The position numbers and the translations under genes are program-made. DNA of 64,000 nucleotides, taken from assembly GCA_963704645.1 (NCBI GenBank), contig OY969926.1:1124491-1188490 (forward strand). The letters are read 5' to 3'. Each line of letters opens with the position of its first letter. Within the stretch, counting starts at the first letter, position 1. The notes beneath the pieces are model-generated. The model had not been told where the DNA came from. It did no database searches and saw only the letters and a list, made by a program, of their open reading frames with translations. The DNA comes from an uncultured bacterium (GTDB lineage Bacteria; Patescibacteriota; JACMRA01). Of this stretch, positions 1 to 64,000 are shown one piece after another.

Positions 1-1
1 A

Positions 2-562
2 GACCAAATTAGACAAGAACTTGCAATTTCCAATCAGCAAAGAGAAAATTATAGGTTGCAACTAGCTAATTTAGTTTCTAATTACGATCAACTTCAAACA
101 GAATTGGCCAATTTAAAAAGAGGCTCCGTTACTCCATTAAACGCTTCATTAACCACCAGCGGTTTTTCAAGAACCAGCCTTGCCAGCTTTAACGGAAACT
201 CAACCAGCGGAGCAAATACTCCCCAACAAAATTTACAGGTACCAATTCAGAATATGAATCAGCCTGTGAATCAATCTGGCATTAATTCTAGTAATAAACC
301 GTTTTGGCAAAGTAAAAAATTTGGGGCAAACTTATTGAACACAGTTTCTTCAATAGCATTAATTACCTGGCAAACAGCCCAAATAAAACCAGAAGACGAT
401 TGGGCAATTATTGGCACAAAACTAGGAACAGCTTTAGCTGGGGTGTTGGGAATTTCCTTTGTATCAAATCAATACATTAGAGCCCAGGGCAAGGTGGACG
501 AAGCCTCTTTTGCCGGAGTAGCAACCAATATTTTACAACAATTTCTAAAAGGAGGAAAGTAG
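2..562 (+). CDS. hypothetical protein, 5' end outside window (coiled-coil-like N part, Asn/Gln/Ser-rich linker, two hydrophobic C-terminal segments)
   Basis: Frame is open from base 2 (DQIRQELAISNQQRENYRLQLANL...). There is no in-frame stop before the TTG at 56 used by the ORF track. TAG stop at 560-562. Confidence 0.5.
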   Translation, partial: DQIRQELAISNQQRENYRLQLANLVSNYDQLQTELANLKRGSVTPLNASLTTSGFSRTSLASFNGNSTSGANTPQQNLQVPIQNMNQPVNQSGINSSNKPFWQSKKFGANLLNTVSSIALITWQTAQIKPEDDWAIIGTKLGTALAGVLGISFVSNQYIRAQGKVDEASFAGVATNILQQFLKGGK

Positions 563-807
563 CAAATATATATAGCTACAAATCAAACTAAACAAAGGCT
601 TTAAAGTATAAGCCAGTTAATTCGTTAAAGAAAATAACTTGTTAAGCCTACCTCAAGTATTTTTACATAAAACAAACAATAAGATACACTAGGGGCAGGA
701 CTAAAGGTTGGATAGAAGGAAGGAAAGTTTAATAATAAGCTAAGGCTTAATACAAGACTAATACTTTATAGAAACAACCATAATCAAAAAAAAATCAAAA
801 CAAAAAC

Positions 808-3800
808 ATGTCTAGTATAAACACTAAACCTAATTCTGGTATTGAATCTAAACCATTTCAAAAAAATACAAGTAATAAAAATATATTTAACTTTCTTAAA
901 AAGAAACCATCTAAAATATTACAATTTAGTTTTATTGCTCTAGTGTTGGGTATAATTAGTTTAGCAGCCTATTCAAGTTTAAATAATGGAAGAAATGTAG
1001 CTTTTGCAGCAAACGACCCAGTAATAAGCTTAGCCTTATCTCAAAAGTCTGGAACAGCTCCTTTTGACTCGGGAACTTGTACAACCGGTGGAACAAGCTA
1101 CACACCAGGACAAGATGTTTGTGATGCAGATAATGTTGTTAGAACTTTAGATACTGTGGAGTATACTTGGACGGTGTCTGTTACTAGCGACCCTGCAAAT
1201 AATGTTACTGTGGTTCAGACATTGCCTTCACAGATGATTTGGAATTCAGCTACTCTTCCTGTATTTTGTAGAACAGGAGCAGGATTTAACCCCCAATCTA
1301 GCTACAGTGGCCAGACACTTACTTGTAATCTAGGGTCTTTTACAGCCGGAACTTCTACTACAACAAATTATGACCAGATATTTGCTAAGGTTAAAGGAGA
1401 TAATCTTAACTCTACAAATATATTGACAGCACCAATTACTGCCAATGCTGATTCTAATGTTACAGCCGGTACTAGGACAGCTAACTCAACTTCTAATACC
1501 TTAAGTCCATTGGCAATTAGTGCATCACCTAGATATGATTTAGTAGTTTTTACAACCAACCCTTCTGAATATTCAATAAGAAATAATCCTCAAGGAGATG
1601 TAGGCATAGTTGTGTCTGGAGTTGCCTCAATTAAATTACAAGGAAAAGGTGTTGAAATGCCCCAACAACCGTTTAGTTTTAACTTGGGACTTGAATATCT
1701 AACACCTGTATCATCTGGCCAAACTTATTCAGGCGCTAAACTATATGATTGGGACACAAATTTGCTTGGTTGCTCAGGGACAGTAAACACTGTAGGCGCA
1801 GCGGATTATCCATCAAAAAATTTAAACTGCACCCAAACCGCACCTGGCGACACTGTATCCCTAATAGTAAATAATCAAGACTTGTCTGGTACAAATGCAC
1901 CTGCTACAATTTTCGCCAATGTTGTAAACTTTCCTAACATAGACATATTTTCACAGAAAGTTCGTTTTTGGATACCCAAGACTGATTTTGATAAATTATC
2001 TGGAACAAATTTTCAGTTTAGAGCTGTAGGATCAAATTTTAATCCAGTGAGTATTTCTGGTGGTTCAAATAATGGCACTGGAATAGAATCAAATACCTTG
2101 AACAACGTAGGGAGTGTTACAACTTTTGGATATAATCCAGCAAACCCTCTCTCTGGTGTATATCAGCTATCAGATTTTGGAGGCCCTTCAGGAGATCTTA
2201 GAATATCTTCTGGCTTTCAGGTTTACACACTAAATGAATTAGGTAGAATAAGTGTAACACTTCTCAGTGCTGGATTGTTTAACACAGAAAATGCTTTAGA
2301 TTTATGTACAGCAATTGACCCAACAATAGGTAGAGTGGCCGGGGATGTAGCTCTTCCAGCAGACCCTCAAAACATATATGCAGATTTTTCTAATTCAATA
2401 ATTGAGTATGCGAATGTGAATGGATTTCCAGCCACCTCTTGTGACGACATAGGAACAACATGGGTTACTTCCCCAAACATTTCAAGCATAGGAGGTTTTG
2501 ATAATGTCACTCGAGTAAGAATTAAAAATATAAACAGACTTTCTCCTGGTATTCAGACTATTTTAAATATACCTTTTAGGTTTAACAATTCAGTACCGAA
2601 CTTAGATGTTTTAGTCAGTCCTTATCAAACAATAATTAAATCTGCTACTGCCACAGCTGGGAATTGGCAAATAGTCGGCCAAAGTAGAGAAAAAATAGTT
2701 GTTAAAATGATACCAAGGGTAAATTTTTCTATTTTAAATGATACTCCAAACAACAATACAACTACAGTACTTTTGAACAATCCAGCTGGTGGTAGTAACA
2801 CTGTAAAATACTCTTTAAAATATGGTAGTTTTTCCCAAACTTCAAATACAACTGACACCACTAGTATTTCATACAGACTTAGACTTCCAAAAGGCCAAAT
2901 TTATTTAGTAGGTTCAAGTAGGCAAGGAGTGCCTACAGTTATGGCAGCCGGGCAGCCCGCTGAGACAAGTAATTTATTTGAACCAAGTAGTATAATTACT
3001 AATCTAGATGGAACTCAAGATATTCAATGGGACATATCTAATCTGCCTCTAAATAATCCTCAAAGTACTTATCCGAACTTGACTTTTAAAACTGTTGTTT
3101 CAGCTTTTACACCAAATGGCTCCATATTAAGTAATTCTGTAACTACTTTGAGTCCAGATTATTTCAATTCCACTGTAAGCCCTGCTTGTGGATCAGGCTG
3201 TTCATTACCCCAATCCACAATAACCGTCCAAAACCTATCCTCCTTCGCGGTAGAACAAGTTCCAAATAATCCACTGATTGAAAAGAATAAAGATCTTGGT
3301 TTCACACTTCGTTATGGTAATTTGGATACACTTAACCCTGTAGCTTCCTCAACGCATATTAATGTATTTCCTTTTAGCGCTCAAACACCACCACGCTCTC
3401 CTGCCACCTCCTTTACAGGTAATCTTGTTTTCAAAGGTTTAGTTGTAGCTCCAAATAGTGCTAGTTCAGACCCTGCTGTGGTTAATACTAATGACAACAT
3501 AACAGGTGGTGCTGGTACTGTTCAATATACTAAAGCAGTAAGTAGTAGTAGTATAGCTTCTGATCCATGTGATGTTAGTAACAATCCTGCTGGCTCGCCC
3601 GTAAACACTAATCCAAGATGTGCTGGTGTAGATGGTTCTGTAATTGGCACAGGAAGCACTATCTGGTGTGATGCTTCTCTAGATCCTGCTACTCCTAGTA
3701 TTAAAAACTACTCAATCTTAAACAATGCTGGAGTTTATTCTGGAACCAATGGAGCAAACTCTTCAACTTGTCCTACTACTCTTTCTGAAGTAACGGCTTT

Positions 3801-6654
3801 TAGATTAGTTACAGGCTCTCTTCCTATTGCTTCTGGTTCTGGTGGAACTATCTATGAAGTTAAAGCTAACTTTGGTACTAATGGAAATACCAATAGTAAT
3901 ATCTACACTAACTTATCTCAAGCCAGAGCTGAAGGTATTGCTACAGTTGCTACATCTAATAGTGCAGTAACCAGAGTAAGTAGTGGAAGTGTAAGTGGAA
4001 ATATATTTAATGATAAAGACAGCAATGGAATAAAAGATATTCTAGCTACTATTCCTAATCCAAACTTTGATCCAGGCCTACCAACTGATCCTATCTCCAA
4101 CCCTGAAACTATCACCAACCCAGAAAGTGACTTTGATCTTAGTGGGGTAAGCGTAGAACTAAGATACGGTACTGGTAATTTAGATGAAAACAACCTTCCA
4201 ATTGCTGAGGGAAGTTTAATTACAACTGTAACTACTGATTCAACTGGAAACTACACTTTCCCTAATATCTCAAGCGGTAACTACACCGTAGTTGTACTTC
4301 AAAACGGTATTCCTCTTTCTATTCAAACTACAGACAAAGACTTTGCATTAGACTTAGCTGCTAATCCAGGCTCTCCAAACAATACTCTTTTAGATAACTC
4401 AACGCCAATTACTTTAACATATACCAACGGAGTGGGTGTAAACAATATTTCTAATGCAAACTTTGGATACAACCAATACAGCAGACTTACTGGTAAACTT
4501 TATGCTGATACAAATAACAATGGAATTCAAGATGATGGAAGTGTAAATGGTAACCCAGCTGAACCAGACTTTAACTCTACCACTAATCTAATTCCAACTG
4601 GTACCAGTGTAGTTATTACTTCTACAACAACACCAAGTATTACTTACACTTTAACTACAGCAACATCTTCTACAGTTGTAAGTGGCTTTACTACAGGCAG
4701 CATTAACAACAGCGGTGTTGGTTCAAGTTTTGGATCCTTTTCTCAAGACTTACCTGTAGGAGAATATACCGTAACTGTTCTTACCGCCAATCCTAAATAC
4801 ATTGTTTCAGTTTCAACTCAGCTTGGTGATGCTGTTGGAGCTAACCCAAGTACACTAACTGTTAGCTTTGGTCAAACAAGAAGTTCTGGAAATGATGGAT
4901 TACACCTTGTTCAAATTCAAAATACAGATATTGACTCTATTGCTTGTAACCCAACTACAACAAATGTTGATACAACCACAGATTGTACTGTTACTTTAGT
5001 AGCCGGTAGAAACTTTAATGCTTTAAGTGGAAGTATAGACTTTAGAATAGGCGATGGAATTGCAGGACAAGGTGGAACTGTTAAAACCTGCTCTATTCCT
5101 GTTACTGGTAATGGAGGAACTGGCAGTGATGGAACTATTACAGTTACAACTTTAACTTGTACGGGTATAACTGTAGGAAGTAATATTGGTATTTTCCCAG
5201 CAAGTTTTAAAACAAGCAACGATACAACTTTCATTACAGGATCAAGCCCAACTAATATTACAGTAATTAATACAATTCAACCTAGTGATATTGACAGCAT
5301 AGTTTGCCAAAGTCCTAAAGTAGTTAATGCAACTACAGACTGTGTTGTTACTCTAACTGCCAATGCCGTAAGTAGTAACAGAGCCTTTAACAATTTAACT
5401 GGTAGTATTGCTCTTAAAATATCTGATGGTATACTTTTAACTTGTCCTAACTTTGCATCGTCTACTTCACCTTTTAACACTCTAAATTGTAATGCAGTTT
5501 CTGTAGGAAGCTTAATAAGTTCTGGAAATGGATATACTGTGAACTATGCTCTTAATGCTAGCACAACTACAACTGACGCACCTAATACTCCAAGTAAAAG
5601 CAATTATGTAGTGGTTAACAATACAATTCAACCTTCTAACCTATCTAGTGTGGTTTGTGATAGTCCTAAACTAATTAACCAAACAACAGACTGTGTAGTT
5701 ACTTTGGTAAGTGGAAATAGTTTTGCTAACTTATCTGGTGACATTAAAATTAAGATTAATGATGGACTTGAAACCTCATGCCCTGCCTTCTCTTCCTCAA
5801 TTACTCCGTTTAACACCTTAACATGTACAGTAATTCCAGTAGGAACTTTAATTGGAACTTTCAAACCGGCCTATAGTTTAAGTAGTTCAGCAGCAATAGA
5901 CACATTAAGTACTGATGTGGTTGTTTCTAATCCAGTTGATGAAACTATCTTGTCTAATCCATCAACTACAATTAATTGCCAAACAAATCAAATAAACTCT
6001 ATTACAACTTGCACTTTCACTCTTCCTACAAATACTACTTTAGCCTCAGGATTAAAACTAGGTATTGGAGATTCTACACCAGCAGGAACTTGTATAGTAA
6101 CTAATGCAACTACAGAAGAAGTAACTTGTACAGGTGTACCAACAGGATCTTTAATAGGGCAACAAATTATTAAAGTGCAGATAGCCTCTGCAGCTGTGGT
6201 AGATACAACTAGTACTGCACTAGTAACAGACACTCCTTGTTCAACAACCAATCCTTGTGCTATTCTAGATTCTAGTCTAACCTACAACCCAACCCAAGCC
6301 CTAGCCAAAAGATATGGAGCTTCTGGTTCTACAAACTCAGATAACCTAATACTAACTCTAAAAGATACAAGATTAGAACAATCTGGATTTACTACAACAT
6401 GTTCCATAAAATATAAATTCAGAACAGATACAAGCTACAGAATATTAACAACAAACTCTACCTACAATAATACTACAGGATGTACAGGAAACCTTCTTAA
6501 AGCAAATCAACTATTATTCAATGTAGACTTTGAAATAACTGCAATAACTACAAATACAACTACAAACACTACAAAGAACTATCTAATCTATTCCAACTAC
6601 GATTTCAAAGCTGGTTCTATTGGAGTTACTTCTATTGGAGGAAGTGGGTTGTAG
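808..6654 (+). CDS. giant membrane-anchored surface protein (1948 aa) with SdrD/Cna-B-like segments and Cys-containing tandem Ig-like repeats
   Basis: Single long ORF. Lys-rich N-tail followed by a TM helix (ILQFSFIALVLGIISLAAY). Thr/Ser/Asn-rich beta-type composition. Motifs GNIFNDKDSNGIKD, GKLYADTNNNGIQDD and GNYTFPNISSGNYTVVV. Four ~105-120-aa repeats (IQxxDIDSIxC..TTDCxVTL..) at about 4905-6230. Confidence 0.85.
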   Translation: MSSINTKPNSGIESKPFQKNTSNKNIFNFLKKKPSKILQFSFIALVLGIISLAAYSSLNNGRNVAFAANDPVISLALSQKSGTAPFDSGTCTTGGTSYTPGQDVCDADNVVRTLDTVEYTWTVSVTSDPANNVTVVQTLPSQMIWNSATLPVFCRTGAGFNPQSSYSGQTLTCNLGSFTAGTSTTTNYDQIFAKVKGDNLNSTNILTAPITANADSNVTAGTRTANSTSNTLSPLAISASPRYDLVVFTTNPSEYSIRNNPQGDVGIVVSGVASIKLQGKGVEMPQQPFSFNLGLEYLTPVSSGQTYSGAKLYDWDTNLLGCSGTVNTVGAADYPSKNLNCTQTAPGDTVSLIVNNQDLSGTNAPATIFANVVNFPNIDIFSQKVRFWIPKTDFDKLSGTNFQFRAVGSNFNPVSISGGSNNGTGIESNTLNNVGSVTTFGYNPANPLSGVYQLSDFGGPSGDLRISSGFQVYTLNELGRISVTLLSAGLFNTENALDLCTAIDPTIGRVAGDVALPADPQNIYADFSNSIIEYANVNGFPATSCDDIGTTWVTSPNISSIGGFDNVTRVRIKNINRLSPGIQTILNIPFRFNNSVPNLDVLVSPYQTIIKSATATAGNWQIVGQSREKIVVKMIPRVNFSILNDTPNNNTTTVLLNNPAGGSNTVKYSLKYGSFSQTSNTTDTTSISYRLRLPKGQIYLVGSSRQGVPTVMAAGQPAETSNLFEPSSIITNLDGTQDIQWDISNLPLNNPQSTYPNLTFKTVVSAFTPNGSILSNSVTTLSPDYFNSTVSPACGSGCSLPQSTITVQNLSSFAVEQVPNNPLIEKNKDLGFTLRYGNLDTLNPVASSTHINVFPFSAQTPPRSPATSFTGNLVFKGLVVAPNSASSDPAVVNTNDNITGGAGTVQYTKAVSSSSIASDPCDVSNNPAGSPVNTNPRCAGVDGSVIGTGSTIWCDASLDPATPSIKNYSILNNAGVYSGTNGANSSTCPTTLSEVTAFRLVTGSLPIASGSGGTIYEVKANFGTNGNTNSNIYTNLSQARAEGIATVATSNSAVTRVSSGSVSGNIFNDKDSNGIKDILATIPNPNFDPGLPTDPISNPETITNPESDFDLSGVSVELRYGTGNLDENNLPIAEGSLITTVTTDSTGNYTFPNISSGNYTVVVLQNGIPLSIQTTDKDFALDLAANPGSPNNTLLDNSTPITLTYTNGVGVNNISNANFGYNQYSRLTGKLYADTNNNGIQDDGSVNGNPAEPDFNSTTNLIPTGTSVVITSTTTPSITYTLTTATSSTVVSGFTTGSINNSGVGSSFGSFSQDLPVGEYTVTVLTANPKYIVSVSTQLGDAVGANPSTLTVSFGQTRSSGNDGLHLVQIQNTDIDSIACNPTTTNVDTTTDCTVTLVAGRNFNALSGSIDFRIGDGIAGQGGTVKTCSIPVTGNGGTGSDGTITVTTLTCTGITVGSNIGIFPASFKTSNDTTFITGSSPTNITVINTIQPSDIDSIVCQSPKVVNATTDCVVTLTANAVSSNRAFNNLTGSIALKISDGILLTCPNFASSTSPFNTLNCNAVSVGSLISSGNGYTVNYALNASTTTTDAPNTPSKSNYVVVNNTIQPSNLSSVVCDSPKLINQTTDCVVTLVSGNSFANLSGDIKIKINDGLETSCPAFSSSITPFNTLTCTVIPVGTLIGTFKPAYSLSSSAAIDTLSTDVVVSNPVDETILSNPSTTINCQTNQINSITTCTFTLPTNTTLASGLKLGIGDSTPAGTCIVTNATTEEVTCTGVPTGSLIGQQIIKVQIASAAVVDTTSTALVTDTPCSTTNPCAILDSSLTYNPTQALAKRYGASGSTNSDNLILTLKDTRLEQSGFTTTCSIKYKFRTDTSYRILTTNSTYNNTTGCTGNLLKANQLLFNVDFEITAITTNTTTNTTKNYLIYSNYDFKAGSIGVTSIGGSGL

Positions 6655-6713
6655 GGGGTAATCCAAAAATGAAATTGAGGTATAAAGGTAATCCCTTAAC
6701 TCCACAACGCTGT

Positions 6714-6736
6714 GTAGGGGAGATACCTTATCTCCC
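6714..6736 (+). repeat. GTAG-hairpin (REP-like) unit GTAGGGGAGATA-CCT-TATCTCCC
   Basis: GTAG followed by a perfect 8-bp stem (6718-6725 / 6729-6736). Confidence 0.6.
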
Positions 6737-6865
6737 TGGGTAAATGAAGGGAAAGGAGGGGAGGTAAAGGACAAACCACCAATCGTAACTTCCTCGTTTC
6801 CTCACCCCCCCACACACCCAAACTACCCCCAAGCCTTTGGCTTGACCCCTTCGGGCAAACATGTC

Positions 6866-6884
6866 GGTTGAAACAAGTTCAACC
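6866..6884. repeat. hairpin GGTTGAA-ACAAG-TTCAACC (same loop and inner stem as hairpins at 9571 and 10584)
   Basis: Perfect 7-bp stem. The ACAAG loop and TGAA/TTCA inner stem are shared with the other two copies. The outer 3 bp are changed in a compensatory way. Confidence 0.55.
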
Positions 6885-7015
6885 TGCGCCAGTTTACTTA
6901 CCAGGGGTACTTTTTATGTAGTAGCTTTCCCAGCACCCCTATCTAGGCACGACTGTCCCGTTCTTGATAATTTTTACCAAAACCTAATTAAGAAGAAATG
7001 ATAGGTAGGCAACCC

Positions 7016-8392
7016 CTACTTCAACAACTTCAAAACTTCTTGTTCGCGAATTGTAGTAAACTTAATTGTTGGGTTTAGGTTCATTTTTAAAGCGTTGGCG
7101 GTTTTGGTTCTAGTTTCAATTTGGGTTGGTGTACGTAAGTTTCCGCTTAAAGTTAGTCTTCCCGAAAAAATTGGTAAAGTACTACTTTTAAACCAGTTTT
7201 TTACATCTAAATTAAATGTGGAAGAAAGAATAGCAACCATTATGGCCAAGTCTAAATTTTCGTCTGGGTTTGAATTTGGCCAGCCAGAAATTTGTAAGTA
7301 AACGTCTCTTCCAGTTAAGTCTAGGTTTAAATATTTTTCGCAAATAGCCAAAATTGTATTTAGCTTGGCCGTTTTTATTCCCAAAGCTTCTCTTCGTCCA
7401 AAAAAGTTTCCTGCGCCTGCCGTTTTAGCTGGAGTTACCAAAGCTTGAATTTCAACAACCAAAGGCAAATCTCCGTCTAAAGCCAAGCCGTAAGCAACGC
7501 CCATTCCACTTTCAGTGTTACCAAGCAAGGCCAAACTTGGGTTAGTAATAACTTCCAAACCAGACGCACCCATATTCATAAGCATGGTTGGTGTGGTTGG
7601 GCCGTACCTATGTTTATTAAAACGTAAACTTCTAAAATTGCCCACATTGGCGTTTTCTAAAATTAAAACAGAATCTACTAAGTGCTCTAGGGTTTTAGGG
7701 CCTGCAATTTGTCCTTCTTTAGTAACGTGCCCAATTATTATAATTGCCATGTTTTTATTCTTACTTAAAGCCAATAAATGACTGGCTAAAGTTGTTACCT
7801 GACTAACCGAACCAGGAGCAGTTTCAAGGTTGGCTGTAAAAATTGTTTGAATAGAATCTACCACCAAAACATCGAAATTAAAACTGGCCAATTTACCTTC
7901 CATTTCTTCATAGGAATTGGTTTGCAAAATGTTTAAAGTTTCTGGAATACCAAGTCGTTTAGCCCGTTTAGCAATTTCCAAGGCCGATTCTTCTGCAGTT
8001 AAGTAGCAAACTTGTAAATTAGAATTTAGCTTATTTTGTAGAAGCGAACGGACCAGCTGTAAAGCCAAAGTGCTTTTACCAAGACCAGGTTCACCCGCTA
8101 ACAAAGTTAAACTAGCTGGCACTAAACCACCACCCCAAAATTGGTTTAGCATTGCCGCTTCAAACTTAAACAAAGGTGATAAATTTACATCTTCTAACCT
8201 AGAATACAATTTTTCAAGTTTTGTAATTTGATTATTCTGAATAGACGGTTGCTTTTTGCTGGTAGCATTTATTGGCGAAACTGTTTCTTCCACAAAACTA
8301 TTCCAACTGTCACAACTGGGGCATTTACCAACCCACTTAGCAGTTTTAAAATTACAGTTAGAACAAACAAAAACACTTTTAGCTAAGGCCAT
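7016..8392 (-). CDS. radA: DNA repair protein RadA/Sms
   Basis: N-terminal Zn-finger CSNCNFKTAKWVGKCPSCDSWNSF. Walker A GEPGLGKST. KNRFG-like box RFNKHRYG. Lon-protease-like C-terminal domain. 458 aa. Confidence 0.95.
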   Translation of the reverse strand: MALAKSVFVCSNCNFKTAKWVGKCPSCDSWNSFVEETVSPINATSKKQPSIQNNQITKLEKLYSRLEDVNLSPLFKFEAAMLNQFWGGGLVPASLTLLAGEPGLGKSTLALQLVRSLLQNKLNSNLQVCYLTAEESALEIAKRAKRLGIPETLNILQTNSYEEMEGKLASFNFDVLVVDSIQTIFTANLETAPGSVSQVTTLASHLLALSKNKNMAIIIIGHVTKEGQIAGPKTLEHLVDSVLILENANVGNFRSLRFNKHRYGPTTPTMLMNMGASGLEVITNPSLALLGNTESGMGVAYGLALDGDLPLVVEIQALVTPAKTAGAGNFFGRREALGIKTAKLNTILAICEKYLNLDLTGRDVYLQISGWPNSNPDENLDLAIMVAILSSTFNLDVKNWFKSSTLPIFSGRLTLSGNLRTPTQIETRTKTANALKMNLNPTIKFTTIREQEVLKLLK

Positions 8393-8489
8393 ATTTTAAT
8401 GTGAGATGGTAAGTGGGAAATGTAAAGAGTTGCTTTGGAAGATTAATTTGAAAGTTTATTAAGCCTAGACAAATGAGTACTGTCACCCT

Positions 8490-9569
8490 TGTATATGTCA
8501 TAAATTTCAGTGACAGAATTTAAATCTTCTTTTAGATTATTTCTGTTAAATTTTTAACAACATACATTCTAACATAATATGCGTTTAAATGATAATACTT
8601 TAACCAAGAATTACCTTAGACATATGAAACAATTAGTTCAAGAATATGAATTAATTAAAACAAGGAAACATCCTAGATATGTATTTGTAAATGAATTCTA
8701 CAAAGCAAATAATATAACTAGACAAAACTTCATCAAATATTACAATAGGTATAAATTAGTCTCTATGGATAGTAGTTTAATTCCAAAGAAAAGAGGAAGA
8801 AAGTTTGGTAGTTTAAAAAGTATTCCCTTTATACAGAATAAGATTATTGAACTTAGAAACCAAGGATTTGGTAGATATGAGATACACGATTTCCTTTTAC
8901 CTAAGTATGGTAAATATACTCCTTCACCTACGACTATTTACAATATACTATTAAAGAAAGGATTGAATAGATTAGATCCAAGAGTAATTCAAACTAACAA
9001 AAGAAGAATCATTAAAGATAAAGCAGGAGAATTAGGCCATATGGATTGCCACAGACTAGCTAAAGGAATACTGGAGGGTGAAAAGAATGAATACTTTCTA
9101 CTAAGCTTAACAGATGACTTTACTAGAATAGTTATGACCATACTAATACCTAATCTACAAGCTCTAACAGTTATGCTTTATACTCAAAGATTATTAGCAG
9201 TATTCAATAGATGTTACAACATAGATTTTCAAAGTATATTAACAGACAATGGACCCGAATTTGGAAGGAAAGAAACAAAAGAAGAAAACAAACAAAACCA
9301 TCCATTTGAAAGATTACTGTTAGAATACAACATTAAGCATAAGTACACTAGAGCCTACAGGCCACAAACCAATGGTAAAGTAGAAAGATTCTGGAGAAGT
9401 TTAGAGGAAGAATTACTTAGAGAGCAAGTATACCCAGATAAAGAAAGTTTAGAAGAAGAATTATTTGAATATTGTTGCTACTTCAACCATATTAGAAGAC
9501 ATCAAGGTATTGGTAATATTACTCCCTATGAGAAACTTAATTCTGTCACTGAATAAGTTGACATATACA
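8490..9569 (+). mobile_element. IS481-family-like insertion sequence (about 1.08 kb, single transposase ORF)
   Basis: Imperfect terminal inverted repeats TGTATATGTCA...CAGTGACAGAATT (8490-8520) and AATTCTGTCACTG...TGACATATACA (9539-9569). TGT termini. One DDE ORF fills the element. Confidence 0.8.
8579..9556 (+). CDS. IS481/IS3-type DDE transposase (integrase core domain)
   Basis: HTH-like N-terminus. DDE triad context HMDCHRL, LTDNGPEFG and RPQTNGKVERFWRSL. 325 aa. Confidence 0.9.
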   Translation: MRLNDNTLTKNYLRHMKQLVQEYELIKTRKHPRYVFVNEFYKANNITRQNFIKYYNRYKLVSMDSSLIPKKRGRKFGSLKSIPFIQNKIIELRNQGFGRYEIHDFLLPKYGKYTPSPTTIYNILLKKGLNRLDPRVIQTNKRRIIKDKAGELGHMDCHRLAKGILEGEKNEYFLLSLTDDFTRIVMTILIPNLQALTVMLYTQRLLAVFNRCYNIDFQSILTDNGPEFGRKETKEENKQNHPFERLLLEYNIKHKYTRAYRPQTNGKVERFWRSLEEELLREQVYPDKESLEEELFEYCCYFNHIRRHQGIGNITPYEKLNSVTE

Positions 9570-9570
9570 G

Positions 9571-9589
9571 CCCTGAACTTGTTTCAGGG
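9571..9589. repeat. hairpin CCCTGAA-CTTGT-TTCAGGG abutting the IS right end
   Basis: Perfect 7-bp stem. With its flank (to 9595) it is the reverse complement of 10578-10602 apart from 1 mismatch. Confidence 0.7.
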
Positions 9590-9640
9590 TCTAAGCCTGG
9601 AGTGGTCGATATTCGAATTACAAACTGGAGTTTTTCGCCC

Positions 9641-9677
9641 AAAAAATTAAGAGCTCTAGCGTATTTACTAGAACTCT
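9641..9677 (-). terminator. rho-independent terminator of small-ORF cassette A
   Basis: 10-bp stem AGAGCTCTAG/CTAGAACTCT. Its one mismatch is a G-U wobble only on the minus-strand RNA. It is followed on the minus strand by a T6 run. Confidence 0.6.
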
Positions 9678-9686
9678 TTTGGCGAC

Positions 9687-9899
9687 CTAAATTTTAGTAT
9701 ATCCATTAGGGGGCATTGAGTCTTTAGCTATTGCAATTACTTCATAAAAGTGGCCATCAGTGGCACTTGGGTTGTACTTGTAATAATATTCGTGATAGGG
9801 TATAGATGCCACCCACTCAGAAACATCATAACCCAATCTACCAGTGTTACTGTCTCTTACAAAAACAACTTTTCCGGTTTTAGCACCTGTAGTGATCAT
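9687..9899 (-). CDS. small hypothetical protein, cassette A (70 aa, ends PPNGYTKI)
   Basis: ATG start with its own promoter-like and terminator elements duplicated at cassette B. The C-terminal octapeptide is shared with ORF 10022-10261. Confidence 0.5.
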   Translation of the reverse strand: MITTGAKTGKVVFVRDSNTGRLGYDVSEWVASIPYHEYYYKYNPSATDGHFYEVIAIAKDSMPPNGYTKI

Positions 9900-9975
9900 T
9901 GTTAATTTACCTAATTTTACGCTGCCTTATATTTAAAGCACACAAAAACACATTTAACAAGTGAGATTTCTTGGT

Positions 9976-10011
9976 CAAAAATTAAGAGTTCTAGCGTATT
10001 TACTAGAACTC
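9976..10011 (-). terminator. rho-independent terminator of small-ORF cassette B
   Basis: Perfect 9-bp stem GAGTTCTAG/CTAGAACTC plus a T-run on the minus strand. Near-identical to 9641-9677. Confidence 0.6.
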
Positions 10012-10021
10012 CTATTAGATA

Positions 10022-10261
10022 TTAAATTTGAGTATAACCCTCAGGTGGGTTCTCGTCTGGAATATGATCATGTCCAGCTAAACCTGAGTTTTTTACTGCA
10101 ACCAACCGAAAACAGTTTCCGATGTTTTTCGCCCAAAAAGTATGGACAGGAAAAAAGTACATCCAACTCTTCACTTCTTCAGTATAAGTTCCATCTTCAT
10201 TCGAGATGGCTTGCACTTGAATTTCTCGGTCGTTACTGCTAAAATTTCCATCAAATGACAT
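10022..10261 (-). CDS. small hypothetical protein, cassette B (79 aa, ends PPEGYTQI)
   Basis: Distant paralog of 9687-9899 with the same C-terminal motif. The upstream block TTGCCA-17 nt-TTTAAAT is shared with cassette A. Confidence 0.5.
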   Translation of the reverse strand: MSFDGNFSSNDREIQVQAISNEDGTYTEEVKSWMYFFPVHTFWAKNIGNCFRLVAVKNSGLAGHDHIPDENPPEGYTQI

Positions 10262-10583
10262 AAAATACTCTCCATCAAAATTTGATTTGGCTATTTATTT
10301 AAAGCACATAAAAACACATTTGGCAATAGTCTCATTATGACTTCCTAAAAATTAATAATAAAGATTTACATCGATTTTTTTCAATAATGTCATTAATAAT
10401 TAAATCAATATTGTTGTTCACTTTTTCAACATTTTCACTCTTTAGCCTCTGAACAAATCAGTAGTTATAAATCATTAGATCGAAGATATATATTAATTTC
10501 AACCATTGCGATTATTCTTGGTTTATCAGTCTCACAATTATTTACCATCAAAATCTCTAGTTTTTTTCCAGCTCTACCTTAAA

Positions 10584-10602
10584 CCCTGAAACAAGTTCAG
10601 GG
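10584..10602. repeat. hairpin CCCTGAA-ACAAG-TTCAGGG, inverted copy of 9571-9589
   Basis: Read directly. Together with 9571-9589 it brackets the 1-kb two-cassette segment. Confidence 0.7.
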
Positions 10603-10762
10603 GGCGCAGGCTTTGTAGTTCCCTGCTTAAAAAAGATAAAAATGTTCATAACTCCTAAAGTTATACTTAAAGCTAGACATTCCCCTGCCCTTTTGCCAAT
10701 AAATACCAATTAAGCTACAATTTTAACCGAACACAAACCAAAACAGATAGCAGTAAAATTTT

Positions 10763-12166
10763 ATGCGCCAAGCTAAACATACAAAAAAACATTTACACAA
10801 AAAACACAGACACCAGGCCAATTTAAATTCTAAAAAGTACGAACAAAATTTAAATTCCCAGACTAGTTTGTACAGCAAGTTGAAATCTATTATAGGCCGT
10901 TTTGGCCCAGGAATTATAACCGGTGCAAGCGATGATGACCCATCTGGAATTACCACATATTCTCAGGCTGGTGCCAGTTTTGGTTTTCAAACTTTGTGGA
11001 CTGTTGTTATTACCCTTCCATTAATGACTGCTGTTCAAGAAATGTGTGGCAGAATTGGACTGGTAACCAGCATGGGTTTAACCAAAGTTGTAAAAAAACA
11101 CTATCCAAAATGGGTAATTTACTTAATAGGGCTAGTAACCGTTCCTGCTATAATTTTAAACATAGCTGCAGATCTAGCTGGAATGGGAGCAGTTTCCAAC
11201 ATGCTTTTCCCGGCTATTCCAACTTGGGTTTTTACTATTTTGGCGGCTCTATCTATAATGTTTAGTCTAGTCTTATTTTCGTACAAAAAAATTGAAAATA
11301 TTTTGAAATGGTTAACTTTGGTTTTGCTGACATACTTAATTGTACCTTTCTTTATAACCCTAGATTGGGGCTATATTTTATACTCTATTGTTTCACCAAA
11401 AATACAATTTTCTAAGGAATATATTGCCATCATTGTAGGAATTTTAGGTACCACAATTTCACCATATTTATTTTTCTGGGAAGCCAGTATGGAAGTAGAA
11501 GAACACGAAGAAAAATATTCCAAAATTGGAGGTTTGGAGAAAAACACATTTGAAGCAAAGAGCGATGAAACTAATTTCGTAGAAGCTACAGTGGGCGAAG
11601 TTAAAACTATGCGTCAAGACAACGCTTTAGGAATGTTTCTTTCTAACTTTGTGATGTTCTTTATTATTTTAGTTACAGGTTCAGTACTATTTAACGGTGG
11701 AACTGGCGGTATTGACACAGTACAAGAAGCGGCAGCGGCACTAAAACCACTGGCAGGAGATTTTGCCTATTTACTATTTGCAGTTGGGGTAATTGGAACA
11801 GGTTTTTTGGCCATTCCAGTATTGGCTGGTGCTTGCGGCTATATTGTCTCAGAAATGTTTGATTGGCGTGAAGGCATGAACAACAAGTTTAAACAAGCCA
11901 GAGGTTTTTATGAAGTTATTTGTTTTTGTATTTTAATGGGATTAGGTTTAAACATTTCTGGTATTGACCCTATTCAAGGTATGATTTGGTCGGCTATAGT
12001 TTACGGAGTTACAGCGCCAATTTTAATTGGAATTATTATGCACATTGCTAACCGTGAAGACATTATGGGCAAATGGAAAAATGGTTGGCTGGTGAATATT
12101 TTAGGAGGTGCTGGGTTAGTTTTAATGACTGTGGCAGCTGTGGCTTTATTGGTGGTTGGGGTGTAA
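10763..12166 (+). CDS. NRAMP/SLC11-related transporter with a non-canonical metal site
   Basis: 467 aa with about 11 TM segments. GPGIITGASDDDPSGITTYSQAGASFGF aligns to the NRAMP TM1 block, but DPGN is replaced by DPSG. The TM6 MPH block is replaced by ISPY. Confidence 0.85.
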   Translation: MRQAKHTKKHLHKKHRHQANLNSKKYEQNLNSQTSLYSKLKSIIGRFGPGIITGASDDDPSGITTYSQAGASFGFQTLWTVVITLPLMTAVQEMCGRIGLVTSMGLTKVVKKHYPKWVIYLIGLVTVPAIILNIAADLAGMGAVSNMLFPAIPTWVFTILAALSIMFSLVLFSYKKIENILKWLTLVLLTYLIVPFFITLDWGYILYSIVSPKIQFSKEYIAIIVGILGTTISPYLFFWEASMEVEEHEEKYSKIGGLEKNTFEAKSDETNFVEATVGEVKTMRQDNALGMFLSNFVMFFIILVTGSVLFNGGTGGIDTVQEAAAALKPLAGDFAYLLFAVGVIGTGFLAIPVLAGACGYIVSEMFDWREGMNNKFKQARGFYEVICFCILMGLGLNISGIDPIQGMIWSAIVYGVTAPILIGIIMHIANREDIMGKWKNGWLVNILGGAGLVLMTVAAVALLVVGV

Positions 12167-12186
12167 AACAACCTAAATTTAAATAT

Positions 12187-13467
12187 ATGAGTTCAACTGT
12201 TGAAAGTTTTGCGACATCAAAAAATCAGATTAGCAATTACAAAAATGTTCCACCAAATGAAGAAAAGGTTGAACGGGTGGAAAAATTTATTGCAAGATTA
12301 CCTTTAAACGGAGAAGGGAATATTAATTTATATTTACTTGCTGTTGCAGTTTTGGATTATTCAATAAATGCTTCAGTTGAAGAAATTTACGAAGCATTGT
12401 TAAATGTTGGTGGAAATATTGTTTTTACAAAAGTTAAAGTTGAAAAAGGTATTTCATTAATAAAAGGGCAAGAGGAAAGAGTTAAATTGCAAAAAATTGA
12501 AAATCTTAGGAATTTTCTGAGCCAAATAATTTATCTAAATGGAAAAGGTGCAAAATTGGAATTAGTTAAAAGAAATACAGTTGAGGATATTAAATCAAAA
12601 GAACAGACTGAAGGGGAAATACTATTTAATGATTTTGTAGATTTTGCAATTAAAAACTCTGAGGAAATTATTGATACTTGTATAAGTAATGATGAAGAAG
12701 AGTTAGTTGTAAGCCGAGATTTAATTTCAGATTATTTTTATGATAATTTCTATTCTTCTAGTCCAGATCAAAACTTAGAAGTTTCAAAAGAAAAACAACT
12801 AGAATATAGACGTTTGGCCGATAAAGCCCAAGAAATTAATTCTCACATAGAGTATGATGAACGAGGCTGGTATAAAATTAAAGGTGGTAAATTGTATGAA
12901 TACAAAGAAGATGTTATTGGCAGAGTTTATTTTAACGTAGACCCCATGTTTGGGCCCAAGTTATTAAACCAATTGCAAGTTTTATTAAGCCAAAGAGTTT
13001 CTACTTTTCAAGCTAAAATTCCAGAAAGCTATGAAGATAGAAAAGATAACTGCGTATTATATTTTACCAAACAAGATCAAGCAGTAGTACTTGAAATAGT
13101 TAACCAGATTGCAACAAGTAATCAATTTATATTTAGAAATGAACTAGGGAAAGGTCAGAAAAAAATTTTAAAAGGAATTGGTTTTGCCCAAGATGCAACT
13201 GAAGGACCAAGTAAAGATTTTAGGTATTATGAAACGAACAATGATAATATTACTTCTTTTGGTGGAAAACTATCTTTCATTTTTGGCGTAGTATTTAAAG
13301 CAGTAATAGCAAGGCAGCTGGATTGGCAAAAAGATAAGGAAACTATAAAAGAACTGTATAACAAGATTTGTAAAATTCATAATGTTGACCCTAAAGACCC
13401 AGCTTTTCATATACAAGACAACAATTTTGAAACAATAAGAAATTTTGCAGAACAAAACACAGCTTAA
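12187..13467 (+). CDS. hypothetical protein (426 aa)
   Basis: The ORF track starts at 12073 inside the upstream transporter gene. The first ATG after that gene's stop is 12187 (MSSTVESF...). I could not place the family confidently. Confidence 0.7.
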   Translation: MSSTVESFATSKNQISNYKNVPPNEEKVERVEKFIARLPLNGEGNINLYLLAVAVLDYSINASVEEIYEALLNVGGNIVFTKVKVEKGISLIKGQEERVKLQKIENLRNFLSQIIYLNGKGAKLELVKRNTVEDIKSKEQTEGEILFNDFVDFAIKNSEEIIDTCISNDEEELVVSRDLISDYFYDNFYSSSPDQNLEVSKEKQLEYRRLADKAQEINSHIEYDERGWYKIKGGKLYEYKEDVIGRVYFNVDPMFGPKLLNQLQVLLSQRVSTFQAKIPESYEDRKDNCVLYFTKQDQAVVLEIVNQIATSNQFIFRNELGKGQKKILKGIGFAQDATEGPSKDFRYYETNNDNITSFGGKLSFIFGVVFKAVIARQLDWQKDKETIKELYNKICKIHNVDPKDPAFHIQDNNFETIRNFAEQNTA

Positions 13468-13483
13468 TTCCCCCAACAACAAA

Positions 13484-13507
13484 GGCGATGATTAACATCG
13501 CCCCTAC
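13484..13507 (-). repeat. GTAG-hairpin (REP-like) unit GTAGGGGCGATG-TTAAT-CATCGCC between convergent genes; probably also a terminator
   Basis: 7-bp stem at 13484-13490 / 13496-13502. The complement of GTAGG lies at 13503-13507. A T-run follows on the + strand. Confidence 0.6.
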
Positions 13508-13526
13508 CCTAATTTTTAGAAATAAA

Positions 13527-14081
13527 TTAGCTGTTAGACTTTAAGTATTCTAAAATTGTGTCTGCATCGGAAATTTCGAATGGATCTGTTGGACAGTCAT
13601 CAGAAAAACCTGGCTCTATGAACATTTTTGTAATTGTTCCATCTTCAACAACCATGGAGTATCTCCAAGATCTGTCACCAAAACCTAGATTGTTCTTTTT
13701 AACCAACATTCCCATTCCTCTTGTAAAATCTGCATTTCCATCTGGAAGTAAGAAAATGTTATTCACACCTTGTGCCTTTCCCCATTGGAACATTACGAAA
13801 GCATCGTTTACACTTAAACAAATTACTTCATCAACACCTAAGTCTTTGAAAGCTTGGTAATTGTTTTCATAACCTGGTAAATGTGTGCTGGAACATGTCG
13901 GTGTGAAGGCACCTGGTAAAGAGAATAAAACAATTTTCTTTCCTGCAAAAACATCGTTAGTAGATAAATCTTTCCAACTAAATTTGTTTGGACCTTCGGC
14001 ATTTTCATCGCGTACACGGGTTTTAAAAGTTACTTGTGGCACTTTCTGGCCTTCAATATTTTTGTGATCTGAACTGGACAT
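13527..14081 (-). CDS. peroxiredoxin, Prx5-like (AhpC/TSA family)
   Basis: Active-site context LPGAFTPTCS. 184 aa. Typical Prx5 length and layout. Confidence 0.9.
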   Translation of the reverse strand: MSSSDHKNIEGQKVPQVTFKTRVRDENAEGPNKFSWKDLSTNDVFAGKKIVLFSLPGAFTPTCSSTHLPGYENNYQAFKDLGVDEVICLSVNDAFVMFQWGKAQGVNNIFLLPDGNADFTRGMGMLVKKNNLGFGDRSWRYSMVVEDGTITKMFIEPGFSDDCPTDPFEISDADTILEYLKSNS

Positions 14082-14248
14082 ATATTTTAAATTTAATTTT
14101 TAATGGCAATTTCTTACCTAATTAATTAACATTTTAGAGGCACTTTTTGTCAAAGAATTTACCCTATCTATACAGAGCAGTCCAAACTTTGAATATTAAA
14201 AAATATAGACGTTTAGGCTTTTTACACTAATATTATTCTTGTACATTT

Positions 14249-14644
14249 ATGGAGAATTTTATAAAAAACTTTACAAACTGGTTTAGTTTAAAACCTGAGT
14301 TAGAATTCTTAAAAAGTTCTAAAAATTTTAATGAAAGAGAAATTTGGTGGACACATTTAGGCAGCAACTTAGGTTTTGAAATTGATGGTAAAACCTTACA
14401 ATACACCAGGCCAGCACTGATACTTAAAAAAATTTCTACCCAAACAGCATTAATACTTCCGCTTACCTCAAAAGACAAGAATGGAAGTTGGTACATTCCA
14501 ATAATTGTAGATGAAAAAGAAGGAAGAGTAATTCTTTCTCAAAGCCGAACTATAGATAGTAAAAGATTAAAATCCAGACTTGTGACTATTAATGAAAGAG
14601 AATTTAAAAATATAAAAGAAAAATTTATTCAATTTATTGGGTAA
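14249..14644 (+). CDS. PemK/MazF-family toxin-like protein with N-terminal extension, no adjacent antitoxin ORF
   Basis: REIWWTHLGSNLGFEIDGK...RPALIL...LPLTS...ILSQSRTIDSKRL matches the MazF/PemK fold pattern. Paralog of 19210-19605. Confidence 0.75.
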   Translation: MENFIKNFTNWFSLKPELEFLKSSKNFNEREIWWTHLGSNLGFEIDGKTLQYTRPALILKKISTQTALILPLTSKDKNGSWYIPIIVDEKEGRVILSQSRTIDSKRLKSRLVTINEREFKNIKEKFIQFIG

Positions 14645-14690
14645 AAATTGTCCTCCCATTTCTGGGAGGTTAGCGACTGACGTCGAAATT
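14643..14690 (-). ncRNA. candidate ~45-nt convergent small RNA ending in a GAAA-loop hairpin and T5 run overlapping the MazF stop codon
   Basis: Predicted only. It lies downstream of the promoter at 14725-14697. The stem is 14663-14669 / 14652-14658. The arrangement is duplicated at 19170-19218 with a compensatory stem change. Confidence 0.3.
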
Positions 14691-14696
14691 ACTATG

Positions 14697-14725
14697 ATAA
14701 TAATACTTACCATGACTTTTGTCAA
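14697..14725 (-). promoter_or_regulatory. sigma70-like promoter pointing toward the 3' end of the MazF-like gene
   Basis: On the minus strand: TTGACA (14725-14720), 17-nt spacer, TATTAT (14702-14697). Confidence 0.45.
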
Positions 14726-14959
14726 TTATGTATCCTTACTTTCCAATTTTATTTTCCCAATAAAATAACACAAAGGTAAACATTATCATGTTTCAGAATT
14801 ACAGTAACACCCTGATAAAGAAATATCAAGAAGAATTTTTACAACAAGTTAGTAGGTTTAAATCTTTTTGATTAATTTTCAACTGAAATAATTGCTAGAT
14901 AATAACTAAAATGTACAACCAGAGCAAACAAAGCCTTCAAATTATTTTGCTGAAAATAA

Positions 14960-16048
14960 CTACCCCGCCAAATTCTTAAGGTGGAACTTATTATAAGCCC
15001 AAGAGCCAAGCAATATTAGAAATACTGACGAGCCCATCAAAACTAATAGCTCTGGAATAATATCGCCCAAACCTTTGTTGAATTGCAAAACTTTTCTAAA
15101 AGCTTCTGTTGCATAAGCACTTGGAACTAGGCTGGTTAAACTTGGACCGCCAAAAATTTTAATCTCTGGAAAAGCCACGAAAGCTCCAGACAAAAAACCC
15201 AGAATTACCGAGGCCAGGGTTCCTATATTAGCTGCCAAATTGTCGTTTTTAAAGCTAGAAACTATAACCATGCCAAGACCAACTGTGAACAAATTAGTAG
15301 GAATTGAAACCAATAAAGCCAAGCTTAATGCCGACCAACTAGCTGAATAACCAAAAACTAGAACAGCCCCAAAAAGCAAAATGGTTTGAAACAAAGCTAT
15401 AACAGATTGACTTAATAAATGCCCAACAATTATCTGCCAACTTTGAACTTTGGCTGTAAAATACCTAAATGTATAATTTCGCCTAATTTCGTTGCTCATT
15501 TGGAAAATTATTTGAGGTAGTAAATTTAAAATTCCGTAAACAATTAAACCAGGAACAAGATAAGTAAAGGCCGTGGTTTTTTCAGAATTACTTACAGTAG
15601 AAACAACTTCTAATTTAGATTCATTTTGATAGAAAAACTGATTAGAATAACTGGAAATAATGCCAATAACAGCATTACTTTTAACACTGTAGGTATTGGC
15701 GTAAACTTTAACTTTAGGCTGTGTAGAAAATTCTAGGAAGGCGTCCAACTTACCATCTTGCACCTTACTTTTACCTTCTTCCAAATTAGCAATTTCAGAG
15801 ATTTCAAACTGGGAAACATTTTTAGGAGTTTTAATATTTTGCAATTCTTTAATAAAACTAGTCTGATACAAAGCCGAAGAATTTGATGAATAAGCTATTT
15901 TAAAAACCTGCTCACTGCTATTGGTGTTGAAAACCAAGGCAAATATTCCAATAAATACCACTGGTAAAATGAACACAATGGACCAGCTTTTAATGTCACG
16001 TAAAATATATAGCAGGTTTTTTTTAGCAATTGATAATGTTTTATTCAT
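14960..16048 (-). CDS. ABC-2 type transporter permease
   Basis: N-terminal TM, large extracytoplasmic loop, then a cluster of 5 TM segments. It lies immediately downstream of the ABC ATPase gene. Confidence 0.8.
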   Translation of the reverse strand: MNKTLSIAKKNLLYILRDIKSWSIVFILPVVFIGIFALVFNTNSSEQVFKIAYSSNSSALYQTSFIKELQNIKTPKNVSQFEISEIANLEEGKSKVQDGKLDAFLEFSTQPKVKVYANTYSVKSNAVIGIISSYSNQFFYQNESKLEVVSTVSNSEKTTAFTYLVPGLIVYGILNLLPQIIFQMSNEIRRNYTFRYFTAKVQSWQIIVGHLLSQSVIALFQTILLFGAVLVFGYSASWSALSLALLVSIPTNLFTVGLGMVIVSSFKNDNLAANIGTLASVILGFLSGAFVAFPEIKIFGGPSLTSLVPSAYATEAFRKVLQFNKGLGDIIPELLVLMGSSVFLILLGSWAYNKFHLKNLAG

Positions 16049-16069
16049 AAGTATTTTATGTAAAAAGTT

Positions 16070-17008
16070 TTATTCACGAATTTCTTTACCGGTAAGAATT
16101 AAGAAAATATCTTCCAAGGAAGGTTCTCTCATTTCCAAGTTATTAGTTTGAACATTTAAATTCGCTAGGGCAGGAAGTAATTCTTGCAACACAAAATTCG
16201 AATTTTTAGCCAGTAAACTAAAGCCTTTCTCTGAAAAAATAGCGGTTGGGAAAAGTAATTCTAAACCTAATATTTGTTCAGAATTTAAGCTATCTACTTT
16301 TACTTCAAGCAAAGTTCCGTTGCCATATTTTTCTTTTAATTCATCAACTGTGCCTTCAGCAATAATTAAACCATCATCTATAATAACTACATAATCACAT
16401 AGTTTTTCTGCCTCTTCCAAATAGTGATCGGTTAAAATTACAGCCTTGTTTTGGTTTTTTAAGTTTTTAATGAAGTCCCATAAAAATATTCTAGATTGAG
16501 GGTCAATTCCCGGTGAAGGCTCGTCTAAAAATACCATACTTGGATTATGAATAATAGAAATGGCTAAGTTTAACCTTCTTTTATATCCCCCAGAAAGATT
16601 TATTGCCAAAGTATTCAATTCCGATTGTAGGTTTAGGCCAGCAATTAAAATATCTGTATTTTCTTTAATTTGTTGTTTGCTCATACCCTGTAAAGACCCT
16701 GTAAATAAAAGGTTTTCGTGCAAAGTTAATTTATCCCAAATTACAATTTCTTGAGGCATAACACCTATTTTGCTTCTAAAATTACTTGGAACAAATTTAA
16801 AGGTTTCTCCTTCAATTTCAATCTCTCCAGAAGTTGGCGTAATTTGCCCTGAAAGCATTTTAATTATTGTAGATTTACCAGATCCGTTTGGACCAAGCAA
16901 TCCCAGAATTTGTCCTTGTCTAATTTGTAAACTAACATTTTTCACTGCTAGCTTAGAATTTTTGCCATCATTAAAACTTCTACTTAAATTGCGGGCATTT
17001 ATTTGCAT
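16070..17008 (-). CDS. ABC transporter ATP-binding protein
   Basis: Walker A GPNGSGKST, signature LSGGYKRRL, Walker B VFLDEP. Confidence 0.92.
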   Translation of the reverse strand: MQINARNLSRSFNDGKNSKLAVKNVSLQIRQGQILGLLGPNGSGKSTIIKMLSGQITPTSGEIEIEGETFKFVPSNFRSKIGVMPQEIVIWDKLTLHENLLFTGSLQGMSKQQIKENTDILIAGLNLQSELNTLAINLSGGYKRRLNLAISIIHNPSMVFLDEPSPGIDPQSRIFLWDFIKNLKNQNKAVILTDHYLEEAEKLCDYVVIIDDGLIIAEGTVDELKEKYGNGTLLEVKVDSLNSEQILGLELLFPTAIFSEKGFSLLAKNSNFVLQELLPALANLNVQTNNLEMREPSLEDIFLILTGKEIRE

Positions 17009-17058
17009 AAAGCCACTAACAATAGTTTTGAATTATTTGTAAACCCAACTTTAAAAGA

Positions 17059-17622
17059 TTATTCTGGTTTTGGTGCAGGTGCTTTGATGGTTTCATTAAC
17101 CGGCTTATAATTTTGTAAACCTGCAGGAACTGGAGCATCAATAGTTGAACCAGGAGGGTTAACTTTTATTGAAATATTATTATTTAGATTCACTTGCTCA
17201 TCTTTACTAAGTTCAACATTAAGATTGCCTTGTATTGGAAGCGGCACAACTTGTTGAGTACAGGTTTGAGCTTCAGAACTAGGAAGTTTGGAATCTAAAT
17301 TTAAAGTTAAAATAATTTTATCACCTAGCTTAGCTAAATTGTAAGATTTCAAAGATACACAGCCATTTTGGCCATAAACTTTACCGTTATAACTGATTGA
17401 TTTACTTTGGGTTGAATATTTAAAAAATATATCTTCCTTCTTAACATCTATCTGTACGTTTTCAGTTTTGCTAGCTGCTGTTTTGGGTTGGGTAAAAGTA
17501 TAGTATGCAAACAAACCACATACCAACAATATTACACCAAGAATTACTAAAATAATTGTTGTTCTATTACGCCCTGTAATTAAACTAGCCTGATTGTTAA
17601 AATTTGGGGTTAAAATATTCAT
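17059..17622 (-). CDS. membrane-anchored hypothetical protein
   Basis: Single N-terminal TM (TIILVILGVILLVCGLFAYYTF). Same strand as the ABC pair, just upstream of it. Confidence 0.65.
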   Translation of the reverse strand: MNILTPNFNNQASLITGRNRTTIILVILGVILLVCGLFAYYTFTQPKTAASKTENVQIDVKKEDIFFKYSTQSKSISYNGKVYGQNGCVSLKSYNLAKLGDKIILTLNLDSKLPSSEAQTCTQQVVPLPIQGNLNVELSKDEQVNLNNNISIKVNPPGSTIDAPVPAGLQNYKPVNETIKAPAPKPE

Positions 17623-17805
17623 ATTAAAGTTTTCTGCAATTGTTATTAGAGATTAATTTATGTTAGTTTAATATAGTTTCTTTAAATAAGCAAACAATTC
17701 AGGAGCAAGGATAATATTTCGTAATTCTCTAAATGTGTGTTCCATAAATGCTTATCATAAAGATGAAAAAATAACTACTAAAAAATATTCGCTGGAAGCT
17801 GTTAT

Positions 17806-19074
17806 TTATAATATATTTTCACGAACCTCATTTACCATTTGCATTTCTTCATTTGTAGGAATAATCCAAACTTGTATTGTAGAATTTTCGGAAGAAATTT
17901 TGACTGAACTTTTACATTCATCAGAATTTGCATTAACTTGAAGGTCTAAATTAAGCCCAAGAAAAGCAAATCTTTCACAAATTTTTTGACGAATTAAATG
18001 CGAACCTTCCCCAACTGCTCCACTAAATATTATAGCTTCAGCACCATCTAAAACCGATATATAAGCTCCTAACTTCTCTATAATTCTTTCCACAAAAAAG
18101 TCTAAAGCAAATTTAGCCTGCGGTTTAATATTATAGTCTTGAATGATAGTAACTAAATTGCTAGTATAACCCGATATTCCTAAAATACCAGATTTTTTAT
18201 TTAAAATTGTAGCTGTTTCCTGCCAGCTTAGGTTTTCAGCTTGATTATAAAAACTTAAAGCTTCCAAATTTACTTCCCCAGAACGTGTTCCCATTGGCAA
18301 ACCTTCGTTCGGGCTAAAACCCATGCTAGTTTGATAACTTTCACCATCTTTTATAGCGCAAAGGCTAGAACCACTTCCAAGATGTAAAGTAACAATTTTG
18401 CCCTTAGACAATCCATTATTTTTACTTAATGTTTTCTCGCTCGAGACATCGCTAACACCCTTGGCGGATACTAGCTGATCTACCAAGTTACCACTAAACT
18501 TGTTCTTGTAATATGTCTGCGATAGATATTTGTGGGAAAGTCCGTGAAACCCGAAGCGTTTTATTCCGCACTCTTTATAAGCTTTAATGGGAAGAGCGTA
18601 AATCTGATTAATTTCTGGTAAACTAGTGTGAAAAGCAGTATCAAAAACTGCTATTTGTTTAAGTTTGGTGAAGTTTTTTTGTAATAGTTTAATTTCAGCT
18701 ATAGCTGGCGGATTATGTAACGGAGCAATTTGATTTAACTTTTCCAATTCAACAATTACATTTTCATCAATTTGGGTTGAATTAGTAAATTTATTTCCCC
18801 CGTGAACAATTCTATGAATAACCGTTAATTCTAAAAAATTATCTACAATTTTTAATTCTTGAATTAAATTTAGAACTAAAATAGAACCTTCTAAATATTG
18901 CGATGAAGAAAGAGGGCGAGTTTCAACTTTATTATTAAAAGTAAACACAAACTGATACTCATTGGCCATGTAATTAGTTAATTTGCCAAACAGAATTGGA
19001 GAGTTGGAATTAGTAGGATAAAGGCTAAATTTTAAAGAAGAAGATCCTTTGTTTAAAGCTAAATAGTTGGGCAT
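17806..19074 (-). CDS. ackA: acetate kinase
   Basis: N-terminal ALNKGSSSLKFSLY, HRIVHGG and HLGSGSS motifs. It carries a ~30-aa insertion before HLGSGSS. Confidence 0.9.
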   Translation of the reverse strand: MPNYLALNKGSSSLKFSLYPTNSNSPILFGKLTNYMANEYQFVFTFNNKVETRPLSSSQYLEGSILVLNLIQELKIVDNFLELTVIHRIVHGGNKFTNSTQIDENVIVELEKLNQIAPLHNPPAIAEIKLLQKNFTKLKQIAVFDTAFHTSLPEINQIYALPIKAYKECGIKRFGFHGLSHKYLSQTYYKNKFSGNLVDQLVSAKGVSDVSSEKTLSKNNGLSKGKIVTLHLGSGSSLCAIKDGESYQTSMGFSPNEGLPMGTRSGEVNLEALSFYNQAENLSWQETATILNKKSGILGISGYTSNLVTIIQDYNIKPQAKFALDFFVERIIEKLGAYISVLDGAEAIIFSGAVGEGSHLIRQKICERFAFLGLNLDLQVNANSDECKSSVKISSENSTIQVWIIPTNEEMQMVNEVRENIL

Positions 19075-19134
19075 AGGTTGATTTTAATGAAGTGTATAAG
19101 TCTGAGCTTGAATTTGTAACTAAATTAAATAGTG

Positions 19135-19163
19135 TTGACATAAATTATAACAAATGTTCTAAT
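19135..19163 (+). promoter_or_regulatory. sigma70-like promoter pointing toward the 3' end of the second MazF-like gene
   Basis: TTGACA (19135-19140), 17-nt spacer, TCTAAT (19158-19163). Confidence 0.4.
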
Positions 19164-19169
19164 TAGCTT

Positions 19170-19218
19170 ACAAATTGCCGTTAGGTACGACCTCTCAGAA
19201 ATGAGAGGGTTAATTTTT
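19170..19218 (+). ncRNA. candidate ~50-nt convergent small RNA (second copy)
   Basis: Predicted only. Hairpin CCTCTCA-GAAA-TGAGAGG (19191-19208) followed by a T5 run (19214-19218) that overlaps the last codons of 19210-19605. Confidence 0.3.
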
Positions 19219-19605
19219 GCCCAAAATAATCTGAGACATTTTTCTTTTAAGAATCAATAATTCGTTATCACTAATTTTTCCAAGTTTGTAGCTTAATCTT
19301 TGTACATCTATAGCTTTCATCTGAGAAAGTAAAACTGATATATTTTTCTGACGCATTTTTAAATTGAAATAATATTTATTATCTTTAATTTTAGAACTTG
19401 TTGGCAAACCATAGAATAGTTTATGGTTGAACTTTCGTATTATCACAACTGGACGTAAAAACTGGTCACCTTTTCCGTTTTCCTCATGACCTATATTTTC
19501 TCCTAAATGACACCACCATATCTCCGCTTCTCTAAAAACCGGGTATTTTTCATTTTCATGTAATTTTGGTTTTAACTTAAACCAGTCCAAAAAGTTTTTA
19601 ATCAT
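19210..19605 (-). CDS. PemK/MazF-family toxin-like protein with N-terminal extension, no adjacent antitoxin ORF
   Basis: AEIWWCHLGENIGHEENGK...RPVVII...LPTSS...LLSQMKAIDVQRL. Roughly one-third identical by eye to 14249-14644. Confidence 0.75.
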   Translation of the reverse strand: MIKNFLDWFKLKPKLHENEKYPVFREAEIWWCHLGENIGHEENGKGDQFLRPVVIIRKFNHKLFYGLPTSSKIKDNKYYFNLKMRQKNISVLLSQMKAIDVQRLSYKLGKISDNELLILKRKMSQIILGKN

Positions 19606-19719
19606 ACTTTTGTTTATATTTTATGCTTAATAAGCTACAATTTTTAGGCAAGAAAAAAGACCAATGTATTTTTGTACAAAGGCCTATTTAAAATATTACT
19701 CAATCGAGAATGGGCATGT

Positions 19720-20403
19720 TTAGAAACCAGCTGTAGGGCTTCCAAAAATTTCCACTTCCACTTTTTTATCTCTCAAATATACCAGACTGTCTGGATACTT
19801 GAAATCGATGGTTAGCGGGAAATTTCCCAAACCTTGGTAATCACCAATAACTATTTTCCGCTCCCCCTTCTTCTCACCTAAACTTAGGCCGTAAGCTTCG
19901 TCAGTTTTAGGACCTTTGGTGGTTACTTGAAACTGGAGTTTTAGACCAGTTGCAGTTTTCGCAATTGAATGACACTCAATTGCAGACTGCAATTTAGGCT
20001 CACCATTTTCATCAAGCCAAAAGCTTAGAAGAGTAGGATAGCCATTTGGCATTATCATTTTCACATGAATAAGCTTTGTTCCAGGCCAGCTGACTGACAC
20101 TTCATAAGCTCTTCTGTCTGAAGAAACAAATGTCTCTTTTTTTACTGTTTGCTGGCCATATTTTGACTGTTGGTTCGCAAGCCAATTTTTAGTTGCACTA
20201 GCCATATCTTTCTCAAAGTCATCAAAACTTAGCTGATAAACTAGCTTTGGTGAGGTTAGCTCGATCTGCTGTACAGGATTTTCTGTGTTGGTGGGTTGTG
20301 TTAAAGTTTGCGTAACTCCACAAGCATTTAAACTAACAACACAAAAAACGCTGACAAGTAGAAAAGTCACAAACTGCAAAACTTTTTTTAATGAGCGAGT
20401 CAT
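19720..20403 (-). CDS. putative lipoprotein
   Basis: Signal peptide with lipobox VVSLNAC-G. 227 aa. Confidence 0.7.
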   Translation of the reverse strand: MTRSLKKVLQFVTFLLVSVFCVVSLNACGVTQTLTQPTNTENPVQQIELTSPKLVYQLSFDDFEKDMASATKNWLANQQSKYGQQTVKKETFVSSDRRAYEVSVSWPGTKLIHVKMIMPNGYPTLLSFWLDENGEPKLQSAIECHSIAKTATGLKLQFQVTTKGPKTDEAYGLSLGEKKGERKIVIGDYQGLGNFPLTIDFKYPDSLVYLRDKKVEVEIFGSPTAGF

Positions 20404-20507
20404 CTTGAAATCTCCATCAATTATAAGTGAATTATAGTTTTAAACTATACTTATATAAAAGCACATATTTTGGGTTAAAGCAAGCTTGTTTTTCTTTTAT
20501 TTTCCCA

Positions 20508-21854
20508 CTATATTCCCATGTTGTTATAATGTGTGCCGAAAGATAATATATTAATTTGCCCGTCATAGCCTTGGTTCATACAAAGTCTATTTTTATCGTT
20601 AAGTCTGGCTGACATAAAACAATTTGCCCCATTTTTGATAAATTCTAAGTTTAGGCCTTTGTAATTAGAGTAATGGCTAACAAAAGCCTCCAGATTTCCA
20701 CCACATTGTGCTATAAGTTTAAAAATATCTGTTATTTTCTGTACATTTTTGTAGTTGTTTAGAACCGACATTGAGTTATTTTTATAAGCCTTGTTTTCAA
20801 TTTTATAATTAATACCTAGAGATGTTAAATTGTGTTTTAGTAGTTCTATACCAGTGTAATTAGCGTAGTCTTGCTGTGTTTCATAAGTAGTGCTTTCCGC
20901 TTCTTGATAAGGCTGATATTGATATTCGTACTCATAATTTTGCTCTGGCTCAGAGCTTTCATATCCTCGTTCAAAACTCTCAGGCTCTTCTATTAAACTT
21001 TCCTCTTGATCATCTAAATTATCATCTGCAGAGGTTTCACGATCAAGCAACCAATAGGTATTATTTATAATTTGATGTAATACAGACTCATTGCTTTTAA
21101 AACCATCAAACATCACAGCAGGATTATTTTGTATTGGAACTAAAATATCGCTTTGGAAATTATACCCAAAAGCTGTTTGCAATGTTGCTCTAGTGTCATT
21201 TAATGTAGTACTGATAAAGCCTGTAGTAAGATTTACATTTTTTGCTCTGCTAGATTTGGCAAAACCAGTTTGTTTAACTCTATCCATAGTGTTATTTTCC
21301 AGCTTAATCACGCCCATTTTATCTAAATTTATTAGCGAAAGCCCTAGTGATGAATGTAAACGTACCAGCTCTATTAATAAATTTTCAGTGTCCCAATATC
21401 CTTCACCGGAATCAGGGTTAACCATAAACAATGAACCAAGTCTTGAATTTCTTAAATTTTTAACGTCATTCAAAACGTACAAGCTTACTATCATTAAATA
21501 AATACATTTATAGTTTATACTTAGAATGTTTTCAGTGTCACCTTGGTCTATTGAATTAGCAATTTCATCCATAACCTCTTTAGTAAGATTTATGCAATCT
21601 TCAAGAAAGTCACCTGGCCCGCCTTGGCTACTCCATTTACCAGATAAAATACCTGATAATAATAAGTTTTCAATTTCATCTAATATATAATATGTCTGAT
21701 ATCTTGTGTCAAAATTTTCAAAGTAATTAATTAAGTCTAAGCCTTCTTTTCTCAATGCCCATCTTTCTGTTGAATTAAGATTTTTCTCTAAGAAAAATAA
21801 TATCCCTTTATATACATCTGATCTTGTATCTTCAAAATAACTGTCTCTTTCCAT
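20508..21854 (-). CDS. hypothetical protein with an acidic/Tyr-rich linker and a C-terminal RelE/ParE/YoeB-like domain
   Basis: The last ~95 aa (INYKIENKAYKN...QKITDIFKLIAQ...FMSARLNDKNRLCMNQGYDGQINILSFGTHY) follow the RelE/YoeB pattern (YKIEFS.., ..SRRI..HRLVY......I.I...G.H.Y). The N-terminal ~330 aa are unassigned. Confidence 0.7.
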   Translation of the reverse strand: MERDSYFEDTRSDVYKGILFFLEKNLNSTERWALRKEGLDLINYFENFDTRYQTYYILDEIENLLLSGILSGKWSSQGGPGDFLEDCINLTKEVMDEIANSIDQGDTENILSINYKCIYLMIVSLYVLNDVKNLRNSRLGSLFMVNPDSGEGYWDTENLLIELVRLHSSLGLSLINLDKMGVIKLENNTMDRVKQTGFAKSSRAKNVNLTTGFISTTLNDTRATLQTAFGYNFQSDILVPIQNNPAVMFDGFKSNESVLHQIINNTYWLLDRETSADDNLDDQEESLIEEPESFERGYESSEPEQNYEYEYQYQPYQEAESTTYETQQDYANYTGIELLKHNLTSLGINYKIENKAYKNNSMSVLNNYKNVQKITDIFKLIAQCGGNLEAFVSHYSNYKGLNLEFIKNGANCFMSARLNDKNRLCMNQGYDGQINILSFGTHYNNMGI

Positions 21855-21903
21855 AATAAAATTAACTCAAGCACAAAAATTTAAGTTTAGCAAAATATTT
21901 TGC

Positions 21904-24387
21904 CTACCCCTGCTCTTCCCATTTCCAACTCAAAACCTCTGGTAAATCATTTCCGTTTTCAACAATGTATTTTTTGTGTTCTACTAGTTTTGATTTTAAG
22001 ATTTGGATTAATTCTACAGACTTTTCTGCTATAATTGAATTATTTTTTGAGGCTATTTCCAAAGCTTTAATTGCCATGTCAAACCTTGATGTTCCATTTA
22101 AAACTTGCATGTCAAAAGGTGTTGTTGTACTGCCTTGTTCCATATAACCCAAAATTGTGGTTTTACTAGCTAAACTTGTACCATACAAAATTTGTTTTAA
22201 AGCACTTGGGTAACCGTGGAAGTTTATTAAAACTTCAGTATTTTCTGGGAAAATTCGCTTATAAATTTGTTCAGCATTTTCAGTCGAGGAGACAGCACCC
22301 AAACCAAAACTAGTTAGCTGGCTTATATTTACATATTTAAATGAAAGTTCTGGAGCGTTTTGTTTCAGCCAGCTAATTGCAGCCATAGTTTCCAAAGTTT
22401 GATAGTCGCCAGCTGAAGCTAAAATAATATCTGGAGATGAATTTTGAGAGTTGTTTACACCAGAATTACCAGCAAATTCCCATTCCATAATACCTGCTTC
22501 AACTTGAGCTTTAGCCTTATTTACATCAAGCCATTGTGGAAGATCAGTTTTACCTGCTACAATTAAATTTACAGTGTTATTTTCGGTTAAAACTTTTTTT
22601 GCAACTTCTAAACCAATATTAACATCTACTGGGAAATATACATTGGCGAAATCTACATTTTTAGATAGCAAAGTATTAATTAGAACAGGGTTTTGATGCG
22701 TAAAACCGTTATGATCTTGCCTCCAAGTTGTGCTGGTTGCAATGTAATTCATGCTTGGTCTACTGCCCCTCCAATTAAATTTGTTCGCCTGACTGGAATA
22801 CTTAATAAATTGGTCAATTTGACTTATAATAATGGCTAGAAAAGCTTCGTAAGAAATTAAAATACCGTAACCCCCAAAGGCATTATAACCTTGCATCCAG
22901 CTTTGCAAAGTTTGCTCGCTAAGTATCTCCATAATTTGTCCACTTTCACCTAAATTGTCGTCCCATTCTTTTAGTGGAAGATTAAAAACTCTGTCTGTGT
23001 TTTCGTATAAAGTTTCTAATCGGTTAGACTCGGCTTCGTCTGGGGAAAAAATTCTGAATTTATTTGGGTTCTGGCTAATAATTTGGCTTAAATATTTTGA
23101 AACATGAACCATTAAATTACCATTTTGACCTTTAACTAAAGTTTGGATTTGGAAGTTTAAAATATCAGGCAAAGCAAGCGGTTGATTAGCTAATGATAAA
23201 GTTGATTGAATATTACCAAGTCTATTTTCTGGGGATGGTAAAAACTTTGTTACTTCTGGACGCACCGTGTTTTGCAATGTGTCTACCAGCTCTTCAATTT
23301 TGTAAGATTCAAGCCAGCTTTTTAGCACTTCAAATTCAGCTTTATTTTGTTTAGGATTTTTTAAAGGAAGCCCGTGAGCCAAATTATTTCCTTCAATTTT
23401 CCCCCCATTAGCAAATTTCGGCCCAGTCCAACCCTTCAAAGTTCGCAGTAAAATAACAGGTAATTTAGTGGTTTTACCAGCTTTATAATTTACAATTTGT
23501 TGATAAGCTAAGGTTAAAGTTTCCAAATACGTTGTAAGCCATTCTTCACTTTCATTTAAATCAGCAAAGTTCTGAGTAACCAAAAATGGTTTATAATTTA
23601 AGCCTTCAAAGTACTTAAATAAATCTTCATCACTCATTCTGCTGTATACAGTTGGGCCAGAAATTTTGTAATCATTTAAGTGTAAAATTGGTAGAACAGC
23701 TCCGTCAGATTCACGGTTAATAAATTTATTACTTTGCCAAGAAGCAGCCAAAGCACCAGTTTCAGCCTCACCGTCACCAACCACGCAAACCGTAATTAAA
23801 TGGGGGTTAGATAATATAGAGCCATAAGCTAAACCAAGAGAATAACCTAACTCTCCCCCTTCATTTATACTACCAGGGAGACCAGGATAAGTGTGACTTG
23901 GAAAGCCTTCAGGCCAGCTAAAATTTTTAATTAGGTTTTCTGCACCAGTTAAAGTTTCAGGGTATTGTGGGTAATATTTGCCTAAACTTCCCTCAAGCCA
24001 CAAATTGCTTAAAATAGCAGGAGCTCCATGCCCTGGCCCAACAATTAACAACATTTTTGCAGGGGAATACTGGTCATTTAACGTCTCACCTACTTTCTTA
24101 ACATCTTCAGTAGCGGAGAATCTTGATTCTCCATTTCCAATGTGCAAGTTAAAATTCAACCAATTCAAACCAGCATAAATTAAATTAAGCCCTGGAACAG
24201 TTCCCCAATGCCCAACTACTCTTTCTTTCAAATGATGTTCAACTAATGGTTCTTCCAACCAAAAATTATCTTTTAAATATAAAGTAGAAACAGAAATATA
24301 GTTAGTTAAACGAATATTTTTTATTAGCCAGTCTAAATCTGCACTGTATTTATTTTTATTTAAAGGATTTTTTGAAGTTTCCGGCAT
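21904..24387 (-). CDS. xfp: xylulose-5-phosphate/fructose-6-phosphate phosphoketolase
   Basis: 827 aa. VVGHWGTVPGLNLIYAGLN, GPGHGAPA and the TPP-binding GDGEAETG blocks are typical of phosphoketolases. Confidence 0.95.
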   Translation of the reverse strand: MPETSKNPLNKNKYSADLDWLIKNIRLTNYISVSTLYLKDNFWLEEPLVEHHLKERVVGHWGTVPGLNLIYAGLNWLNFNLHIGNGESRFSATEDVKKVGETLNDQYSPAKMLLIVGPGHGAPAILSNLWLEGSLGKYYPQYPETLTGAENLIKNFSWPEGFPSHTYPGLPGSINEGGELGYSLGLAYGSILSNPHLITVCVVGDGEAETGALAASWQSNKFINRESDGAVLPILHLNDYKISGPTVYSRMSDEDLFKYFEGLNYKPFLVTQNFADLNESEEWLTTYLETLTLAYQQIVNYKAGKTTKLPVILLRTLKGWTGPKFANGGKIEGNNLAHGLPLKNPKQNKAEFEVLKSWLESYKIEELVDTLQNTVRPEVTKFLPSPENRLGNIQSTLSLANQPLALPDILNFQIQTLVKGQNGNLMVHVSKYLSQIISQNPNKFRIFSPDEAESNRLETLYENTDRVFNLPLKEWDDNLGESGQIMEILSEQTLQSWMQGYNAFGGYGILISYEAFLAIIISQIDQFIKYSSQANKFNWRGSRPSMNYIATSTTWRQDHNGFTHQNPVLINTLLSKNVDFANVYFPVDVNIGLEVAKKVLTENNTVNLIVAGKTDLPQWLDVNKAKAQVEAGIMEWEFAGNSGVNNSQNSSPDIILASAGDYQTLETMAAISWLKQNAPELSFKYVNISQLTSFGLGAVSSTENAEQIYKRIFPENTEVLINFHGYPSALKQILYGTSLASKTTILGYMEQGSTTTPFDMQVLNGTSRFDMAIKALEIASKNNSIIAEKSVELIQILKSKLVEHKKYIVENGNDLPEVLSWKWEEQG

Positions 24388-24633
24388 AGTTGAACTAAGT
24401 ATAAATTAAAAGTTGATTATGGCCAAATTGACCTTTTAGCAAGACTATGCTTAAACATAAAATATGTTCGTCTTAAATGATAATTGTTCAGTGGTTTCAA
24501 AACCAATGAAACTTACTTGTAGATTTCCAACCAATGCATAGAACCCCTATATTTTCTATATATTCGCTGGGAATTTCCTAGCGTTTTTGTTTTACGAAAA
24601 AAACATTTATTTAGAGTTGGAGAAATTAACATC

Positions 24634-25188
24634 GTGATTGGATCAAATTTGTTTAATGCTGGCGAGTGTGAAGTTTTAGATTCTGAAAGGTTAATTTTGA
24701 GACCTTTAGAAGTTGATGATTTACAGGCAATTATGGCTTATGCTACAGACCCCGAGACTGTAAAGTGGTTAAGCATTGGCGTTCAAACTGAAGAGCAGGT
24801 TTTGTTTTGGCTTACCAAACAAATTTTATCTTACAGCCAACCCAGTTCAAGTCTAACTTGGGCAATCTGCTTGCAAGAAACTGGTGAATGCATTGGTTGT
24901 ATTGAGTTAGTTTCTGACGGCACTATTGGCTATGCATCCGCCCAAAAATATTGGGGTAATGGATACATGACCGAAGCTGTTAGAATTGTAACATCTTTCG
25001 CTTTTAAATTTGAATTTATAGATTGCCTAAAAATTCCTGTCTACCAACCCAACATTGCATCGCAGAAAGTTGCTCTAAACAATGGGTTTACACAAGGCTC
25101 ACTCATTCCTAACCACACACTAAAAAATGGCGAGTCTTTATCTGCCTATGTTTTCAGATTAACCAAAGAGGAATATTTCTCAAAATAA
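24634..25188 (+). CDS. GNAT family N-acetyltransferase (RimJ/RimL-like)
   Basis: ERLILRPLEVDDLQAIMAYATDPE N-terminal block and WGNGYMTEA acetyl-CoA loop. GTG start as in the ORF track. Confidence 0.85.
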   Translation: MIGSNLFNAGECEVLDSERLILRPLEVDDLQAIMAYATDPETVKWLSIGVQTEEQVLFWLTKQILSYSQPSSSLTWAICLQETGECIGCIELVSDGTIGYASAQKYWGNGYMTEAVRIVTSFAFKFEFIDCLKIPVYQPNIASQKVALNNGFTQGSLIPNHTLKNGESLSAYVFRLTKEEYFSK

Positions 25189-25264
25189 AAACAACCCCTA
25201 GAATATTATTTTCTGGGGGAATATTTTTTGGTAAATAATTCTTTATTAAAAGCAATAATTTCAA

Positions 25265-26899
25265 CTAGCCTAAAAACCTTTTATTTGGTAATGAGTTTTG
25301 AGTAAGATTGTTCGGATTCAAAGTTGAATTATCAACATTTTGAGAAGAGTTTGGAATATTTGGAGTTGCAATAGTTTCATTTTGATTAGAAACATCTACT
25401 ACATTTTCGCCACTTATTACAGCGTCCGCTTCTACATGTTCTATATTTTCGTAAGGCCAAACAGGTTGAGACGAATTATTTTGAACAGGGTTTGAAAATG
25501 TAATATCTGGCAAAACTTCATCTGAAGAGCTAGGTTGTAAATTAGAGGAATTGAATTGAGAAGTTTGATCAAATGAAGTTGGAGAAGTATTAAAACTGCT
25601 AGTATTTGATGACAGTATTTCATCATTTAACCCCGTCTCTCTTGGGTAATTATCTAAGCTAAATTCATCTTCAGGTTTTTCCAAATTAGAAACAGGAATA
25701 GAATTCTGTATCAGTTTAGGTTGCTCAGTTTGGCTTAGCATACTTTTAAACTGTCCATCTAGGGTTGGGTTTGCAATATTCGTATTAATAGTTGGCGCGG
25801 GCTGTTTATTGCTTAATAACTTCTGGTTTTTTTGTTTGGCAAAGTTAACAATATTAAGCTTTTCTAAAATCAACATAACAATGTTTATTAATAACAAAAC
25901 ACCAGAAAAAATAAGAGCCGGTAAAATTAAATTGAAAGACAAACGAAGCAAATTCCAAGCTAATAAATTAACAATTTCGCTGGTTGCAAAACCTGGTAAA
26001 AGTAGCAGGTTAAGACTGGAACTTAAATAGGCAAAACCACCCGTAACCAATAGCCAAAAAACACATAAACTTAAAGTGCTAGTAGAAATAAACCAAGAAA
26101 GTCTACGTAAATAAGCCAACATTTTGCGGTTGGAAAACGCCACCAAAGCTAAATTTGCAGCAATTAGAAGAGCAAATACTGCAAAGTAGACTAAGGCTTT
26201 GCTTCTAAAATCTAGCAACTGATCACGTGCCCAATTCAACCTGCTTAATGTAACTTGATTGGCTCCAGAAATTATAGATTCTGCCCTTACTTGATTACTT
26301 AGCGGGGAAATTGGGTTATTTTTTAATACATCATCTAAGCTATTAAAACCATTTTGCTGTGCAACACCTAATACTTCAGAAAGCTTTTTTGAACCATCTT
26401 TAACCTCAGCTGGTAAACAAAAAGTTTTGCTGGAATCGTATCCCTCAGTTTTTAATTTAGCTAAATCTTCGGTTGAGCAAGTTTCAATATTTGTGTTACT
26501 TTCTTTGGCAATTTTACTAGCCTGTTCGTCTATACCCTCCCTTACAACTTTTTCTATATCTGAGGTTGGTAAATAAAAATTTAAAATATTTGAGTCTCCT
26601 TGTAGCCACCTTGTAACGTAATCTATATTAGTTTCTGATACATTTTTAAGCCAATCTGGAGTTACTAGTTTATTTACAATCGGCCCAATTACTAAGTATC
26701 CAATGGCCTGACTAGAGCCAGGAGTATTTTCATAATTCTTCTTAAGTTGGTCGTTAAGTTTAGAATAAAAGTTTTCTTGGTTTAAAGAATCTTTATGAAT
26801 ACTGGCGTTTGGCAATGTAAAAGCAATACTAAAAGCCACAATTAATAGTGGTAAAATTGCCACAATAAAACCCTGAAGAAATGTTTGTAATAAACGCAT
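25265..26899 (-). CDS. multi-pass membrane protein with a low-complexity Asn/Ser/Pro-rich C-terminal tail
   Basis: N-terminal TM, a central cluster of TM helices (aa ~235-345), then a disordered tail. Confidence 0.7.
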   Translation of the reverse strand: MRLLQTFLQGFIVAILPLLIVAFSIAFTLPNASIHKDSLNQENFYSKLNDQLKKNYENTPGSSQAIGYLVIGPIVNKLVTPDWLKNVSETNIDYVTRWLQGDSNILNFYLPTSDIEKVVREGIDEQASKIAKESNTNIETCSTEDLAKLKTEGYDSSKTFCLPAEVKDGSKKLSEVLGVAQQNGFNSLDDVLKNNPISPLSNQVRAESIISGANQVTLSRLNWARDQLLDFRSKALVYFAVFALLIAANLALVAFSNRKMLAYLRRLSWFISTSTLSLCVFWLLVTGGFAYLSSSLNLLLLPGFATSEIVNLLAWNLLRLSFNLILPALIFSGVLLLINIVMLILEKLNIVNFAKQKNQKLLSNKQPAPTINTNIANPTLDGQFKSMLSQTEQPKLIQNSIPVSNLEKPEDEFSLDNYPRETGLNDEILSSNTSSFNTSPTSFDQTSQFNSSNLQPSSSDEVLPDITFSNPVQNNSSQPVWPYENIEHVEADAVISGENVVDVSNQNETIATPNIPNSSQNVDNSTLNPNNLTQNSLPNKRFLG

Positions 26900-26954
26900 G
26901 ATGTTCTATACCTAGTTACACCACTTTGCTTTGTCAAACCAAGGCACTAAAAAT

Positions 26955-27698
26955 CTATAATTTAAAACTATCAAACCCTTCGTATTTGTCAAAAGATAGC
27001 AGATATAAACTTTTGAGGGTGTTTTTTGAATATTCTTTTAATTCCATTAGCACAGTATTTATACTAGCTCTATCTGAGTTTTCCAATACAGCATCGTCTA
27101 TTATTATAGGTAATTTCTCACATAATTTTTTAAAAGCAAATTTATCCCCAGTTACAATTTCATAAAATTTATCAATGGAAACTCTTCTAATTCTATCGTT
27201 TCTCATTTGCCCACTATCAACGCTTATTACCCAAGGCGAGTTTTGGCTTTTTTTGGCTATCACTTCAACTAACATGCAAGTTGCATTAGAATTTTGCAAT
27301 AGTTTATTTTGCATAGAAATATAAATTTTTTGCGCAGACCCAGAGTTCATTGTGTTATGCTTATTTTTTATTTCTACAAAGATATTGTCCTTTTCATTCA
27401 CAATATCAAAACCTTTTTTTGGAACAGTCCAGTCTTTTGAAATATACTTGAATATATTTTGATGAAAATAACCAATTAAGTTACTGTTAGTTTTATCTAC
27501 TTGTCTTATTACTTCGTTTTGAATACCTTCTTCTATTGTAATACCATATATTTTTGAATCGAAAGTCATTTTTATTGGATCAACTAAGTTTTTGTTGAAC
27601 GCCTTTAAATTGCTTTCAAATCTATAGCTTTCAACAGTTTCTTTGACGTGCTTGAATATATTTTCATCGGAAATAAAGCCTAAATTATATTTATTCAT
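26955..27698 (-). CDS. putative type II restriction endonuclease (partner of the adjacent C5-methyltransferase)
   Basis: Its start overlaps the methyltransferase stop by 8 nt on the same strand. The call rests on context only; I do not recognise the family with certainty. Confidence 0.55.
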   Translation of the reverse strand: MNKYNLGFISDENIFKHVKETVESYRFESNLKAFNKNLVDPIKMTFDSKIYGITIEEGIQNEVIRQVDKTNSNLIGYFHQNIFKYISKDWTVPKKGFDIVNEKDNIFVEIKNKHNTMNSGSAQKIYISMQNKLLQNSNATCMLVEVIAKKSQNSPWVISVDSGQMRNDRIRRVSIDKFYEIVTGDKFAFKKLCEKLPIIIDDAVLENSDRASINTVLMELKEYSKNTLKSLYLLSFDKYEGFDSFKL

Positions 27699-29100
27699 AA
27701 TTGTGTGTAATTAACGGTACTAAAATTTTAACCAACTCTCTAACTATATTTACCCCAAGGGCATTTCCTAGTAATCCCATGCTTTTTATGTAGTTACTGG
27801 GTAAAATAAATGTGTCTGGGAAACCTTGTATTCTAGCCCCTTCTCTAATTTTTATTTTTCTAAATTTTTTCTTATTATATATTTCTTTAATAAAATAATT
27901 TTTTTTATCCTTAATCTCAGATGGAATGTCAATTTCAGAAATATAGTCTCTAACGCCTGTTTTAGTTAAAGTTGAAAACACATGAGAAGAAGGCAAATAA
28001 ACTCTATAAATACTGTTTATACCTGATGAATTTTTAGAATTTACAAAGTCATATTTTTCACCTCTTTTAATTAAAATATTTTTGGAAACAAGACTATTTA
28101 AATTATCAATCAAACTTTCTAAGGCGCTTCCTTCTATTTTTAAAATATCTTGTATATTTTGAACACTTAGCGGATTACCGTCTTTATCTCCATATATTTT
28201 CCTTCTTCTATTTTTTAGGACAGCAAAACAAATTTGTATTTCCTCCTCACTTGTATCAATTAAATCCCAGGAGTGAATGCTATGCTTCCCATTTCTGGTG
28301 TCGCAAAATGTGAAGAAATTTTCATTGTTAACTAAGAAGGATATATTAAACGAATTTTTAAGGTTATTATTGTTTATTACATTTTGGCTGTTAATACTAA
28401 CAGTATTTTCGATAACAGAGCTTAAGTTGGGTAATTGTTTATAACTTTCTGGATAGTGGAACTCTTTTTTTATATCTTTAGAAATTCCAACAATAAATAT
28501 CCTTTCTCTACTTTGCGGCAAACCATAATCAAAAGTGTTTAGTACTTTATATTTAACATTGTAACCAATATCTTCAAAAGACTTAATTATTAATTTTAAA
28601 CTTTCTTTATTTCTTGGATCGGCCAAACCTTTTACATTCTCAAATATAAAGGCCTTGGGTTGAGAATGCTCAACAAATTTTATAGTATCAAACCATAAAG
28701 CCCCTCTTGGGTCATCAAACCCTTGTCTTTTTCCAGCAACAGACCAAGACTGACACGGAACCCCGCCCGTTATTATATCAGCTTTTGGTATATCTGAGAT
28801 TTTAGTTATATCGCCTAAAAATATTTCTGAGTCTGTTTTAAAATTTTTTCTATAAACATCAATTGCAGTAGAATCAATTTCAGAAAAAGCAACACATCGC
28901 CCACCCATCTCTTCCAAAGGAATTCTAAAACCTCCAATTCCTGCATAAAGATCAATGAATGTAAAAAGTTTTTGGCTTTCTTTTTTTTCATCTTCTAGAT
29001 TTCTATCAAGTTCATAAGTGAAACCCAAAGTATCTTGCTTATAACTCTTTGATTGAATTTTCAGTTTTTCATCTATTTTAGTTTTTACAACACTAGGCAT
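27691..29100 (-). CDS. DNA (cytosine-5)-methyltransferase
   Basis: Motif I LYAGIGGF, IV GGVPCQSWS, VI ENVKGL, VIII QSRERIFIVG, IX RIQGFPDTF, X GNALGVNIV. A long target-recognition insert lies between VIII and IX. Confidence 0.95.
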   Translation of the reverse strand: MPSVVKTKIDEKLKIQSKSYKQDTLGFTYELDRNLEDEKKESQKLFTFIDLYAGIGGFRIPLEEMGGRCVAFSEIDSTAIDVYRKNFKTDSEIFLGDITKISDIPKADIITGGVPCQSWSVAGKRQGFDDPRGALWFDTIKFVEHSQPKAFIFENVKGLADPRNKESLKLIIKSFEDIGYNVKYKVLNTFDYGLPQSRERIFIVGISKDIKKEFHYPESYKQLPNLSSVIENTVSINSQNVINNNNLKNSFNISFLVNNENFFTFCDTRNGKHSIHSWDLIDTSEEEIQICFAVLKNRRRKIYGDKDGNPLSVQNIQDILKIEGSALESLIDNLNSLVSKNILIKRGEKYDFVNSKNSSGINSIYRVYLPSSHVFSTLTKTGVRDYISEIDIPSEIKDKKNYFIKEIYNKKKFRKIKIREGARIQGFPDTFILPSNYIKSMGLLGNALGVNIVRELVKILVPLITHNYE

Positions 29101-29223
29101 AGTTTGTGTTTATAATTTTAATTTATATGTAGCGATTGAATTTATGTCCAAAAAAAGTATATTCAGAAATTTGGACTTCTTCTTCAATTTGCCATTTACC
29201 CTATTATATACCACCAATGAAAT

Positions 29224-31335
29224 ATGTTTCAAAAAATGCTGGCTAAAATTTTTAATGTTTCCCCAGAAGTTATAGAATTTATTTCCGACTCAAGACAGAA
29301 TTTTAAACAAAGACTTATTGTACTTGCTCCTCTTACAGCTTGGGCAAGTTTTTTCGCCGCTATAAGCCCACTTATTTTGAAGTTAATAATTGATAGTTTA
29401 ACCAATAATTGGACTAGCTTTGCAGGAATTCCGCTTGGCTCTGTAGTTTTAGTTTTTACTGTTATAATTATTGGGCTTGGGGTTATTAATTTATTAGATA
29501 ACATTTTTAATTATTTTAAACAGGTTCTACTTTTAAAAATAAATCAGCAAACAGAAACTTTTATTGAAGATAAATTCATGCAGTTTTTAACCAAATTTGA
29601 TGGAGCATTTTTGGGCAGCGAAAACAACCTAAGGTTAATTAGAAATTTGCAGTGGAACATTCAACCTACCCAAACAAAAATGTTACAAATTGGGCAAGAT
29701 ACTGTTCAAACTATTGTGGGTGTTGCAACCTTAATTTTCATTATTCCTTTAATTCACCCTTTGCTAATAATTTTAATTGTTATTTCTGTTCTTGCTGATT
29801 CAGTTTTAGACTATTTTCAGAACCAAAGCTGGCGAAGTTACGAGCTTTTAGAAAGCAGGCAAAGCAGCCAAAAAAGTGAATTAAATTGGCGAATTATTTG
29901 GCATTTTAACAAACTTTTAGAAAACGGTTGGATAGGCCAAATTTTAGATTCATACAGACAAAGAAGAGGTAAGTGGATGAAAACCGCTTTCGCCCAAAAA
30001 TATAATGACCAAGTATTTAGTTTATTTATAAATTTTTCTACCAGCTTACTTAGGGTTGGAACTTTATTTATAGCTGGATGGCTATTTTTGAACGGGCAAA
30101 TTGAAATTGGAACACTAGTTGTATTCGAGCTTTACATTACCCAGATTAAAAACCAAATGCAAAGTTTTGGGAACATTTTTAGAAATTTAATAGAACTAAG
30201 ATTCGAACTTTTTAGATACGATTTTTTAATTCATATTCAGCCAAAACTAGATTACACAATTTCAGAAAAGCCCGTTTTTAAAGAAATTGATAACTTGGTA
30301 ATTTCCAATCTTAACTTCACCTACCCTAAATTTTATGAAGAAGAACAGGCATATCTTCAGCAAATGAAACAAAGAATTACAGGCATTAATGACAGTGAAA
30401 ATCAGAGCAAAATTTTAGTACATTTAAAAGCTGTAAAGGAAAGTATTAAACTAAATAAAGGTAATAAAAACAACTTTGTTTCTAGGCAAATATTACTTTT
30501 CAAAAACTGGATAAAGCTGGTAATTTCCAATCATTCTTTGAATATAAGTTTGCGTAAAAACTTGGTTGAAGAGTTAGAAGAATTAGATAAAATGTTTAAC
30601 GGAACTCAGTTTCAAAAAACTGTTTTGAATAGCATAAATTTAAACTTGGAAAAAGGTAAGATATACGGAATTGTTGGCGAAAATGGAGCTGGAAAAACTA
30701 CATTAATGAAACTAATAAAACGCTCTATAGATACTACTTCTGGAGATATTTTAATTAGCAGCCAGAATTTGAATGAGAAGTACAAACTAAAAAACATTGA
30801 TCCACTTTTCTGGAAAAAATATATTGGAAATATAGATCAAAACAACTTTTTGTGGGAAGCCCTAACCGTGAAAGAAAATTTGTTTTTAGGACTGGAAAAA
30901 GATGAGATAGAAAAAATAACAGATGAAAATATTTATGCAATTTTGAAAGAACTGGAGCTGGATAAAAAAATTGAGAATTTAGATTTAATTATTGGCGAAA
31001 ATTTGGAGCTTAGTGGAGGCCAAAAACAACTACTTGAAATAGCCAGAATTGCTTTGCAAAAAAAGCCAATTATTATTTTAGACGAGGCTACAAATCAGCT
31101 AGATGCTAACAAAGAAGAGCTTGTAGTTAATTTACTGCAAAAACTAAAACAAAACTCTATAATAATTTTTATTACTCACCGTATGACCACAACCAATAAA
31201 TGCGATGAGATTATAATTTTGGAAAATGGAGTTGTTTCGGAGGTTAGTACACCAGCACTACTTCTAAAATCTAAGCAAGCTAACTTATTCAAAACTTTTT
31301 GGAACAAGCAAATTAGTCCAAACTTGAACTTATAA
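29224..31335 (+). CDS. ABC exporter, fused permease/ATPase (MsbA-like type I exporter)
   Basis: Six N-terminal TM segments. Walker A GENGAGKTT, signature LSGGQKQLL, Walker B IILDEAT. Confidence 0.9.
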   Translation: MFQKMLAKIFNVSPEVIEFISDSRQNFKQRLIVLAPLTAWASFFAAISPLILKLIIDSLTNNWTSFAGIPLGSVVLVFTVIIIGLGVINLLDNIFNYFKQVLLLKINQQTETFIEDKFMQFLTKFDGAFLGSENNLRLIRNLQWNIQPTQTKMLQIGQDTVQTIVGVATLIFIIPLIHPLLIILIVISVLADSVLDYFQNQSWRSYELLESRQSSQKSELNWRIIWHFNKLLENGWIGQILDSYRQRRGKWMKTAFAQKYNDQVFSLFINFSTSLLRVGTLFIAGWLFLNGQIEIGTLVVFELYITQIKNQMQSFGNIFRNLIELRFELFRYDFLIHIQPKLDYTISEKPVFKEIDNLVISNLNFTYPKFYEEEQAYLQQMKQRITGINDSENQSKILVHLKAVKESIKLNKGNKNNFVSRQILLFKNWIKLVISNHSLNISLRKNLVEELEELDKMFNGTQFQKTVLNSINLNLEKGKIYGIVGENGAGKTTLMKLIKRSIDTTSGDILISSQNLNEKYKLKNIDPLFWKKYIGNIDQNNFLWEALTVKENLFLGLEKDEIEKITDENIYAILKELELDKKIENLDLIIGENLELSGGQKQLLEIARIALQKKPIIILDEATNQLDANKEELVVNLLQKLKQNSIIIFITHRMTTTNKCDEIIILENGVVSEVSTPALLLKSKQANLFKTFWNKQISPNLNL

Positions 31336-31377
31336 AATCTTGACAATGGAATTATTTTACTAAACCCTAAAACAAGC

Positions 31378-31455
31378 GGGTATGTAGCTCAGCCTGGTTA
31401 GAGCACAGATCTTATAAGTCTGCGGTCGGTGGTTCAAATCCACCCATACCCACCA
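31378..31455 (+). tRNA. tRNA-Ile with anticodon UAU, CCA encoded
   Basis: Cloverleaf folded by hand. Acceptor GGGTATG/CATACCC. D arm GCTC..GAGC. Anticodon stem CAGAT/GTCTG with loop CTTATAA. T arm GGTGG-TTCAAAT-CCACC. Discriminator A followed by CCA. Confidence 0.9.
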
Positions 31456-31550
31456 AACAAATTATTAAATACAAAGCCTTCAGTAAATACACTTAGACAA
31501 CACTTCCTGATTTCTAAATATTTTTTACAATCAAATTAAGCACACACATT

Positions 31551-31865
31551 ATGCCAATCAAACACTTTTTAGATGGTCTTGAAGAAACAATAGCCCGAAT
31601 TGTAAGCCTTCTTCTAAGTTTAACCTTCTTCGCACTATACTTCGGAGGCAAAGCTCCAGTTTTTACAGACTGGTACGGTTTAATTGGTGTTTTAGCCTTA
31701 TTTTGGTTAGTATACGAATCTGTTTCTTATTTACTGTACATAGTATTTAACTTTTTTTCTGCCAAGAGTGGAAAGGATGATAATTCTAACAGTAAGGTAG
31801 ATACTAACAACTTTGATATGAACCATACAGAAAACGATGGTAATAATTTAGATCAAAACAACTAA
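31551..31865 (+). CDS. small membrane protein (two TM segments, Asn/Asp-rich tail)
   Basis: ATG start. Hydrophobic segments IVSLLLSLTFFALYF and LIGVLALFWLVY. Confidence 0.6.
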   Translation: MPIKHFLDGLEETIARIVSLLLSLTFFALYFGGKAPVFTDWYGLIGVLALFWLVYESVSYLLYIVFNFFSAKSGKDDNSNSKVDTNNFDMNHTENDGNNLDQNN

Positions 31866-31957
31866 TTTATAAATTCACTTTTTATTTAGGAATTTAAATC
31901 AACCAAATAACAATCAAACTACAAATCAAATCATAATCAGAAATTATAATCACTTAT

Positions 31958-32425
31958 ATGAACAAAATATTTTTAATCGGCCGCTTAACTAAAGACGCTG
32001 AAATTAGAACAACCACAACAGGCAAAAAAATTGCAAGTTTTAGCATTGCTGTAAACGAAGGAAAAGACCAAACCGGACAAGAAATTGTTCAATTCTTCAA
32101 CCTAAGTGCATGGGAAAGACTAGCCGAAATTGTTGAACAATACGTAAAAAAAGGTAGTAAAGTTGCCATTGTAGGAAGTTTAAAAAACCGCTCATGGGAT
32201 AAACCAGACGGCACAAAAGGCTATGCCACCGACGTTCTAGTTAAAGAATTAGAAATTCTATCTTCAGCTGGTGACAGACAAGAAGGAGCAGTGCCATCTG
32301 ACAATTCTTCATCTTCAACTAGCTCTAACAATGCAGGAGGAACTGCTGCTGCAGAAAAGATAGCCCCAGAAGCAGAATTACCAGACATCAACATTGATGA
32401 CATAAACATCCAAATGCCATTTTAA
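31958..32425 (+). CDS. ssb: single-stranded DNA-binding protein
   Basis: OB-fold N-terminus MNKIFLIGRLTKDAEIRTT. Disordered Ser/Ala-rich tail ending in an acidic tip, DDINIQMPF. Confidence 0.95.
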   Translation: MNKIFLIGRLTKDAEIRTTTTGKKIASFSIAVNEGKDQTGQEIVQFFNLSAWERLAEIVEQYVKKGSKVAIVGSLKNRSWDKPDGTKGYATDVLVKELEILSSAGDRQEGAVPSDNSSSSTSSNNAGGTAAAEKIAPEAELPDINIDDINIQMPF

Positions 32426-32461
32426 GGTAGTGGAGACCTCCTGGTTTCCATAAATTTTAAT

Positions 32462-32484
32462 GCAGAGGCGACCACCGCGTCGCC
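32462..32484 (+). repeat. REP-like unit GCAGAGGCGAC-CACCGC-GTCGCC
   Basis: 6-bp GC stem at 32467-32472 / 32479-32484. A degenerate copy lies at about 32911-32935. Confidence 0.55.
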
Positions 32485-32581
32485 ATTTGTTGAATTACAA
32501 ACCCTTCGGAGTTTATTTTTATGACAATAATTAAGACCCTCCGTTTAATGTTGAGGGTCTCAGCGAGAGATTAAAACACTA

Positions 32582-32794
32582 TCAGTTTAAAACTTTATCA
32601 GTTCTCACAAAATTCACACCCTGCCCTTCAAGAGCACTACGAATTTCATAGAATTCGCTAATCTGATCTGTTTCAAACTTTTGACCCTGAGAAAGACTGT
32701 CAATGAGATCGCCCTCTATAGAATCAATCAAGATGTGAGATGGAGCATAGCCAGGTGCAGGATTTTTGTAAGCAGTGTAGTTTACTGTGGTCAT
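32582..32794 (-). CDS. small hypothetical protein (70 aa)
   Basis: I prefer the ATG at 32794, preceded by AGGAG 8 nt upstream, over the longer ORF-track start at 32890. Confidence 0.5.
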   Translation of the reverse strand: MTTVNYTAYKNPAPGYAPSHILIDSIEGDLIDSLSQGQKFETDQISEFYEIRSALEGQGVNFVRTDKVLN

Positions 32795-33030
32795 GAGAAG
32801 TACTCCTATAATATAAAGAATAATGTACTTAATTACATTATATACACAAAATTTTGCTTCTAGCAAGTATTTCTTTATATAGTGAAACACACCATATGTT
32901 TTAATGTATATACGACCACCGCGTCATCATTTGTTTGTTTTAATCAAAATTATAGCGGCAAAGTTCACAAGCCACCCACCCCAAGTCTCCAACAAACCTA
33001 ATAAACGGCACAGAAACCCTTAAGGTTTAT

Positions 33031-33066
33031 TTTTGAGCAAGAAAAAAGCCTTTCAAATTGAAAGAC
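33031..33066 (-). terminator. rho-independent terminator, paralogous to 34270-34316
   Basis: Minus strand reads CTTTCAATTTGAAAG followed by GCTTTTTTCTTGCTC. It shares about 40 nt with the second copy. Confidence 0.55.
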
Positions 33067-33102
33067 TTGGTATAAAAAAATAATTCTAAGAAATAGCGAT
33101 TC

Positions 33103-33501
33103 CTAAACTTTGGCACTCTCAGGGATAATTTTTCCGTCAGGGTCTAGTTTAAATACTTGGAAGCCAGATTCTAGTTCAGAACTTAAAAAAGTCAGAGTCC
33201 AAATTTTTGAAAATGAGGGCAATTGCACCACGTAGTCAATAACAATTTGGGAATCTGCAAAAGCGAAACTAATAGATTGTGCTAGATTAGGAAGAAGGTT
33301 TACCAACTCCTGAAAACTTGTGAGTTTGTGCGTGCCAATCTCATTAGGCTCTGGCAAAGCTCTATAAACAACTTCCATTACTGTATTTGTCTCACCAGAT
33401 ATTGGAATATCAGAATGAAGACATAGACGCAGATTTGGATTAGATCGAGCAATTTCTCTAGCTTGTTCGTCAGTCAATGCACTTGCAGTAGCACGGGGCA
33501 T
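33103..33501 (-). CDS. hypothetical protein (132 aa)
   Basis: ATG preceded by AAAGGTGA. No recognisable family. Confidence 0.6.
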   Translation of the reverse strand: MPRATASALTDEQAREIARSNPNLRLCLHSDIPISGETNTVMEVVYRALPEPNEIGTHKLTSFQELVNLLPNLAQSISFAFADSQIVIDYVVQLPSFSKIWTLTFLSSELESGFQVFKLDPDGKIIPESAKV

Positions 33502-33589
33502 AGTTCACCTTTGTAAAATATACAACATCTCCTTATTAGAAAAGCATTAAATTATATTAATGTCTAATTAAAAACCACACAAATTTCCC

Positions 33590-34234
33590 CTACTCTATAG
33601 TCTTAGGGCTAGGAATTCTTTCCACAATAGCTTGTAATAAACGTTCTACTCCCATTCCTGTTTTTCCGCTAACGTGTAAAATTTGTGACCTATTATAGCC
33701 TAAAATTCTTTCAATTTCTTCACTTCTAGCTGGAATATCGGCGTTGGGTAAATCTATTTTGTTTAAAACTGGAATAATTTTTAAGTCTAATTCCATAGCA
33801 GAATACAAATTAGCCAAAGTTTGTGCCTGAATCCCCTGAGTTGCATCTACCACCAAAATTGCCCCTTCACAAGCAGCTAAAGACCGAGAAACTTCATAGG
33901 CAAAATCTACATGGCCAGGGGTATCAATTAAATTTAAAATAAATTTCTGGTTAACAAAATTTGTAACATCTAACCCAGTTTCCAAATTTCTTAGTTCAAT
34001 TTCTTCTTTAGAAAAAGGAGTAGAGCCAGGGTAAATATAATCCATTCTTACGGGTTGCAGCTTAATAGTAATTCCACGCTCTCGTTCTAAATCCATTTTA
34101 TCTAGGGTTTGTTCCTTCATATCACGCTTGGTAACGGTTCCTGTAATTTCCATAAGTCTATCGGCTAAAGTGCTTTTACCATGGTCAATATGGGCAATGA
34201 TGCAAAAGTTACGAATATTTTTAAGCTCGGTCAT
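33590..34234 (-). CDS. lepA: LepA/EF4 translational GTPase reduced to the G domain (214 aa; may be a gene remnant)
   Basis: [40 protein letters not shown] and SGKTG are all intact. The ORF stops right after the IPSPK junction, where full-length EF4 (~600 aa) continues into domain II. Confidence 0.85.
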
Positions 34235-34269
34235 GGTGTTTTTATGATTAATATTTTGATGTTATTTGG

Positions 34270-34316
34270 GAATATTTTTTTGGGCAAGAAAAAAGCCTTC
34301 CAAGTTTGGAAGGACT
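34270..34316 (-). terminator. rho-independent terminator, paralogous to 33031-33066
   Basis: Minus strand reads CCTTCCAAACTTGGAAGG followed by CTTTTTTCTTGCCC. Confidence 0.55.
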
Positions 34317-34343
34317 GCGATGCGCACATCAATAAAATGCTAC

Positions 34344-34712
34344 TTATCCTAATTTTAGAGCAACTTCCATCAACATCTCAGGTCTAATTTCCATTGTATC
34401 TTCACCAGAATTACTACCCTCCTCCGCTACAAGGTAGGTGATTTCTCCCTGGACGACAATTGACTTTGCAATTGCATGAATTAACTCATCGCTATCCATT
34501 CTGCACAATAAAATTGGTTGCGAATCAATGACCACGACAACATTGTTTAGTGTAGGCAAGACCTGCCTAACTTTCAAAGCGATTGTGTTGATTGTGTAAG
34601 TTTCATCTAGAAAGGAATCTAACATCAAATCACTAAACAAACGACCACTTAAATCAACTACACATTCCTGGCTCACCAGAGATTGCCAATACCTTAGACT
34701 GGAATCACTCAT
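34344..34712 (-). CDS. hypothetical protein (122 aa)
   Basis: Complete ORF with its own terminator. No recognisable family. Confidence 0.6.
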   Translation of the reverse strand: MSDSSLRYWQSLVSQECVVDLSGRLFSDLMLDSFLDETYTINTIALKVRQVLPTLNNVVVVIDSQPILLCRMDSDELIHAIAKSIVVQGEITYLVAEEGSNSGEDTMEIRPEMLMEVALKLG

Positions 34713-34764
34713 TGAATACTCACTATAGAAATTGCTTGGACTTTTTATTCAAATCACAATTTTA

Positions 34765-35076
34765 TCAAATAATCAAGCTAGTCACGTTCAACTTTCTAAT
34801 AACCACCTCATCCTCCACCAACCTAAACCTTGGGCCAAAATAATTTAACTCTGGTTTTTCCACATTTTCAGTAAACATTTCCAGCGGCCTTAGGTAAAAA
34901 TTGACATTTTCATTTGGCATTTCTTTGGTGTACAAAGCTTGATAAGCTAACATTAATTGGCCTGTTTCTGTATGAAAACCAACCCCAATAATTTTGTAGC
35001 AATAATCTAAAACCCCCTTTTCAGGATTATGCTTAAAATGGTAATAAAACTGACCAGCTTTGGGGTAATTGCTCAT
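34765..35076 (-). CDS. DUF1653-like protein
   Basis: GQFYYHFKHNPEKG...YKIIGVGFHTETGQLMLAYQALY...YLRPLEMF matches my recollection of the DUF1653 pattern. Confidence 0.7.
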   Translation of the reverse strand: MSNYPKAGQFYYHFKHNPEKGVLDYCYKIIGVGFHTETGQLMLAYQALYTKEMPNENVNFYLRPLEMFTENVEKPELNYFGPRFRLVEDEVVIRKLNVTSLII

Positions 35077-35119
35077 AAATTAGTTTTAAACCAAAGTTAA
35101 GTTTTATACCCAACATGTC

Positions 35120-35247
35120 AATTCACAATGTAGGGGCGAACCCCGCGTCGCCCTTCGCACATTATAATCCAAAATATTCTCTCATAATTACCATTCGGAG
35201 GGATTTATCCTCCTGTGCTGTGGGAATTTACCTACACGTCGTGAATT
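35120..35247. repeat. REPIN-like doublet (128 bp) with inverted termini AATTCAC-N3-GTAGG / CCTAC-N5-GTGAATT
   Basis: The left unit GTAGGGGCGA-ACCCCGCG-TCGCCC (35130-35153) faces an inverted GTAGG unit (35231-35235). An internal hairpin GGAGG(G)AT-TT-ATCCTCC lies at about 35198-35214. Confidence 0.55.
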
Positions 35248-35426
35248 ATAATTTAAGGAAACTCAACCACAAAGAATAAACTTTATACCTCAAAATCACA
35301 AGTGTAAACCACTTAAAAAACCTTGACCGAAGGCAATTTTAGTGCTTTATTTAAAGTATACATAAGGTTGTAATGGCCTAGTATAAGTTCAAATTTGTTG
35401 TTTGGAAATTTTAAGGAGATTAAGTC

Positions 35427-36017
35427 ATGCTGTTAAATCGTAAATTTGCTGGTTTGGCTATTGCTACTGGAATCGCTGTTGCTCAATTTTTTGGCGCAAT
35501 TTGTTCTGCTCAAGCTCAAAATTTTGATGAGAGCGAGCTAATCATTCCAAATATTGTTGACTGCGACAAGTTGTGGAAAGAAGGCGATCCAAGCCCACCA
35601 AAACTGTGTGCAGATTTAAAAAAAGACAATGGCAGTGACAAAAAAATTGTCATCGATCGCGGCCTTACTGAGTTCCAACGTAAAAGATTAGCAATTCAGC
35701 TAAGGGCTAAACTAGAGCTGGAAAAACTTGAAGCTAATGAACGCAAACGACAAGGAGCAGAAATCGTCACAGTTGTTTCTTTAAGCTCAAGCTTAAAAAT
35801 TGAAAGGGTTTGGAAAACGACAAGAAATAGTGTTTCTTTGGCTATCCCAGCCGAATTTTCATCAACACAGCTCTTGTGGACTGGAGCAGATAGTGTTCCG
35901 CGAGGTTTAAGTGCAACCCATCTTCGTGAAATAAAAAGTTTTATTGTTAGTGGGGAAGATACCTATATCTCCCTTGCTGACGGTATTATTTTAAAAATAT
36001 CATCAAAAGGAAACTAA
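35427..36017 (+). CDS. secreted hypothetical protein
   Basis: Strong RBS (TAAGGAGA). Signal peptide ending AQAQ. 196 aa. Confidence 0.7.
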   Translation: MLLNRKFAGLAIATGIAVAQFFGAICSAQAQNFDESELIIPNIVDCDKLWKEGDPSPPKLCADLKKDNGSDKKIVIDRGLTEFQRKRLAIQLRAKLELEKLEANERKRQGAEIVTVVSLSSSLKIERVWKTTRNSVSLAIPAEFSSTQLLWTGADSVPRGLSATHLREIKSFIVSGEDTYISLADGIILKISSKGN

Positions 36018-36030
36018 AATATAGTTTCGA

Positions 36031-36083
36031 CCCTAACCTCACCAACCGGCGTGGAGTTAGGGATTATTTTTTTGGGCGAAAAT
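36031..36083 (+). terminator. terminator-like element, paralogous to 38309-38361
   Basis: CCCTAAC...GTTAGGG stem followed by a T7 run and GGGCGAAAAT. About 80% identical to the second copy. Confidence 0.55.
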
Positions 36084-36360
36084 TGTTTGAATTATTTAAA
36101 ATATTTTTGCTGATCAGCTATTAGGGCAATTGTTTATACAAGTTTATTAAATAAATTTTAAAGCAAACCCCGAACCATATCAACTACCACCGTAGGGAAA
36201 TACTTGCCATTCTCAATTCCCCAATTCCCCATTGTAATAACCATTCCCAATCACCATCTCATTGTAAGATAAAGTTTCATTTTTACATTTTGAGAAAATT
36301 TGTTTGACGACGCCTCCATTATATTCTGTAATGAAGTGTTTTTGTAGAAAGGAGCAGTTT

Positions 36361-36825
36361 ATGGCAAAAGGTTGGCATTTGGAGGATGAAACACTATTTA
36401 TATATAAATTATGTAGAGGTAACCCAACTCAAGATGAGACTTATTATGTATCGCAAAGCCTGTCTAAAGTTAGTCAAGCATTGGCAGGTTCTGCAGATGG
36501 GGAAATCTACGCTCTAATTACAAGTCAAAATTGTAATGGTGATTTACAACTAGCGCACTTGTGCTATTGCTACATTTGCAACAAAAGTGTACATCACGGC
36601 GAAACATGGGAAAGATTTGCCCAAGATTTTTACGAAAGCTACAGAAACCACAGCTTGTTTTCATTGGTATGGGAAAACTATACTATTTATGACAATGAAG
36701 AAGTTGATGAAATCTTAGCTAGTATCTGCGAGGAAGTCCTCTTCAGCATGATACTTCTCTATGGAACAGCAGATCAATTTCCAATGTATTGGAAAGAAAG
36801 AGAATGGAGAATGCTGTTTGTTTAA
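36361..36825 (+). CDS. hypothetical Cys-rich protein (154 aa)
   Basis: The ATG at 36361 is preceded by AGGAG. The ORF-track TTG start at 36304 is less likely. Confidence 0.6.
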   Translation: MAKGWHLEDETLFIYKLCRGNPTQDETYYVSQSLSKVSQALAGSADGEIYALITSQNCNGDLQLAHLCYCYICNKSVHHGETWERFAQDFYESYRNHSLFSLVWENYTIYDNEEVDEILASICEEVLFSMILLYGTADQFPMYWKEREWRMLFV

Positions 36826-36969
36826 ATTGAATAAAATATAATACCGCTTTTAGAAATCTTTAAGCGGTACTTTTTTATGCAGTCTTTTATAAAACAAAAA
36901 TTATTAAATAGCATGTTTTATTCATCAAAAGAAAATAGCACCTAAGAATAACACTTAGGCACTATGGTT

Positions 36970-37125
36970 TTAAGCACGTCTCGATCGACGCATTAAAACT
37001 TTTTGATCCCTGGTAAAATGGAGATTTATTCCACTTCCATTTCGCAAGTCTTCTCGGACTTTGCTATGAGCGTCCGCAACAACTTCCTCAGTTGTTTCTT
37101 GCGATGCTAATAATATAGCACTCAT
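36970..37125 (-). CDS. possible small protein (51 aa)
   Basis: The internal ATG at 37125 is preceded by AGGAG. The longer 95-aa version is hydrophobic and looks spurious. Confidence 0.35.
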   Translation of the reverse strand: MSAILLASQETTEEVVADAHSKVREDLRNGSGINLHFTRDQKVLMRRSRRA

Positions 37126-37268
37126 AATTCTTCTCCTGTTGTATTTCAATATAGATAGAATACTAGATAATCTAAAGTTACATAAAAAGCTAATTGTCAA
37201 TAGTAAAAGTGTAAATATATTGTCTGTTATTATTACTGTTCCAACTTTAATTAACACCCAAGGCTAGT

Positions 37269-37676
37269 CTAAATTTCCAAATAATTTTTATAGGTTTTAA
37301 CTAATAATTTATCAAAACTAACTAATTCCAAACTATTTTGTAGGCAAACTTGTAAATACAAACTGTCTTCAAAAGATAAATTTTCTTTATTAAAAGTATT
37401 TAAAACTTTTTTAAAATCTAGCTGTTTAGGCTGTAAAATTTCAACAATTCCCAGATCTAAAAATTCCTGGAATGCTTCTACAATTTCCTGTTTAGAAAAT
37501 TCATAATGTGTAGTAAGAACATATTTTAATTCAATTAAAGTTTCCGGTAGAATAAATAACTTATATTCTTGCCTTACAGCTTTTTCAAACAATAAATTTA
37601 CTTCAGCTTGCTGACTTTCAACGTCCCCAATTAAAAATCTGGCGATTATATTTGTATCTAACAAAACTTTAATCAT
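37269..37676 (-). CDS. vapC: PIN-domain toxin (VapC-like)
   Basis: MIKVLLDTNIIARFL with a conserved Asp. The ATG at 37676 overlaps the antitoxin stop by 8 nt. An acidic residue (SFEDSL) is present. Confidence 0.85.
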   Translation of the reverse strand: MIKVLLDTNIIARFLIGDVESQQAEVNLLFEKAVRQEYKLFILPETLIELKYVLTTHYEFSKQEIVEAFQEFLDLGIVEILQPKQLDFKKVLNTFNKENLSFEDSLYLQVCLQNSLELVSFDKLLVKTYKNYLEI

Positions 37677-37953
37677 ATTTTTGGTTTTTAAAACTATCAG
37701 TTTTTGACCTCTCCAAAGCAGCTTCAAACTCTTCACCAGTTTCAAACATTTTGTTTTTGTTTTTAAGCTTTCTACCTAAACTTCCCTGTATTTTAGACAT
37801 TTTATTTTCTATATTTTGAATATTGTAAGTATCCTGTTTTTGACCATCTTCAAAAATATGCAAATACATTCCTGGTTTTAAATCTAATTTATTCAATAAA
37901 TCTACTGGCAAAGTAACTTGATTCTGTGATGAAACTTTTAGTTTAAAGGTCAT
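37669..37953 (-). CDS. AbrB/MazE/SpoVT-type antitoxin (VapB-like)
   Basis: SSQNQVTLPVDLLNKLDLKPG is a swapped-hairpin beta-barrel motif. It lies upstream of the PIN gene and overlaps it. Confidence 0.8.
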   Translation of the reverse strand: MTFKLKVSSQNQVTLPVDLLNKLDLKPGMYLHIFEDGQKQDTYNIQNIENKMSKIQGSLGRKLKNKNKMFETGEEFEAALERSKTDSFKNQKYD

Positions 37954-38092
37954 AGTAAAGTTATTTTAAATAACTAAAATTATAATGTCAAAGTAAAAAA
38001 TAGTTACTTAGACATGTATGAAATTAGTTTTGACTTTTCTTATATTTTGTGTATTAGTAAGTGTAAGTGCTAGCTGTGTTTAGGAGACAGTT

Positions 38093-38290
38093 ATGTCGTT
38101 TTTTTATGTTGCAACTGGTAGGACAATTACAGTCATCACAGTTAGTAGATTTCTTTGGCCCATCGGATGCGAGGAGAAGCCTAGTTATGGCATAAGTCAT
38201 ACTCACTCAAAACTTCTTCAAGAACAACGAAAGGAGAGGTGGCGTAGGAAACAAAGGACACTTGCAATACGTCTTTCTTGGAAATACTAA
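38093..38290 (+). CDS. small basic hypothetical protein (65 aa)
   Basis: AGGAGA lies 5 nt before the ATG. It is followed by the conserved terminator-like element. Confidence 0.4.
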   Translation: MSFFYVATGRTITVITVSRFLWPIGCEEKPSYGISHTHSKLLQEQRKERWRRKQRTLAIRLSWKY

Positions 38291-38308
38291 GTTTAACTAT
38301 TTGTCCAT

Positions 38309-38361
38309 CCCTAACTTCACCAATCAACGTTGGATTTAGGGATAATTTTTTTGGCCAAAAT
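38309..38361 (+). terminator. terminator-like element, paralogous to 36031-36083
   Basis: CCCTAAC...TTTAGGGA stem plus a T7 run and GGCCAAAAT. Confidence 0.55.
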
Positions 38362-38370
38362 CACCACCTA

Positions 38371-39699
38371 CTACAACAACTCATTCCCAACTTTATCTTC
38401 TAAAGTAACCTGGTTCCACAAAGTTCCTCTATCAAAAGTAAAAACATTTGGGTCCGCTTTAATATCTGTTAATTTTAGGGGAACGGTTAAATGCACACCA
38501 GCCATTGTTCTGCAACGGCTAAAAGCTACATAGGTTTGGCCAAAAATAAAAGCTCCCCTACCCATGTTAATAATACAATTATCAAAGGTTTGCCCCTGCG
38601 ATTTATGAATGGTTACGGCCCAAGCCAATTTTAAGGGATATTGCACAAAACTGCCTACTGTTTTCTTTACTGTTTCCAACTTCTCTTCATCATATTCATA
38701 CTTATAGGCTTCCCAAGTAGAAAGTTCTACTTCTACCAATTTTGAGTTTTTAGAATTTAAACGAATTAAGACTGTGTCTTTTTGAAGCTCTTCCACCACT
38801 CCAATTGTACCATTTACCCAACGTCTTTCTGGGTCATTTTTAATAAACATTACTTGAGCCCCAATTTTTAGGTTTAAATATTTTTCAGTGGGATAAAGCT
38901 CTTCCCCGAAGCTTCCTGTAATTACGGCTTTGTAGCTAAATTCTTCAGCACTTAGTTTTTCCAATTCATCAAAATTTATATTGGCAGCATCTTTGTTTAT
39001 AGTTGTAATAGTAATTGGTAAAGTTTCTTGCGGAACATTTTTGCCAACAAATTTAGTATTCACCCAAGAAATTAAGCTTGCATTGGCCACGCCGTAACGT
39101 AAATAATTTAATAATTTTATGAACTCGGCTTCACTTTGGCGGTAATTGTGTTCAAGTTTTATATATTTCAAATGCAAATCTGCAAAACATTTAGCCCCAA
39201 AAAAATATTCACTATTATAGCGACTTGAAAACTGCTCTTTTTCCTCCCGACGTAAAACTGGGGGAAGTTGAAAATGATCACCAAACAAAATTAATTGAAC
39301 ACCGCCAAAAGGTAATCTTGGCTTTTCTTTGTTCAACCTGAAAAACTTATCTAGCAAATCTAGCATGTCACTTCTAACCATGGAAATTTCATCAATAACC
39401 AAAATATCTATAGCTTTCACCCTGCGGTTATCACGAAGTTTATGAACTTTCCCCTCTTCCAAAAGTTGCCAAGCCGGATCAGTGCTTAATCTACAAAAAC
39501 TGTGAATTGTTTCCCCACCAACATTAATTGCAGCCATGCCAGTAGGTGCCAAAATTGCAACTTTTTGTTTTACTTCGTCTAAAAAATGTTTTAAAAGCGT
39601 GCTTTTACCTGTTCCAGCATCTCCTGTAATGTACAAATTATGCCGTGTTTTAAGCATTAATTCTAAAGCAAGCGTTGCAATTTTATTATCTTTAAACAT
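38371..39699 (-). CDS. Pif1-family (SF1B, RecD-like) DNA helicase
   Basis: Motif I GDAGTGKST, Ia LAPTGMAA, II VIDEISM, III GGVQLILFGDHFQLPPV, IV NYRQ, V TIHKSQGQT, VI YVAFSR. Confidence 0.9.
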   Translation of the reverse strand: MFKDNKIATLALELMLKTRHNLYITGDAGTGKSTLLKHFLDEVKQKVAILAPTGMAAINVGGETIHSFCRLSTDPAWQLLEEGKVHKLRDNRRVKAIDILVIDEISMVRSDMLDLLDKFFRLNKEKPRLPFGGVQLILFGDHFQLPPVLRREEKEQFSSRYNSEYFFGAKCFADLHLKYIKLEHNYRQSEAEFIKLLNYLRYGVANASLISWVNTKFVGKNVPQETLPITITTINKDAANINFDELEKLSAEEFSYKAVITGSFGEELYPTEKYLNLKIGAQVMFIKNDPERRWVNGTIGVVEELQKDTVLIRLNSKNSKLVEVELSTWEAYKYEYDEEKLETVKKTVGSFVQYPLKLAWAVTIHKSQGQTFDNCIINMGRGAFIFGQTYVAFSRCRTMAGVHLTVPLKLTDIKADPNVFTFDRGTLWNQVTLEDKVGNELL

Positions 39700-39703
39700 T
39701 GGT

Positions 39704-40414
39704 TCAAGTATTTATAAAACCAAGTTTGTTGGCAATGGGAGCTCTTGGATTTAAAATATCTAGTTTCCAACTTCCAGGATTATTAAATATATACTCCCGA
39801 ATTCTGGAAAGGTCTGCGTCATTCCGAATAACTCGTTCATAAAAAGATTTCTGCCAAAATGAAGGAAAACTCGTAGGGGAACGCTTGCCGTTCCCGTGAT
39901 ACTTAATATTTCGATAGACTTTATTCTCATCAACCATGCTAATTTCGTTGCTTGTTAAAATTCTATACTCTTTATGGAACCGCAAGGGTTCCCCTACAAA
40001 TTGCTTATTTATATGATACCATGATATTGATTTAAATTTGGATATTATATCCGATAAATTTGTTTCCTGTGTTGTTATTTTAGAAATTGGTTTATCTAAA
40101 AATGTCATGATTCCATGAATATGATTGGGCATAATTACAAAATCCTCCATTATTATGTTTTCAAATATGTCAGATAAACTTAGCCAAATATCAATAACAA
40201 TAGAACCAATTTCCGTAGGGACGAATTTTAATTCGCGTTGGGGCACTCCCAAGACAGGAGAAACAAGTTTCTCCCCTACGCCGTGATTTATAAAATTAAC
40301 TACCTCCCCAAAAATACATCTTTTGTCTTGCACACATATTGTTATGAAGAAAGAATTATTGTTTGAATAAATGTTTTTATCTGGGAATCTTATTTTCTTA
40401 CGGTTGTTGCTCAT
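39704..40414 (-). CDS. HUH/Y1 transposase of the IS200-like / REP-associated tyrosine transposase (RAYT) type
   Basis: HUH motif in VIMPNHIHGIM. C-terminal block FWQKSFYERVIRNDADLSRIREYIFNNP. Two extra segments are encoded by GTAG-hairpin doublets. Confidence 0.8.
   Translation of the reverse strand: MSNNRKKIRFPDKNIYSNNNSFFITICVQDKRCIFGEVVNFINHGVGEKLVSPVLGVPQRELKFVPTEIGSIVIDIWLSLSDIFENIIMEDFVIMPNHIHGIMTFLDKPISKITTQETNLSDIISKFKSISWYHINKQFVGEPLRFHKEYRILTSNEISMVDENKVYRNIKYHGNGKRSPTSFPSFWQKSFYERVIRNDADLSRIREYIFNNPGSWKLDILNPRAPIANKLGFINT
39873..39997. repeat. REPIN-like inverted doublet inside the RAYT ORF
   Basis: GTAGGGGAACG-CTTGC-CGTTCCC (39873-39895, + orientation) faces GTAGGGGAACC-CTTGC-GGTTCC (39997-39976, - orientation). 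Confidence 0.65.
40215..40279. repeat. second GTAG-hairpin inverted doublet inside the RAYT ORF
   Basis: GTAGGGACGAATT-TT-AATTCG (40215-40235, +) faces GTAGGGGAGAAAC-TT-GTTTCTCC (40279-40257, -). Confidence 0.55.
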
Positions 40415-40583
40415 CCCTTAAACCCAACATAATTTTTCTAGCTAAACAATATAAAGTTTGGGTTATTGGTTGGACTAACTCATAAAATAGCAAAATTCTT
40501 AATTTTCTTGGGAATTATTGCCTTGCCAGAAGGCTTTTTTTATGCTAATTTTAAATTAGATTTAGTAGTATTTGCGAGGAAAA

Positions 40584-40835
40584 ATGAGCTATAGAATTAA
40601 TTTGGAAATGGAAGGTAAGTTTCTGATAGTTACCGAAAGTGGTGACAGATTTACTGACATTGCGAAAACTCAAAGTCTTGAAGTTAATAGTACACTTTTA
40701 AAATGGCGTTTTAAATTTGACAGATATGGGAATCCAGTGAATGGAGACGCTGTATCATTATACTGCCTGCCAGATTGTATTTCTCTAGAAATACTTAAAG
40801 ATTTCATCCAACAATGGAATAGAAATCAGCAGTAA
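40584..40835 (+). CDS. small hypothetical protein (83 aa)
   Basis: The ATG at 40584 is preceded by GAGGA. The ORF track uses the TTG at 40572. Confidence 0.5.
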   Translation: MSYRINLEMEGKFLIVTESGDRFTDIAKTQSLEVNSTLLKWRFKFDRYGNPVNGDAVSLYCLPDCISLEILKDFIQQWNRNQQ

Positions 40836-40898
40836 ATAACAAGTGGTAAGTTTTTAAAAGCACTTTTTTAAGGGCTTTTTTATTTCTACAATTTTACC

Positions 40899-42098
40899 TT
40901 ACTCCGCAAACCCAACCTTAACAATTTCCACACAACCCTTCTTTTTTAAACTTTCGTAGCGTTTGTTTTCACTTCGTATAAAACTGTAGTCTATTTCAAA
41001 AGTTTTTCCTTCTTGCTTTAATTTAGGGATAATCTGGTTATAAACTTCCAGCAAATTTTCTTGACTAGCTGGCATAATTCCAACTTTTTCCAGTTCATTA
41101 AACTTTTCTGGCCACAAATTCCAACTATCTAAAAACTCTGAGAAGGGCACATCACCAGGAGCAAAACCAACTGCTGCAGATTTTTTTCCGTATAAATCTA
41201 GTAAGTCATCAAAGCGCCCTCCGCCGAATAAAGACCTGTTGTTTTCTTCGTTAGTATCAAAGGCTTCAAAAATTAAACCTGTATAGTAGGCCTGGCCACG
41301 AATAATTGTGCAAGTAAATTCAAAATCTACATCTGGCTGAATTTTTGGTAAAGTTTCTAAAATTAACTTCATTTCTGGCTGATTCAAGGCAATATTCAAA
41401 TATTCCTGCCAATTTTCACCTTGTTTTTTGGCTGTTTGCAAAATTTTCTGGGCATCGGCTTCTGGTAAAATTTCTTTAAGTGCATTTAAACTTTGCTCTT
41501 CAGTTTGTTTATACCAACCATCTAATATTTTATAAATTTCAGGCCTAAAGTTAACCCAACCATTTTTTTCCGTCCATTCGTCTAGAACCAATCTGCTGTT
41601 ATACAAAATTTTATACTGTTCTTTCTTGGCTGCAAAAGCTTTAAAAAGTTCGGCTGATAAGTTTAAAACTTCCAAATCTACAGGGCCACGCTCTGCACCT
41701 GCAATGTTAACTTCCAACTGATAAAATTCACGCGATCTACCTTTTTGTGGTCGTTCGTATCTAAAACAATTAGCAATACTAAACCAACGAACAGGGAATT
41801 TTAACTGCTCAAATTTGTCAGCAATTAAACGGGCAAAACTAAGTGTTAATTCTGGCCGAAGTGCAATTTTTCTGTCTCCTTTGTCGGTAAAAGAATAAAG
41901 CTGTTGACCCCCAAGTTCTTCCCCACTTTTGGCTATAAAAGCCTCGGCATTTTCTATAACGCTGCTGTCATATTCTACAAAACCGTTGGCCACCATGGTT
42001 TTTCGCCAAGTATTAAAAACAAAATTGCGTTTAACCAAATCTTCTGGGTACATATCTCTAGTTCCCTTATAAGGCCCAGTAGTAAAAATTTTAGACAT
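40899..42098 (-). CDS. hisS: histidine--tRNA ligase
   Basis: GTRDMYPED N-terminal block. Class II motif 2 FRYERPQKGRSREFYQ. Motif 3 region GGGRFDDL. C-terminal anticodon-binding-like domain. Confidence 0.88.
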   Translation of the reverse strand: MSKIFTTGPYKGTRDMYPEDLVKRNFVFNTWRKTMVANGFVEYDSSVIENAEAFIAKSGEELGGQQLYSFTDKGDRKIALRPELTLSFARLIADKFEQLKFPVRWFSIANCFRYERPQKGRSREFYQLEVNIAGAERGPVDLEVLNLSAELFKAFAAKKEQYKILYNSRLVLDEWTEKNGWVNFRPEIYKILDGWYKQTEEQSLNALKEILPEADAQKILQTAKKQGENWQEYLNIALNQPEMKLILETLPKIQPDVDFEFTCTIIRGQAYYTGLIFEAFDTNEENNRSLFGGGRFDDLLDLYGKKSAAVGFAPGDVPFSEFLDSWNLWPEKFNELEKVGIMPASQENLLEVYNQIIPKLKQEGKTFEIDYSFIRSENKRYESLKKKGCVEIVKVGFAE

Positions 42099-42148
42099 AT
42101 TAATTTAAAATTAAAACCCTTCCAAAAAATTGGCAAATCCAAAACAAC

Positions 42149-42170
42149 GTAGAGGCGAGCCCGTCTCGCC
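42149..42170 (+). repeat. GTAG-hairpin (REP-like) unit GTAGAGGCGAG-CCCGT-CTCGCC
   Basis: 6-bp GC stem at 42154-42159 / 42165-42170. Confidence 0.6.
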
Positions 42171-42211
42171 ACCGCCACCGCCCCAAAACAAGCAAGCAAT
42201 AAAACCACCCT

Positions 42212-42233
42212 GTAGCGGCGAAGCTTGCGAGCC
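42212..42233 (+). repeat. degenerate GTAG unit GTAGCGGCGAAGCTTGCGAGCC in tandem with 42149-42170
   Basis: Same GTAG-GGCGA head, but the stem is only weakly self-complementary. Confidence 0.35.
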
Positions 42234-42395
42234 ACACATTTTAAAAATCCAAATTGTTTTTTAAGAGAGAGTTTATGTTTTAAACTGAACATTCATTTTA
42301 ACTCAACGAGCCACTACCCACCCTTTGCCCAACCACCAAAAATATGCATAAATTAAAAGGAATTAAGAGTTTTTTCTTGGTTCAATTGTAAATAA

Positions 42396-42671
42396 TTTTT
42401 TGGAAACATCATACCACTAGAATCATCAATTTCAGAGCATAAAGCAGGTGAAGGTTTAGAACTTACACTTGCAAATTGGCCATACTTGGAGGTAATTCTC
42501 AAAAGCTATTTGGATAATTTGCCTGTTTACAATGAACAACTAGGATAGATCAAAATCACTTGGATAAAGCACACTGGCGAAGGTAGTTGTGCTCACATTT
42601 TTGAAGGATATGTAAATGAAGTAATTACTTTTTTAGGGTGGCAGATTATTGTGTTCAGTATAAAACCTTAG
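42396..42671 (+). pseudogene. possible relic ORF (91 codons, no start codon, one internal TAG)
   Basis: Coding-like translation FFGNIIPLESSISEHKAGEGLELTLANWPYLEVILKSYLDNLPVYNEQLG*IKITWIKHTGEGSCAHIFEGYVNEVITFLGWQIIVFSIKP. TAA lies immediately upstream in frame, and the internal TAG is at 42546-42548. Confidence 0.3.
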
Positions 42672-42893
42672 CCAAATTGGCAGTCACAACTTCATAAAAT
42701 TTAAAATATACACGCCTCCTTAAACTATATTTTTAACAATTAAAACTTTAATTAGTTAAATTTAATTTTTTTATTCTGCCATACCTAAAGCATAAGCAGG
42801 TTAACATGCAACATTTAACGATGGAAAATGCCCAATAAGGCTTGACAAAATTCAAGTTCTAAAGCTTCTTTTGGTGAACATATCTTTCCTTTC

Positions 42894-44399
42894 ATGAACC
42901 CAAAGCACTTACAAACTTTTGATGAAATATGTCAGAATTTGTGGCTAGATCTAGAGAATTATATTAAATACCTAGAGCCGCAGGAAAAGATGATGGTTTG
43001 TAATGCTTTTCAGGCTGCCATGGAAATATATGGGAATAAAAAAAGGGATGATGGAAGTTACTATTTAGAACACAAAGTAGAAGTGGCAAAAATTTTGGCA
43101 AAAATTCATTTAGATCAAGATACCTTAGCCGCCGCACTGCTTTACGGAAGCACAGATGATAAGCCGTTTTTAGAGCTTCATAGACTAAATTTCCCATCTA
43201 AGGTTTTTGAAATTATTGAAGATTTAAATAAAATTCTGGCTTTACTGCAGAACACTAGTCAGAATTCATCTGAAAAATATGCTGAAAACTTAAGAAGGAT
43301 GTTTGTGGCCACTGGAAGAGATTTTAGAGTATTTTTCATTAAGCTTGCCGATAGAATTAACAATTTGAAAAATATGCAGCATCTAGCACCAGAGAAAGCT
43401 AGAGAAATTGCAGAGCAAGCTATAAAAATTGATTCTGAAATTGCTTCAAGAATGGGCATTAGCATTTTAAAAAATGGTATTGAAGATTCGGCTTTTCAGT
43501 ATTTACACCCAAAGATATGGAACTTCATGGTGAACAACAGTGTTTTAAATTTTGAAAATAGAACAACTCATTCAAAAAAACTGCAAATTAAAACCGAAAA
43601 GTTTTTAACCGAAAGAAAATTTCCCTATTTAGAAATAATGGGAAGAGCTAAGGGTTATTATGCAGTTTACAACAAACTATATGACAAAGGTAAAACCATA
43701 GATGAAGTTCACGATTTAATTGCACTTAGAATAATTGTAGACGATGTTCCAAAATGTTTCCAAGCATTAGACGAAATCCATACAATTTTTCCTGAATACG
43801 TGGAAAGAACCAAAAATTACATTCAAAATCCTAAAGAAAACGGGTATCAAAGTATTCATACAACTGTTATAGACAAGGAAACAAATACTTCTTTTGAATT
43901 CCAAATTAGAACCAAAGAAATGCACGAATTGGCTGAATATGGTGCTGCCGCACACTGGGCTTACAAAAAGAAGGTTATAGCAGCTGATAGTAAGTTAAAT
44001 TTCTTAGATCCAAATACTTTAATGAATTTTGGTGAAACTTTGCGCAGAGGGGCTTGGAACTTATTGCTTAAACAAAAAGAGGCAAAAAAGAATTTAGAAA
44101 TGAATTTATTTCAAGATAAAGTATTTGTACTTACCCCAAAAGGTGACGTAATAAGCTTGCCAGACAATTCTACAGCACTTGATTTTGCTTATAAAATTCA
44201 CCAGGAGGTTGGAAATAAAGCAGCCTATGCAAAAATTAATAGCAAAGCAAACAACTTGTACACTGTTTTAAAAACTGGCGATATGGTTGAAATAGTTACA
44301 GACACATACCAGTCTCCGAAAAAATACTGGTTAAATTGGTCAAAAACAAATACTGCTCACAAAATGATTAAGTCTTATTTAAAAAACGGTGTAAGCTAG
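42894..44399 (+). CDS. rel: RelA/SpoT-homolog (p)ppGpp synthetase/hydrolase with TGS domain
   Basis: HD-domain blocks (HKVEVAKILA, ADRINNLKNM). Synthetase blocks GYQSIHTTV and EFQIRTKEMHELAEYGAAAHWAYK. TGS block VFVLTPKGDVISLPDNSTALDFAYKIH. Confidence 0.9.
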   Translation: MNPKHLQTFDEICQNLWLDLENYIKYLEPQEKMMVCNAFQAAMEIYGNKKRDDGSYYLEHKVEVAKILAKIHLDQDTLAAALLYGSTDDKPFLELHRLNFPSKVFEIIEDLNKILALLQNTSQNSSEKYAENLRRMFVATGRDFRVFFIKLADRINNLKNMQHLAPEKAREIAEQAIKIDSEIASRMGISILKNGIEDSAFQYLHPKIWNFMVNNSVLNFENRTTHSKKLQIKTEKFLTERKFPYLEIMGRAKGYYAVYNKLYDKGKTIDEVHDLIALRIIVDDVPKCFQALDEIHTIFPEYVERTKNYIQNPKENGYQSIHTTVIDKETNTSFEFQIRTKEMHELAEYGAAAHWAYKKKVIAADSKLNFLDPNTLMNFGETLRRGAWNLLLKQKEAKKNLEMNLFQDKVFVLTPKGDVISLPDNSTALDFAYKIHQEVGNKAAYAKINSKANNLYTVLKTGDMVEIVTDTYQSPKKYWLNWSKTNTAHKMIKSYLKNGVS

Positions 44400-44442
44400 A
44401 TTTTTGTAATGTAATTTAAGTTATAAACTTGAATCTTCCTTA

Positions 44443-45732
44443 CTATATAAAGAATCCGTTTCCTGAGCCTCTCTTTAAGCTTGGATTAACCAACATTAAA
44501 TATATAGATTTACTACCGGAAGGATCTATTACAATTTCTCCAATATTACCTATTGTAGTTGAAACACCAATTTTATCGTTAGTAGTCCAACTTTGCCCCC
44601 TGTTGGTTGTTGTAAACAACTTGTTATCTACACTTACTAAAATGCTATCTAAACCTTTTACTGGGTCTACAGCGGCATCTAAAACATTATATTGTTCGCT
44701 TTGAAGTGGTAATAAAATTTTAGAAAATTTACCATCTACATCTGAACTAAACCACATCTGCCTATCGGAAAGTAGAATCCAACCTTTATTACTACCCGAA
44801 GTTACAGGTATTATTTTTTCATATATTCCAAAAGTATTTGTGTCTTTAGGAATTATGCTTAAGCTATCTTTAGGTTGATTTTCGCCTATTTTACTGGTTT
44901 CTTTATTCAAAGCTTTAGTTGTCCAAGTTTCACCATCGTTTGCTGAAACAGCCAAGCCATTTTTATTGAAAAGAATGTAGAACAGGTTATTGAACTCTGG
45001 AACAAAACCAATTTGAACTGGCTGATCGTTGAAAGATTGAAGCTTCTGCCAAGTTTTTCCTCCGTCCAAACTTCTAATTAAAACACCTTTTTGCAAAACA
45101 CCATAAATACGCAATGGGTTTTTTGGATCTACAGCCAATAACTTAACTTCCACATTAGCTTGAACCTCAGTGTAAACCTCTTTAAAAGTGTCACCTCCAT
45201 CGTTACTAGCAAAAATTTTACCAACCTTATTTTGACTTGCTGCAAAGTAAATATTTTCTTGATTTGTTGCGTCTACAGCAAAATCTGCGGATACAAGAGC
45301 GTCATTTTTAGCCACAATATTAGCAATTTCAGTGTCTTTAGCTTTTGCGTCAGAGTTTGTTGAAACAGGGTTAAAGATATATTTTCTCTGCCAAGTTCTA
45401 CCTCCATCTTTTGTTCTAAATAGACCTTTCTGACTGGTTAACAAATATAGATTGTCTGTTGATGTTAGCACCATTTTTAAACCAGACAAATTATTTAAGC
45501 CAGTTGCTTCTGTTTGCCCGTTTAAAGTTTTAACAGCATTAATTCTACCAAATTTTTCTGTAGAAATTGTTGGATCTTGCTTTAAAACACCTAAACTTAG
45601 ACTAGAAGAACTACCACCTAGGTTTAAACCTGGAATTGTACATGCAGCTGCTGATGTGAAAATAGCTAGACCAGTAAAAGCTATCATACCTAATCTTTGT
45701 AAACTTTCAGATAAGGAAAAATTTAAATTCAT
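44443..45732 (-). CDS. secreted BNR/Asp-box repeat beta-propeller protein (Ycf48/sialidase-like fold)
   Basis: Signal peptide. Asp-boxes TKDGGRTWQ, SNDGGDTFK, SLDGGKTWQ, ANDGETWT and TNRGQSWT. Confidence 0.8.
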   Translation of the reverse strand: MNLNFSLSESLQRLGMIAFTGLAIFTSAAACTIPGLNLGGSSSSLSLGVLKQDPTISTEKFGRINAVKTLNGQTEATGLNNLSGLKMVLTSTDNLYLLTSQKGLFRTKDGGRTWQRKYIFNPVSTNSDAKAKDTEIANIVAKNDALVSADFAVDATNQENIYFAASQNKVGKIFASNDGGDTFKEVYTEVQANVEVKLLAVDPKNPLRIYGVLQKGVLIRSLDGGKTWQKLQSFNDQPVQIGFVPEFNNLFYILFNKNGLAVSANDGETWTTKALNKETSKIGENQPKDSLSIIPKDTNTFGIYEKIIPVTSGSNKGWILLSDRQMWFSSDVDGKFSKILLPLQSEQYNVLDAAVDPVKGLDSILVSVDNKLFTTTNRGQSWTTNDKIGVSTTIGNIGEIVIDPSGSKSIYLMLVNPSLKRGSGNGFFI

Positions 45733-45769
45733 AGGCTAATTTTCTCCTAGATTAGGTGTTTTGTCAATT

Positions 45770-47308
45770 TTATGTTGTCACTGGCAGGGGTTTGTAATAA
45801 TTAGCGAAATAATTTTCATCTTTCCCTTGATTAACAGCTTTACTACTTACAAAACTGAATAAAATTATTAAAGCCATTGGCCACAAATGCATGTCATTTT
45901 TTTCTAAATTTATCACTGTTAAAGGTTTTTTAACTTCATTTGTCTGGATATTCGCTTGTGGAAAATTTTGATAATCAAGAGTTGAATTGATAATCGCATC
46001 AGTTTTAAAGTATTGTGATTTTACGACATCTACCGATTGCCTTGGTTGCAAATTACTTGATAAATTTGGTGGTAGTTTTATCAGCTCCTTTGAGGACTTA
46101 ATATACACATCTATGTTAGATAGTTTTGTTTCTAAGCTTGGCGAAACTAAACTAGGCTGATTAATTTTAACTTTTTCATGGAAACTTTGTTGAACAACTG
46201 GAAGTGAGTTTTTTGGAACTGAAATAGCTTGACTAATTTCTTTATTTTGGTAGTTTTGACTCGGAGCAACACTCGGAGCAACACTCGGAGCAACACTCGG
46301 AGCAACACTCGGAGCAACACTCGGAGCAACACTCGGAGCAACACTCGGAGCAACACTCGGAGCAACACTCGGAGCAACACTCGGAGCAACACTCGGAGCA
46401 ACACTCGGAGCAACACTCGGAGCAACACTCGGAGCAACACTCGGAGCAACACTCGGAGCAACACTCGGAGCAACACTCGGAGCAACACTCGGAGCAACAC
46501 TCGGAGCAACACTCGGAGCAACACTCGGAGCAACACTCGGAGCAACACTCGGAGCAACACTCGGAGCAACACTCGGAGCAACACTCGGAGCAACACTCGG
46601 AGCAACACTCGGAGCAACACTCGGAGCAACACTCGGAGCAACTTGAGTTTGTAAATCAGAATTATCTAAATTAACAGCTAAAGCACTTCCAAATTTGGGT
46701 GTGCCATAATTACCTGAAAAATATTCTTCATTGGAAATTTCGTATTTTAAAGTTGACGGGTTGTATTGAACACTAAACTTACTTCCATAAGCTAAATCGA
46801 CATCTTTTTCTAAATTTTTTATTTTATCTTCATTTAAACTAAACTCAGAAACTTTTTGCCCTGCAGAGTTAATTAAACTAGCTTGTATATTTCTCTGGCC
46901 TACAGTATTAGAACTTACTCTTAAAACTTTACCACTAACGCCGTCTGCTTCTATGTTAGCACTAGCAAGAGTTGAAATTAAACCATTATAACGATTTCGA
47001 ACCAGGTAGTTGCTCTTAGCCTGAATGAAAGTATTGGGTGGAAATTTAAGGTTGTTAGTTGCTTCCTGAGACTGGTGAAACCGAAGTTGCCACAAGCCCA
47101 CATCTATTGCCTTGTTATTAGGGTTTGTAATTTCAATCCACTTGTCATAGCTGCATAGTTTACAATTAGACCTAGTGCTTCCAGCGAAATTAACTTCACT
47201 AATATAAACATTTTCTTCGGCTAAACTTATTACAGAAAAAACTGGCAAAAACCAAACTGACATTAAGCTTAAGCTGAAAAAAACAATGTAAATATATCTG
47301 CAGGGCAT
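45770..47308 (-). CDS. secreted lamin-tail-domain (LTD) protein with a (VAPS)x32 linker and a C-terminal TM segment
   Basis: LTD block VYISEVNFAGS...YDKWIEITNPNNKAIDVGLWQLRF. Tandem tetrapeptide array. C-terminal hydrophobic segment LWPMALIILFSFVSS. Confidence 0.8.
   Translation of the reverse strand: MPCRYIYIVFFSLSLMSVWFLPVFSVISLAEENVYISEVNFAGSTRSNCKLCSYDKWIEITNPNNKAIDVGLWQLRFHQSQEATNNLKFPPNTFIQAKSNYLVRNRYNGLISTLASANIEADGVSGKVLRVSSNTVGQRNIQASLINSAGQKVSEFSLNEDKIKNLEKDVDLAYGSKFSVQYNPSTLKYEISNEEYFSGNYGTPKFGSALAVNLDNSDLQTQVAPSVAPSVAPSVAPSVAPSVAPSVAPSVAPSVAPSVAPSVAPSVAPSVAPSVAPSVAPSVAPSVAPSVAPSVAPSVAPSVAPSVAPSVAPSVAPSVAPSVAPSVAPSVAPSVAPSVAPSVAPSVAPSQNYQNKEISQAISVPKNSLPVVQQSFHEKVKINQPSLVSPSLETKLSNIDVYIKSSKELIKLPPNLSSNLQPRQSVDVVKSQYFKTDAIINSTLDYQNFPQANIQTNEVKKPLTVINLEKNDMHLWPMALIILFSFVSSKAVNQGKDENYFANYYKPLPVTT
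46259..46642. repeat. perfect tandem repeat, 32 x 12 bp (ACTCGGAGCAAC)
   Basis: Counted directly. 384 bp with no variant unit. It stays in frame within CDS 45770-47308. Confidence 0.95.
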
Positions 47309-47642
47309 GTTCTATAAAACGGCTTTATTATAAATTTTGCCAATATAAAAACAGATTCATTTTTTGGACAGATACCATTAGAATAATGCGAAATGGTTAT
47401 TGAGTTTGGAGAGATCTATTTATTAAAATGTTTTTTGCTTAATCATATTAGTTAGATCTGAGGATGAAAGTAAAAATGAGACAAGCTCAGCTCGGAGCCA
47501 CTTTTCAAAAAAGGTTTATGGTGACAGCTTATTTTTTTTCACTATTTCTCCTCTTAATATTTATGCATCATAAAGTATCCTGCCCTTCAACTCAATTTAT
47601 AACTTTGACATATCTTCAATTTTGAAACTTGTTGTAAATATT

Positions 47643-48287
47643 ATGGAGCAACCTAACCAAGCTAAATCTAATTTACCAAACCCAGCGATGGCAGTGTTGG
47701 CTACTTGGTTTCCAGTTAAAAAAACTTTTCAAATACTAGTTATTTTATTCGTAACAGTTATATTTTCCAGCATGGCTTATGTGTTGGTTTTAAACCTTGC
47801 AGCTTTCCAATACAGCCCTGAAAACGTTGTAAATAAATTTACGCAATTAATTGAAAACCCTACCCAAACCGTAACTGAAGAAGAAAAGAAAGTGTTGGCA
47901 GACATTACACAATCTGGTTTTTTGAATAGCTGGGGCAATGAGAATAACATTAAGCTTTTAAGAATATCTGCCGCTTCTAAACCGGTGGAAATTGGCGCAA
48001 TTGAATATTCTGGGTCGGGCAAGAATTACGCTACTGTTGTTTTAAAGTTCCAAAATAATTTACCAAACCCAGAAGGAAAACAGGCTAAATTGTACTTAGA
48101 AAAGTATCCTTCAAGCAATTTTTATGGAATTTTTAACACAGCATACCGTTGGAGAATTTACCAAATAGATATGCCCCGAAGTTTAAATATTCTAGATAAT
48201 ATTAACAAAACTGTAACCGAAACCACAGAACAAGTAGATAAATCTAGTAAGAGTTTTTGGGACAACGTTACTGGCCTTTTTAAGTAG
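47643..48287 (+). CDS. membrane-anchored hypothetical protein
   Basis: ATG at 47643 (the ORF track uses TTG at 47622). Single TM (ILVILFVTVIFSSMAYVLVL). Confidence 0.65.
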   Translation: MEQPNQAKSNLPNPAMAVLATWFPVKKTFQILVILFVTVIFSSMAYVLVLNLAAFQYSPENVVNKFTQLIENPTQTVTEEEKKVLADITQSGFLNSWGNENNIKLLRISAASKPVEIGAIEYSGSGKNYATVVLKFQNNLPNPEGKQAKLYLEKYPSSNFYGIFNTAYRWRIYQIDMPRSLNILDNINKTVTETTEQVDKSSKSFWDNVTGLFK

Positions 48288-48639
48288 GAAGTATTTAGGA
48301 CAACTTTTTAAAATATTTTCACTAATACATTTTAGCAGAACTAGCATTTATCCTTTTTAAGTAGGCATTTACTGTTGAGCTAATTGCATATACTTAATTT
48401 GTTTAGTATAGTTTAAGTTATAGTTATTTGCTTACAAAAATAACAAATTCACCAGATATAGTTTTCTGATGGGTTGAAAATTTTGTTGCTAAAATTACTA
48501 GTATTTTTCCCCAGCCTAAGTAATTTCTTAAGAAAACCTTCTAAATATTCATAAATATTAAACAAGCATTTCTTTTGAAATAAGGCTAAAGTGGAAAATA
48601 TTCAAACAAAAAAACTTCATCAACAAAAATAAAAAACTT

Positions 48640-51297
48640 ATGAATTTATCTTCAACAAAAATAAAAATTAGCAATTTCCAAGCTAGAGTAATTGCCCTAA
48701 CAGCTGCTTTATTCTGCATATTCTGTTTGGCTTTACTTAATATGCAATCTGCAAATATAAACAACGGAGACGTACTTGGAGTTGTTACTGGTAAAGAAGG
48801 TTATGCCTTAAGATACAGTAAAACAACTAATGGTGGAATTGTATTTGCAGGAAATAGCTTATGCTTAGCTGAAAATGTAGATTATGGAAGTTGCGGCACT
48901 TACACAAGTCTAGACAGCCAAAGTGTAGACCAAGATTTTTCTCCTAAAACCAATGGCACAGTAGCCAACTGGGAAAAGAACGGAGGATTTACAAATGTAA
49001 ACATTCCAGATAAAAGCCAAGTTTTATACGCTGAATTAATTTGGGGTGGAAATTATAAATATTTAGATAAAAGCATTCAAAACAATTTAGACAATGCAGT
49101 TAAATTAGAGCTTCCAAATGGGAAAGTTGAAAGTATTAAACCTGTTAAAGAAACTGCTGCTGAAGTTCAGGAAAGCCATAGTTACGTTAGAACTTCTGGC
49201 GATATTTCTGGCTTAATTGGTTCTTCCGGAAAAGGTAAATACAGCCTATCTGGTGTGCCAAGTGTTATGATAAAAGGCAACCCTTACAACAATTATGTTG
49301 GTTTTACTTTGGCTATTGTATATTATAACCAAGATGAACCAGCTAGAAACTTATCTTTGTTTACAGCTGCAGAACAAGTAGGACCAGACCAATTTACAAA
49401 CACCGCCGAAATCAAAGGTTTTGCCACACCAACAAGCGGTGCAGTTAATGGAAAATTGCTAGTTAGCGCCCAAGAAGGAGATTCAATGTATAACGGAGAT
49501 AGGCTAAAATTTGGTTCAAATACCAACAACTTGCAAGATTTACAAGGCCCAAATAACAAAGTAGATAACTTTTTTGCCTCACAAATTAATAATAATGATG
49601 GCTATTTAGATTCTACAGGTAGTTTTGGCAGCAAAAACCAAGCTTTAAATTCTAATAAGGTTGGAGCGCGACAAGGTTGGGATGTAACCGCTGTAAATAT
49701 TAGCAATCGTTTAACCAACAAGCAAACTTCCGCTTATGCTAAAGCTACAAGCACAGGAGACACCTACTTAATTAATGCACTTGGTATTCAAATTGAGGTA
49801 AATTCTGCTCAACCCAAGCTAAGTTTAGAGCTAGTATCTCAAACTGGCCAATGCAAAGAAGACATGGTAAATTTAAAAATTACAGCTGTAAATAATGGAA
49901 GGTCCGATAGTCAAAACAACTTTTTGTTAGATATTGCGCCTGATGGATTTGAAGTTGTAGATAAAAAAATTAGCATTAATGGCCAATCTTCAATATTTGA
50001 AGGAAACAGTGCCAAATTACCAAATCTAAGCTATCAACAGACTGCCTCAATTACTTATACTTTAAAAAATGTAGGTAACAAAACTAGTTTAAACAATGGA
50101 CCAACCTTTAGTTATGACTATGTAATGATGGATGGTGCTGCTCCAATTTCTGGAAAAATAGTTATTCCTACAGACAAAATTGATTTAAGCCAGAACTGCA
50201 AAGCGAATTTGCCACCACGCACAGAAGATGACAGTAGCATGGGCAAAATGAATAGTAACCAAAATATTGAAATTTTGAAAAATGATTCAGACGCAGAAGA
50301 AACACTAAGCTACAAAAATGTACAAATTAGTTTGCAGCCAAAAAATGGAACAGTAGAAATTAAAGATGGAAGTGTTATTTACACTCCAGCTAAAGACTAT
50401 ACTGGACTTGATACATTTAACTACAAAATATGTGATGTTGTAAAAAGTTGCGATGAGGCAACAGTAAACTTAACCGTTATAGACATTCAAGCTATAACAG
50501 ATTCAGAAAGTATGAATGTTGGGGAAATGAAGACAATTCAAGTTTTGGAAAACGATATTTTTAAAGCCGATGTCTACAATCCTAAATCTTTAGAAGTTGT
50601 TAAACAAGGTGTTGCTGGTCAGGCTGTGGTTGATATTGAAAAAAGCACAATAAACTATAAAGCAACTGCAACAGCTGCAGCTAGCGATGTTTTTGAATAC
50701 AAAATATGTTTGTTAAACAGCGGTTTTTGTTCCATTGCTGAAGTTAAAATTGGAATAGAAACAATTCCACCATTACCACCTGTAGCAAATTCTGACGATG
50801 TAACAACTCAGGAATCTAAGCCGGTTATTGTTGAAATTTTGAAGAATGACGTTGCTGGAGAAGGGGAATTAGTTGCTTCCACAATACAAGTAACCAAACC
50901 TAGTGAAAACGGAAGTGTTGAAGTTAATTTGCAATCTGGGGAAATTCAGTATAGTCCTAAAAGTGGATTTAGCGGGGTTGATACATTAGCCTACAAAGTT
51001 TGTAATCAAGCAGAATTATGCAGCACTACTGACGTAAAAATTACTGTTCAAGCCTTACCAATTGTTAAATCTGACACACAATCTTTACCAACAGCCAATA
51101 TTTTAACTCAACCTATTAAGGCCATTAACCAAGCACTAAAACCAATTCCATCTGTATTAGGTGTTTCAGAGTTAGTAAGAAGTGGTGGTAAAAATGTTTG
51201 GGTATCTGTAGCTTTTGGAGTTATTGGTGTAGTCGCAGCGGCAACTTTTGTCTGGCTAAGCTTACAACCAGAAAAGAAGTCTAAAAAAGCTGAGTAA
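48640..51297 (+). CDS. large surface protein with a DUF11/CARDB-like domain, three cadherin-like Ig repeats and a C-terminal TM anchor
   Basis: N-terminal signal/anchor. The pattern ILKNDxD...NGxVEI..G.IxYxPxxxFxGxDTFxYKxCD is repeated three times. The C-terminus is VWVSVAFGVIGVVAAATFVWL plus KKSKKAE. Confidence 0.85.
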   Translation: MNLSSTKIKISNFQARVIALTAALFCIFCLALLNMQSANINNGDVLGVVTGKEGYALRYSKTTNGGIVFAGNSLCLAENVDYGSCGTYTSLDSQSVDQDFSPKTNGTVANWEKNGGFTNVNIPDKSQVLYAELIWGGNYKYLDKSIQNNLDNAVKLELPNGKVESIKPVKETAAEVQESHSYVRTSGDISGLIGSSGKGKYSLSGVPSVMIKGNPYNNYVGFTLAIVYYNQDEPARNLSLFTAAEQVGPDQFTNTAEIKGFATPTSGAVNGKLLVSAQEGDSMYNGDRLKFGSNTNNLQDLQGPNNKVDNFFASQINNNDGYLDSTGSFGSKNQALNSNKVGARQGWDVTAVNISNRLTNKQTSAYAKATSTGDTYLINALGIQIEVNSAQPKLSLELVSQTGQCKEDMVNLKITAVNNGRSDSQNNFLLDIAPDGFEVVDKKISINGQSSIFEGNSAKLPNLSYQQTASITYTLKNVGNKTSLNNGPTFSYDYVMMDGAAPISGKIVIPTDKIDLSQNCKANLPPRTEDDSSMGKMNSNQNIEILKNDSDAEETLSYKNVQISLQPKNGTVEIKDGSVIYTPAKDYTGLDTFNYKICDVVKSCDEATVNLTVIDIQAITDSESMNVGEMKTIQVLENDIFKADVYNPKSLEVVKQGVAGQAVVDIEKSTINYKATATAAASDVFEYKICLLNSGFCSIAEVKIGIETIPPLPPVANSDDVTTQESKPVIVEILKNDVAGEGELVASTIQVTKPSENGSVEVNLQSGEIQYSPKSGFSGVDTLAYKVCNQAELCSTTDVKITVQALPIVKSDTQSLPTANILTQPIKAINQALKPIPSVLGVSELVRSGGKNVWVSVAFGVIGVVAAATFVWLSLQPEKKSKKAE

Positions 51298-51397
51298 TTA
51301 TAACTAGAAATATAGCTTATCACAATATATACAACCACCTTCGGGTGGTAATTGTGTTTTAAATTTTACCAAGGTAGCTGGTGATTTGCTGTGCATC

Positions 51398-51817
51398 CTA
51401 AATAATTTCCTCTACGGAATATACAACTTTTATTCCCAGCTCTTCTGCCTTAGCTAATTTACTTCCTGGTTTATCACCTACCAACAAAATGGTGGTTGCA
51501 GAAGTAACGGCACTAGTAATTTTAGCCCCCAGGTTAGATAATTTTAAAGCAATTGCATCTCTACTTTCAGCGAAAGAACCTGTAATGCAAATAGTTTGTC
51601 CAGATAAAACACCCTGTATATTTAGTTTGTCAGATTTCAAAGTCAGTGATTTGTTATTAGCTTCCAAAAAAGTAAATCCAGCTTGTAATTCACTAAACCT
51701 TTCAGAATTAGTAAACTCTTTTAGATTGGCTAAAAGCACTGCGCCTAAACCTTTCACTTCCTCTAGTTTAGAATAATCCAAACTTTTTAGTTTGCTTAAA
51801 AATTGGCTGGCTTGCAT
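51398..51817 (-). CDS. stand-alone HhH + BRCT domain protein resembling the C-terminus of NAD-dependent DNA ligase LigA
   Basis: LEEVKGLGAVLLANLKEF (HhH). LSGQTICITGSF..SRDAIALKLSNLGAKITSAVTSATTILLVGDKPGSKLAKAEELGIKV (BRCT). No adenylation or OB domain is present. Confidence 0.75.
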   Translation of the reverse strand: MQASQFLSKLKSLDYSKLEEVKGLGAVLLANLKEFTNSERFSELQAGFTFLEANNKSLTLKSDKLNIQGVLSGQTICITGSFAESRDAIALKLSNLGAKITSAVTSATTILLVGDKPGSKLAKAEELGIKVVYSVEEII

Positions 51818-51855
51818 ATTGACAAATTGGCTATGTGGAATAACTTTAGGTAGGT

Positions 51856-54225
51856 ATGTCCCCTAGCCTAAAAAAAACTAGGCAGAATGTCAAAAATAAA
51901 AAAATTGATTATTCTAATTTAGCCAATTCAAACAAGCCTAGCTCACTTATAGATAGAATTAAGTTCAATCTTAACTCTTGGCAGGCCTCTAAAAAAATTA
52001 AGGAAAACCAGGCCAAATTTAGCCAGAAACGTAATTCTAATTTTAGTAAAGAAAAATCTGATAGCAATAATAATTTCAGAAATAGTGCTGGTAGCACAGG
52101 CAAAGAAAGTGTAAATTTATCATCAAAAATTCAAGAAAATATAAAAAATCTATTAAAGGGCTTAGTGTTAAATATTATAGATAGAACAAATAATTTCAGT
52201 GCAAATCTTAACCGATCTTTAGTTATTAGATTAGTTTTTGTAGTTTTTTTCCTTGTAATTGGAGTGCGTTTGGCCCAGCTTCAGTTAATTAGCAACGCAC
52301 TATCTAGCAACGGCGGCAGTTCCAATTCGCTTAGTAGTTTACAAGTTATTCCAGCTAGGAGAGGGCAGATTTTTATTCAAGATTTAAGCCAATCTAAAAA
52401 TGAAATTCCTGTAACTTCTAGTCAAAGTTTGGCTAATGTATATTTTGACCCATTAATTTTAAAAAACCAACTTGATAATAAAGTTCTAAGCATAGAATCT
52501 GCTAGCCAAATGGTGGCTGGAGCTTTAAATATAGACTGGAAAAGTGTTGAAAATCAATTCAAAACTGAAGTTGCAAAACCGGTTTTACTTAGACATGTAG
52601 TGATTCAAAAGTTTATTGATTCATCCCAAAAACAAGCAATAGATTATTTAAGAAGTTCTGAATTATATGTACAGTCAGGAGTAGCCTCTTTCAACCCTTG
52701 GCTTGGTGTAGAAAATATTGAAAGTCGAGTTTATCCAGAAAACCAAATGTTAAGTAGCACCATTGGCTTTGCTCCACGCAACCCAGTAACTGCAGACGAA
52801 GCTTTAAAGGTAAACGGTTGCCAAAGCATGGTAACAGATAATGTAGCTAGAGGCACCAGTTATTTAGGTCAATACAATATTGGCTACTATGGCTTAGAAC
52901 AAAAATATTGTAGTGTTCTAGCTGGTTTAAATGGTCGTCAAATTTTTTCAAAGGAGATTGGTTCCAATAAAGAAGAGCAAGCCCGAGTGGTTAACGGAGC
53001 TAACATTTACACCACCATTGATAGGAATTTACAAAGAAATGCCGAAGATACGTTGCAACAATTGGTGAAAGATAACACCAACAGTAAAGGTGGGCCTAAG
53101 GATGGTTCTATTTTAGTAATGGAAGTTAAAACTGGCAAAATTTTAGCCATGGCCAGCTACCCAAGTTTTGACCCAAACAGGTATGAAGAAGCTAATTCCA
53201 CCGCCTTTAGAAATAGTATAACCAGTATAGATTACGAGGTTGGCTCGGTTATGAAGCCTTTAACTGTGGCTGCAATTAGAAATGAATGGGAAAATGGAGC
53301 TAAGGATTCTAACGGTAAAAACATTGGAATTCCAAATAATTGGGAATTTGAAGATTACGATTCAAAAGGCAAACCGTATCAAGAAAGAAACGGTACAATT
53401 TACTATATTCGTAATTCCCAAAACTTTTCCTACAGAGGTAGAGGTAAACAAAACATTTCCAACGTTTTACGAGATTCTATAAACACTGGAATTGCCCAAA
53501 TGTTATCTGAAGGAATGCCGAATTCCAAATTACAACAATATATTACAGAGCAGTACAGAATTGGTCAGCCCACCCAAGTTAGCCTTCCAGGAGATGGTGG
53601 TGGAGATGTAAGACAGCTAGACACAAACTTAAATTCTGGATTTACATATGCCACTTTTGGTTTCGGTCAAGGCTTTACTCAGTCCCCTATTCAACTTGCC
53701 AGAGCATACACTGCTTTAGCTAACAACGGTAAAATTGTAGAACCATATTTAGTAGAAAAAATTGCTTACGGTGACAACACTGTAGACGATGGAACCAGTG
53801 AAAACAGTATTATTAAAAGGAAGCAGCCTCAGACAGTAATTTCTGAAAAGGTAGCCAAGGAAGTTACAGGGTATTTAGTAAATGTTTTAGATCAGGGTTA
53901 TTTAGGCCAAAAATCAAGCAGAGGGCAAGTTCCCGGATATTCTGTTGCTGGTAAAACAGGAACCAGCCAAGTTGGTAGAATTGATAACGCCAAACTTTGT
54001 GCCTTAAGCGAAAACATTTATGATTGTAACACAAGGTTAGGAGTTTATGATCACACTTTTGTAGGTTACGGCCCTGCTCCAGACCCACAAATTTTAGTAA
54101 TCATTAAATTGTCAGAACCAAGCCCTGGAAACGTTGATAACTTTGCTGAAAACACAGTTGGCCCAAGTTTTTCTAAAACAATGAAAAATGCATTGGAATA
54201 TTTGGGTATACCTAAAAATAGATAG
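51856..54225 (+). CDS. class B penicillin-binding protein (FtsI/PBP2-type transpeptidase) with a long basic N-terminal tail
   Basis: TM anchor, then the transpeptidase motifs SVMK (SxxK), an SxN-like RNSQN and KTGT (AGKTGTSQ). Confidence 0.88.
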   Translation: MSPSLKKTRQNVKNKKIDYSNLANSNKPSSLIDRIKFNLNSWQASKKIKENQAKFSQKRNSNFSKEKSDSNNNFRNSAGSTGKESVNLSSKIQENIKNLLKGLVLNIIDRTNNFSANLNRSLVIRLVFVVFFLVIGVRLAQLQLISNALSSNGGSSNSLSSLQVIPARRGQIFIQDLSQSKNEIPVTSSQSLANVYFDPLILKNQLDNKVLSIESASQMVAGALNIDWKSVENQFKTEVAKPVLLRHVVIQKFIDSSQKQAIDYLRSSELYVQSGVASFNPWLGVENIESRVYPENQMLSSTIGFAPRNPVTADEALKVNGCQSMVTDNVARGTSYLGQYNIGYYGLEQKYCSVLAGLNGRQIFSKEIGSNKEEQARVVNGANIYTTIDRNLQRNAEDTLQQLVKDNTNSKGGPKDGSILVMEVKTGKILAMASYPSFDPNRYEEANSTAFRNSITSIDYEVGSVMKPLTVAAIRNEWENGAKDSNGKNIGIPNNWEFEDYDSKGKPYQERNGTIYYIRNSQNFSYRGRGKQNISNVLRDSINTGIAQMLSEGMPNSKLQQYITEQYRIGQPTQVSLPGDGGGDVRQLDTNLNSGFTYATFGFGQGFTQSPIQLARAYTALANNGKIVEPYLVEKIAYGDNTVDDGTSENSIIKRKQPQTVISEKVAKEVTGYLVNVLDQGYLGQKSSRGQVPGYSVAGKTGTSQVGRIDNAKLCALSENIYDCNTRLGVYDHTFVGYGPAPDPQILVIIKLSEPSPGNVDNFAENTVGPSFSKTMKNALEYLGIPKNR

Positions 54226-54320
54226 CTTATTAAGATACTTTTATTATTAAGTTTTTTGAAAAGGTTGTATTTAAAAAATTAATAGTAAATTTGATAATTA
54301 TACCGTAATGTCATAGTAAA

Positions 54321-54357
54321 CTGTCACTGAAATTTATGACATATACAAAGGTGACAG
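54321..54357 (-). repeat. solo copy of the IS481-like element left end
   Basis: 37 nt that are the reverse complement of 8480-8516 with one mismatch. Similarity stops on both sides. Confidence 0.8.
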
Positions 54358-54660
54358 CCTCCAAGTTTGGGGTGACAAGTAGCGGTTCGAGCCATTCACG
54401 TGTAAATACAGTATTGCGTTTAAACTTTAGGGATATGTTGTGAGGGTATGCTTACCGTAAATATAATCTTAAAACTTAGTTATCCACAGTCTTTCGTTGT
54501 TTTGTAGGATTTAAAAAATAAGCTTGGTTATACAGGCTTTTCATTTGGTAAAACCAAGTTACTTTGACTTTTGCTGTTTAATGCATTAGAATAAGCTACA
54601 TTAAAGTAATGGTAGCGTAAATTACTACCTACTTCTAAAACAAAAACAAATATTGCTGTA

Positions 54661-57600
54661 ATGTTTTTTAAAAAAATTAAAAGCTTTGATTGGAAAAAAA
54701 CTTTTAATAGAATATTTAAATCCAAGAATAAACCTTCTTCTAAGGATGTTTATTTTGTTTCTAAAAAACAATCCACTAACCCTAATTTGAAAAATAGATT
54801 AAAATTTTTTATAGTAAAATATAGGTGGATAATTATTTTTGTTGCTGCAGTAATTGTTATAGGAACAATAGCTAACGCTGTTTTGCAATATCAAAGAATA
54901 GCTAAAGCAAACGCACCTACTATTACCTCTATCACACCCAATTCTAGTTCTATACTTGGTGGAGCAGAGGTTACTATTAATGGAACTAACTTTTCCCAGG
55001 GTGGACCCCAAAGAATTATTACAATTACAAATCCAGGAAGTACAATTACTAACTATGAGGGTAACTTTAATTTAGATACAGCAAGTTTGATAAGTGCGAA
55101 TAAATTAAGATCTGATTGTGGTGATATAAGAATTAAAGATTCTGATGGAAATACCGATTTAAACTATTGGATTGATGGACAATGTAATTCTAGTTCAACT
55201 GTTGTTTGGTTTAAGAAACCCAGCCTTCCAACTGGAAATAGCACTGTGGTTTTAAAGTACAACAACCCAAGTTTAACCAGCCTTAGTAATATTGCTAATT
55301 TTAGTTTTGGAAGTGTTTTAGCTGGAACCAATAACAAACTTTGGTTAAGTGCTAATAATATTACAACATCTACGGCTTTTACGCCTAGTTTTGAAAATGT
55401 GGATGGGGTAACAGTTAACGGAGGAGATTTAAGCAATACTGGAACTGCCAATAGCTGGATTAATGGAGCAACCTCTGTTCAAAGCATTAGCAGCGGCAAT
55501 GGCTATGTATCAAGCACTATTCTAGAAAATAACACTTACAGAATGTTTGGTTTGTCTAAGGGAAATAGTAATTCAAGTTATACAGATATTGATTTTGCCA
55601 TGTACCCAGCTAACGACGGAAATATATACGTCTACGAAGGTGGTAGTGGTATTACAAGTTTAGGGACTTATTCAAACGGCGATGTATTAAGTGTGGAGGC
55701 TAGTGGAGATAAAATTTTATATAAGAAAAATGGAATTACTCTTTATGTAAGCGGGGCTACTTTGACATCAAATAGTTACCCATTACTTTTTGACAGTTCT
55801 TTATATTCAGCTGGTGCCACTTTGAAAGATGTGAAAATTTGTATTGGTATTTGTGATGGATCTAGCATACAAACTTGGAATGACAGAAGTGGAAATGGAA
55901 ATAATGCTACTCAAACTACAGTCGCAAATAGGCCGCAAATAAAAACCAATATTCAGAATGGAAAGCCTGCGATTCAGTTTGACGGAAATAATGACAGGAT
56001 GCAATTTACTCCGCTGACACTTTCTAGTGATAACGCCTTTTACACTGCATTTACCCCTAGGCCAAGCTCTGACACGTATGGAGCTGTTTTTTCTGAAAAT
56101 AATATTAGAGGTTTTTACTATCGTGGATCAACCAGATTAATGAGTTATTATTATAGTTCTTCTGATCACCATAATACAACACCAATAATAGAAAATTTGG
56201 CCAATGTTTATGGTTCAAATAGTGTTTTTGGAAATGTAGCATATTACCTTAACGGATCAAGCAATGGTACAAGCTCTGCATCTACTGGTTTTAGTGCTGA
56301 TACTATTGGTGATGATGATTCTAGCGAAACATTTAAGGGTGATATACTGGAATTATTTTCATTTAACGCTTCTTTACCTGAGCAAGATCGTCAAAGTGTA
56401 GAAACTTATCTAAACTCAAAATATAATCTTTATGGCACAAACCCAACGCTAAGTATTGCCAGTGAAAGCATTACAACAGCATCTATTAGTTTTGGTGGAA
56501 ATGTTGGAACTAATCTGCAATATATTTCCCCTACACAGGTTAAAATTACAGTCCCAGCTTCTACATTACCTGGTAATAAAAATGGCTCTGTAGACGTTGT
56601 TCTTGTTAACCCCGACGGTAGTAGTGTTACTTTAACTAATGGATTTAGTTATGGCGATCCAATTATCACTTCTATCACTCCAAACAGTGGAAATACACTT
56701 GGAGGGTATGAAGTAACAATAAATGGAACAAATTTTGCGAAAAGTGGAATAGAAAGAGCAGTTGCAATAAATAATCCTGGATTAAGCATTAATAACTATG
56801 AAGGAAAATTAACCTTAGACACCGCAAGCCTTATAACTGCAGGGAAATTAAGATCTGATTGCGGGGATATTAGAATTAAAGATAACAATGGAACTACAGA
56901 CCTAGGTTATTGGTTAGAAAGTGGATGTAATACTTCTAGCACTATAATTTGGTTTAAAAAAACTAGCCTACCAAACGGTAGTAGTAATATTTACTTGAAG
57001 TATGGCCTGCCTGAATTAACCAGTCAAAGTAATATTTCTAATGTATCTTTTGCTTCTGTATTGGCGGGTAGCAATGTAAAGTTTAGAATGAGTGCTGAAA
57101 ATGCCTTAACTGCCACTGAATTTACACCATCTTTTACCGATATTGTTGGTACTTCTGTTAACAATGGTACAATTGCAAGCACGGCTAGTACTGGCTGGGG
57201 TAATAGTGGACTTATTTCTAGTCAAACTATAGACTCTGGAAATGGTTATGTTTCAGCAAAATTGATCGACACCAATTCTGAAAGAATGTTTGGACTAGCA
57301 AAAAATAATACATCTGCACATTACAATGATATTGACTTTGCCATATACCCTTCTTCAGATGGTAATTTAAGGGTGTATGAGTCAGGAAACTTTATAACTA
57401 GCATAGGAACTTACACAGCTAACGATATTTTAAGTGTTGAGGCTACTGGCGATAAAATTGTTTACAAGAAAAATGGCCTTGTTTTATATACAAGTTCAAT
57501 TACTTTAACCTCAGCTAATTATCCATTAACCCTAGATACTTCACTTTATAATACAGGTTCAACATTAAGCGACATTAAAATGTGTGTTGGAATTTGTAAT

Positions 57601-60600
57601 TTATCTAGCATTCAGACACTTACTGACATTTCATCGAACGCTAATAATGCCACTCAAAATACTGCGGGCAGCAGACCTACAATATACTCAAGTGCGTTTA
57701 GTGGAAAACCAGCAATTCGTTTTGATGGTGTAAATGATACTTTATACCTATCAAATAACGCGGCAGTTGCTCAATATATAACAGTTTTTAAATCAAATGT
57801 AGCTAATTTCAACAATTATGGATCGGTTTTAGAAAATGTTTCAGGCGGTAGAATGGGTCTTTTTGAACCTGGAACAAACCAATTTCACGGCGGCCCATAT
57901 CCTTTAGCTGTAAGAAAAAATGGTACAAGTTTAACCTCACCATTTAATCTTGGAGGTATTACATTACCAATGGTTATGACACTAAACACTGCCAACCCTA
58001 TTAGTGTGAGACCAATGCAACTTGGAGCAATGGAAAACAGCTATTTTGCCAACATAGACATTGCCGAAATAATTGCCTTTGGAACTGCAAATAGTAATTC
58101 TGAAGTTCAGTCTTTAGAGAATTATTTAAATTTAAAATATAATATCTCAAGTACAAACCCTACACTTACCATTGGCTCTGAATCTGGCAATGCTGGAAAT
58201 GGAGGCCTAACTTTTGGAGGAAACTCTGCAACAAATATTCAATACATTTCTTCTGCCGAAATTAAAGCAAAAGTTCCAGCATCATCATTGCCAGGCAGTA
58301 AAAGTGGTTCTGTAGATGTAGTATTTACCAATCCTAATGGAATTAGTACCACTTTAATCAATGGTTTTAGTTATTTATCGCCAAGTATTTCTTCTATTAC
58401 ACCAAATTCCAGTGCCACACTTGGAGGAATAGAGGTAACTATAAACGGAGCAAATTTTGCCAATAGTGGCTATAAAAAACTTTTAACCATTACAAATTCT
58501 GGTGGCAGTGCTAGTAATGTTAAAACTTCTGTTTTGGTAGATACAGCAAGTTTAATTTCTGCAGGAAAAATGCGTAATGATTGCGGCGATCTTCGTATAA
58601 AAAATAATGATGAAAGCATAAATTTGAATTATTGGATAGAACAAGGTTGCAACACTAGCTCTACTTTAATTCACATTTCCATACCAAGTTTATCTGTGGG
58701 AGAAAATATCTTTTACTTGAAATATGGCGACTCTGTGCTTGTTTCTGAAAGTAGCAGAGACGCTGTATATCCTGTTTTTGCAACAAATTCTAGTTCTTTA
58801 AAACAATGGATAAAGTCTACAGACGGTACCAGTACCACAACAAACGGAGCTACTGTAACCAGTATTGAAGATAAATCTGGAAATAATAATAATTGGAGTG
58901 TTCAAAGTGGTTATTCTGGTGCAACTTATAATCCAACCGGGTTGAACGGTAAACCAAGCTTGTCTTTCAATGGTTCAAACAGTTACCAGTTTACAAATAG
59001 GTTAACTGATATTCGTACTGTGATAATGTTTTGGAACGAGACAGCTGCAGGAAGCGGATCTGGTTCGTTTATACTTGGAGATACCAGTAGTTACGACTTC
59101 CATAGAAGTGGAAATAATTATCTTGCAAACTGTTACAATTCTTATGTTTGCAATGGAACTTTTAGAATAAACGGCACAGGTGTAGCGCCAACTTCAGCTC
59201 AAGCAGTTTATAATTCTCCTGTAATTTTATCTATAATTACAAATGGTGGCACTGCGGCGGCCAATACATTTGATAAAGATAGAACATATCATGGTCCGTT
59301 TATTGGTCAATTTGGTGAGAGTATGATATTTAACCAGTCACTTTCAGTTGATGATGTTGCAAGTTTGGAACAATATATTAGTGCAAAATATAGCTTAAAC
59401 AGCACTTACAATTTGGTCTTAGGAGGTGAATCTGGAAGCGGAAACGGAAGTATTAGCTTTGGAGGAAACCCTGCAACTAATATTCAATTTATTTCATCAA
59501 ATCAGCTTAAAGCTACTGTGCCAGCTTCTACACTAAGTGGAAATAAAACTGGCTCTGTTGATGTAACAGTTACCAACCCTGATGGAAGCAATGGAACTTT
59601 CAGCAATGGTTTTACTTATGTAGCCCCAGTTGTAACAAGTATTTCTCCAAATAGTGGGCCAAATATAGGTGGAACTTTTGTAACTATTTCTGGTAGTAAT
59701 TTTAGCAACCTTAGAAGTGCAGGTGCATTAATTTCAAGACAAATTACAATTACAAACCCTGGTAGTACAATTACAAATTATGAAGGAAACGTTACTTTAG
59801 ATACAGCTTCATTAATATCAGCAAATAAATTAAGAAGTGATTGTGGAGATATTAGAGTAAAAGATTCTGATGGAAATACAGATTTAAACTATTGGATAGA
59901 TGGAGATTGCAATAGCGCCAACACTGTTATTTGGTTTAAGAAGCCTAGCCTTTTAGCAGATAATAATACTGTAATTTTAAAGTATGGAGATTCAAATTTA
60001 ACTACTCAAAGTAATATAAATAATTTTAGTTTTGGTTCAGTTTTAACTTCAACAAATAATAAGCTTTGGGTAAGTGCAAACTCTGGCGTAGGAACTTCAA
60101 TTGATGGAGGAGCTATTTCAAGTTGGATGGATAGAAGTGGAAATGGAAATAATGCAACCCAAATTACAACAACTAACCAACCGACACTTAGAAATAAAGT
60201 TCAAAATGGAAAACCTGCAGTTAGATTTGATGGTGTAAATGACTCAATTACTTTTGGAGATCTGGAAATTTCAAACACAAAAAACATCAGTTTCATTACA
60301 GTTTTCAAAACACCAAGAATTCGACAGTATGATGGTATTTTTACTAAAAGTTATTCGGCTTATGGGGCTTATTTAGGTGGAGATTACGCTGGAAATAGTG
60401 GAAAAGTTGAATTCTTTGTTGATTCTAGTAGGCCTGGAGGGGCTTTTGCGCTTTCAAATTCTGCTTTAAACAATAATTTAGGGAATTTAGTAATTGGAAC
60501 GTACGATGGTAATTTGGCAAATGAAAATTTAAAAATGTTTGTAAACGGAAGTCAACAGACAAAAACTGGTAACAGTACTGTAAATATTCCAGATTCATCA

Positions 60601-63600
60601 GACAAATTGACTTTAGGTGCTGAAGAAGGCTCCTCATCTTCTGGGTATAATTTAGAAGGTGATATTATCGAAAGCTTGGCTTTTAATAGCACCCTGTCTG
60701 ATACTGATCGTCAGAATCTTGAAACTTATTTAAATACTAAATATAATCTTTATAACACAACAACTCTTCCCACTGCAGCTTTAGACAGTGCCGAGACAAA
60801 TTTCTCAATTAGCATAAATGGTAATAATTTAGATAACGCCAAGTTTATTTCATCAACTAGTTTGACAGGCTATGTTCCAGCTGGAACAGGAACGCAAAGT
60901 GTAACAGTAACAAACTCAGATGGCACAAACGGAACTCTTTCAAATGGTTTTACCTATGGTGTAAACGGTGTACCAAATCCAATTTTTGATCTTGCCATTA
61001 ACAATACGCAAAACGAAAGTGTGCCACTGGCTTGGACAGCACCTTCTAATAATGGGTCGGCAATTACCGATTATATAATAAAATATAGTACAGACAACTT
61101 CGCTACTGAAACAATAGTAAATGATGGGGTAAACGCGAATACAAACTATACAATAACTGGTTTAACACCTGGGACTAGTTATAAATTTAAAGTAATTTCA
61201 GTGAATGGAATTGGAAATAGTATTGATTCAAATGTGGTTACCCTATCAAGTTTTGACTGCGATACCAACCTAAATGGAGCTGATTTTACACCTGCAAATG
61301 GTGCAACTTTAACTGGGCGTTATTGTAACATTGGCACTTTTACAATTTCTAGTGGGTTTACTGTAAGTACTGCAGTAGAGTCAAAAGTTAAAATCTATGC
61401 TCAAAATGCAAATATATTGGGAACACTAAGCGCCAACTCCAAAGGTTTCCTAGGGGGATTGCAAACAGGTAATGCTTCAGGCAACGGTTTAGGTGCTGGA
61501 GGTGGAGTTTATGCTGGAAATGGAGGTGCTGGAGGTGGCTATGGTGGAAATGGTGGAAGATATAGTAATGCTTCTGGCGGTATTGCTTATGGTTCTATAA
61601 CAGAACCTACAGATCTTGGAAGTGGTGGTTCAACTTATGGAAATTCTATAAGCTATCCTGGTGGAAATGGTGGAGGATCTATTAAATTAAATATTACAAA
61701 TACTTTAACTAATAATGGAAGTATTGCTGTAAATGGAGATAATTCTGCAAGTTATGGTGGTGGTGGAAGTGGAGGTAGTATCTGGATTACTAGTAATACT
61801 TTAGCTGGTACTGGTACTTTAACTGCCAATGGAGGAAATAATCCAAGTGGTTCCAACGGTGGTGGAAGCGGTGGTAGAATTGCTTTATACTATAACACTA
61901 AGACTTTATCTGGAAGTGTAAGTGCTATTGGCGGAACTGGAGGACAAAATGGTGGAGCTGGAACTGTCTATGAGAAAGTAAGCTCTCAAACATACGGAAG
62001 CCTAAAGATAGATAATGGTAACATAAGTGGATCCGATAGCGCAGCAACAATAATTAATTCAAGTTACCTAGTTTTAAACTCACTAGATAATCTTATTGTT
62101 ACTAATAAAGCCAATGCTGCTTTAAATAAAGATTTAACGATTATAAATACAAGTTTAGATATTAATGTTGGAACAACTTTTACAGTTAACAACACCCTAA
62201 CTTCAAATAACCTTTCAACGCTAACCAACTCTGGAACTTTCAATTTTTCAACCACGGGTAATTGGATAAGCAATAGTCTTTCAAGCGTTACAATTTCAGG
62301 GCTTTTAACCCTAAATACTTACATGCTTCCAACTATAAACACTGTCACTATTGAAAGTGGTGGCAACTTAACATCAAGCCAAAATACTACATTAGCCAAC
62401 ACCCCATATAAAAAAATTGATCTAAATATCAATAACCTAACTGTTAATAGTGGTGGGCAAATTCAAACCAACTCCAAAGGTTTCCTAGGGGGATTGCAAA
62501 CAGGTAATGCTTCAGGCAACGGTTTAGGTGCTGGAGGTGGAGTTTATGCTGGAAATGGAGGTGCTGGAGGTGGCTATGGTGGAAATGGTGGAAGATATAG
62601 TAATGCTTCTGGCGGTATTGCTTATGGTTCTATAACAGAACCTACAGATCTTGGAAGTGGTGGTTCAACTTATGGAAATTCTATAAGCTATCCTGGTGGA
62701 AATGGTGGAGGATCTATTAAATTAAATATTACAAATACTTTAACTAATAATGGAAGTATTGCTGTAAATGGAGATAATTCTGCAAGTTATGGTGGTGGTG
62801 GAAGTGGAGGTAGTATCTGGATTACTAGTAATACTTTAGCTGGTACTGGTACTTTAACTGCCAATGGAGGAAATAATCCAAGTGGTTCCAACGGTGGTGG
62901 AAGCGGTGGTAGAATTGCTTTATACTATAACACTAAGACTTTATCTGGAAGTGTAAGTGCTATTGGCGGAACTGGAGGACAAAATGGTGGAGCTGGAACT
63001 GTCTATGAGAAAGTTGGAAATGATGAATTTGGAAGTCTTACAATTAGCAGTAGTGGAACATTGGGTGCAGCCACTGAGATTAATAATACTTTTTATCCGG
63101 TCAACACTTTTAAAAATCTAACTGTTACTACAGGGTCAGTTTTAATTCAAAATAAAGCTTTAACTTTACAAAATATTGTATTTACTATTCCTACAAATTC
63201 ATATTTTTACCAAGACCAGCCCCTAACCTATACAAATATCCTTTCTGATATTAACATTTCAGGTTATTGGGAATCTAAATCTAGCCCTACAAATACCTCT
63301 CAAGCCAATCTAAATGTAAATAGTGGTGGAAACTTAACTACAAGCCAAAACACCACAGATGCAGCAAATTTAAATTACAAAATAGATTTAACTTTCAATA
63401 ACATTACTGTTAGCAGCGGGGGTCAAATTCAAACTAATGAGAAAGGTTTTCAAGGAGGATATAATGGAAACACTTCATTTTCAGGATATGGACCAGGTGG
63501 AGGTGTTACTGCTTCAAGCAACGGTGGAGGAGGAGGTGGCTATGGTGGAACAGGAGGCAAGTTCAATGTTACAACTGGTGGAAGCACATATGGTTCCATT

Positions 63601-64000
63601 AGCGAGCCATCTGACCTGGGAAGCGGCGGAGCTACATATTCATTTACTTCTTCGTATCCAGGTGGGAATGGTGGAGGGGCAATTAAATTAAGCGCTAATG
63701 CAACTTTTACAAACAATGGTACAATTTCTGCAAATGGGGGAAATTCTCCAAACTATGGTGGTGGTGGAAGTGGTGGAAGTATCTGGATTACTAGTAACAC
63801 TTTAGCTGGAACAGGAAATACAACTGCCAATGGAGGAAATAATACAAGCGGTTCCAATGGCGGAGGAGGAGGTGGTAGAATTGCTTTATACTATAACAAC
63901 AAGACTTTATCTGGGATTGTAACTGCAAATGGAGGGACTGGACAGCAAAATGGTGGAGCTGGGACTATTTACGAACCAAATACACCTCAAACTGGTTTGA
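54661..64000 (+). CDS. giant surface protein, 3' end outside window (>3,110 aa): [IPT/TIG - DUF2341-like - jelly-roll - LamG - IPT] x4, FN3, then Gly-rich beta-solenoid repeats
   Basis: Absent from the ORF track but open in frame 1 from ATG 54661 (TAG at 54613-54615 upstream) to the last base. I checked the frame at 56641, 59620 and 61432. N-terminal TM WIIIFVAAVIVIGTIANAVL. Modules start at about 54913, 56656, 58378 and 59620. DUF2341-like CGDIRIKDSDGNTDLNYWI. LamG-like W.DRSGNGNNATQ...GKPAI.FDG. FN3 at about 60975-61250. Confidence 0.9.
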   Translation, partial: MFFKKIKSFDWKKTFNRIFKSKNKPSSKDVYFVSKKQSTNPNLKNRLKFFIVKYRWIIIFVAAVIVIGTIANAVLQYQRIAKANAPTITSITPNSSSILGGAEVTINGTNFSQGGPQRIITITNPGSTITNYEGNFNLDTASLISANKLRSDCGDIRIKDSDGNTDLNYWIDGQCNSSSTVVWFKKPSLPTGNSTVVLKYNNPSLTSLSNIANFSFGSVLAGTNNKLWLSANNITTSTAFTPSFENVDGVTVNGGDLSNTGTANSWINGATSVQSISSGNGYVSSTILENNTYRMFGLSKGNSNSSYTDIDFAMYPANDGNIYVYEGGSGITSLGTYSNGDVLSVEASGDKILYKKNGITLYVSGATLTSNSYPLLFDSSLYSAGATLKDVKICIGICDGSSIQTWNDRSGNGNNATQTTVANRPQIKTNIQNGKPAIQFDGNNDRMQFTPLTLSSDNAFYTAFTPRPSSDTYGAVFSENNIRGFYYRGSTRLMSYYYSSSDHHNTTPIIENLANVYGSNSVFGNVAYYLNGSSNGTSSASTGFSADTIGDDDSSETFKGDILELFSFNASLPEQDRQSVETYLNSKYNLYGTNPTLSIASESITTASISFGGNVGTNLQYISPTQVKITVPASTLPGNKNGSVDVVLVNPDGSSVTLTNGFSYGDPIITSITPNSGNTLGGYEVTINGTNFAKSGIERAVAINNPGLSINNYEGKLTLDTASLITAGKLRSDCGDIRIKDNNGTTDLGYWLESGCNTSSTIIWFKKTSLPNGSSNIYLKYGLPELTSQSNISNVSFASVLAGSNVKFRMSAENALTATEFTPSFTDIVGTSVNNGTIASTASTGWGNSGLISSQTIDSGNGYVSAKLIDTNSERMFGLAKNNTSAHYNDIDFAIYPSSDGNLRVYESGNFITSIGTYTANDILSVEATGDKIVYKKNGLVLYTSSITLTSANYPLTLDTSLYNTGSTLSDIKMCVGICNLSSIQTLTDISSNANNATQNTAGSRPTIYSSAFSGKPAIRFDGVNDTLYLSNNAAVAQYITVFKSNVANFNNYGSVLENVSGGRMGLFEPGTNQFHGGPYPLAVRKNGTSLTSPFNLGGITLPMVMTLNTANPISVRPMQLGAMENSYFANIDIAEIIAFGTANSNSEVQSLENYLNLKYNISSTNPTLTIGSESGNAGNGGLTFGGNSATNIQYISSAEIKAKVPASSLPGSKSGSVDVVFTNPNGISTTLINGFSYLSPSISSITPNSSATLGGIEVTINGANFANSGYKKLLTITNSGGSASNVKTSVLVDTASLISAGKMRNDCGDLRIKNNDESINLNYWIEQGCNTSSTLIHISIPSLSVGENIFYLKYGDSVLVSESSRDAVYPVFATNSSSLKQWIKSTDGTSTTTNGATVTSIEDKSGNNNNWSVQSGYSGATYNPTGLNGKPSLSFNGSNSYQFTNRLTDIRTVIMFWNETAAGSGSGSFILGDTSSYDFHRSGNNYLANCYNSYVCNGTFRINGTGVAPTSAQAVYNSPVILSIITNGGTAAANTFDKDRTYHGPFIGQFGESMIFNQSLSVDDVASLEQYISAKYSLNSTYNLVLGGESGSGNGSISFGGNPATNIQFISSNQLKATVPASTLSGNKTGSVDVTVTNPDGSNGTFSNGFTYVAPVVTSISPNSGPNIGGTFVTISGSNFSNLRSAGALISRQITITNPGSTITNYEGNVTLDTASLISANKLRSDCGDIRVKDSDGNTDLNYWIDGDCNSANTVIWFKKPSLLADNNTVILKYGDSNLTTQSNINNFSFGSVLTSTNNKLWVSANSGVGTSIDGGAISSWMDRSGNGNNATQITTTNQPTLRNKVQNGKPAVRFDGVNDSITFGDLEISNTKNISFITVFKTPRIRQYDGIFTKSYSAYGAYLGGDYAGNSGKVEFFVDSSRPGGAFALSNSALNNNLGNLVIGTYDGNLANENLKMFVNGSQQTKTGNSTVNIPDSSDKLTLGAEEGSSSSGYNLEGDIIESLAFNSTLSDTDRQNLETYLNTKYNLYNTTTLPTAALDSAETNFSISINGNNLDNAKFISSTSLTGYVPAGTGTQSVTVTNSDGTNGTLSNGFTYGVNGVPNPIFDLAINNTQNESVPLAWTAPSNNGSAITDYIIKYSTDNFATETIVNDGVNANTNYTITGLTPGTSYKFKVISVNGIGNSIDSNVVTLSSFDCDTNLNGADFTPANGATLTGRYCNIGTFTISSGFTVSTAVESKVKIYAQNANILGTLSANSKGFLGGLQTGNASGNGLGAGGGVYAGNGGAGGGYGGNGGRYSNASGGIAYGSITEPTDLGSGGSTYGNSISYPGGNGGGSIKLNITNTLTNNGSIAVNGDNSASYGGGGSGGSIWITSNTLAGTGTLTANGGNNPSGSNGGGSGGRIALYYNTKTLSGSVSAIGGTGGQNGGAGTVYEKVSSQTYGSLKIDNGNISGSDSAATIINSSYLVLNSLDNLIVTNKANAALNKDLTIINTSLDINVGTTFTVNNTLTSNNLSTLTNSGTFNFSTTGNWISNSLSSVTISGLLTLNTYMLPTINTVTIESGGNLTSSQNTTLANTPYKKIDLNINNLTVNSGGQIQTNSKGFLGGLQTGNASGNGLGAGGGVYAGNGGAGGGYGGNGGRYSNASGGIAYGSITEPTDLGSGGSTYGNSISYPGGNGGGSIKLNITNTLTNNGSIAVNGDNSASYGGGGSGGSIWITSNTLAGTGTLTANGGNNPSGSNGGGSGGRIALYYNTKTLSGSVSAIGGTGGQNGGAGTVYEKVGNDEFGSLTISSSGTLGAATEINNTFYPVNTFKNLTVTTGSVLIQNKALTLQNIVFTIPTNSYFYQDQPLTYTNILSDINISGYWESKSSPTNTSQANLNVNSGGNLTTSQNTTDAANLNYKIDLTFNNITVSSGGQIQTNEKGFQGGYNGNTSFSGYGPGGGVTASSNGGGGGGYGGTGGKFNVTTGGSTYGSISEPSDLGSGGATYSFTSSYPGGNGGGAIKLSANATFTNNGTISANGGNSPNYGGGGSGGSIWITSNTLAGTGNTTANGGNNTSGSNGGGGGGRIALYYNNKTLSGIVTANGGTGQQNGGAGTIYEPNTPQTGL
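61433..61979 (+). repeat. 547-bp direct repeat, copy 1 (Gly-rich solenoid unit)
   Basis: Base-for-base identical to 62468-63014 by direct comparison. Confidence 0.95.
62468..63014 (+). repeat. 547-bp direct repeat, copy 2
   Basis: The offset of 1,035 bp (345 codons) keeps the frame. A diverged third unit starts near 63437. Confidence 0.95.

Follow-up and report, generated by a model that had tools for sequence, protein, structure and literature searches.

The question raised by this locus is whether two neighbouring genes, one for a nuclease and one for a helicase, work together. The window, i.e., the whole 64,000-nt stretch of DNA that was analysed, carries on its minus strand an ORF for a RAYT-like HUH protein and, immediately downstream, an ORF for a Pif1-family helicase (Table 1). 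The combination of an HUH nuclease and an SF1B helicase is the established enzymatic logic of Helitrons and relaxases, and an HUH protein plus a helicase is a common gene pair of mobile elements. A preliminary description had proposed that the two genes form a coupled, split Rep-Hel module. A conserved RAYT-Pif1 operon, if true, would have no bacterial precedent as a split analogue of Helitron RepHel and would offer a direct handle on REP/REPIN mobilisation. When re-read, both ORFs proved real, and the TGA of the RAYT ORF (39706-39704) is indeed separated from the helicase ATG (39699-39697) by only 4 nt. Yet we consider it roughly 70% probable that these are two separate functional units, a RAYT system and a housekeeping Pif1, which were joined by a lineage-specific rearrangement.

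Table 1. Features of the RAYT-helicase locus and of dispersed hairpins, in window coordinates.
Feature	Position	Strand	Evidence or remark
RAYT 5' upstream region	40415..40476	-	conserved vs L001, L007 (blastn and alignment)
RAYT-type Y1 HUH transposase/nuclease gene, 236 aa	39704..40414	-	ORF, NCBIfam, family profile, fold
In-frame GTAG-hairpin module 1 in RAYT ORF	40214..40280	-	encodes ~residues 45-67
HUH motif codons H98-I99-H100	40115..40123	-	aligned to H59-M60-H61 of E. coli TnpA_REP
In-frame REPIN-like module 2 in RAYT ORF	39873..39997	-	between HUH and Tyr motifs
Catalytic Tyr codon Y208 in EYIFNNP	39791..39793	-	aligned to Y115 of 4ER8
N212 codon	39779-39781	-	aligned to N119 of 4ER8 (EYIFNNP vs DYIYINP)
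Conserved helicase promoter/leader	39700..39735	-	alignment A2 with L007, L015; promoter scan
-35-like TTGCCA	39730-39735	-	promoter scan, leader alignment
-10-like AATACT	39707-39712	-	promoter scan, leader alignment
Stand-alone bacterial Pif1-family SF1B helicase gene, 442 aa	38371..39699	-	Pfam, PDB relatives, orthologs
Helicase Walker A GDAGTGKS	39601-39624	-	translation
Terminator-like hairpin CCCTAAC..GTTAGGG + T-run	38309..38354	+	abuts helicase 3' end
Intergenic GTAG-hairpin (REP)	35130..35155	+	example of dispersed copies
Dispersed GTAG-hairpin	6714-6737	+	
Dispersed GTAG-hairpin	13483-13507	-	
Dispersed GTAG-hairpin	32427-32450	+	
Dispersed GTAG-hairpin	42149-42167	+	

The upstream ORF holds the motifs MPNHIHGI and FWQKSFYERVIRND...EYIFNNP. 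Searches with curated HMMs gave a divided result. PIF1 exceeded its cut-off on the helicase; Y1_Tnp (PF01797) reached 18.8 bits on the HUH protein, below its cut-off of 23, and the NCBIfam model REP_Tyr_transpos (NF047646) reached 49.3 bits (E=4.6e-13), below its cut-off of 80. The HMM alignments are broken up by two inserts in the protein, and the missed thresholds are a scoring convention and no biochemical feature. The claimed membership in the RAYT-like Y1 HUH family is supported by other evidence. The family profile finds a sole match in the PDB, E. coli TnpA_REP (4ER8, E=6e-9), and the homologs P0003 and P0004 are annotated as RayT by JGI. The AlphaFold2 model has a mean pLDDT of 78 with a core above 90, and its top 29 Foldseek matches in the PDB are all Y1 HUH transposases, including 4ER8. 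The IS200/IS605 enzymes of IS608 and ISDra2 share this fold and stand alongside 4ER8 among the top structural matches, yet in sequence the window RAYT resembles TnpA_REP more than the IS200 model. In a scan of reference genomes the RAYTs recovered were all distant ones, from Mucilaginibacter, Pedobacter and a Clostridia MAG.

In E. coli TnpA_REP, H59 and H61 make up the HUH motif, Y115 is the catalytic residue and N119 the Asn ligand (PMC3479197). All of these have aligned counterparts in the window RAYT. Y208 and N212 are invariant in both family alignments (A4, and A5 with 37 homologs), as is H100; H98 is fully conserved in A5 and almost fully in A4. With its single conserved Tyr the HUH domain is of the Y1 type. 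The protein is thus predicted to be a Y1 HUH single-strand DNA endonuclease/transposase. By analogy to E. coli TnpA_REP its targets would be GTAG(GGG)-tagged hairpins (REPs) of single-stranded DNA, which it may cleave and rejoin via Y208 and the HUH/N212 metal site.

Such hairpins are abundant. The window contains nine GTAG-hairpins, compared to a mean of 0.5 and a maximum of 3 in 40 Markov-2 controls, and 11 copies of the heptamer GTAGGGG where about 2 are expected; an example of a GTAGGGG-hairpin sequence is GTAGGGGAACGCTTGCCGTTCCC. Three of the nine hairpins are located inside the RAYT ORF. In the related loci L001, L007 and L095 GTAGGGG hairpins likewise cluster in and around the RAYT genes. 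We applied the published criterion for RAYTs, i.e., GTAG-tagged REP hairpins in the genome and within about 1 kb of the gene (PMC6006769), and found the hairpins at both places. The dispersed GTAG-hairpins of the preliminary description therefore represent a real enrichment, and their association with the RAYT as a REP family is supported. In these respects the system resembles E. coli TnpA_REP with its REP/BIME elements. The RAYT/GTAG-REP system documented here belongs to a Patescibacteria-like genome that is small (1.27 Mb) and low in GC. Unlike TnpA_REP, the window RAYT has its REPs within the ORF; a REP pair flanking the gene was not found.

The RAYT gene itself is a fast-evolving mosaic, with REP modules placed in frame in two surface loops. 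Module 1 has the sequence CGTAGGGGAGAAAC..GTTTCTCC ... GCGAATT..AATTCGTCCCTACG; the structural model is uncertain (pLDDT ~60) over its first part, ~residues 45-59, and most of the module is absent from the paralog P0002. Module 2 consists of two inverted GTAGGGGAAC-hairpins, one on the minus strand (39976-39997), the other on the plus strand (39873-39895), and residues 145-182 of this region have a pLDDT below 50. Both inserts map to low-confidence loops outside the confidently modelled core. They are the reason why the window RAYT, with 236 aa, is longer than E. coli TnpA_REP with 165 aa. In-frame REP inserts are kept in the RAYT genes of several genomes; the REP variants and their orientations vary among orthologs, and two positions recur. 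In-frame palindromic repeats in intact coding genes have precedents in intragenic GTAG REPs and Rickettsia palindromic elements (PMC3733652), but here the host gene is the RAYT itself and two positions are used recurrently; our literature search found no description of REP insertion into a RAYT gene at recurrent positions. RAYT genes are hereby shown to tolerate in-frame REPs in two loops and to evolve as mosaics.

Further comparisons bear on this mosaic structure. The source genome has two RAYT paralogs, where RAYTs are usually described as single genes; P0002 is on the same 1.27 Mb contig. P0001 and P0002 share about 135 identical central residues in one block and differ at both ends. Between L007 and L095 the RAYTs are 55% identical and the helicases 96%, and RAYT orthology is limited to the gene ends. 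A second assembly of the same strain breaks within the RAYT gene. Across three RAYT loci the homology begins about 62 nt before the ATG and goes no further than the stop codon, and this upstream region is kept in three different genomic contexts. IS200/IS605 tnpA genes are bounded by subterminal imperfect palindromes and often accompanied by tnpB. The window RAYT is without both: the three RAYT loci compared have no terminal hairpins in common, and the window's ORF listing contains no tnpB-like ORF.

The modules in the ORF, a foreign 10-residue tail, an atypical TGA stop and scores under the curated cut-offs could mean that the window RAYT is an inactive relic, disabled by the inserted REPs and by having its C-terminus fused to the helicase leader. 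In the L095 ortholog the first His of the HUH motif is missing (PNYFHG), and an altered tail could matter since the C-terminal residue E161 adds to the active site of E. coli TnpA_REP (PMC3479197). We regard this as rather unlikely. The ORF is intact with HUH, Y208 and N212 present, the inserts are confined to loops outside the confident core, and several genomes have retained such inserts. The core has a dN/dS of about 0.16-0.25 (approximate, as dS is near saturation), which indicates purifying selection. Judged from conserved residues, the modelled Y1 fold and the constrained core, the window RAYT looks intact. Evidently, the refuting case of a missing catalytic tyrosine, which the preliminary description had named, does not apply.

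The downstream gene encodes an ordinary helicase. Pfam identifies PIF1 (PF05970) with 98.7 bits (cut-off 25.9) and Pif1_2B_dom (PF21530) with 24.7 bits, and the translation contains GDAGTGKS, DEISMV, the Pif1 signature region (DKFFRLNKEKPRLPFGGVQLILFGDHFQLPPV) and TIHKSQGQTFD. The best solved relatives are bacterial Pif1 proteins (8BNV, 5FTB, 6S3E; E=1e-102 to 1e-72); the Helitron Helraiser yields a partial match at 1e-14. The full SF1B Pif1 motif set that had been claimed is borne out, with PIF1 and 2B domains colinear over nearly the full length with stand-alone Pif1 structures (8BNV/8BNS; Bacteroides 5FTB/5FHD; Thermus oshimai 6S3E), from which the window helicase does not differ notably. 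It is 87% identical in amino acids and 80% in nucleotides to its L007 and L095 orthologs. Its dN/dS of 0.05-0.08 is similar to that of HisRS (0.086) and GTPase (0.064), all approximate with dS near saturation. The helicase occupies a conserved syntenic position in four genome types; the synteny on its 3' side (acetate kinase, XFP, SSB, GTPase, helicase) is common to the window, L007, L095 and L015. These sequence comparisons indicate a conserved chromosomal gene with housekeeping-like evolution. It would be the lineage's own Pif1, presumably a 5'->3' enzyme expressed from its own promoter.

An origin of the helicase from a phage or plasmid, another refuting case of the preliminary description, was considered and rejected: the best phage or plasmid homologs do not exceed 41% identity, and all neighbours of the gene pair are housekeeping genes or belong to one toxin-antitoxin pair. 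A separate IS3-type element is present elsewhere in the window. Considering this element and the frequency of HUH-helicase pairs in mobile DNA, both genes might have arrived on one mobile element, IS200/IS605-like, Helitron-like or a phage or plasmid remnant. Such an origin is extremely improbable and already contradicted by the data: the helicase is syntenic in four genome types and surrounded by housekeeping genes, element ends and tnpB were not found, and the two genes diverge unequally among relatives, the helicase at 87% and the RAYT at 48-60% identity. Helitron RepHel (Helraiser, 7LCC) and the TraI/TrwC relaxase-helicases do resemble the locus in combining an HUH nuclease with an SF1B Pif1/RecD-like helicase. 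These, however, are single fused polypeptides with a Y2 Rep or relaxase HUH domain; here a Y1 HUH protein is encoded by a separate gene. The locus shows neither a fusion nor a conserved co-oriented operon, neither a Y2 nor a relaxase HUH domain, nor a helicase of an element clade.

Is the adjacency of RAYT and Pif1 conserved? We surveyed 80 helicase loci from metagenomes and 7 further loci of close relatives. The only relatives in which the genes adjoin are two sister genomes (L007-11 and L095-96). There, the RAYT is situated on the 3' side of the helicase in convergent orientation with a spacing of 34 nt; in the window it is on the 5' side and in tandem. None of the 87 other helicase loci has a RAYT beside the helicase, including those with helicases 72-86% identical: L015 (86%) on neither side, L016/17 (72%), L097-L101 (73-80%) and the 77 remaining, more distant loci (38-47%). 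Conversely, no Pif1 lies within 8-10 kb of the RAYT loci L001-6 and L012-14, and the RAYT P0003 adjoins LeuRS with no Pif1 nearby. The neighbourhood thus exists in some relatives; a conserved operon does not, as the gene is on the other side and convergent there. A RAYT-Pif1 association was not described in any of the 10 papers listed by our literature search, all of them unrelated.

The close spacing in the window is best explained by a junction. The synteny breaks at 39735/39736: homology to L007 and L015 begins abruptly at TTGCCAAC (39735), i.e., at the -35-like TTGCCA 36 nt 5' of the helicase ATG. In L007 and L015 this position directly follows the terminator hairpin of a different upstream gene. 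The conserved leader doubles as the final 10 RAYT codons and the TGA stop (39704-39706). Of these, the last 10 RAYT residues match the leader of L015, yet L015 has no RAYT. RAYTs of relatives stop 1-2 codons past ...LNPKFP, and at the leader position of the window's TGA the relatives have TGG. We envisage that the breakpoint of a rearrangement or insertion coincided precisely with the -35 hexamer of the helicase promoter. The RAYT ORF would thereby have been deprived of its native stop and now continue for 10 codons into the leader, where a TGG->TGA change would have supplied a new one. Unlike in TnpA_REP, the C-terminal tail is replaced by helicase-leader sequence. The RAYT ORF enters the conserved promoter/leader of the helicase at the synteny breakpoint, which accounts for the gap of 4 nt, and the tight spacing is a by-product of the junction. 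The locus is a clear case of a near-abutting gene pair made by a breakpoint within a promoter.

The two genes of the window have no terminator between them, so that co-transcription, suggested earlier, is likely, and RAYT transcripts probably run on into the helicase. The helicase is nevertheless independent of such read-through, and its own mRNA is probably leaderless. Loss of an SD-like GGAA before the helicase ATG was examined as a sign of evolved translational coupling and rejected; it is uninformative because this genome does not use SD motifs (upstream of 4/33 genes vs 10% background). A single inversion converting the L007 arrangement into that of the window does not fit, as the orientation of the helicase to the left-hand synteny is unchanged. 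HisRS orthologs, as possible donors of the window's RAYT flank, have no RAYT downstream; only the HisRS gene is conserved.

The comparative evidence points to an ordinary RAYT/REP system that abuts a housekeeping Pif1 by chance. Nevertheless, three genome types, in two configurations, have a RAYT located 4-34 nt from this one helicase gene; with the short synteny blocks of the clade, a naive chance model would predict less. One may speculate about a lineage-specific partnership, in which Pif1 supplies or unwinds single-stranded REP hairpins for the RAYT, selection keeps the genes neighbours, to the point of co-transcription or coupled translation in the window, and the pair acts in trans as a split Rep-Hel. 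HUH enzymes need single-stranded DNA, therefore a 5'->3' helicase is a plausible helper, which speaks against a rearrangement-only reading. Tandem and convergent adjacency have persisted despite frequent rearrangement, the window pair has no intervening terminator, and the enzymatic logic has its models in Helitrons and relaxases. We consider the partnership decidedly unlikely: the relative orientation is not constant among genomes and convergent genes cannot make up an operon, L015 and 86 other helicase loci lack the RAYT, the RAYT next to LeuRS manages without Pif1, the helicase is unspecialised with housekeeping-like constraint, the spacing is accounted for by the junction in the promoter, and the literature search was silent on the association. 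Equally unlikely is the wider proposition that RAYT and Pif1 are truly linked through successive rearrangements, with the helicase melting or exposing GTAGGGG REPs for the HUH enzyme in trans, as a bacterial equivalent of Helitron RepHel, and the RAYT gene as a preferred in-frame landing site of its own REPs. The coupled split module is thus unsupported, with adjacency unconserved, orientation reversed, spacing a junction effect and an ordinary Pif1. The preliminary description had accepted as refutation an adjacency conserved in no relative, a lost tyrosine or a phage or plasmid helicase; by these standards its idea is not formally killed. The locus should not serve to illustrate REP transposition by a helicase-assisted module.

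A recurrent landing site without any functional link is conceivable, although less probable than a rearrangement of two separate units. Hairpins and GTAG motifs at the helicase flanks could draw RAYT/REP events. Upstream there is a terminator hairpin and downstream a duplicated terminator-like one, and the helicase stop codon contributes a GTAG. The downstream hairpin (38309..38354) is a second copy of an element at 36031-36111 and sits where L007 and L095 carry their RAYT. The GTPase-helicase spacer differs in all three close genomes: the window has the toxin-antitoxin module flanked by the duplicated hairpin, and this place is taken by a RAYT in L007 and L095 and by different sequence in L015. 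At the RAYT-side junction of L007 a GTAGGGG site includes the helicase stop codon, the window breakpoint immediately follows the place where L007 and L015 have a terminator hairpin, and GTAGGGG hairpins cluster in and around RAYT genes. On the other hand, two configurations are a weak sample of recurrence, neither a target-site signature nor element ends are definable, and the window RAYT has internal REPs only, with no flanking pair.

Returning to the two separate units and their junction, the stop codon of the RAYT deserves a comment. It is the sole TGA stop among 34 long ORFs of the window, and in the clade 2/101 long ORFs end in TGA; this clade almost never uses TGA as stop. If it were read through, the RAYT ORF would stop at TAA 39692-39694 and overlap the helicase ATG by 8 nt. 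Genetic codes 4 or 25, which would remove this stop, were rejected: about 14,650 codons of real genes contain no in-frame TGA, including ORFs of 1,948 aa and >3,100 aa. The helicase of L015 has an in-frame stop (E183*), which is TAA and not TGA; it was dismissed as evidence on the genetic code and is either a nonsense change or a sequencing error. UGA is reassigned in the related SR1/Gracilibacteria, and a TGA-poor clade is relevant to the origin of this reassignment.

The locus is a REP-associated tyrosine transposase (RAYT) and its GTAG-tagged hairpin elements (REPs) adjoining an ordinary Pif1 helicase. The preliminary description had proposed that both genes form a coupled, split Rep-Hel module acting on these hairpins. 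This is not borne out once conservation of the adjacency, the anatomy of the junction and the differing constraint of RAYT and helicase are considered. The component families had been named correctly, and the two minus-strand reading frames exist as described, 4 nt apart.

In translation the RAYT displays MPNHIHGI and FWQKSFYERVIRND...EYIFNNP. Its assignment to the RAYT-type Y1 HUH proteins holds by profile and fold, yet curated HMM thresholds are missed (Pfam Y1_Tnp 18.8 vs. 23; NCBIfam REP_Tyr_transpos 49.3 vs. 80). A profile from 37 RAYT homologs matched one PDB entry, E. coli TnpA_REP (4ER8, E=6e-9). In the alignment Y208 coincides with the catalytic Y115 of 4ER8, H98/H100 with H59/H61 and N212 with N119, residues whose functional roles are established (PMC3479197). 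H100, Y208 and N212 are invariant in both alignments of the RAYT family, H98 in one of them and nearly so in the other. The AlphaFold2 model has a mean pLDDT of 78 (core >90), and its top 29 PDB matches are exclusively Y1 HUH transposases. By analogy with TnpA_REP the protein would bind GTAG-hairpins on single-stranded DNA, and would cut and join via Y208. In the related loci L095/L096 the RAYT beside the helicase has Tyr at the position of the initial HUH histidine (PNYFHG); this copy may be catalytically impaired.

The helicase reached 98.7 bits with Pfam PIF1 (cut-off 25.9) and also matched the Pif1 2B domain. The closest solved structures are bacterial Pif1 proteins (8BNV, 1e-102; Bacteroides Pif1 5FTB, 3e-77; Thermus Pif1 6S3E, 6e-73), whereas the Helitron transposase Helraiser gave only a partial match (1e-14). 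Nor is it a phage or plasmid remnant: phage and plasmid homologs are at most 41% identical, and the neighbours are chromosomal. Its dN/dS of 0.05-0.08 is comparable to that of HisRS (0.086) and the GTPase (0.064), with dS near saturation; it is a stable core gene. The RAYT core has a dN/dS of 0.16-0.25, again with dS near saturation, i.e., RAYT and helicase differ in evolutionary constraint. Among named bacteria, relatives of the helicase and the adjoining HisRS belong to SR1, Gracilibacteria and the 'Patescibacteria group', which suggests a Patescibacteria-like source with a small genome. The exact window proteins are on record from a single 1,272,640-bp contig; the GC content of the window is 34%.

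Related loci L007-L011 and L095-L096 are colinear with the window (acetate kinase, XFP, SSB, GTPase, helicase), and their helicases are 87% identical to that of the window and 96% to one another. There, a RAYT adjoins the helicase on its 3' side and on the opposite strand, i.e., convergently, 34 nt past the helicase stop. In L015, with an 86% identical helicase, conserved 3' synteny and the 5' neighbour seen in L007, RAYT is absent from both helicase flanks. The L015 helicase carries one in-frame TAA in place of Glu183, so that this allele is a pseudogene or the sequence contains an error. None of 80 helicase loci from metagenomes, helicases 86% and 72% identical to the window's included, has a RAYT-like ORF (HMM E<=1e-3); flanks of at least 800 nt were available upstream in 68 and downstream in 64. 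Such an ORF is likewise absent from L097-L101 (helicases 73-80% identical). RAYT sits between rpoB and LeuRS in L001-L006 and at other locations in L012-L014, and no Pif1 was found within 8-10 kb of it. A RAYT beside the helicase is thus limited to a narrow clade, and with the pair convergent in the L007 and L095 groups its geometry is not conserved. Finding a RAYT at this one helicase in two different arrangements exceeds the expectation of a naive chance model and may be argued in favor of a lineage-specific functional link, which appears rather improbable. Shared ancestry with local movement can explain the recurring neighbourhood. So can a hot spot at the helicase flanks, to which the variable spacer, the hairpins and, in L007, a GTAG that includes part of the helicase stop codon point.

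In L007 and L015 the helicase is preceded, in order, by a 405-aa gene, the terminator hairpin of that gene (CCCCCTnTGGGGG plus T-run) and a 36-nt leader. The window aligns with this region only from TTGCCAAC (39735) onward. The hexamer at which homology begins, TTGCCA, is the -35 element of a promoter-like pair, followed after 17 nt by AATACT, which ends 7 nt ahead of the ATG. A -10-like A/T box precedes the ATG of many window genes by 5-10 nt, and a Shine-Dalgarno motif, present upstream of 4 of 33 long ORFs vs. a 10% background, is not used. These signals suggest that leaderless mRNAs are widespread; transcription of the helicase probably starts from a promoter of its own and yields a leaderless mRNA, and RAYT transcripts would run on into the helicase gene. 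RAYTs of relatives terminate with ...LNPKFP(C/S), whereas the window RAYT reads ...LNPRAP and continues with IANKLGFINT. These final 10 codons are helicase leader sequence: the L015 leader, where there is no RAYT, matches the tail in 9/10 residues (90%). The TGA stop of the window RAYT is TGG at the same position in L007 and L015. The 4-nt spacing is most plausibly a side effect of a breakpoint within the promoter of the helicase rather than a coupling device that has evolved; the juxtaposition itself would stem from a rearrangement or insertion linked to the RAYT/REP system.

This TGA is the only one among 34 long-ORF stops in the window. Of 101 such stops in the clade (whole window, L001, L007, L095, L102, L099, L097, L101, L017) 53 are TAA, 46 TAG and 2 TGA, vs. 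22% TGA in unrelated loci. In-frame TGA is absent from real genes of the window and clade loci. This suggests that RF2 function is weak or lost in this clade, kin of SR1/Gracilibacteria, which read UGA as Gly. If TGA terminates poorly, the RAYT frame would extend to the TAA at 39692-39694, giving an 8-nt overlap with the start of the helicase.

The dispersed GTAG-hairpins were recovered, 9 vs. 0.5 expected in the window, where GTAGGGG occurs 11 times (about 2 expected). GTAGGGG followed by a hairpin whose stem sequence varies is found just downstream of genes, and in the window, L001, L007 and L095 such hairpins cluster within the RAYT genes and close to them. REP/REPIN-like modules also lie in frame at two recurrent RAYT sites, one close to the N-terminus, the other in the stretch from the HUH to the Tyr motif. 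In the window RAYT they encode loops modelled with low confidence, whereas confidence is high for the catalytic core. Orthologs are unlike in the variants, lengths and orientations of their REPs: L001 has a longer element (...VGEKLVSP...ELKFAPT..., ~107-131 nt) at both positions and an additional GTAGGGG-hairpin near the C-terminal end; L007 and L095 have other variants, one inverted in L095. That GTAG REPs and Rickettsia RPEs can sit in frame within genes is already known (PMC3733652); in the literature searched, we found no description of GTAG REPs inside RAYT genes.

Between L007 and L095 the RAYTs are merely 55% identical, in contrast to their helicases; the gene ends are orthologous (86-88% nt), and the centre is replaced. 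The window RAYT (P0001) and its paralog P0002 share ~135 identical central residues and differ in N-terminal insert and C-terminal tail. A second, independent assembly of the same strain is broken within the RAYT. The RAYT is a mosaic gene, recently duplicated or converted.

Coordinates of features in the window and, where prefixed, in related loci
Feature	Position	Remarks
RAYT gene	39704-40414 (-)	236 aa; TGA 39706-39704
RAYT module 1	40214-40280	in frame; GTAG-hairpin, N-terminal position
RAYT module 2	39873-39997	in frame; two inverted GTAGGGGAAC hairpins, between HUH and Tyr motifs
In-frame RAYT modules in relatives	L001:8118-8790; L007:8139-8470; L095:9900-10330	
RAYT with PNYFHG	L095:9773-10456	
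Helicase gene	38371-39699 (-)	442 aa; ATG 39699-39697
In-frame TAA, L015 helicase	L015:854-856	
Genes around the pair		HisRS, RelA/SpoT, GTPase, SSB, XFP phosphoketolase, acetate kinase, RadA, Nramp, PIN/MazE-type toxin-antitoxin pair; chromosomal
GTAGGGG-hairpins downstream of genes	e.g. 6714, 13483, 32427, 35130	
Terminator-like hairpin copies	36031-36111; 38309-38354	CCCTAAC..GTTAGGG + T-run; flank insert
Insert	36112-38308	toxin-antitoxin pair 37269-37953
IS3-family integrase gene	8579-9556	within 8480-9570
Inverted repeats of integrase gene	8480-8520; 9539-9569	~31-37 nt
Further IS3-type end	54321-54357	97% matching, 45 kb off
12-nt tandem repeat	46151-46700	in 512-aa ORF 45770-47308
Stop-free frame	54616-63999	runs past window end
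tRNA-Ile	31378-31455	anticodon TAT

A window-specific insert of ~2.2 kb, located between the two terminator-like hairpin copies, contains a 173-aa ORF and the PIN/MazE-type toxin-antitoxin pair. At this site L007 has a single hairpin copy, then its RAYT, and L015 retains part of the antitoxin region. Inverted repeats bound an IS3-family integrase gene (rve domains), and a further copy of the end sequence exists. A perfect 12-nt tandem repeat of >30 copies lies in an ORF with a Lamin-tail domain and PT repeat. The stop-free frame of >3,100 codons, with internal repeats of ~1.0-1.7 kb, probably codes for a giant surface protein containing repeats; L007, L095 and L102 have similar giant proteins of 2,000-2,900 aa (Big_9/cadherin-like). 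The sole tRNA gene in the window is a tRNA-Ile with an anticodon uncommon in bacteria.

Follow-up and report, generated by a model that had tools for sequence, protein, structure and literature searches.

In-Frame GTAG REP Doublets within a RAYT Gene from Patescibacteria: A Further Case of a Known Type

A RAYT (TnpA_REP) gene in a Patescibacteria genome carries four GTAG-tagged hairpin units, arranged as two inverted doublets that are read in frame, and the explanation that we favor, at a probability of roughly 0.8, is that the GTAG REP doublets of this lineage entered two permissive loops of a subclass 2.4 RAYT and have been tolerated there. The phenomenon is already known, and the stretch of DNA that we analyzed (64,000 nucleotides, referred to here as the window) adds a further case of a known type; its RAYT reveals no new kind of system. 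New here are the source of the case, a reduced genome from Patescibacteria, and two more permissive loops (β1:αA and αC:β4), together with comparative evidence that suggests turnover of the units at fixed codons.

Two REP Doublets and Their Translation

The first-pass annotation of the window had placed four units of GTAG plus hairpin within the gene and had written out the peptides of two in-frame doublets, and our scan found all four units where it had put them and the peptides as it had given them (Table 1). The doublets have GTAG/CTAC at their outward ends and are translated without stops as HGVGEKLVSP...ELKFVPT at site 1, which lies at the tip of a β-hairpin between β1 and αA, upstream of the HUH motif, and as FVGEPLRF...HGNGKRSPT at site 2, between helix αC and strand β4 (WQ). 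The arms of the site-2 element are 85% complementary over 27 nt, and the 141-nt stretch around it (39865-40005) folds as one long hairpin in which the two units pair together (-45.6 kcal/mol, z = -6.1, 0/200 shuffles as stable), which bears out the claim of a REPIN-type inverted pair. The site-1 element folds less stably (-25.6 kcal/mol, z = -2.4), and the stem of its unit at 40215 is an AT-rich one of 5-6 bp (-3.0 kcal/mol as DNA). For the site-2 element only one of the six combinations of frame and orientation is free of stops, namely that used; a frame in which GTAG falls as xxG-TAG is always closed, TAG being a stop codon.

Table 1. The RAYT gene, its in-gene REP elements, and other GTAG units of the window.
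Feature	Position	Strand	Details
RAYT / TnpA_REP gene	39704..40414	-	711 nt, 236 aa; Y1 HUH transposase, subclass 2.4 type (ORF, profile and fold matches)
HUH motif, H98-I99-H100	40115..40123	-	Motif reading; homolog alignment
Catalytic Tyr motif YIFNNP, Y208-P213	39776..39793	-	Motif reading; homolog alignments
Site-1 REP doublet, 65 nt	40215..40279	-	GTAG-hairpin...hairpin-CTAC on coding strand; encodes VGEKLVSPVLGVPQRELKFVPT, residues 46-67
Site-1 left unit GTAGGGGAGAAACTTGTTTCTCC	40257..40279	-	GTAGG-GGAGAAA-CTTG-TTTCTCC; encodes V-G-E-K-L-V-S-P; unit scan, DNA fold
Site-1 right unit GTAGGGACGAATTTTAATTCG (on + strand)	40215..40235	+	GTAGGGA-CGAAT-TTTA-ATTCG; coding strand reads ...ELKFVPT; weak stem
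Site-2 REP doublet, 125 nt, REPIN-like	39873..39997	-	Encodes VGEPLRFHKEY...HGNGKRSPT, residues 140-181
Site-2 left unit GTAGGGGAACCCTTGCGGTTCC	39976..39997	-	GTAGG-GGAACC-CTTGC-GGTTCC; unit scan, DNA fold
Site-2 right unit GTAGGGGAACGCTTGCCGTTCCC	39873..39895	+	GTAG-GGGAACG-CTTGC-CGTTCCC; coding strand reads GNGKRSPT; -7.4 kcal/mol as DNA, z = -4.2
Unit of same repeat family inside phosphoketolase gene 21904..24387(-)	24110..24132	+	In frame as GNGESRFSAT
Intergenic single GTAG unit, same repeat family	6714..6736	+	Unit scan
Intergenic single GTAG unit	13484..13507	-	Stem type also in L001, L014 and L017
Intergenic single GTAG unit	35130..35153	+	Unit scan
Intergenic single GTAG unit	42149..42170	+	Degenerate second unit at 42212

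The RAYT and Its Catalytic Core

That the ORF encodes a RAYT, as had been proposed, is upheld by the agreement of its motifs (NHIH, WQ and YIFNNP) with the profile and fold matches. The 236-aa protein has P-N-H-I-H-G at residues 96-101, FWQKS at 186-190 and YIFNNP at 208-213, and in the alignment of 37 homologs H98, H100, W187, Q188, Y208 and N212 are invariant, with I209 and P213 reaching at least 90% in one or both of two homolog alignments. A profile match linked it to the TnpA_REP structure 4ER8 (E = 2e-8), and the best Foldseek matches of its model were the transposases of ISDra2, TnpA_REP and IS608 (2XMA, 4ER8 and 2VIH, each at probability 1.00, with TM-scores of 0.49-0.62 on the target); with this similarity to solved TnpA structures and the HUH and Tyr motifs in place, the protein has the marks of the Y1 HUH fold. 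The NCBIfam equivalog NF047646 (REP_Tyr_transpos) matched residues 88-213 only, at 49.3 bits (E = 4.6e-13) against a curated cut-off of 80 bits, and Pfam PF01797 (Y1_Tnp) scored 18.8 bits, under its gathering threshold of 23 bits, plausibly because the two inserts split the domain. In the AlphaFold model, the means of pLDDT over blocks of 10 residues were above 90 in the core, about 60 for residues 41-60 and 43-52 for residues 141-180; the conserved catalytic core is intact, and both REP-encoded segments are poorly predicted.

Insertions in Usually Short Loops

The statement of the first-pass annotation that both positions usually carry short loops is true of most homologs: the site-1 loop is 9 aa long in 22 of the 37, versus 30 aa in the window RAYT, and the site-2 loop is 3-7 aa in most of them, versus 47 aa. 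Homologs that lacked hairpins but had segments of equal length were looked for, and most homologs proved much shorter. Profile alignment with hmmalign likewise placed inserts of 21 aa at profile position 44 and of 40 aa at position 122, and the alignments that had been called for mark both doublets as lineage-specific insertions. In the window RAYT there is no insert at profile position 91, the β3:αC loop directly after the HUH motif, the core loop in which inserts of 8 or more residues are present in 120 of the best 149 representatives of the family from an exhaustive search; many of the family's inserts look like translated GTAG...CTAC palindromes. In the near clade (P0001-P0010), whose proteins are 36-47% identical, both sites are occupied throughout. 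In the paralog P0002 the site-1 segment is 15 aa long and probably represents a degenerate unit; the inserts of P0010 are short and show no clear units.

GTAG Units across the Window

Counting as a unit any GTAG plus hairpin with a stem of at least 5 and a stem GC of at least 0.4, we took a census of the 64-kb window, itself part of a 1.27-Mb genome, and found 14 units versus 3.4 +/- 1.7 in shuffled windows; GTAGGGG occurred 11 times versus 3.2 +/- 1.8. Four of the 14 units are inside the 711-nt RAYT gene (binomial P = 1.4e-5), and codon-shuffled versions of the gene had a mean of 0.01 units. The hallmarks of GTAG REPs given by Di Nocera 2013, a recurrent hairpin whose stem of 5-13 bp closes a loop of 2-20 nt and has GTAG at its foot, are all found within the 64 kb. 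The intergenic units are single, no second copy of the site-2 doublet or any other doublet was found in the window, and the flanks of the RAYT gene hold no REP unit within 1 kb, the next being that at 42149.

Fixed Sites and Changing Stems in Related Genomes

At the DNA level, in-gene units were found in eight other RAYT genes (L001, L011, L012, L014, L017, L023, L024 and L025). The proposed comparison of orthologous genes showed units at the same two sites in five related RAYT genes, at both sites in four of them; L014 has a single unit per site. Across genomes the left GTAG falls at an identical codon at each site and the stems differ (GGAACC, GGAGAAAC, GGAGAATC, GGCGGGTC), and this change of stem type at a constant codon suggests that REP units turn over at fixed sites. 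The differences are compensatory, e.g., GGAGAAA/TTTCTCC vs GGAGAAT/ATTCTCC and GGCGAATT/AATTCGCC vs GACGAATT/AATTCGTC. The left units keep a constant GTA-GGG frame in 12 of the 12 that were framed, and in three further genes read from the DNA, which could reflect selection against stops, common descent of the sites, or target specificity. A native GTAG in the GEVV codons was considered as the target at site 1 and rejected, being located 24 nt upstream of the GTAG of the element (21 nt between).

The claim that the two segments are built from GTAG REP units gained support from the intergenic recurrence, in related genomes, of the unit types seen in these RAYT genes. Near-identical copies of the 39873-39895 unit are intergenic in L001 (at 4330) and L014 (at 9847); GGAGAATC, a one-base variant of the 40257-40279 unit, is intergenic in L021 and L022 and, in our reading, also lies antisense within an apparent aaRS-like ORF of L019; and the in-gene units of L011 nearly match the many intergenic doublets of that contig. 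A 23-mer identical to the left unit of the window's site 1 is present at both RAYT sites of L001, which nearly matches the right unit as well; GCGAATTAAAATTCGC units homologous to that right unit are in the RAYT genes of L001 and L012. L017 has the window's site-2 element at the same site, its two units conserved around a diverged spacer, in a RAYT copy that has decayed (a frameshift, and HUH changed to YFH). A search of the contigs returned distant RAYTs only, and searching the protein collection with a composite of the four REP-encoded peptides gave 13 candidates, missed P0001 and P0003 themselves, and is uninformative on frequency.

Precedents

RAYT group 4 was reportedly defined by Bertels et al. 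in 2017. The doublets had been described as unusual, a description that did not survive the literature: in-frame REP insertions inside tnpAREP are a hallmark of TnpA_Y1 subclass 2.4 (RAYT group 4) in Quentin et al. 2018 (BMC Genomics 19:475, PMC6006769), and the inserts of the best family representatives agree with this. The same study lists for subclass 2.4 (its Table 1) the motifs NH[IFV]H, WQ and YIxNNP, and REPs with a GT[AG]G tag no more than about 1 kb away; it models the inserts as extensions at the periphery, clear of the active site, and gives β3:αC as their usual, not obligatory, location. The window RAYT has all three motifs, GT[AG]G REPs within ~1 kb (all four of them inside the gene), and in-frame REPs in its tnpAREP, and on this motif signature and these features we assign it to subclass 2.4. 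It also shares with the subclass G-C pairs at the stem base, the peripheral position of the in-frame REPs, and one to two gene copies per genome. It differs in that the usual β3:αC loop is empty and the inserts are at β1:αA and αC:β4, in having full inverted doublets (65 and 125 nt) whereas single "double-foot" palindromes dominate family-wide, in the absence of a flanking REP within 1 kb, and in a host from Patescibacteria, not Cyanobacteria or Bacteroidetes.

In-frame GTAG REPs are known from other genes as well. Di Nocera, De Gregorio and Rocco 2013 (BMC Genomics 14:522, PMC3733652) described in-frame GTAG REP dimers of 20-30 aa in other bona fide ORFs, interpreted as neutral loop decorations and including a tRNA-synthetase example, which L019 echoes; ours are likewise GTAG hairpins in in-frame dimers. 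Their listing has replication, repair and RNA-binding genes and, for RAYT genes, only REPs that overlap the gene ends, and a text search of those supplementary files that are in text form met no "transposase" entry.

Comparison with other palindromic elements is also instructive. The site-2 doublet consists of two inverted REPs and a spacer that pair as one long hairpin, as in a REPIN, but is intragenic and translated; at site 1, which has two different hairpins, the pairing is partial, and a true inverted repeat is confined to the GTAGGG/CCCTAC ends. REPINs are said to go back to Bertels and Rainey in 2011; in the 64-kb window no second site-2 doublet was found that would speak for a REPIN population. 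The Rickettsia palindromic elements (RPE) are short palindromic repeats inserted in frame within functional genes, in a genome that is small and densely packed, with RPE-4 and RPE-6 being CGTC-tagged. We know of no dedicated transposase for RPE; the likeness to them is that of in-frame palindromic repeats, and the difference is that here the host gene is that of the presumed mobilizing enzyme itself. With the TnpA of IS200/IS605 elements (IS608, ISDra2), the RAYT shares the Y1 HUH fold and hairpin substrates with a 5' guide tetranucleotide. The hairpins of those elements, however, flank the gene and define the mobile unit, whereas ours are inside the ORF, with no flanking hairpins and no sign of a multicopy IS, and the tyrosine motif is YIxNNP, not Y[IV]ENQ (PMC6006769).

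How the Doublets May Have Come to Lie in the Gene

Of the three options that the first-pass annotation had offered, namely self-targeting, autoregulation and tolerated insertions, it is the last that fits both the evidence here and the literature. REP elements would have entered the RAYT gene by the single-strand, RAYT-dependent process that spreads REPs, an entry possibly favored by the action of RAYT near its own gene, and the copies that survived would be those in permissive surface loops with a stop-free frame. Later retention, or replacement by exchange with other REP copies, would leave a constant site with a changing stem. The REP-encoded peptides are predicted, most likely, to be disordered and to be tolerated as decorations that affect catalysis little; if the hairpins have a regulatory effect through the DNA or mRNA of their own gene, it would, conjecturally, be secondary. 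Since the αC:β4 region is near the REP-recognition surface (PMC6006769), the 42-aa insert at site 2 may not be neutral, and the decay of the L017 copy, which has the same site-2 element, means that tolerance is not guaranteed in every lineage. Against tolerated inserts it must also be said that a functional cis element would likewise leave both sites filled throughout the near clade, and the units better conserved than the spacer between the window and L017.

It is conceivable, if unlikely, that the doublets are such elements, i.e., that the RAYT binds or cleaves the single-stranded DNA or the mRNA of its own gene, whether for autoregulation (dosage) or for a coupling to REP processing, with the peptides as a by-product. 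The hairpins of the near relatives have remained intact despite the low identity of the proteins, the stem differences are compensatory, the in-gene units are the sole nearby substrates given the REP-free flanks, the -45.6 kcal/mol structure would be present in the mRNA, and RAYTs are usually single-copy and host-maintained (Bertels 2017, as cited in PMC6006769). However, conserved units and compensatory stems are expected just as much of REPs that are homogenized with the genomic population; the single units of L014 and the inserts of P0010 sit poorly with this reading; and the use of another loop by most of the wider family suggests any permissive loop, not a positioned regulatory site. The text of Corneloup et al. 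2021 (PMC8266576) has no occurrence of "autoregulat". That study found that TnpA_REP cleaves and strand-transfers single-stranded REPs in vitro, a result that bears on a further idea, which we hold to be quite improbable, of ongoing RAYT-catalyzed exchange, with the two sites as active recombination points at which units or doublets are swapped and the gene a live target of its own product. Stem types that differ between genomes at the same codon, one unit type shared by the two sites of a gene in each of L001, L011 and L012, and two L001 elements that differ by only a 24-nt indel and a few substitutions would all follow from it, but homologous gene conversion between repeats gives the same pattern without RAYT, and polymorphic intermediates were not seen, the RAYT protein being identical in the four L001-type contigs.

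The broader proposition that in this Patescibacteria clade the in-gene doublets are live sites of RAYT action, not passive passengers, also strikes us as rather doubtful; cleavage and strand transfer by RAYT at its own gene would yield different REP types at the same codons and the same type within a gene. Scarcely credible is an origin in chance palindromes or in a decaying pseudogene. The weak, AT-rich stem at 40215, the family HMM scores under their curated cut-offs, and the decayed homolog in L017 could be cited for it, but chance is contradicted by the enrichment statistics, the fold z-scores, the complete absence of the segments from homologs, and the identical units found elsewhere, and decay by the intact motifs and the lack of any stop in the 64 inserted codons despite the AT-richness of the genome, with the low HMM scores accounted for by the inserts that split the domain.

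Relevance and Genomic Setting

To our knowledge, no one has directly observed a REP transpose. A RAYT gene with its own substrates inside is a compact natural test case for the spread of REPs and for the role of RAYTs in vivo, and here 711 bp bring together the enzyme and, over both strands, four candidate substrates, along with a frame-preserving readout of their gain, loss or swap. Were the doublets live sites of RAYT action, the exchange of REPs in vivo would be recorded naturally in the gene, which might also serve as a self-limiting (autoregulatory) target.

An Rfam scan gave no match in the RAYT region, and one tRNA only elsewhere. An alternative code with UGA as Gly, raised by the Gracilibacteria-like neighbors of the gene, was rejected, as the gene lengths fit those of homologs under the standard code. 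The end of the RAYT gene is 4 nt from the start of PIF1.

A transposase gene with two expanded loops

We put near 0.8 the probability that the two in-frame REP doublets of the RAYT (REP-associated tyrosine transposase) gene belong to the lineage's ordinary REP population, became fixed in two loops of the presumed mobilising enzyme that tolerate insertion, are kept in frame by selection, and persist as disordered decorations without harm. The segments are insertions made of REP family units, they lie in loops with the reading frame preserved, and their sites recur across genomes. Beyond these observations, entry of REPs into the gene would have been RAYT-dependent, the enzyme would have a cis preference for its own gene, and the encoded peptides would be neutral.

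Features of the window and of related loci (unit: GTAG tag plus hairpin)
Feature	Position	Strand	Details
RAYT ORF	39704..40414	-	236 aa
Site-2 right unit	39873-39895	+	GTAG-GGGAACG-CTTGC-CGTTCCC
Site-2 left unit	39997-39976	-	GTAGG-GGAACC-CTTGC-GGTTCC
Site-1 right unit	40215-40235	+	GTAGGGA-CGAAT-TTTA-ATTCG
Site-1 left unit	40279-40257	-	GTAGG-GGAGAAA-CTTG-TTTCTCC
PIF1-family helicase gene	38371..39699	-	directly adjoins RAYT ORF
PIF1-family helicase gene	L014 10688-12016		next to RAYT
PIF1-family helicase gene	L017 10491-11819		next to RAYT
Phosphoketolase (XFP) gene	21904..24387	-	
Unit in phosphoketolase gene	24110-24132	+	GTAGCGGAGAATCTTGATTCTCC
tRNA-Ile	31378-31455	+	anticodon UAU (tat)
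G+C-rich intergenic stretch	6740-6990		~250 nt, C-tract-rich
GTAG units bracketing this stretch	6651, 6714, 7019		7019 on - strand
RAYT of a Clostridia MAG (P0025)	L023 3001-3510		
Unit in aaRS-like ORF	L019 1913-1935	-	GTAGGGGAGAATCTTGATTCTCC
Called 139-aa gene	L012 4017-4436		
Leucyl-tRNA-synthetase-like gene	L001 5827-8865		beside RAYT

The ORF matched NCBIfam REP_Tyr_transpos at E=4.6e-13, under the curated cut-off, and Pfam Y1_Tnp was sub-threshold; a profile of its homologs matched E. coli TnpA_REP (4ER8, E=2e-8), and its AlphaFold model (mean pLDDT 78, core 10-residue block means >90) matched the ISDra2, TnpA_REP and IS608 transposases in Foldseek. H98, H100, W187, Q188, Y208 and N212 show no variation across 37 homologs. 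The motifs NH[IFV]H, WQ and YIxNNP define TnpA_Y1 subclass 2.4 (Quentin, Siguier, Chandler and Fichant 2018, PMC6006769), which corresponds to the RAYT group 4 of Bertels et al.; the same paper describes REPs inserted in frame within tnpAREP genes as a hallmark of the subclass. Since the window protein carries NHIH, WQ and YIFNNP, it fits this subclass by motif signature.

All four units claimed by the first-pass annotation are present, matching exactly in position, and both pairs are indeed translated in frame, as residues 46-67 (VGEKLVSPVLGVPQRELKFVPT) at site 1 and 140-181 (VGEPLRFHKEY...HGNGKRSPT) at site 2. On the coding strand each pair runs GTAG-hairpin ... hairpin-CTAC, and at either site the pair length plus one base is an integral number of codons. 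The annotation's suggestion that they are insertions also held up, as the site-1 loop has 9 residues in 22 of 37 aligned homologs and 30 in the window protein, and the site-2 loop 3-7 in most of the 37 and 47 here; hmmalign placed 21 inserted residues at profile position 44 and 40 at position 122. Judged by these alignments, both segments are insertions. The model places site 1 at the tip of a beta-hairpin (strands 36-42 and 60-66; block-mean pLDDT ~60 for residues 41-60) and site 2 between helix 120-139 and the WQ strand (pLDDT 43-52), regions that Quentin et al. name beta1:alphaA and alphaC:beta4.

The four in-gene units exceed chance expectation. The window (34% G+C) holds 11 copies of GTAGGGG versus 3.2 +/- 1.8 in shuffles, and 14 GTAG+hairpin units (stem >=5, stem GC >=0.4) versus 3.4 +/- 1.7 in shuffled windows; 4 of the 14 fall within the 711-nt RAYT gene (binomial P=1.4e-5), and codon-shuffled versions of the gene hold a mean of 0.01. 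The weakest of the four is the site-1 right unit. Folded as RNA, site 2 (a 141-nt stretch with the element) forms one long hairpin in which unit pairs with unit (-45.6 kcal/mol, z=-6.1), and site 1 pairs its GTAGGG/CCCTAC ends around two separate small hairpins (-25.6 kcal/mol, z=-2.4).

Units shared with the REP population

The identification of the segments as GTAG REP units was strengthened by DNA from five relatives of the RAYT gene (L001, L011, L012, L014 and L017), in all of which inserts at these sites are bounded by a left GTAG-hairpin, a right hairpin-CTAC, or both; like units are also intergenic. From these comparisons, the window inserts are genuine REP elements. The L001 gene carries one element, GTAGGGGAGAAACTTGTTTCTCC ... 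GGGCGAATTAAAATTCGCCCCTAC, at both sites, plus a solo right unit near its C-terminus, and the left unit of that element matches the window's site-1 left unit base for base. In L014 each site has a single solo unit, a left one at site 1 and a right one at site 2. The site-2 element of the window recurs at that site in L017, with both units kept, the spacer diverged and a 33-nt in-frame indel, in a gene otherwise decayed (a frameshift; HUH changed to YFH). Near-identical units are intergenic at L001 4330 and L014 9847, the L011 contig holds many intergenic doublets from which its in-gene units differ by one base, in the tag, and a metagenome scan found the GGAGAAWCTTGWTTCTCC unit in intergenic arrays in L021 and L022. 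The intergenic units of the window are singles, and the only doublets in the 64 kb are the two of the RAYT gene.

Other genes of these genomes also carry units. That of the window's phosphoketolase gene is in frame as GNGESRFSAT; it falls within a ~25-aa variable region or loop found in 3/3 related XFPs compared, and on the coding strand it is followed, after ~20 nt, by a degenerate GTAG unit. In L019 a unit of the GGAGAAWCTTGWTTCTCC type lies inside an opposite-strand class-I aaRS-like ORF (its identity read by eye), where by our reading it is translated in frame as GESRFSPTE. The called gene of L012 consists almost wholly of alternating GTAG REP units, and is probably a spurious ORF from a translated REP cluster.

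Recurring sites, probable turnover of their occupants

In the DNA alignment, the left GTAG stands at the same codon per site in every gene having one, and the stems that follow vary by genome (GGAACC, GGAGAAAC, GGAGAATC, GGCGGGTC); we therefore read the sites as fixed and permissive and their occupants as turning over, by a route that may be gene conversion or RAYT-mediated strand exchange, both of which fit the data. L001, L011 and L012 have the same unit type at both sites within the gene. The left-unit frame is GTA-GGG/GAG/GTG (V-G, V-E or V-V) in 12 of 12 framed units and in three more genes, the TAG of GTAG always closes one of the other two forward frames, and for the window's site-2 element the frame and orientation used are the only stop-free ones. 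A paralog on the same 1.27-Mb contig, P0002, matches the window RAYT exactly over residues ~83-213, a span that takes in the entire site-2 insert, and diverges sharply around site 1 in both flanks and insert, a mosaic suggestive of intragenic gene conversion or recombination.

More distant RAYTs (L023, L024, L025) also bear in-frame units. The Clostridia MAG gene (L023) carries GTAGGGGACGGCGTCCTCGACGTCCC at site 1 and, directly after the HUH strand, the exact reverse complement of this unit (QGTSRTPSPT), an inverted pair bracketing the HUH-coding segment; in L025 both site 1 and the post-HUH position are occupied by units, with two more copies just 3' of the gene, and L024 has one at site 1. 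An exhaustive profile search gave 46,715 representative relatives (E<=1e-3), and among the best 149 of these the post-HUH loop has an insert of >=8 residues in 120, at least 48 of which resemble, by a heuristic pattern, translated GTAG...CTAC palindromes, often in tandem (e.g., VGARHAVPLQ, GAGLKPAPT, GTACCAPT, VGATHASPL, VGAQYIAPV). Inserts among the same 149 occur at site 1 in only 4 and at site 2 in only 3, whereas the window protein has them at beta1:alphaA and alphaC:beta4, and none in its post-HUH loop. Di Nocera et al. 2013 had described, in other ORFs, in-frame GTAG REP dimers that encode 20-30 aa, and had also noted REPs that overlap RAYT gene ends (PMC3733652); the text-searchable files of their supplement contain no 'transposase' entry. 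The first-pass annotation had called the arrangement unusual, a judgement that gives way before 120 of the best 149 relatives with a core-loop insert: the in-frame REPs of this RAYT are real and well illustrated, but of an already known type.

Corneloup et al. 2021 (PMC8266576) found that TnpA_REP binds one REP strand via GTAG plus hairpin, cuts at CT or CA dinucleotides next to the REP and carries out strand transfer. The in-gene REPs might instead serve autoregulation or live self-targeting of the RAYT gene: both sites are occupied throughout the near clade, the units are better conserved than the spacer, site 2 is near the REP-recognition region, and the window gene is without flanking REPs. 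We consider such a role less likely than REPs tolerated in permissive loops.

Neighbouring features

Among named sequences, the neighbouring HisRS is closest to those of Patescibacteria/Gracilibacteria MAGs (50-56% identity), and window gene lengths are consistent with the standard code. A PIF1 gene lies directly beside RAYT in three genomes, with PIF1 87% identical and the RAYTs 44-61%. The two are co-directional in the window (the RAYT stop is 4 nt before the PIF1 start) but converge in L014 and L017, which makes an inversion of PIF1 relative to RAYT apparent. A HUH nuclease adjoining a Pif1 helicase is reminiscent of Helitron Rep/Hel, and the link could be simple synteny.

Bacteria usually read AUA by a TilS-modified CAU tRNA, and a UAU tRNA-Ile, as encoded in the window, is uncommon. 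The G+C-rich stretch, between a 1948-aa gene and the gene at 7016..8392, drew nothing credible from Rfam (best E 0.06-0.7, eukaryotic miRNA/lncRNA models) and could be an unrecognised structured RNA. The leucyl-tRNA-synthetase-like gene of L001 has, by precomputed Pfam, a NUDIX domain hit between its tRNA-synt_1 segments.

What the first reader, a model, noticed from the sequence alone, without database searches (positions are those of the whole stretch)
54661..64000. Unlisted giant ORF (>3,110 codons, runs off the window) with a fourfold IPT-DUF2341-LamG super-module and a Gly-rich solenoid
The ORF track has no + strand entry here, yet frame 1 is open from ATG 54661 to the last base. After an N-terminal TM anchor, the protein repeats a unit of about 420-580 aa four times. 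Each unit contains an IPT/TIG domain, a DUF2341-like domain (CGDIRIKDSDGNTDLNYW..VWFKKPSL), a jelly-roll segment, a LamG-like domain (W.DRSGNGNNATQ..GKPA..FDG...YLN.KYNL) and a second IPT domain. Next come an FN3 domain and at least three ~180-aa Gly-rich units (GGGGSGGSIWITSNTLAGTG..GGGSGGRIALYYN). It is probably a very large adhesin-type or envelope-forming protein. If the organism is an epibiont, it is a candidate host-attachment factor.
Basis: partly seen in the sequence, partly recalled or inferred. Interest (0 to 1): 0.6.

Follow-up and report, generated by a model that had tools for sequence, protein, structure and literature searches.

The report
Giant lectin-studded surface fibre gene
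This is a real 5,815-residue cell-surface fibre protein of a tiny-genome (Patescibacteria) bacterium, carrying four fast-evolving sugar-binding-type heads plugged sideways into its stalk, so it is probably an adhesin; the kind is known but this build is unusual.

Summary
The open frame is real. It starts at window 54661, runs off the window, and ends 2,702 codons later in the 1.27-Mb genome: 5,815 aa, 611 kDa, TAA stop.

Order of parts: basic tail and one hydrophobic segment; four super-modules; FN3; three glycine-rich beta-solenoid units; about 30 Cys-paired Ig-like domains, including at least 10 SdrD-B-type domains; a conserved C-terminus with no anchor motif.

- Each super-module is one IPT/TIG domain split after strand B by an inserted DUF2341-(jelly roll)-LamG head. 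It is not two IPT domains.
- The extra jelly roll is in modules 1 and 2 only.
- The Gly-rich repeat period is 345/322 aa, not about 180.

Among orthologues the LamG heads are 28-44% identical and the scaffold is 55-82%. Head and solenoid copy numbers vary.

The solenoid unit is a very widespread repeat (6,994 clusters) with no Pfam, NCBIfam or PDB match.

In all three genomes with a true orthologue, a WxL-like gene and a WxLIP (DUF916)-like gene follow directly.

RpoB places the genome in Patescibacteria.

Best reading: a giant, strain-variable adhesin fibre. Its function is inferred, not shown. It is a new variant of a known kind and of moderate interest.

The parts
54661..64000 (+). First 3,113 codons of a 5,815-codon gene (genome 1179151-1196598). 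The remaining 2,702 codons lie beyond the window's end.
   Evidence: The exact protein is present in public collections.
54661..54894 (+). Lys-rich tail of 46 aa, then a single hydrophobic segment (aa 47-78), followed by A-K-A-N-A just before the first TIG. This is a signal-anchor or a long cleavable signal peptide.
   Evidence: it is the only hydrophobic segment in the protein. Seven of the eight relatives inspected have the same layout, with an A-x-A or similar small-residue motif; P0016 shows no hydrophobic segment at the threshold used.
54913..56658 (+). Super-module 1 (aa 85-666): TIG N-half 85-114, DUF2341, extra jelly roll 226-395, LamG-like 396-600, TIG C-half 605-666.
   Evidence: AF2 model: pLDDT 79, pTM 0.73. 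ConA-like/SPRY/galectin/laminin-LG fold matches.
56659..58377 (+). Super-module 2 (aa 667-1239), same composition as module 1, 50-66% identical to it.
58378..59622 (+). Super-module 3 (aa 1240-1654): split TIG with DUF2341 and a divergent LamG-like head, without the extra jelly roll.
59623..60975 (+). Super-module 4 (aa 1655-2105): split TIG with DUF2341 and a LamG head (Pfam Laminin_G_3, 33.2 bits against a cut-off of 27.6).
60982..61242 (+). FN3 domain (aa 2108-2194).
   Evidence: 53.4 bits.
61246..63996 (+). Three Gly-rich beta-solenoid units (aa 2196-2598, 2599-2920, 2921-3112). The first has a disulfide-capped N-terminus (C2200/C2222).
   Evidence: AF2 model: all-beta solenoid, pTM 0.77. 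Only weak matches to right-handed beta-helices. No Pfam, NCBIfam or PDB sequence match. 6,994 representative clusters elsewhere.
61433..61973 (+). Copy 1 of a perfect in-frame direct DNA repeat of about 540 nt; copy 2 is at 62468-63008, offset 1,035 nt.
62468..63008 (+). Copy 2 of the perfect repeat.

Best explanation
The gene encodes a 611-kDa extracellular fibre of a Patescibacteria (CPR) bacterium that most likely works as a multivalent, strain-variable adhesin.

Export and anchoring. The protein is exported through Sec by its single N-terminal hydrophobic segment. That segment either stays as a membrane anchor or is cut at the conserved A-x-A (inferred).

The head-bearing part. Four IPT/TIG domains form a short stalk. 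Each one is interrupted after strand B by an inserted head made of DUF2341, in two cases an extra jelly roll, and a LamG-type concanavalin-like domain. The four lectin-fold heads therefore project sideways from the stalk (shown at sequence-profile level; the geometry is inferred).

The rod. After the heads come an FN3 domain and three rigid glycine-rich beta-solenoid segments. They are followed by about 30 disulfide-paired Ig-like domains, many of SdrD-B type with D-x-N-x-N-G calcium-site motifs. From typical domain sizes this gives a rod on the order of 100-150 nm (inferred).

Binding specificity. The LamG heads are the ligand-specificity determinants, probably for glycans or surface proteins of a host or partner cell. 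They evolve far faster than the scaffold. The numbers of heads and of solenoid units change by recombination between internal repeats (variation shown; the mechanism is inferred from the perfect repeat of about 540 nt).

Partners. A WxL-like protein and a DUF916/WxLIP-like membrane protein are encoded immediately downstream and probably help hold or organise the fibre on the peptidoglycan (inferred from conserved gene order only).
For: Real, intact gene:
- Open for 5,815 codons.
- The exact protein is in public collections.
- Co-linear orthologues of 4,220-5,559 aa exist in other metagenomes and MAGs.

Extracellular:
- One N-terminal hydrophobic segment with A-x-A or a similar small-residue motif, in seven of the eight relatives inspected.
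- 52 Cys arranged as 26 pairs, about one pair per domain.
- pI 4.7.

Domains:
- DUF2341 x4, TIG, FN3.
- SdrD_B in at least 10 stretches (273.8 bits), plus SpaA and CarboxypepD_reg.
- 13 D-x-[ND]-x-[ND]-G motifs.

Split TIG:
- N-half plus C-half spliced in silico give one end-to-end TIG match (53-62 bits) in all four modules.
- The halves alone cover profile positions 1-26 and 33-84.
- The natural junction gives two separate stretches.
- The AF2 model shows 2 + 6 strands at the two ends, both with pLDDT of about 90.

Lectin-fold heads:
- Laminin_G_3 passes its cut-off in module 4.
- The other three heads are homologous to it.
- Foldseek gives 107 PDB hits at E <= 1e-3 to laminin LG, SPRY, galectins, alginate lyase and sialidase lectin domains.

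Variable heads on a conserved scaffold:
- LamG regions show 28-44% best identity among orthologues, against 55-82% for every other region.
- Head number is 2-6 and solenoid units 1-4 among relatives.
- A perfect DNA repeat of about 540 nt lies inside the solenoid region.

Context:
- The order giant -> dn1 -> dn2 is contiguous in the own genome, a same-genus genome and a genome of another family. The gaps are 20 nt and 1 nt in this genome.
- dn2 passes the WxLIP_PGBD cut-off in 2 of 3 orthologues, and dn1 hits WxL just below its cut-off in 3 of 3.

Organism: RpoB's nearest named relatives are 'Patescibacteria group bacterium' at 73, 60 and 59% identity, with one row at 71% labelled Thermales.

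Literature:
- Giant DUF2341/FhaB-annotated proteins are common in Patescibacteria and were proposed as adhesins (PMC11809585).
- Epibiotic growth of a cultivated Patescibacteria member needs multiple adhesins (PMC10633639).
Against: - There is no direct evidence of binding, localisation or expression.
- Orientation is unresolved. The heads sit next to the N-terminal hydrophobic segment and the stalk is C-terminal. That suits an MSCRAMM-like protein held by its C-terminus, yet the C-terminus has no TM segment, sortase motif or detected WxL domain.
- ConA-like folds and beta-helices also occur in glycan-cleaving enzymes, so a lytic role is not excluded.
- One orthologue locus (P0005) is followed by tatA/tatC instead of dn1/dn2.
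- The LamG cores are modelled with low confidence.
Confidence: 0.62

Rival explanations
1. The protein is a glycan-degrading or cell-wall-attacking enzyme fibre. On this reading the beta-solenoid units and/or the ConA-like heads are catalytic (lyase or hydrolase, as in tailspike depolymerases, pectate lyases, and the GH16/PL7 jelly rolls). The protein would then serve to breach or feed on a host envelope rather than only to adhere.
For: - Fold matches of the solenoid include tailspikes, GH110, GH87 and polysaccharide lyases.
- Fold matches of the module include an alginate lyase, a xyloglucan hydrolase and a putative glycosyl hydrolase.
Against: - All solenoid matches are weak (best E 6e-3, TM <= 0.28) and generic to the fold class.
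- No catalytic family is hit in Pfam, NCBIfam or PDB sequence searches.
- Conserved columns of the unit are almost all Gly, with a few structural residues.
- The most variable part is the LamG head, which is typical of binding sites and not of active sites.
Confidence: 0.12
2. The protein is a structural envelope or spacing fibre (S-layer-like coat, glycocalyx scaffold or cell-cell spacer) with no specific ligand.
For: - Its size and rod-like build.
- The genome devotes 15% of its length to ORFs of at least 1,000 aa, many with the same N-terminal layout.
Against: - It is patchy. True orthologues occur in only 2 of 60 related genomes searched, and the same-genus copy is only 63% identical in its C-terminal domain. 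Essential coat proteins are normally kept.
- There is no SLH or S-layer family hit.
- Hypervariable lectin-fold heads argue for specific recognition.
Confidence: 0.1
3. The giant protein is the payload of a WxL/WxLIP-type display machine. On this reading dn2 acts as a membrane chaperone and dn1 as a WxL subunit, as in the Enterococcus Elr pilus, and the giant is carried or anchored by them through its conserved C-terminal domains. The N-terminal hydrophobic segment would then be only a cleaved signal peptide.
For: - The trio is contiguous in three genomes of two families.
- dn2 scores 29.0 and 28.4 bits on WxLIP_PGBD, above the cut-off of 27.3.
- dn1 has a C-terminal WxL-like domain with a variable N-terminal payload, and it shares an SdrD_B domain with the giant.
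- The head-N/stalk-C domain order suits C-terminal tethering.
- The C-terminal 216-300 aa are 56-69% conserved and end in ...DLVQK in five of the six closest proteins (this one and four orthologues).
- The genome's second WxLIP-like gene also lies beside a large gene (1,947 aa) with a sub-threshold SdrD_B match.
Against: - WxL is below Pfam's cut-off in all three dn1 proteins (17.6-23.6 bits against 25).
- Only the first W-x-L motif is kept.
- No DUF3324 hit, no small WxL pilin gene and no WxL domain in the giant.
- One orthologue locus lacks the pair.
- The published screen found the system only in Bacillota (bioRxiv 10.64898/2026.10.17.759780).
Confidence: 0.15
4. The ORF is an assembly artefact or a decaying pseudogene that happens to stay open.
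For: A perfect repeat of about 540 nt could mislead an assembler about the number of solenoid units.
Against: - 5,815 codons without a stop in a 33% GC genome.
- Co-linear orthologues exist from independent samples, with conserved ends.
- The contig is a single 1.27-Mb sequence with no N in the gene.
- At most, the copy number of one unit is uncertain.
Confidence: 0.01

Closest known systems
Giant DUF2341- and/or FhaB-annotated proteins of Patescibacteria (PMC11809585: of 149 proteins over 4,000 aa, 82 carried these domains), and the public orthologue MEI6728037.1 'MAG: DUF2341 domain-containing protein [bacterium]'
   Same: Same phylum, same size class, same DUF2341 signature, and the same proposed role (adhesion or host interaction). 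P0003 and P0005 are co-linear, with 58-60% identity in the best local alignment of the N-terminal 2,116 aa and 63-82% in individual scaffold segments.
   Different: That paper only counted domains. The split-TIG nesting, the hypervariable LamG heads, the solenoid unit family and the WxL-like/WxLIP-like neighbours were not described there.
RTX-type and other long adhesins with ligand-binding domains inserted into 'split' Ig-like stalk domains
   Same: A rod of Ig-like domains in which some domains are interrupted by a laterally displayed binding module; Ca-dependent stiffening; very large size.
   Different: - No RTX repeats, no type I secretion signal, and no outer membrane in this organism.
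- Export is by an N-terminal hydrophobic segment.
- The split domain is IPT/TIG, and the insert always starts with DUF2341.
Staphylococcal Sdr/MSCRAMM adhesins (SdrD; PDB chain 10ps_A was hit by the neighbour's SdrD_B domain)
   Same: SdrD-B-type calcium-binding stalk domains C-terminal to the binding region.
   Different: No LPXTG sortase signal, no SD repeats, no DEv-IgG A-region. Here each stalk domain has a Cys pair, and the protein is about four times longer.
WxL / WxLIP (DUF916-DUF3324) surface clusters of Bacillota (PMC1534035, PMC10599100, bioRxiv 10.64898/2026.10.17.759780)
   Same: The layout of the two downstream genes: a large protein with a variable N-terminal payload and a C-terminal WxL-like domain, followed by a DUF916-type protein with a C-terminal TM helix.
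   Different: - WxL is below Pfam's cut-off and only one W-x-L motif is kept.
- No DUF3324 hit, no small WxL pilin and no LPXTG partner.
- The organism is Patescibacteria, outside the reported range.
- The giant protein itself has no WxL domain.
Right-handed parallel beta-helix adhesins (Caldicellulosiruptor tapirins, FHA/TpsA, Ag43)
   Same: Fold class of the Gly-rich units according to the AF2 model, and the only class of PDB matches.
   Different: The matches are not significant (E >= 6e-3, TM <= 0.26). The unit has its own motif set (GGGYGG, YGSIxEPxDLGSGG, GGNGGGxIKL, GGGSGGSIW, GGGGRIALYY, GGAGTxY) and no sequence link to any solved structure.

Membership tests
IPT/TIG domain (PF01833) | A full-length match to the profile as one domain. 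| tested here: met
   Met only after in-silico splicing of the two halves: profile positions 1-81 to 1-84 of 84, 53-62 bits, in all four modules. The halves alone cover positions 1-26 and 33-84. The domain is therefore present but split by an insertion.
DUF2341 (PF10102) | Score above Pfam's gathering cut-off. | tested here: met
   160.7 bits in total, four stretches, each 43-49 bits against a cut-off of 23.4.
LamG / Laminin_G_3 (PF13385), concanavalin A-like lectin fold | Score above Pfam's cut-off, and a ConA-like jelly-roll fold. | tested here: met
   - Module 4 scores 33.2 bits against 27.6.
- Modules 1-3 are not detected by Pfam but are homologous to module 4 (E 2e-37, 2.5e-20, 3e-6).
- The module model gives 107 ConA-like PDB matches, though the LamG core of module 1 is modelled with low confidence.
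LamG / lectin function | A carbohydrate- or protein-ligand-binding site (Ca site, binding rim). | not testable with these tools
   No model coordinates are exposed, and the binding loops fall in the low-confidence, hypervariable part.
SdrD B-like domain (PF17210) | Score above the cut-off, and calcium-site motifs. | tested here: met
   273.8 bits, 10 stretches; 13 D-x-[ND]-x-[ND]-G motifs. Calcium binding itself was not tested.
MSCRAMM / sortase-anchored adhesin | A C-terminal LPXTG-type sorting signal with a hydrophobic segment and a basic tail. | tested here: not met
   The protein ends ...GIFKITPGLVQK, with no C-terminal hydrophobic segment. The only one is at aa 47-78.
RTX adhesin | RTX nonapeptide repeats and a C-terminal T1SS signal. 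| tested here: not met
   No RTX/HemolysinCabind hit in Pfam on either half.
Two-partner-secretion FhaB/TpsA | An N-terminal TPS domain and haemagglutinin repeats. | tested here: not met
   No TPS or Fil_haemagg hit. Only a weak fold resemblance of the solenoid to the FHA secretion domain (E 0.18).
Type IV pilus-associated DUF2341 protein (PilY1-like; PMC4858521) | A class III (prepilin) signal, or location in a T4P locus. | tested here: not met
   The N-terminus is a 46-aa basic tail plus a 20-30-aa hydrophobic segment, not a short prepilin leader. The neighbours are a PBP2 transpeptidase, a cadherin/Big_9 surface protein and the WxL-like pair.
WxL domain (PF13731), for neighbour dn1 | [quoted passage not shown] | tested here: inconclusive
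   - Scores are 21.6, 23.6 and 17.6 bits against a cut-off of 25 in three orthologues, covering profile positions 62-205 of 214 at best.
- The first motif GW[TS][LV] is kept; the second is replaced by [IT][FY]TII.
- The domain is C-terminal.
WxLIP (DUF916 PGBD, DUF3324, TM helix), for neighbour dn2 | PF06030 above its cut-off, a DUF3324 domain, and a C-terminal TM helix. | tested here: inconclusive
   - PF06030 scores 29.0 and 28.4 bits (above the cut-off of 27.3) and 22.8 bits in the third orthologue.
- No DUF3324 hit.
- A C-terminal hydrophobic stretch followed by a basic tail is visible in the sequence.
ALK/LTK-type glycine-rich domain (Pfam Gly_rich) | Sequence similarity to the family or to solved ALK/LTK structures. 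| tested here: not met
   No Pfam hit at E <= 1 for the unit. A profile of 12 units finds no PDB chain at E <= 10.

The most novel reading that the evidence does not exclude
The giant fibre, the WxL-like protein and the DUF916/WxLIP-like membrane protein form one machine. That would be a chaperone-and-WxL display or assembly system of the kind just described for the Enterococcus Elr pilus, here operating in Patescibacteria, outside the Bacillota to which it is reported to be confined. It would carry a 5,815-aa payload whose conserved C-terminal domains dock onto it.
Probability: 0.15. Interest if true: 0.75.

Novelty: new variant of a known kind. Interest (0 to 1): 0.45.

Why it matters
All cultivated Patescibacteria live attached to other microbes, and how they recognise hosts is largely unknown. 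This gene offers a concrete, testable candidate:
- four separately evolving lectin-fold heads that can be expressed one by one and screened against glycans or candidate host cells;
- a conserved scaffold that can serve as a marker to find the family in other genomes.

Two by-products have wider use:
- The TIG(N-half)-DUF2341-X-TIG(C-half) cassette looks like a general socket for side-mounting different heads. Relatives carry Kelch or RCC1 family hits (Pfam annotation) alongside the cassette. This gives DUF2341 a structural context.
- The Gly-rich solenoid unit is a very common repeat (about 7,000 clusters at 50% identity, from Planctomycetota to marine invertebrates) that has no Pfam or NCBIfam model and no solved relative.

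The WxL-like/WxLIP-like neighbours, if confirmed, would widen the known range of that Gram-positive surface system.

Tried and rejected
- A self-BLAST of the whole protein returned only the self-hit. It was replaced by tiling.
- The genome-contig scan with the C-terminal profile found only two loci.
- The listing of cluster members gave no organism names, so taxonomy was taken from RpoB homologues.
- Model coordinates are not exposed. I therefore could not check contacts between the two TIG halves, nor assign the Foldseek hits to the extra jelly roll or to the LamG.
There is no read-level check of the perfect repeat and no expression evidence.
- Foldseek of the solenoid against PDB and BFVD gave only weak, generic beta-helix or Gly-rich hits.
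- Profile searches of the solenoid, of dn1's C-terminal domain and of dn2 against PDB sequences gave nothing useful beyond SdrD.
- NCBIfam gave only CoaZ_rpt_PGGG on the TIG C-halves and a DUF11 repeat in dn1.
- The promoter and terminator scans are not above chance.
- Code 25 (SR1/Gracilibacteria) was considered because one relative is labelled SR1. It was rejected because RpoB and 35 ORFs of at least 1,000 aa are intact under table 11.
- A prepilin or T4P-tip reading of DUF2341 was rejected on the N-terminus and the gene neighbourhood.
Full report
OBSERVATION

Frame 1 of the + strand is open from ATG 54661 to the last base of the window, 3,113 codons.

The window is C1:1124491-1188490 of a single-contig genome of 1,272,640 bp. 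In that genome the frame runs on to a TAA at 1196598, giving 5,815 aa, 611 kDa and pI 4.7, with no N in the gene. ATG 54661 is the first start codon after an in-frame stop 16 codons upstream. The exact 5,815-aa sequence is already present in NCBI/ENA-derived protein collections. It is therefore a called gene, not a hidden one.

ORGANISM

RpoB of this genome is 91% identical to one unnamed cluster. Among named relatives it is 73, 60 and 59% identical to proteins labelled 'Patescibacteria group bacterium', with one row at 71% labelled Thermales. The next tier, at about 47%, includes Candidatus Doudnabacteria.

RpoB and 35 ORFs of at least 1,000 aa are intact under table 11, so the standard code applies. 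Those 35 ORFs make up 15% of the genome, and many of them start with the same 'basic tail plus one hydrophobic segment' layout.

ANATOMY

Tiling the protein against itself, together with Pfam and NCBIfam, gives this order:
- aa 1-46: Lys-rich tail.
- aa 47-78: the only hydrophobic segment in the protein, followed by AKANA.
- aa 85-2105: four super-modules of 582, 573, 415 and 451 aa.
- aa 2108-2194: FN3.
- From aa 2196, 2599 and 2921: three Gly-rich units.
- aa 3113-3690: five unannotated Cys-paired domains of about 115 aa.
- aa 3691-4760: an array of SdrD-B-like domains (at least 10 stretches, 273.8 bits).
- To the end: longer units with SpaA and CarboxypepD_reg-like hits.
- The protein ends ...DLPSGIFKITPGLVQK, with no hydrophobic segment and no sortase-type signal.

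The 52 cysteines fall into 26 pairs, roughly one per domain. Thirteen D-x-[ND]-x-[ND]-G motifs mark the SdrD-B-type calcium sites.

THE SUPER-MODULE IS ONE SPLIT IPT/TIG DOMAIN

In every module Pfam matched the 'first IPT' only to the first 26-45 positions of the TIG profile, and the 'second IPT' only to positions 28-84.

To test this, I joined the 30-aa N-half of each module to its 62-aa C-half and scored the result:
- All four spliced sequences match the profile end to end as a single stretch: positions 1-81 to 1-84 of 84, 53-62 bits.
- The N-half alone gives positions 1-26 (32.4 bits) and the C-half alone gives 33-84 (21.5 bits).
- The natural junction, C-half of one module followed by the N-half of the next, gives two separate stretches.

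The AF2 model of module 1 (pLDDT 79, pTM 0.73) has two strands at its N-terminal end and six at its C-terminal end, both with pLDDT near 90. That fits a reunited Ig-like domain.

Each module is therefore a TIG stalk domain interrupted after strand B by an inserted head:
- DUF2341 in all four modules.
- An extra all-beta domain of about 170 aa in modules 1 and 2 only.
- A LamG-type domain in all four.

The LamG evidence is as follows. Laminin_G_3 passes its cut-off in module 4 (33.2 against 27.6 bits). The other three heads align with it over their full length (E 2e-37, 2.5e-20, 3e-6) but share only 25-37% identity. Foldseek of the module model against the PDB gives 107 hits at E <= 1e-3. These are laminin LG, SPRY, galectins, an alginate lyase and trans-sialidase lectin domains, that is, the concanavalin-like fold.

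More distant giant relatives keep the same TIG-N-half/DUF2341 ... TIG-C-half frame. In their precomputed Pfam annotation they also carry Kelch or RCC1 family hits, although I did not map where those domains lie relative to the cassette. This suggests a general side-mounting socket.

THE GLY-RICH UNITS

The repeat period is 345 and then 322 aa. Each unit has a Gly-rich core of about 190 aa with conserved motifs: KGF/Y, GPGxG, GGGYGGxGG, YGSIxEPxDLGSGG, GGNGGGxIKL, GGGSGGSIW, GGGGRIALYY and GGAGTxY. A Gly-poor linker of 130-155 aa follows in units 1 and 2.

Units 1 and 2 share a base-perfect stretch of about 540 nt (61433-61973 = 62468-63008), offset by 1,035 nt. This points to a very recent duplication or gene conversion.

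An AF2 model built on 12 aligned units is an all-beta solenoid (pTM 0.77). The most glycine-rich 70 residues are modelled with low confidence. Structure matches are weak:
- PDB matches are all right-handed parallel beta-helices (tapirin, FHA, Ag43, tailspikes, ice-binding proteins), but none is significant (best E 6e-3, TM <= 0.26).
- BFVD matches are equally weak.

No Pfam, NCBIfam or PDB sequence or profile match exists.

Even so, an exhaustive HMMER search finds 6,994 representative clusters (1,330 at E <= 1e-30). They typically carry 4-13 copies in proteins of 1,000-6,500 aa. Named examples come from these groups:
- Planctomycetota, some with a C-terminal dockerin;
- Verrucomicrobiota, Binatia and Eisenbacteria;
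- Peregrinibacteria and Paceibacterota;
- Bdellovibrio;
- large G8-domain proteins of Mya arenaria, Patiria miniata and Mactra antiquata.

The sources call these proteins only 'beta strand repeat-containing' or 'right-handed parallel beta-helix repeat-containing'. A second gene of this genome (971957-977164, minus strand) carries three perfectly repeated 300-aa units of the same kind plus a fourth, diverged one.

RELATIVES AND EVOLUTION

Co-linear orthologues of 4,220-5,559 aa (P0002, P0003, P0005, P0008, P0011) and more distant ones (P0004, P0006, P0007, P0016) share the whole order of parts. They differ in copy numbers, with 2-6 heads and 1-4 solenoid units.

Their C-terminal 300 aa are 56-65% identical to ours, with four of them at 63-65%. 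Five of the six closest proteins, this one and four orthologues, end in ...DLVQK. The stop in this genome is therefore the true end of the protein.

A window-by-window comparison shows the LamG regions at 28-44% best identity, against 55-82% for every other region.

Among 60 related genomes:
- Only a same-genus genome and one from another family of the same order have a true orthologue. Both are 63% identical in the C-terminal domain. The same-genus genome is labelled 'Bdellovibrionales' at NCBI, which is probably a mislabel.
- Five family members have distant matches.
- None of the 34 genomes from other orders of the phylum has a match.

The gene is thus lineage-restricted, patchy and fast-evolving.

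NEIGHBOURHOOD

Upstream lie a PBP2-type transpeptidase and an 885-aa Big_9/cadherin-like surface protein with a C-terminal TM segment.

Downstream come two genes. The first, dn1, starts 20 nt after the giant gene, and the second, dn2, starts 1 nt after dn1.
- dn1 (1,023 aa) has a signal peptide, a variable Cys-rich N-terminal part, an SdrD_B domain and a C-terminal WxL-like domain.
- dn2 (394 aa) has a DUF916/WxLIP_PGBD domain and a C-terminal hydrophobic segment.

The order giant -> dn1 -> dn2 is kept in the same-genus genome and in the other-family genome, although the upstream genes differ. In two more distant genomes (G002, G019) dn1 and dn2 remain an adjacent pair, on other contigs than the giant-like gene. 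One metagenomic orthologue is followed by tatA/tatC instead.

The domain assignments are borderline:
- WxL scores 21.6, 23.6 and 17.6 bits against a cut-off of 25, and only the first W-x-L motif is conserved.
- WxLIP_PGBD scores 29.0, 28.4 and 22.8 bits against a cut-off of 27.3.
- There is no DUF3324 hit.

The genome's second WxLIP-like gene (24.2 bits) also sits beside a large gene (1,947 aa) with a sub-threshold SdrD_B match (27.9 against 29.7 bits).

In Bacillota such pairs bind peptidoglycan and display adhesins (PMC1534035, PMC10599100). A 2026 preprint shows that they assemble a pilus by donor-strand exchange, and reports the system only in Bacillota after a RefSeq-wide screen (10.64898/2026.10.17.759780). 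The only paper in the held library that contains both 'WxL' and 'Patescibacteria' is unrelated.

INTERPRETATION

Shown here:
- A real, intact, conserved gene for a protein of about 0.6 MDa with one export segment.
- Four split TIG domains carrying lectin-fold heads.
- Three solenoid units and a long SdrD-B-type stalk.
- Heads that are hypervariable on a conserved scaffold, with variable copy numbers.
- A conserved gene trio with WxL-like and WxLIP-like neighbours.

Inferred:
- The protein is a surface fibre of about 100-150 nm.
- The LamG heads bind glycans or proteins of a partner cell.
- The internal repeats drive copy-number change.
- dn1 and dn2 help attach or organise the fibre.

Which end faces the cell is open. 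The long hydrophobic segment (20-30 aa) suggests an uncleaved anchor. The conserved A-x-A after it, and the MSCRAMM-like order of heads first and stalk last, suggest cleavage and C-terminal tethering.

The literature already notes that giant DUF2341/FhaB-annotated proteins are frequent in Patescibacteria and may be adhesins (PMC11809585). It also shows that a cultivated member needs several adhesins for epibiotic growth (PMC10633639). DUF2341 has been linked to pilus-tip adhesins (PMC4858521), but neither the N-terminus nor the locus here looks pilus-related.

VERDICT

The adhesin reading is the best supported, at about 0.6. The domain grammar needed correcting. The case is a new variant of a known kind, of moderate interest. 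Two by-products deserve their own follow-up: the unnamed, very widespread Gly-rich solenoid unit, and a possible WxL-type system outside Bacillota.

Noticed in passing
Genome 1196619-1200876, just beyond the window's end (L010:21-4278): A large protein with a C-terminal WxL-like domain, followed 1 nt later by a DUF916/WxLIP_PGBD-like membrane protein. This layout is the minimal 'WxL chaperone-pilin operon' reported as confined to Bacillota, here in a Patescibacteria genome. The pair is conserved in at least four related genomes.
   Followed up: partly
window 61246-63996, and genome 971957-977164 (minus strand): The Gly-rich solenoid core of about 190 aa is a very widespread repeat: 6,994 clusters at 50% identity, spanning bacterial phyla from Planctomycetota to Patescibacteria plus G8-domain giants of clams and a starfish. 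It has no Pfam or NCBIfam model and no solved relative. A second gene of this genome carries three base-perfect 300-aa units of it plus a fourth, diverged one.
   Followed up: partly
window 61433-61973 and 62468-63008: A base-perfect in-frame direct repeat of about 540 nt inside the giant gene.
   Followed up: partly
whole genome (G000): 35 ORFs of at least 1,000 aa occupy 15% of a 1.27-Mb genome. Several share the N-terminal 'basic tail plus one hydrophobic segment' layout. Three families of near-identical N-termini occur: MNKDKLNFLK... in three copies, with a fourth related (MTNKEQKTLIHNWK...); MSQPGQINNSK... in two copies; and others.
   Followed up: no
L015 (JBILXY010000023.1) = G001: The MAG that GTDB places in the same genus as this Patescibacteria genome is labelled 'Bdellovibrionales bacterium' at NCBI. 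This is probably a taxonomic mislabel of the bin.
   Followed up: no
window 48640-51297 (+): An 885-aa surface protein with DUF11, two Big_9/cadherin-like domains and a C-terminal TM anchor. It lies two genes upstream of the giant gene.
   Followed up: no
genome 751748-762428 (L022): A second surface-gene cluster: a WxLIP-like gene (24.2 bits, below the cut-off), a 1,947-aa protein with a sub-threshold SdrD_B match (27.9 against 29.7 bits), and a 726-aa protein related to dn1's N-terminal part.
   Followed up: partly
genome 1202320-1203771 (L010:5722-7173): A 483-aa secreted protein with about eight repeats of a 'LYQSVxGxDNxxYTR' motif, which looks like a beta-propeller or tachylectin-type repeat. 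It has no Pfam hit.
   Followed up: no
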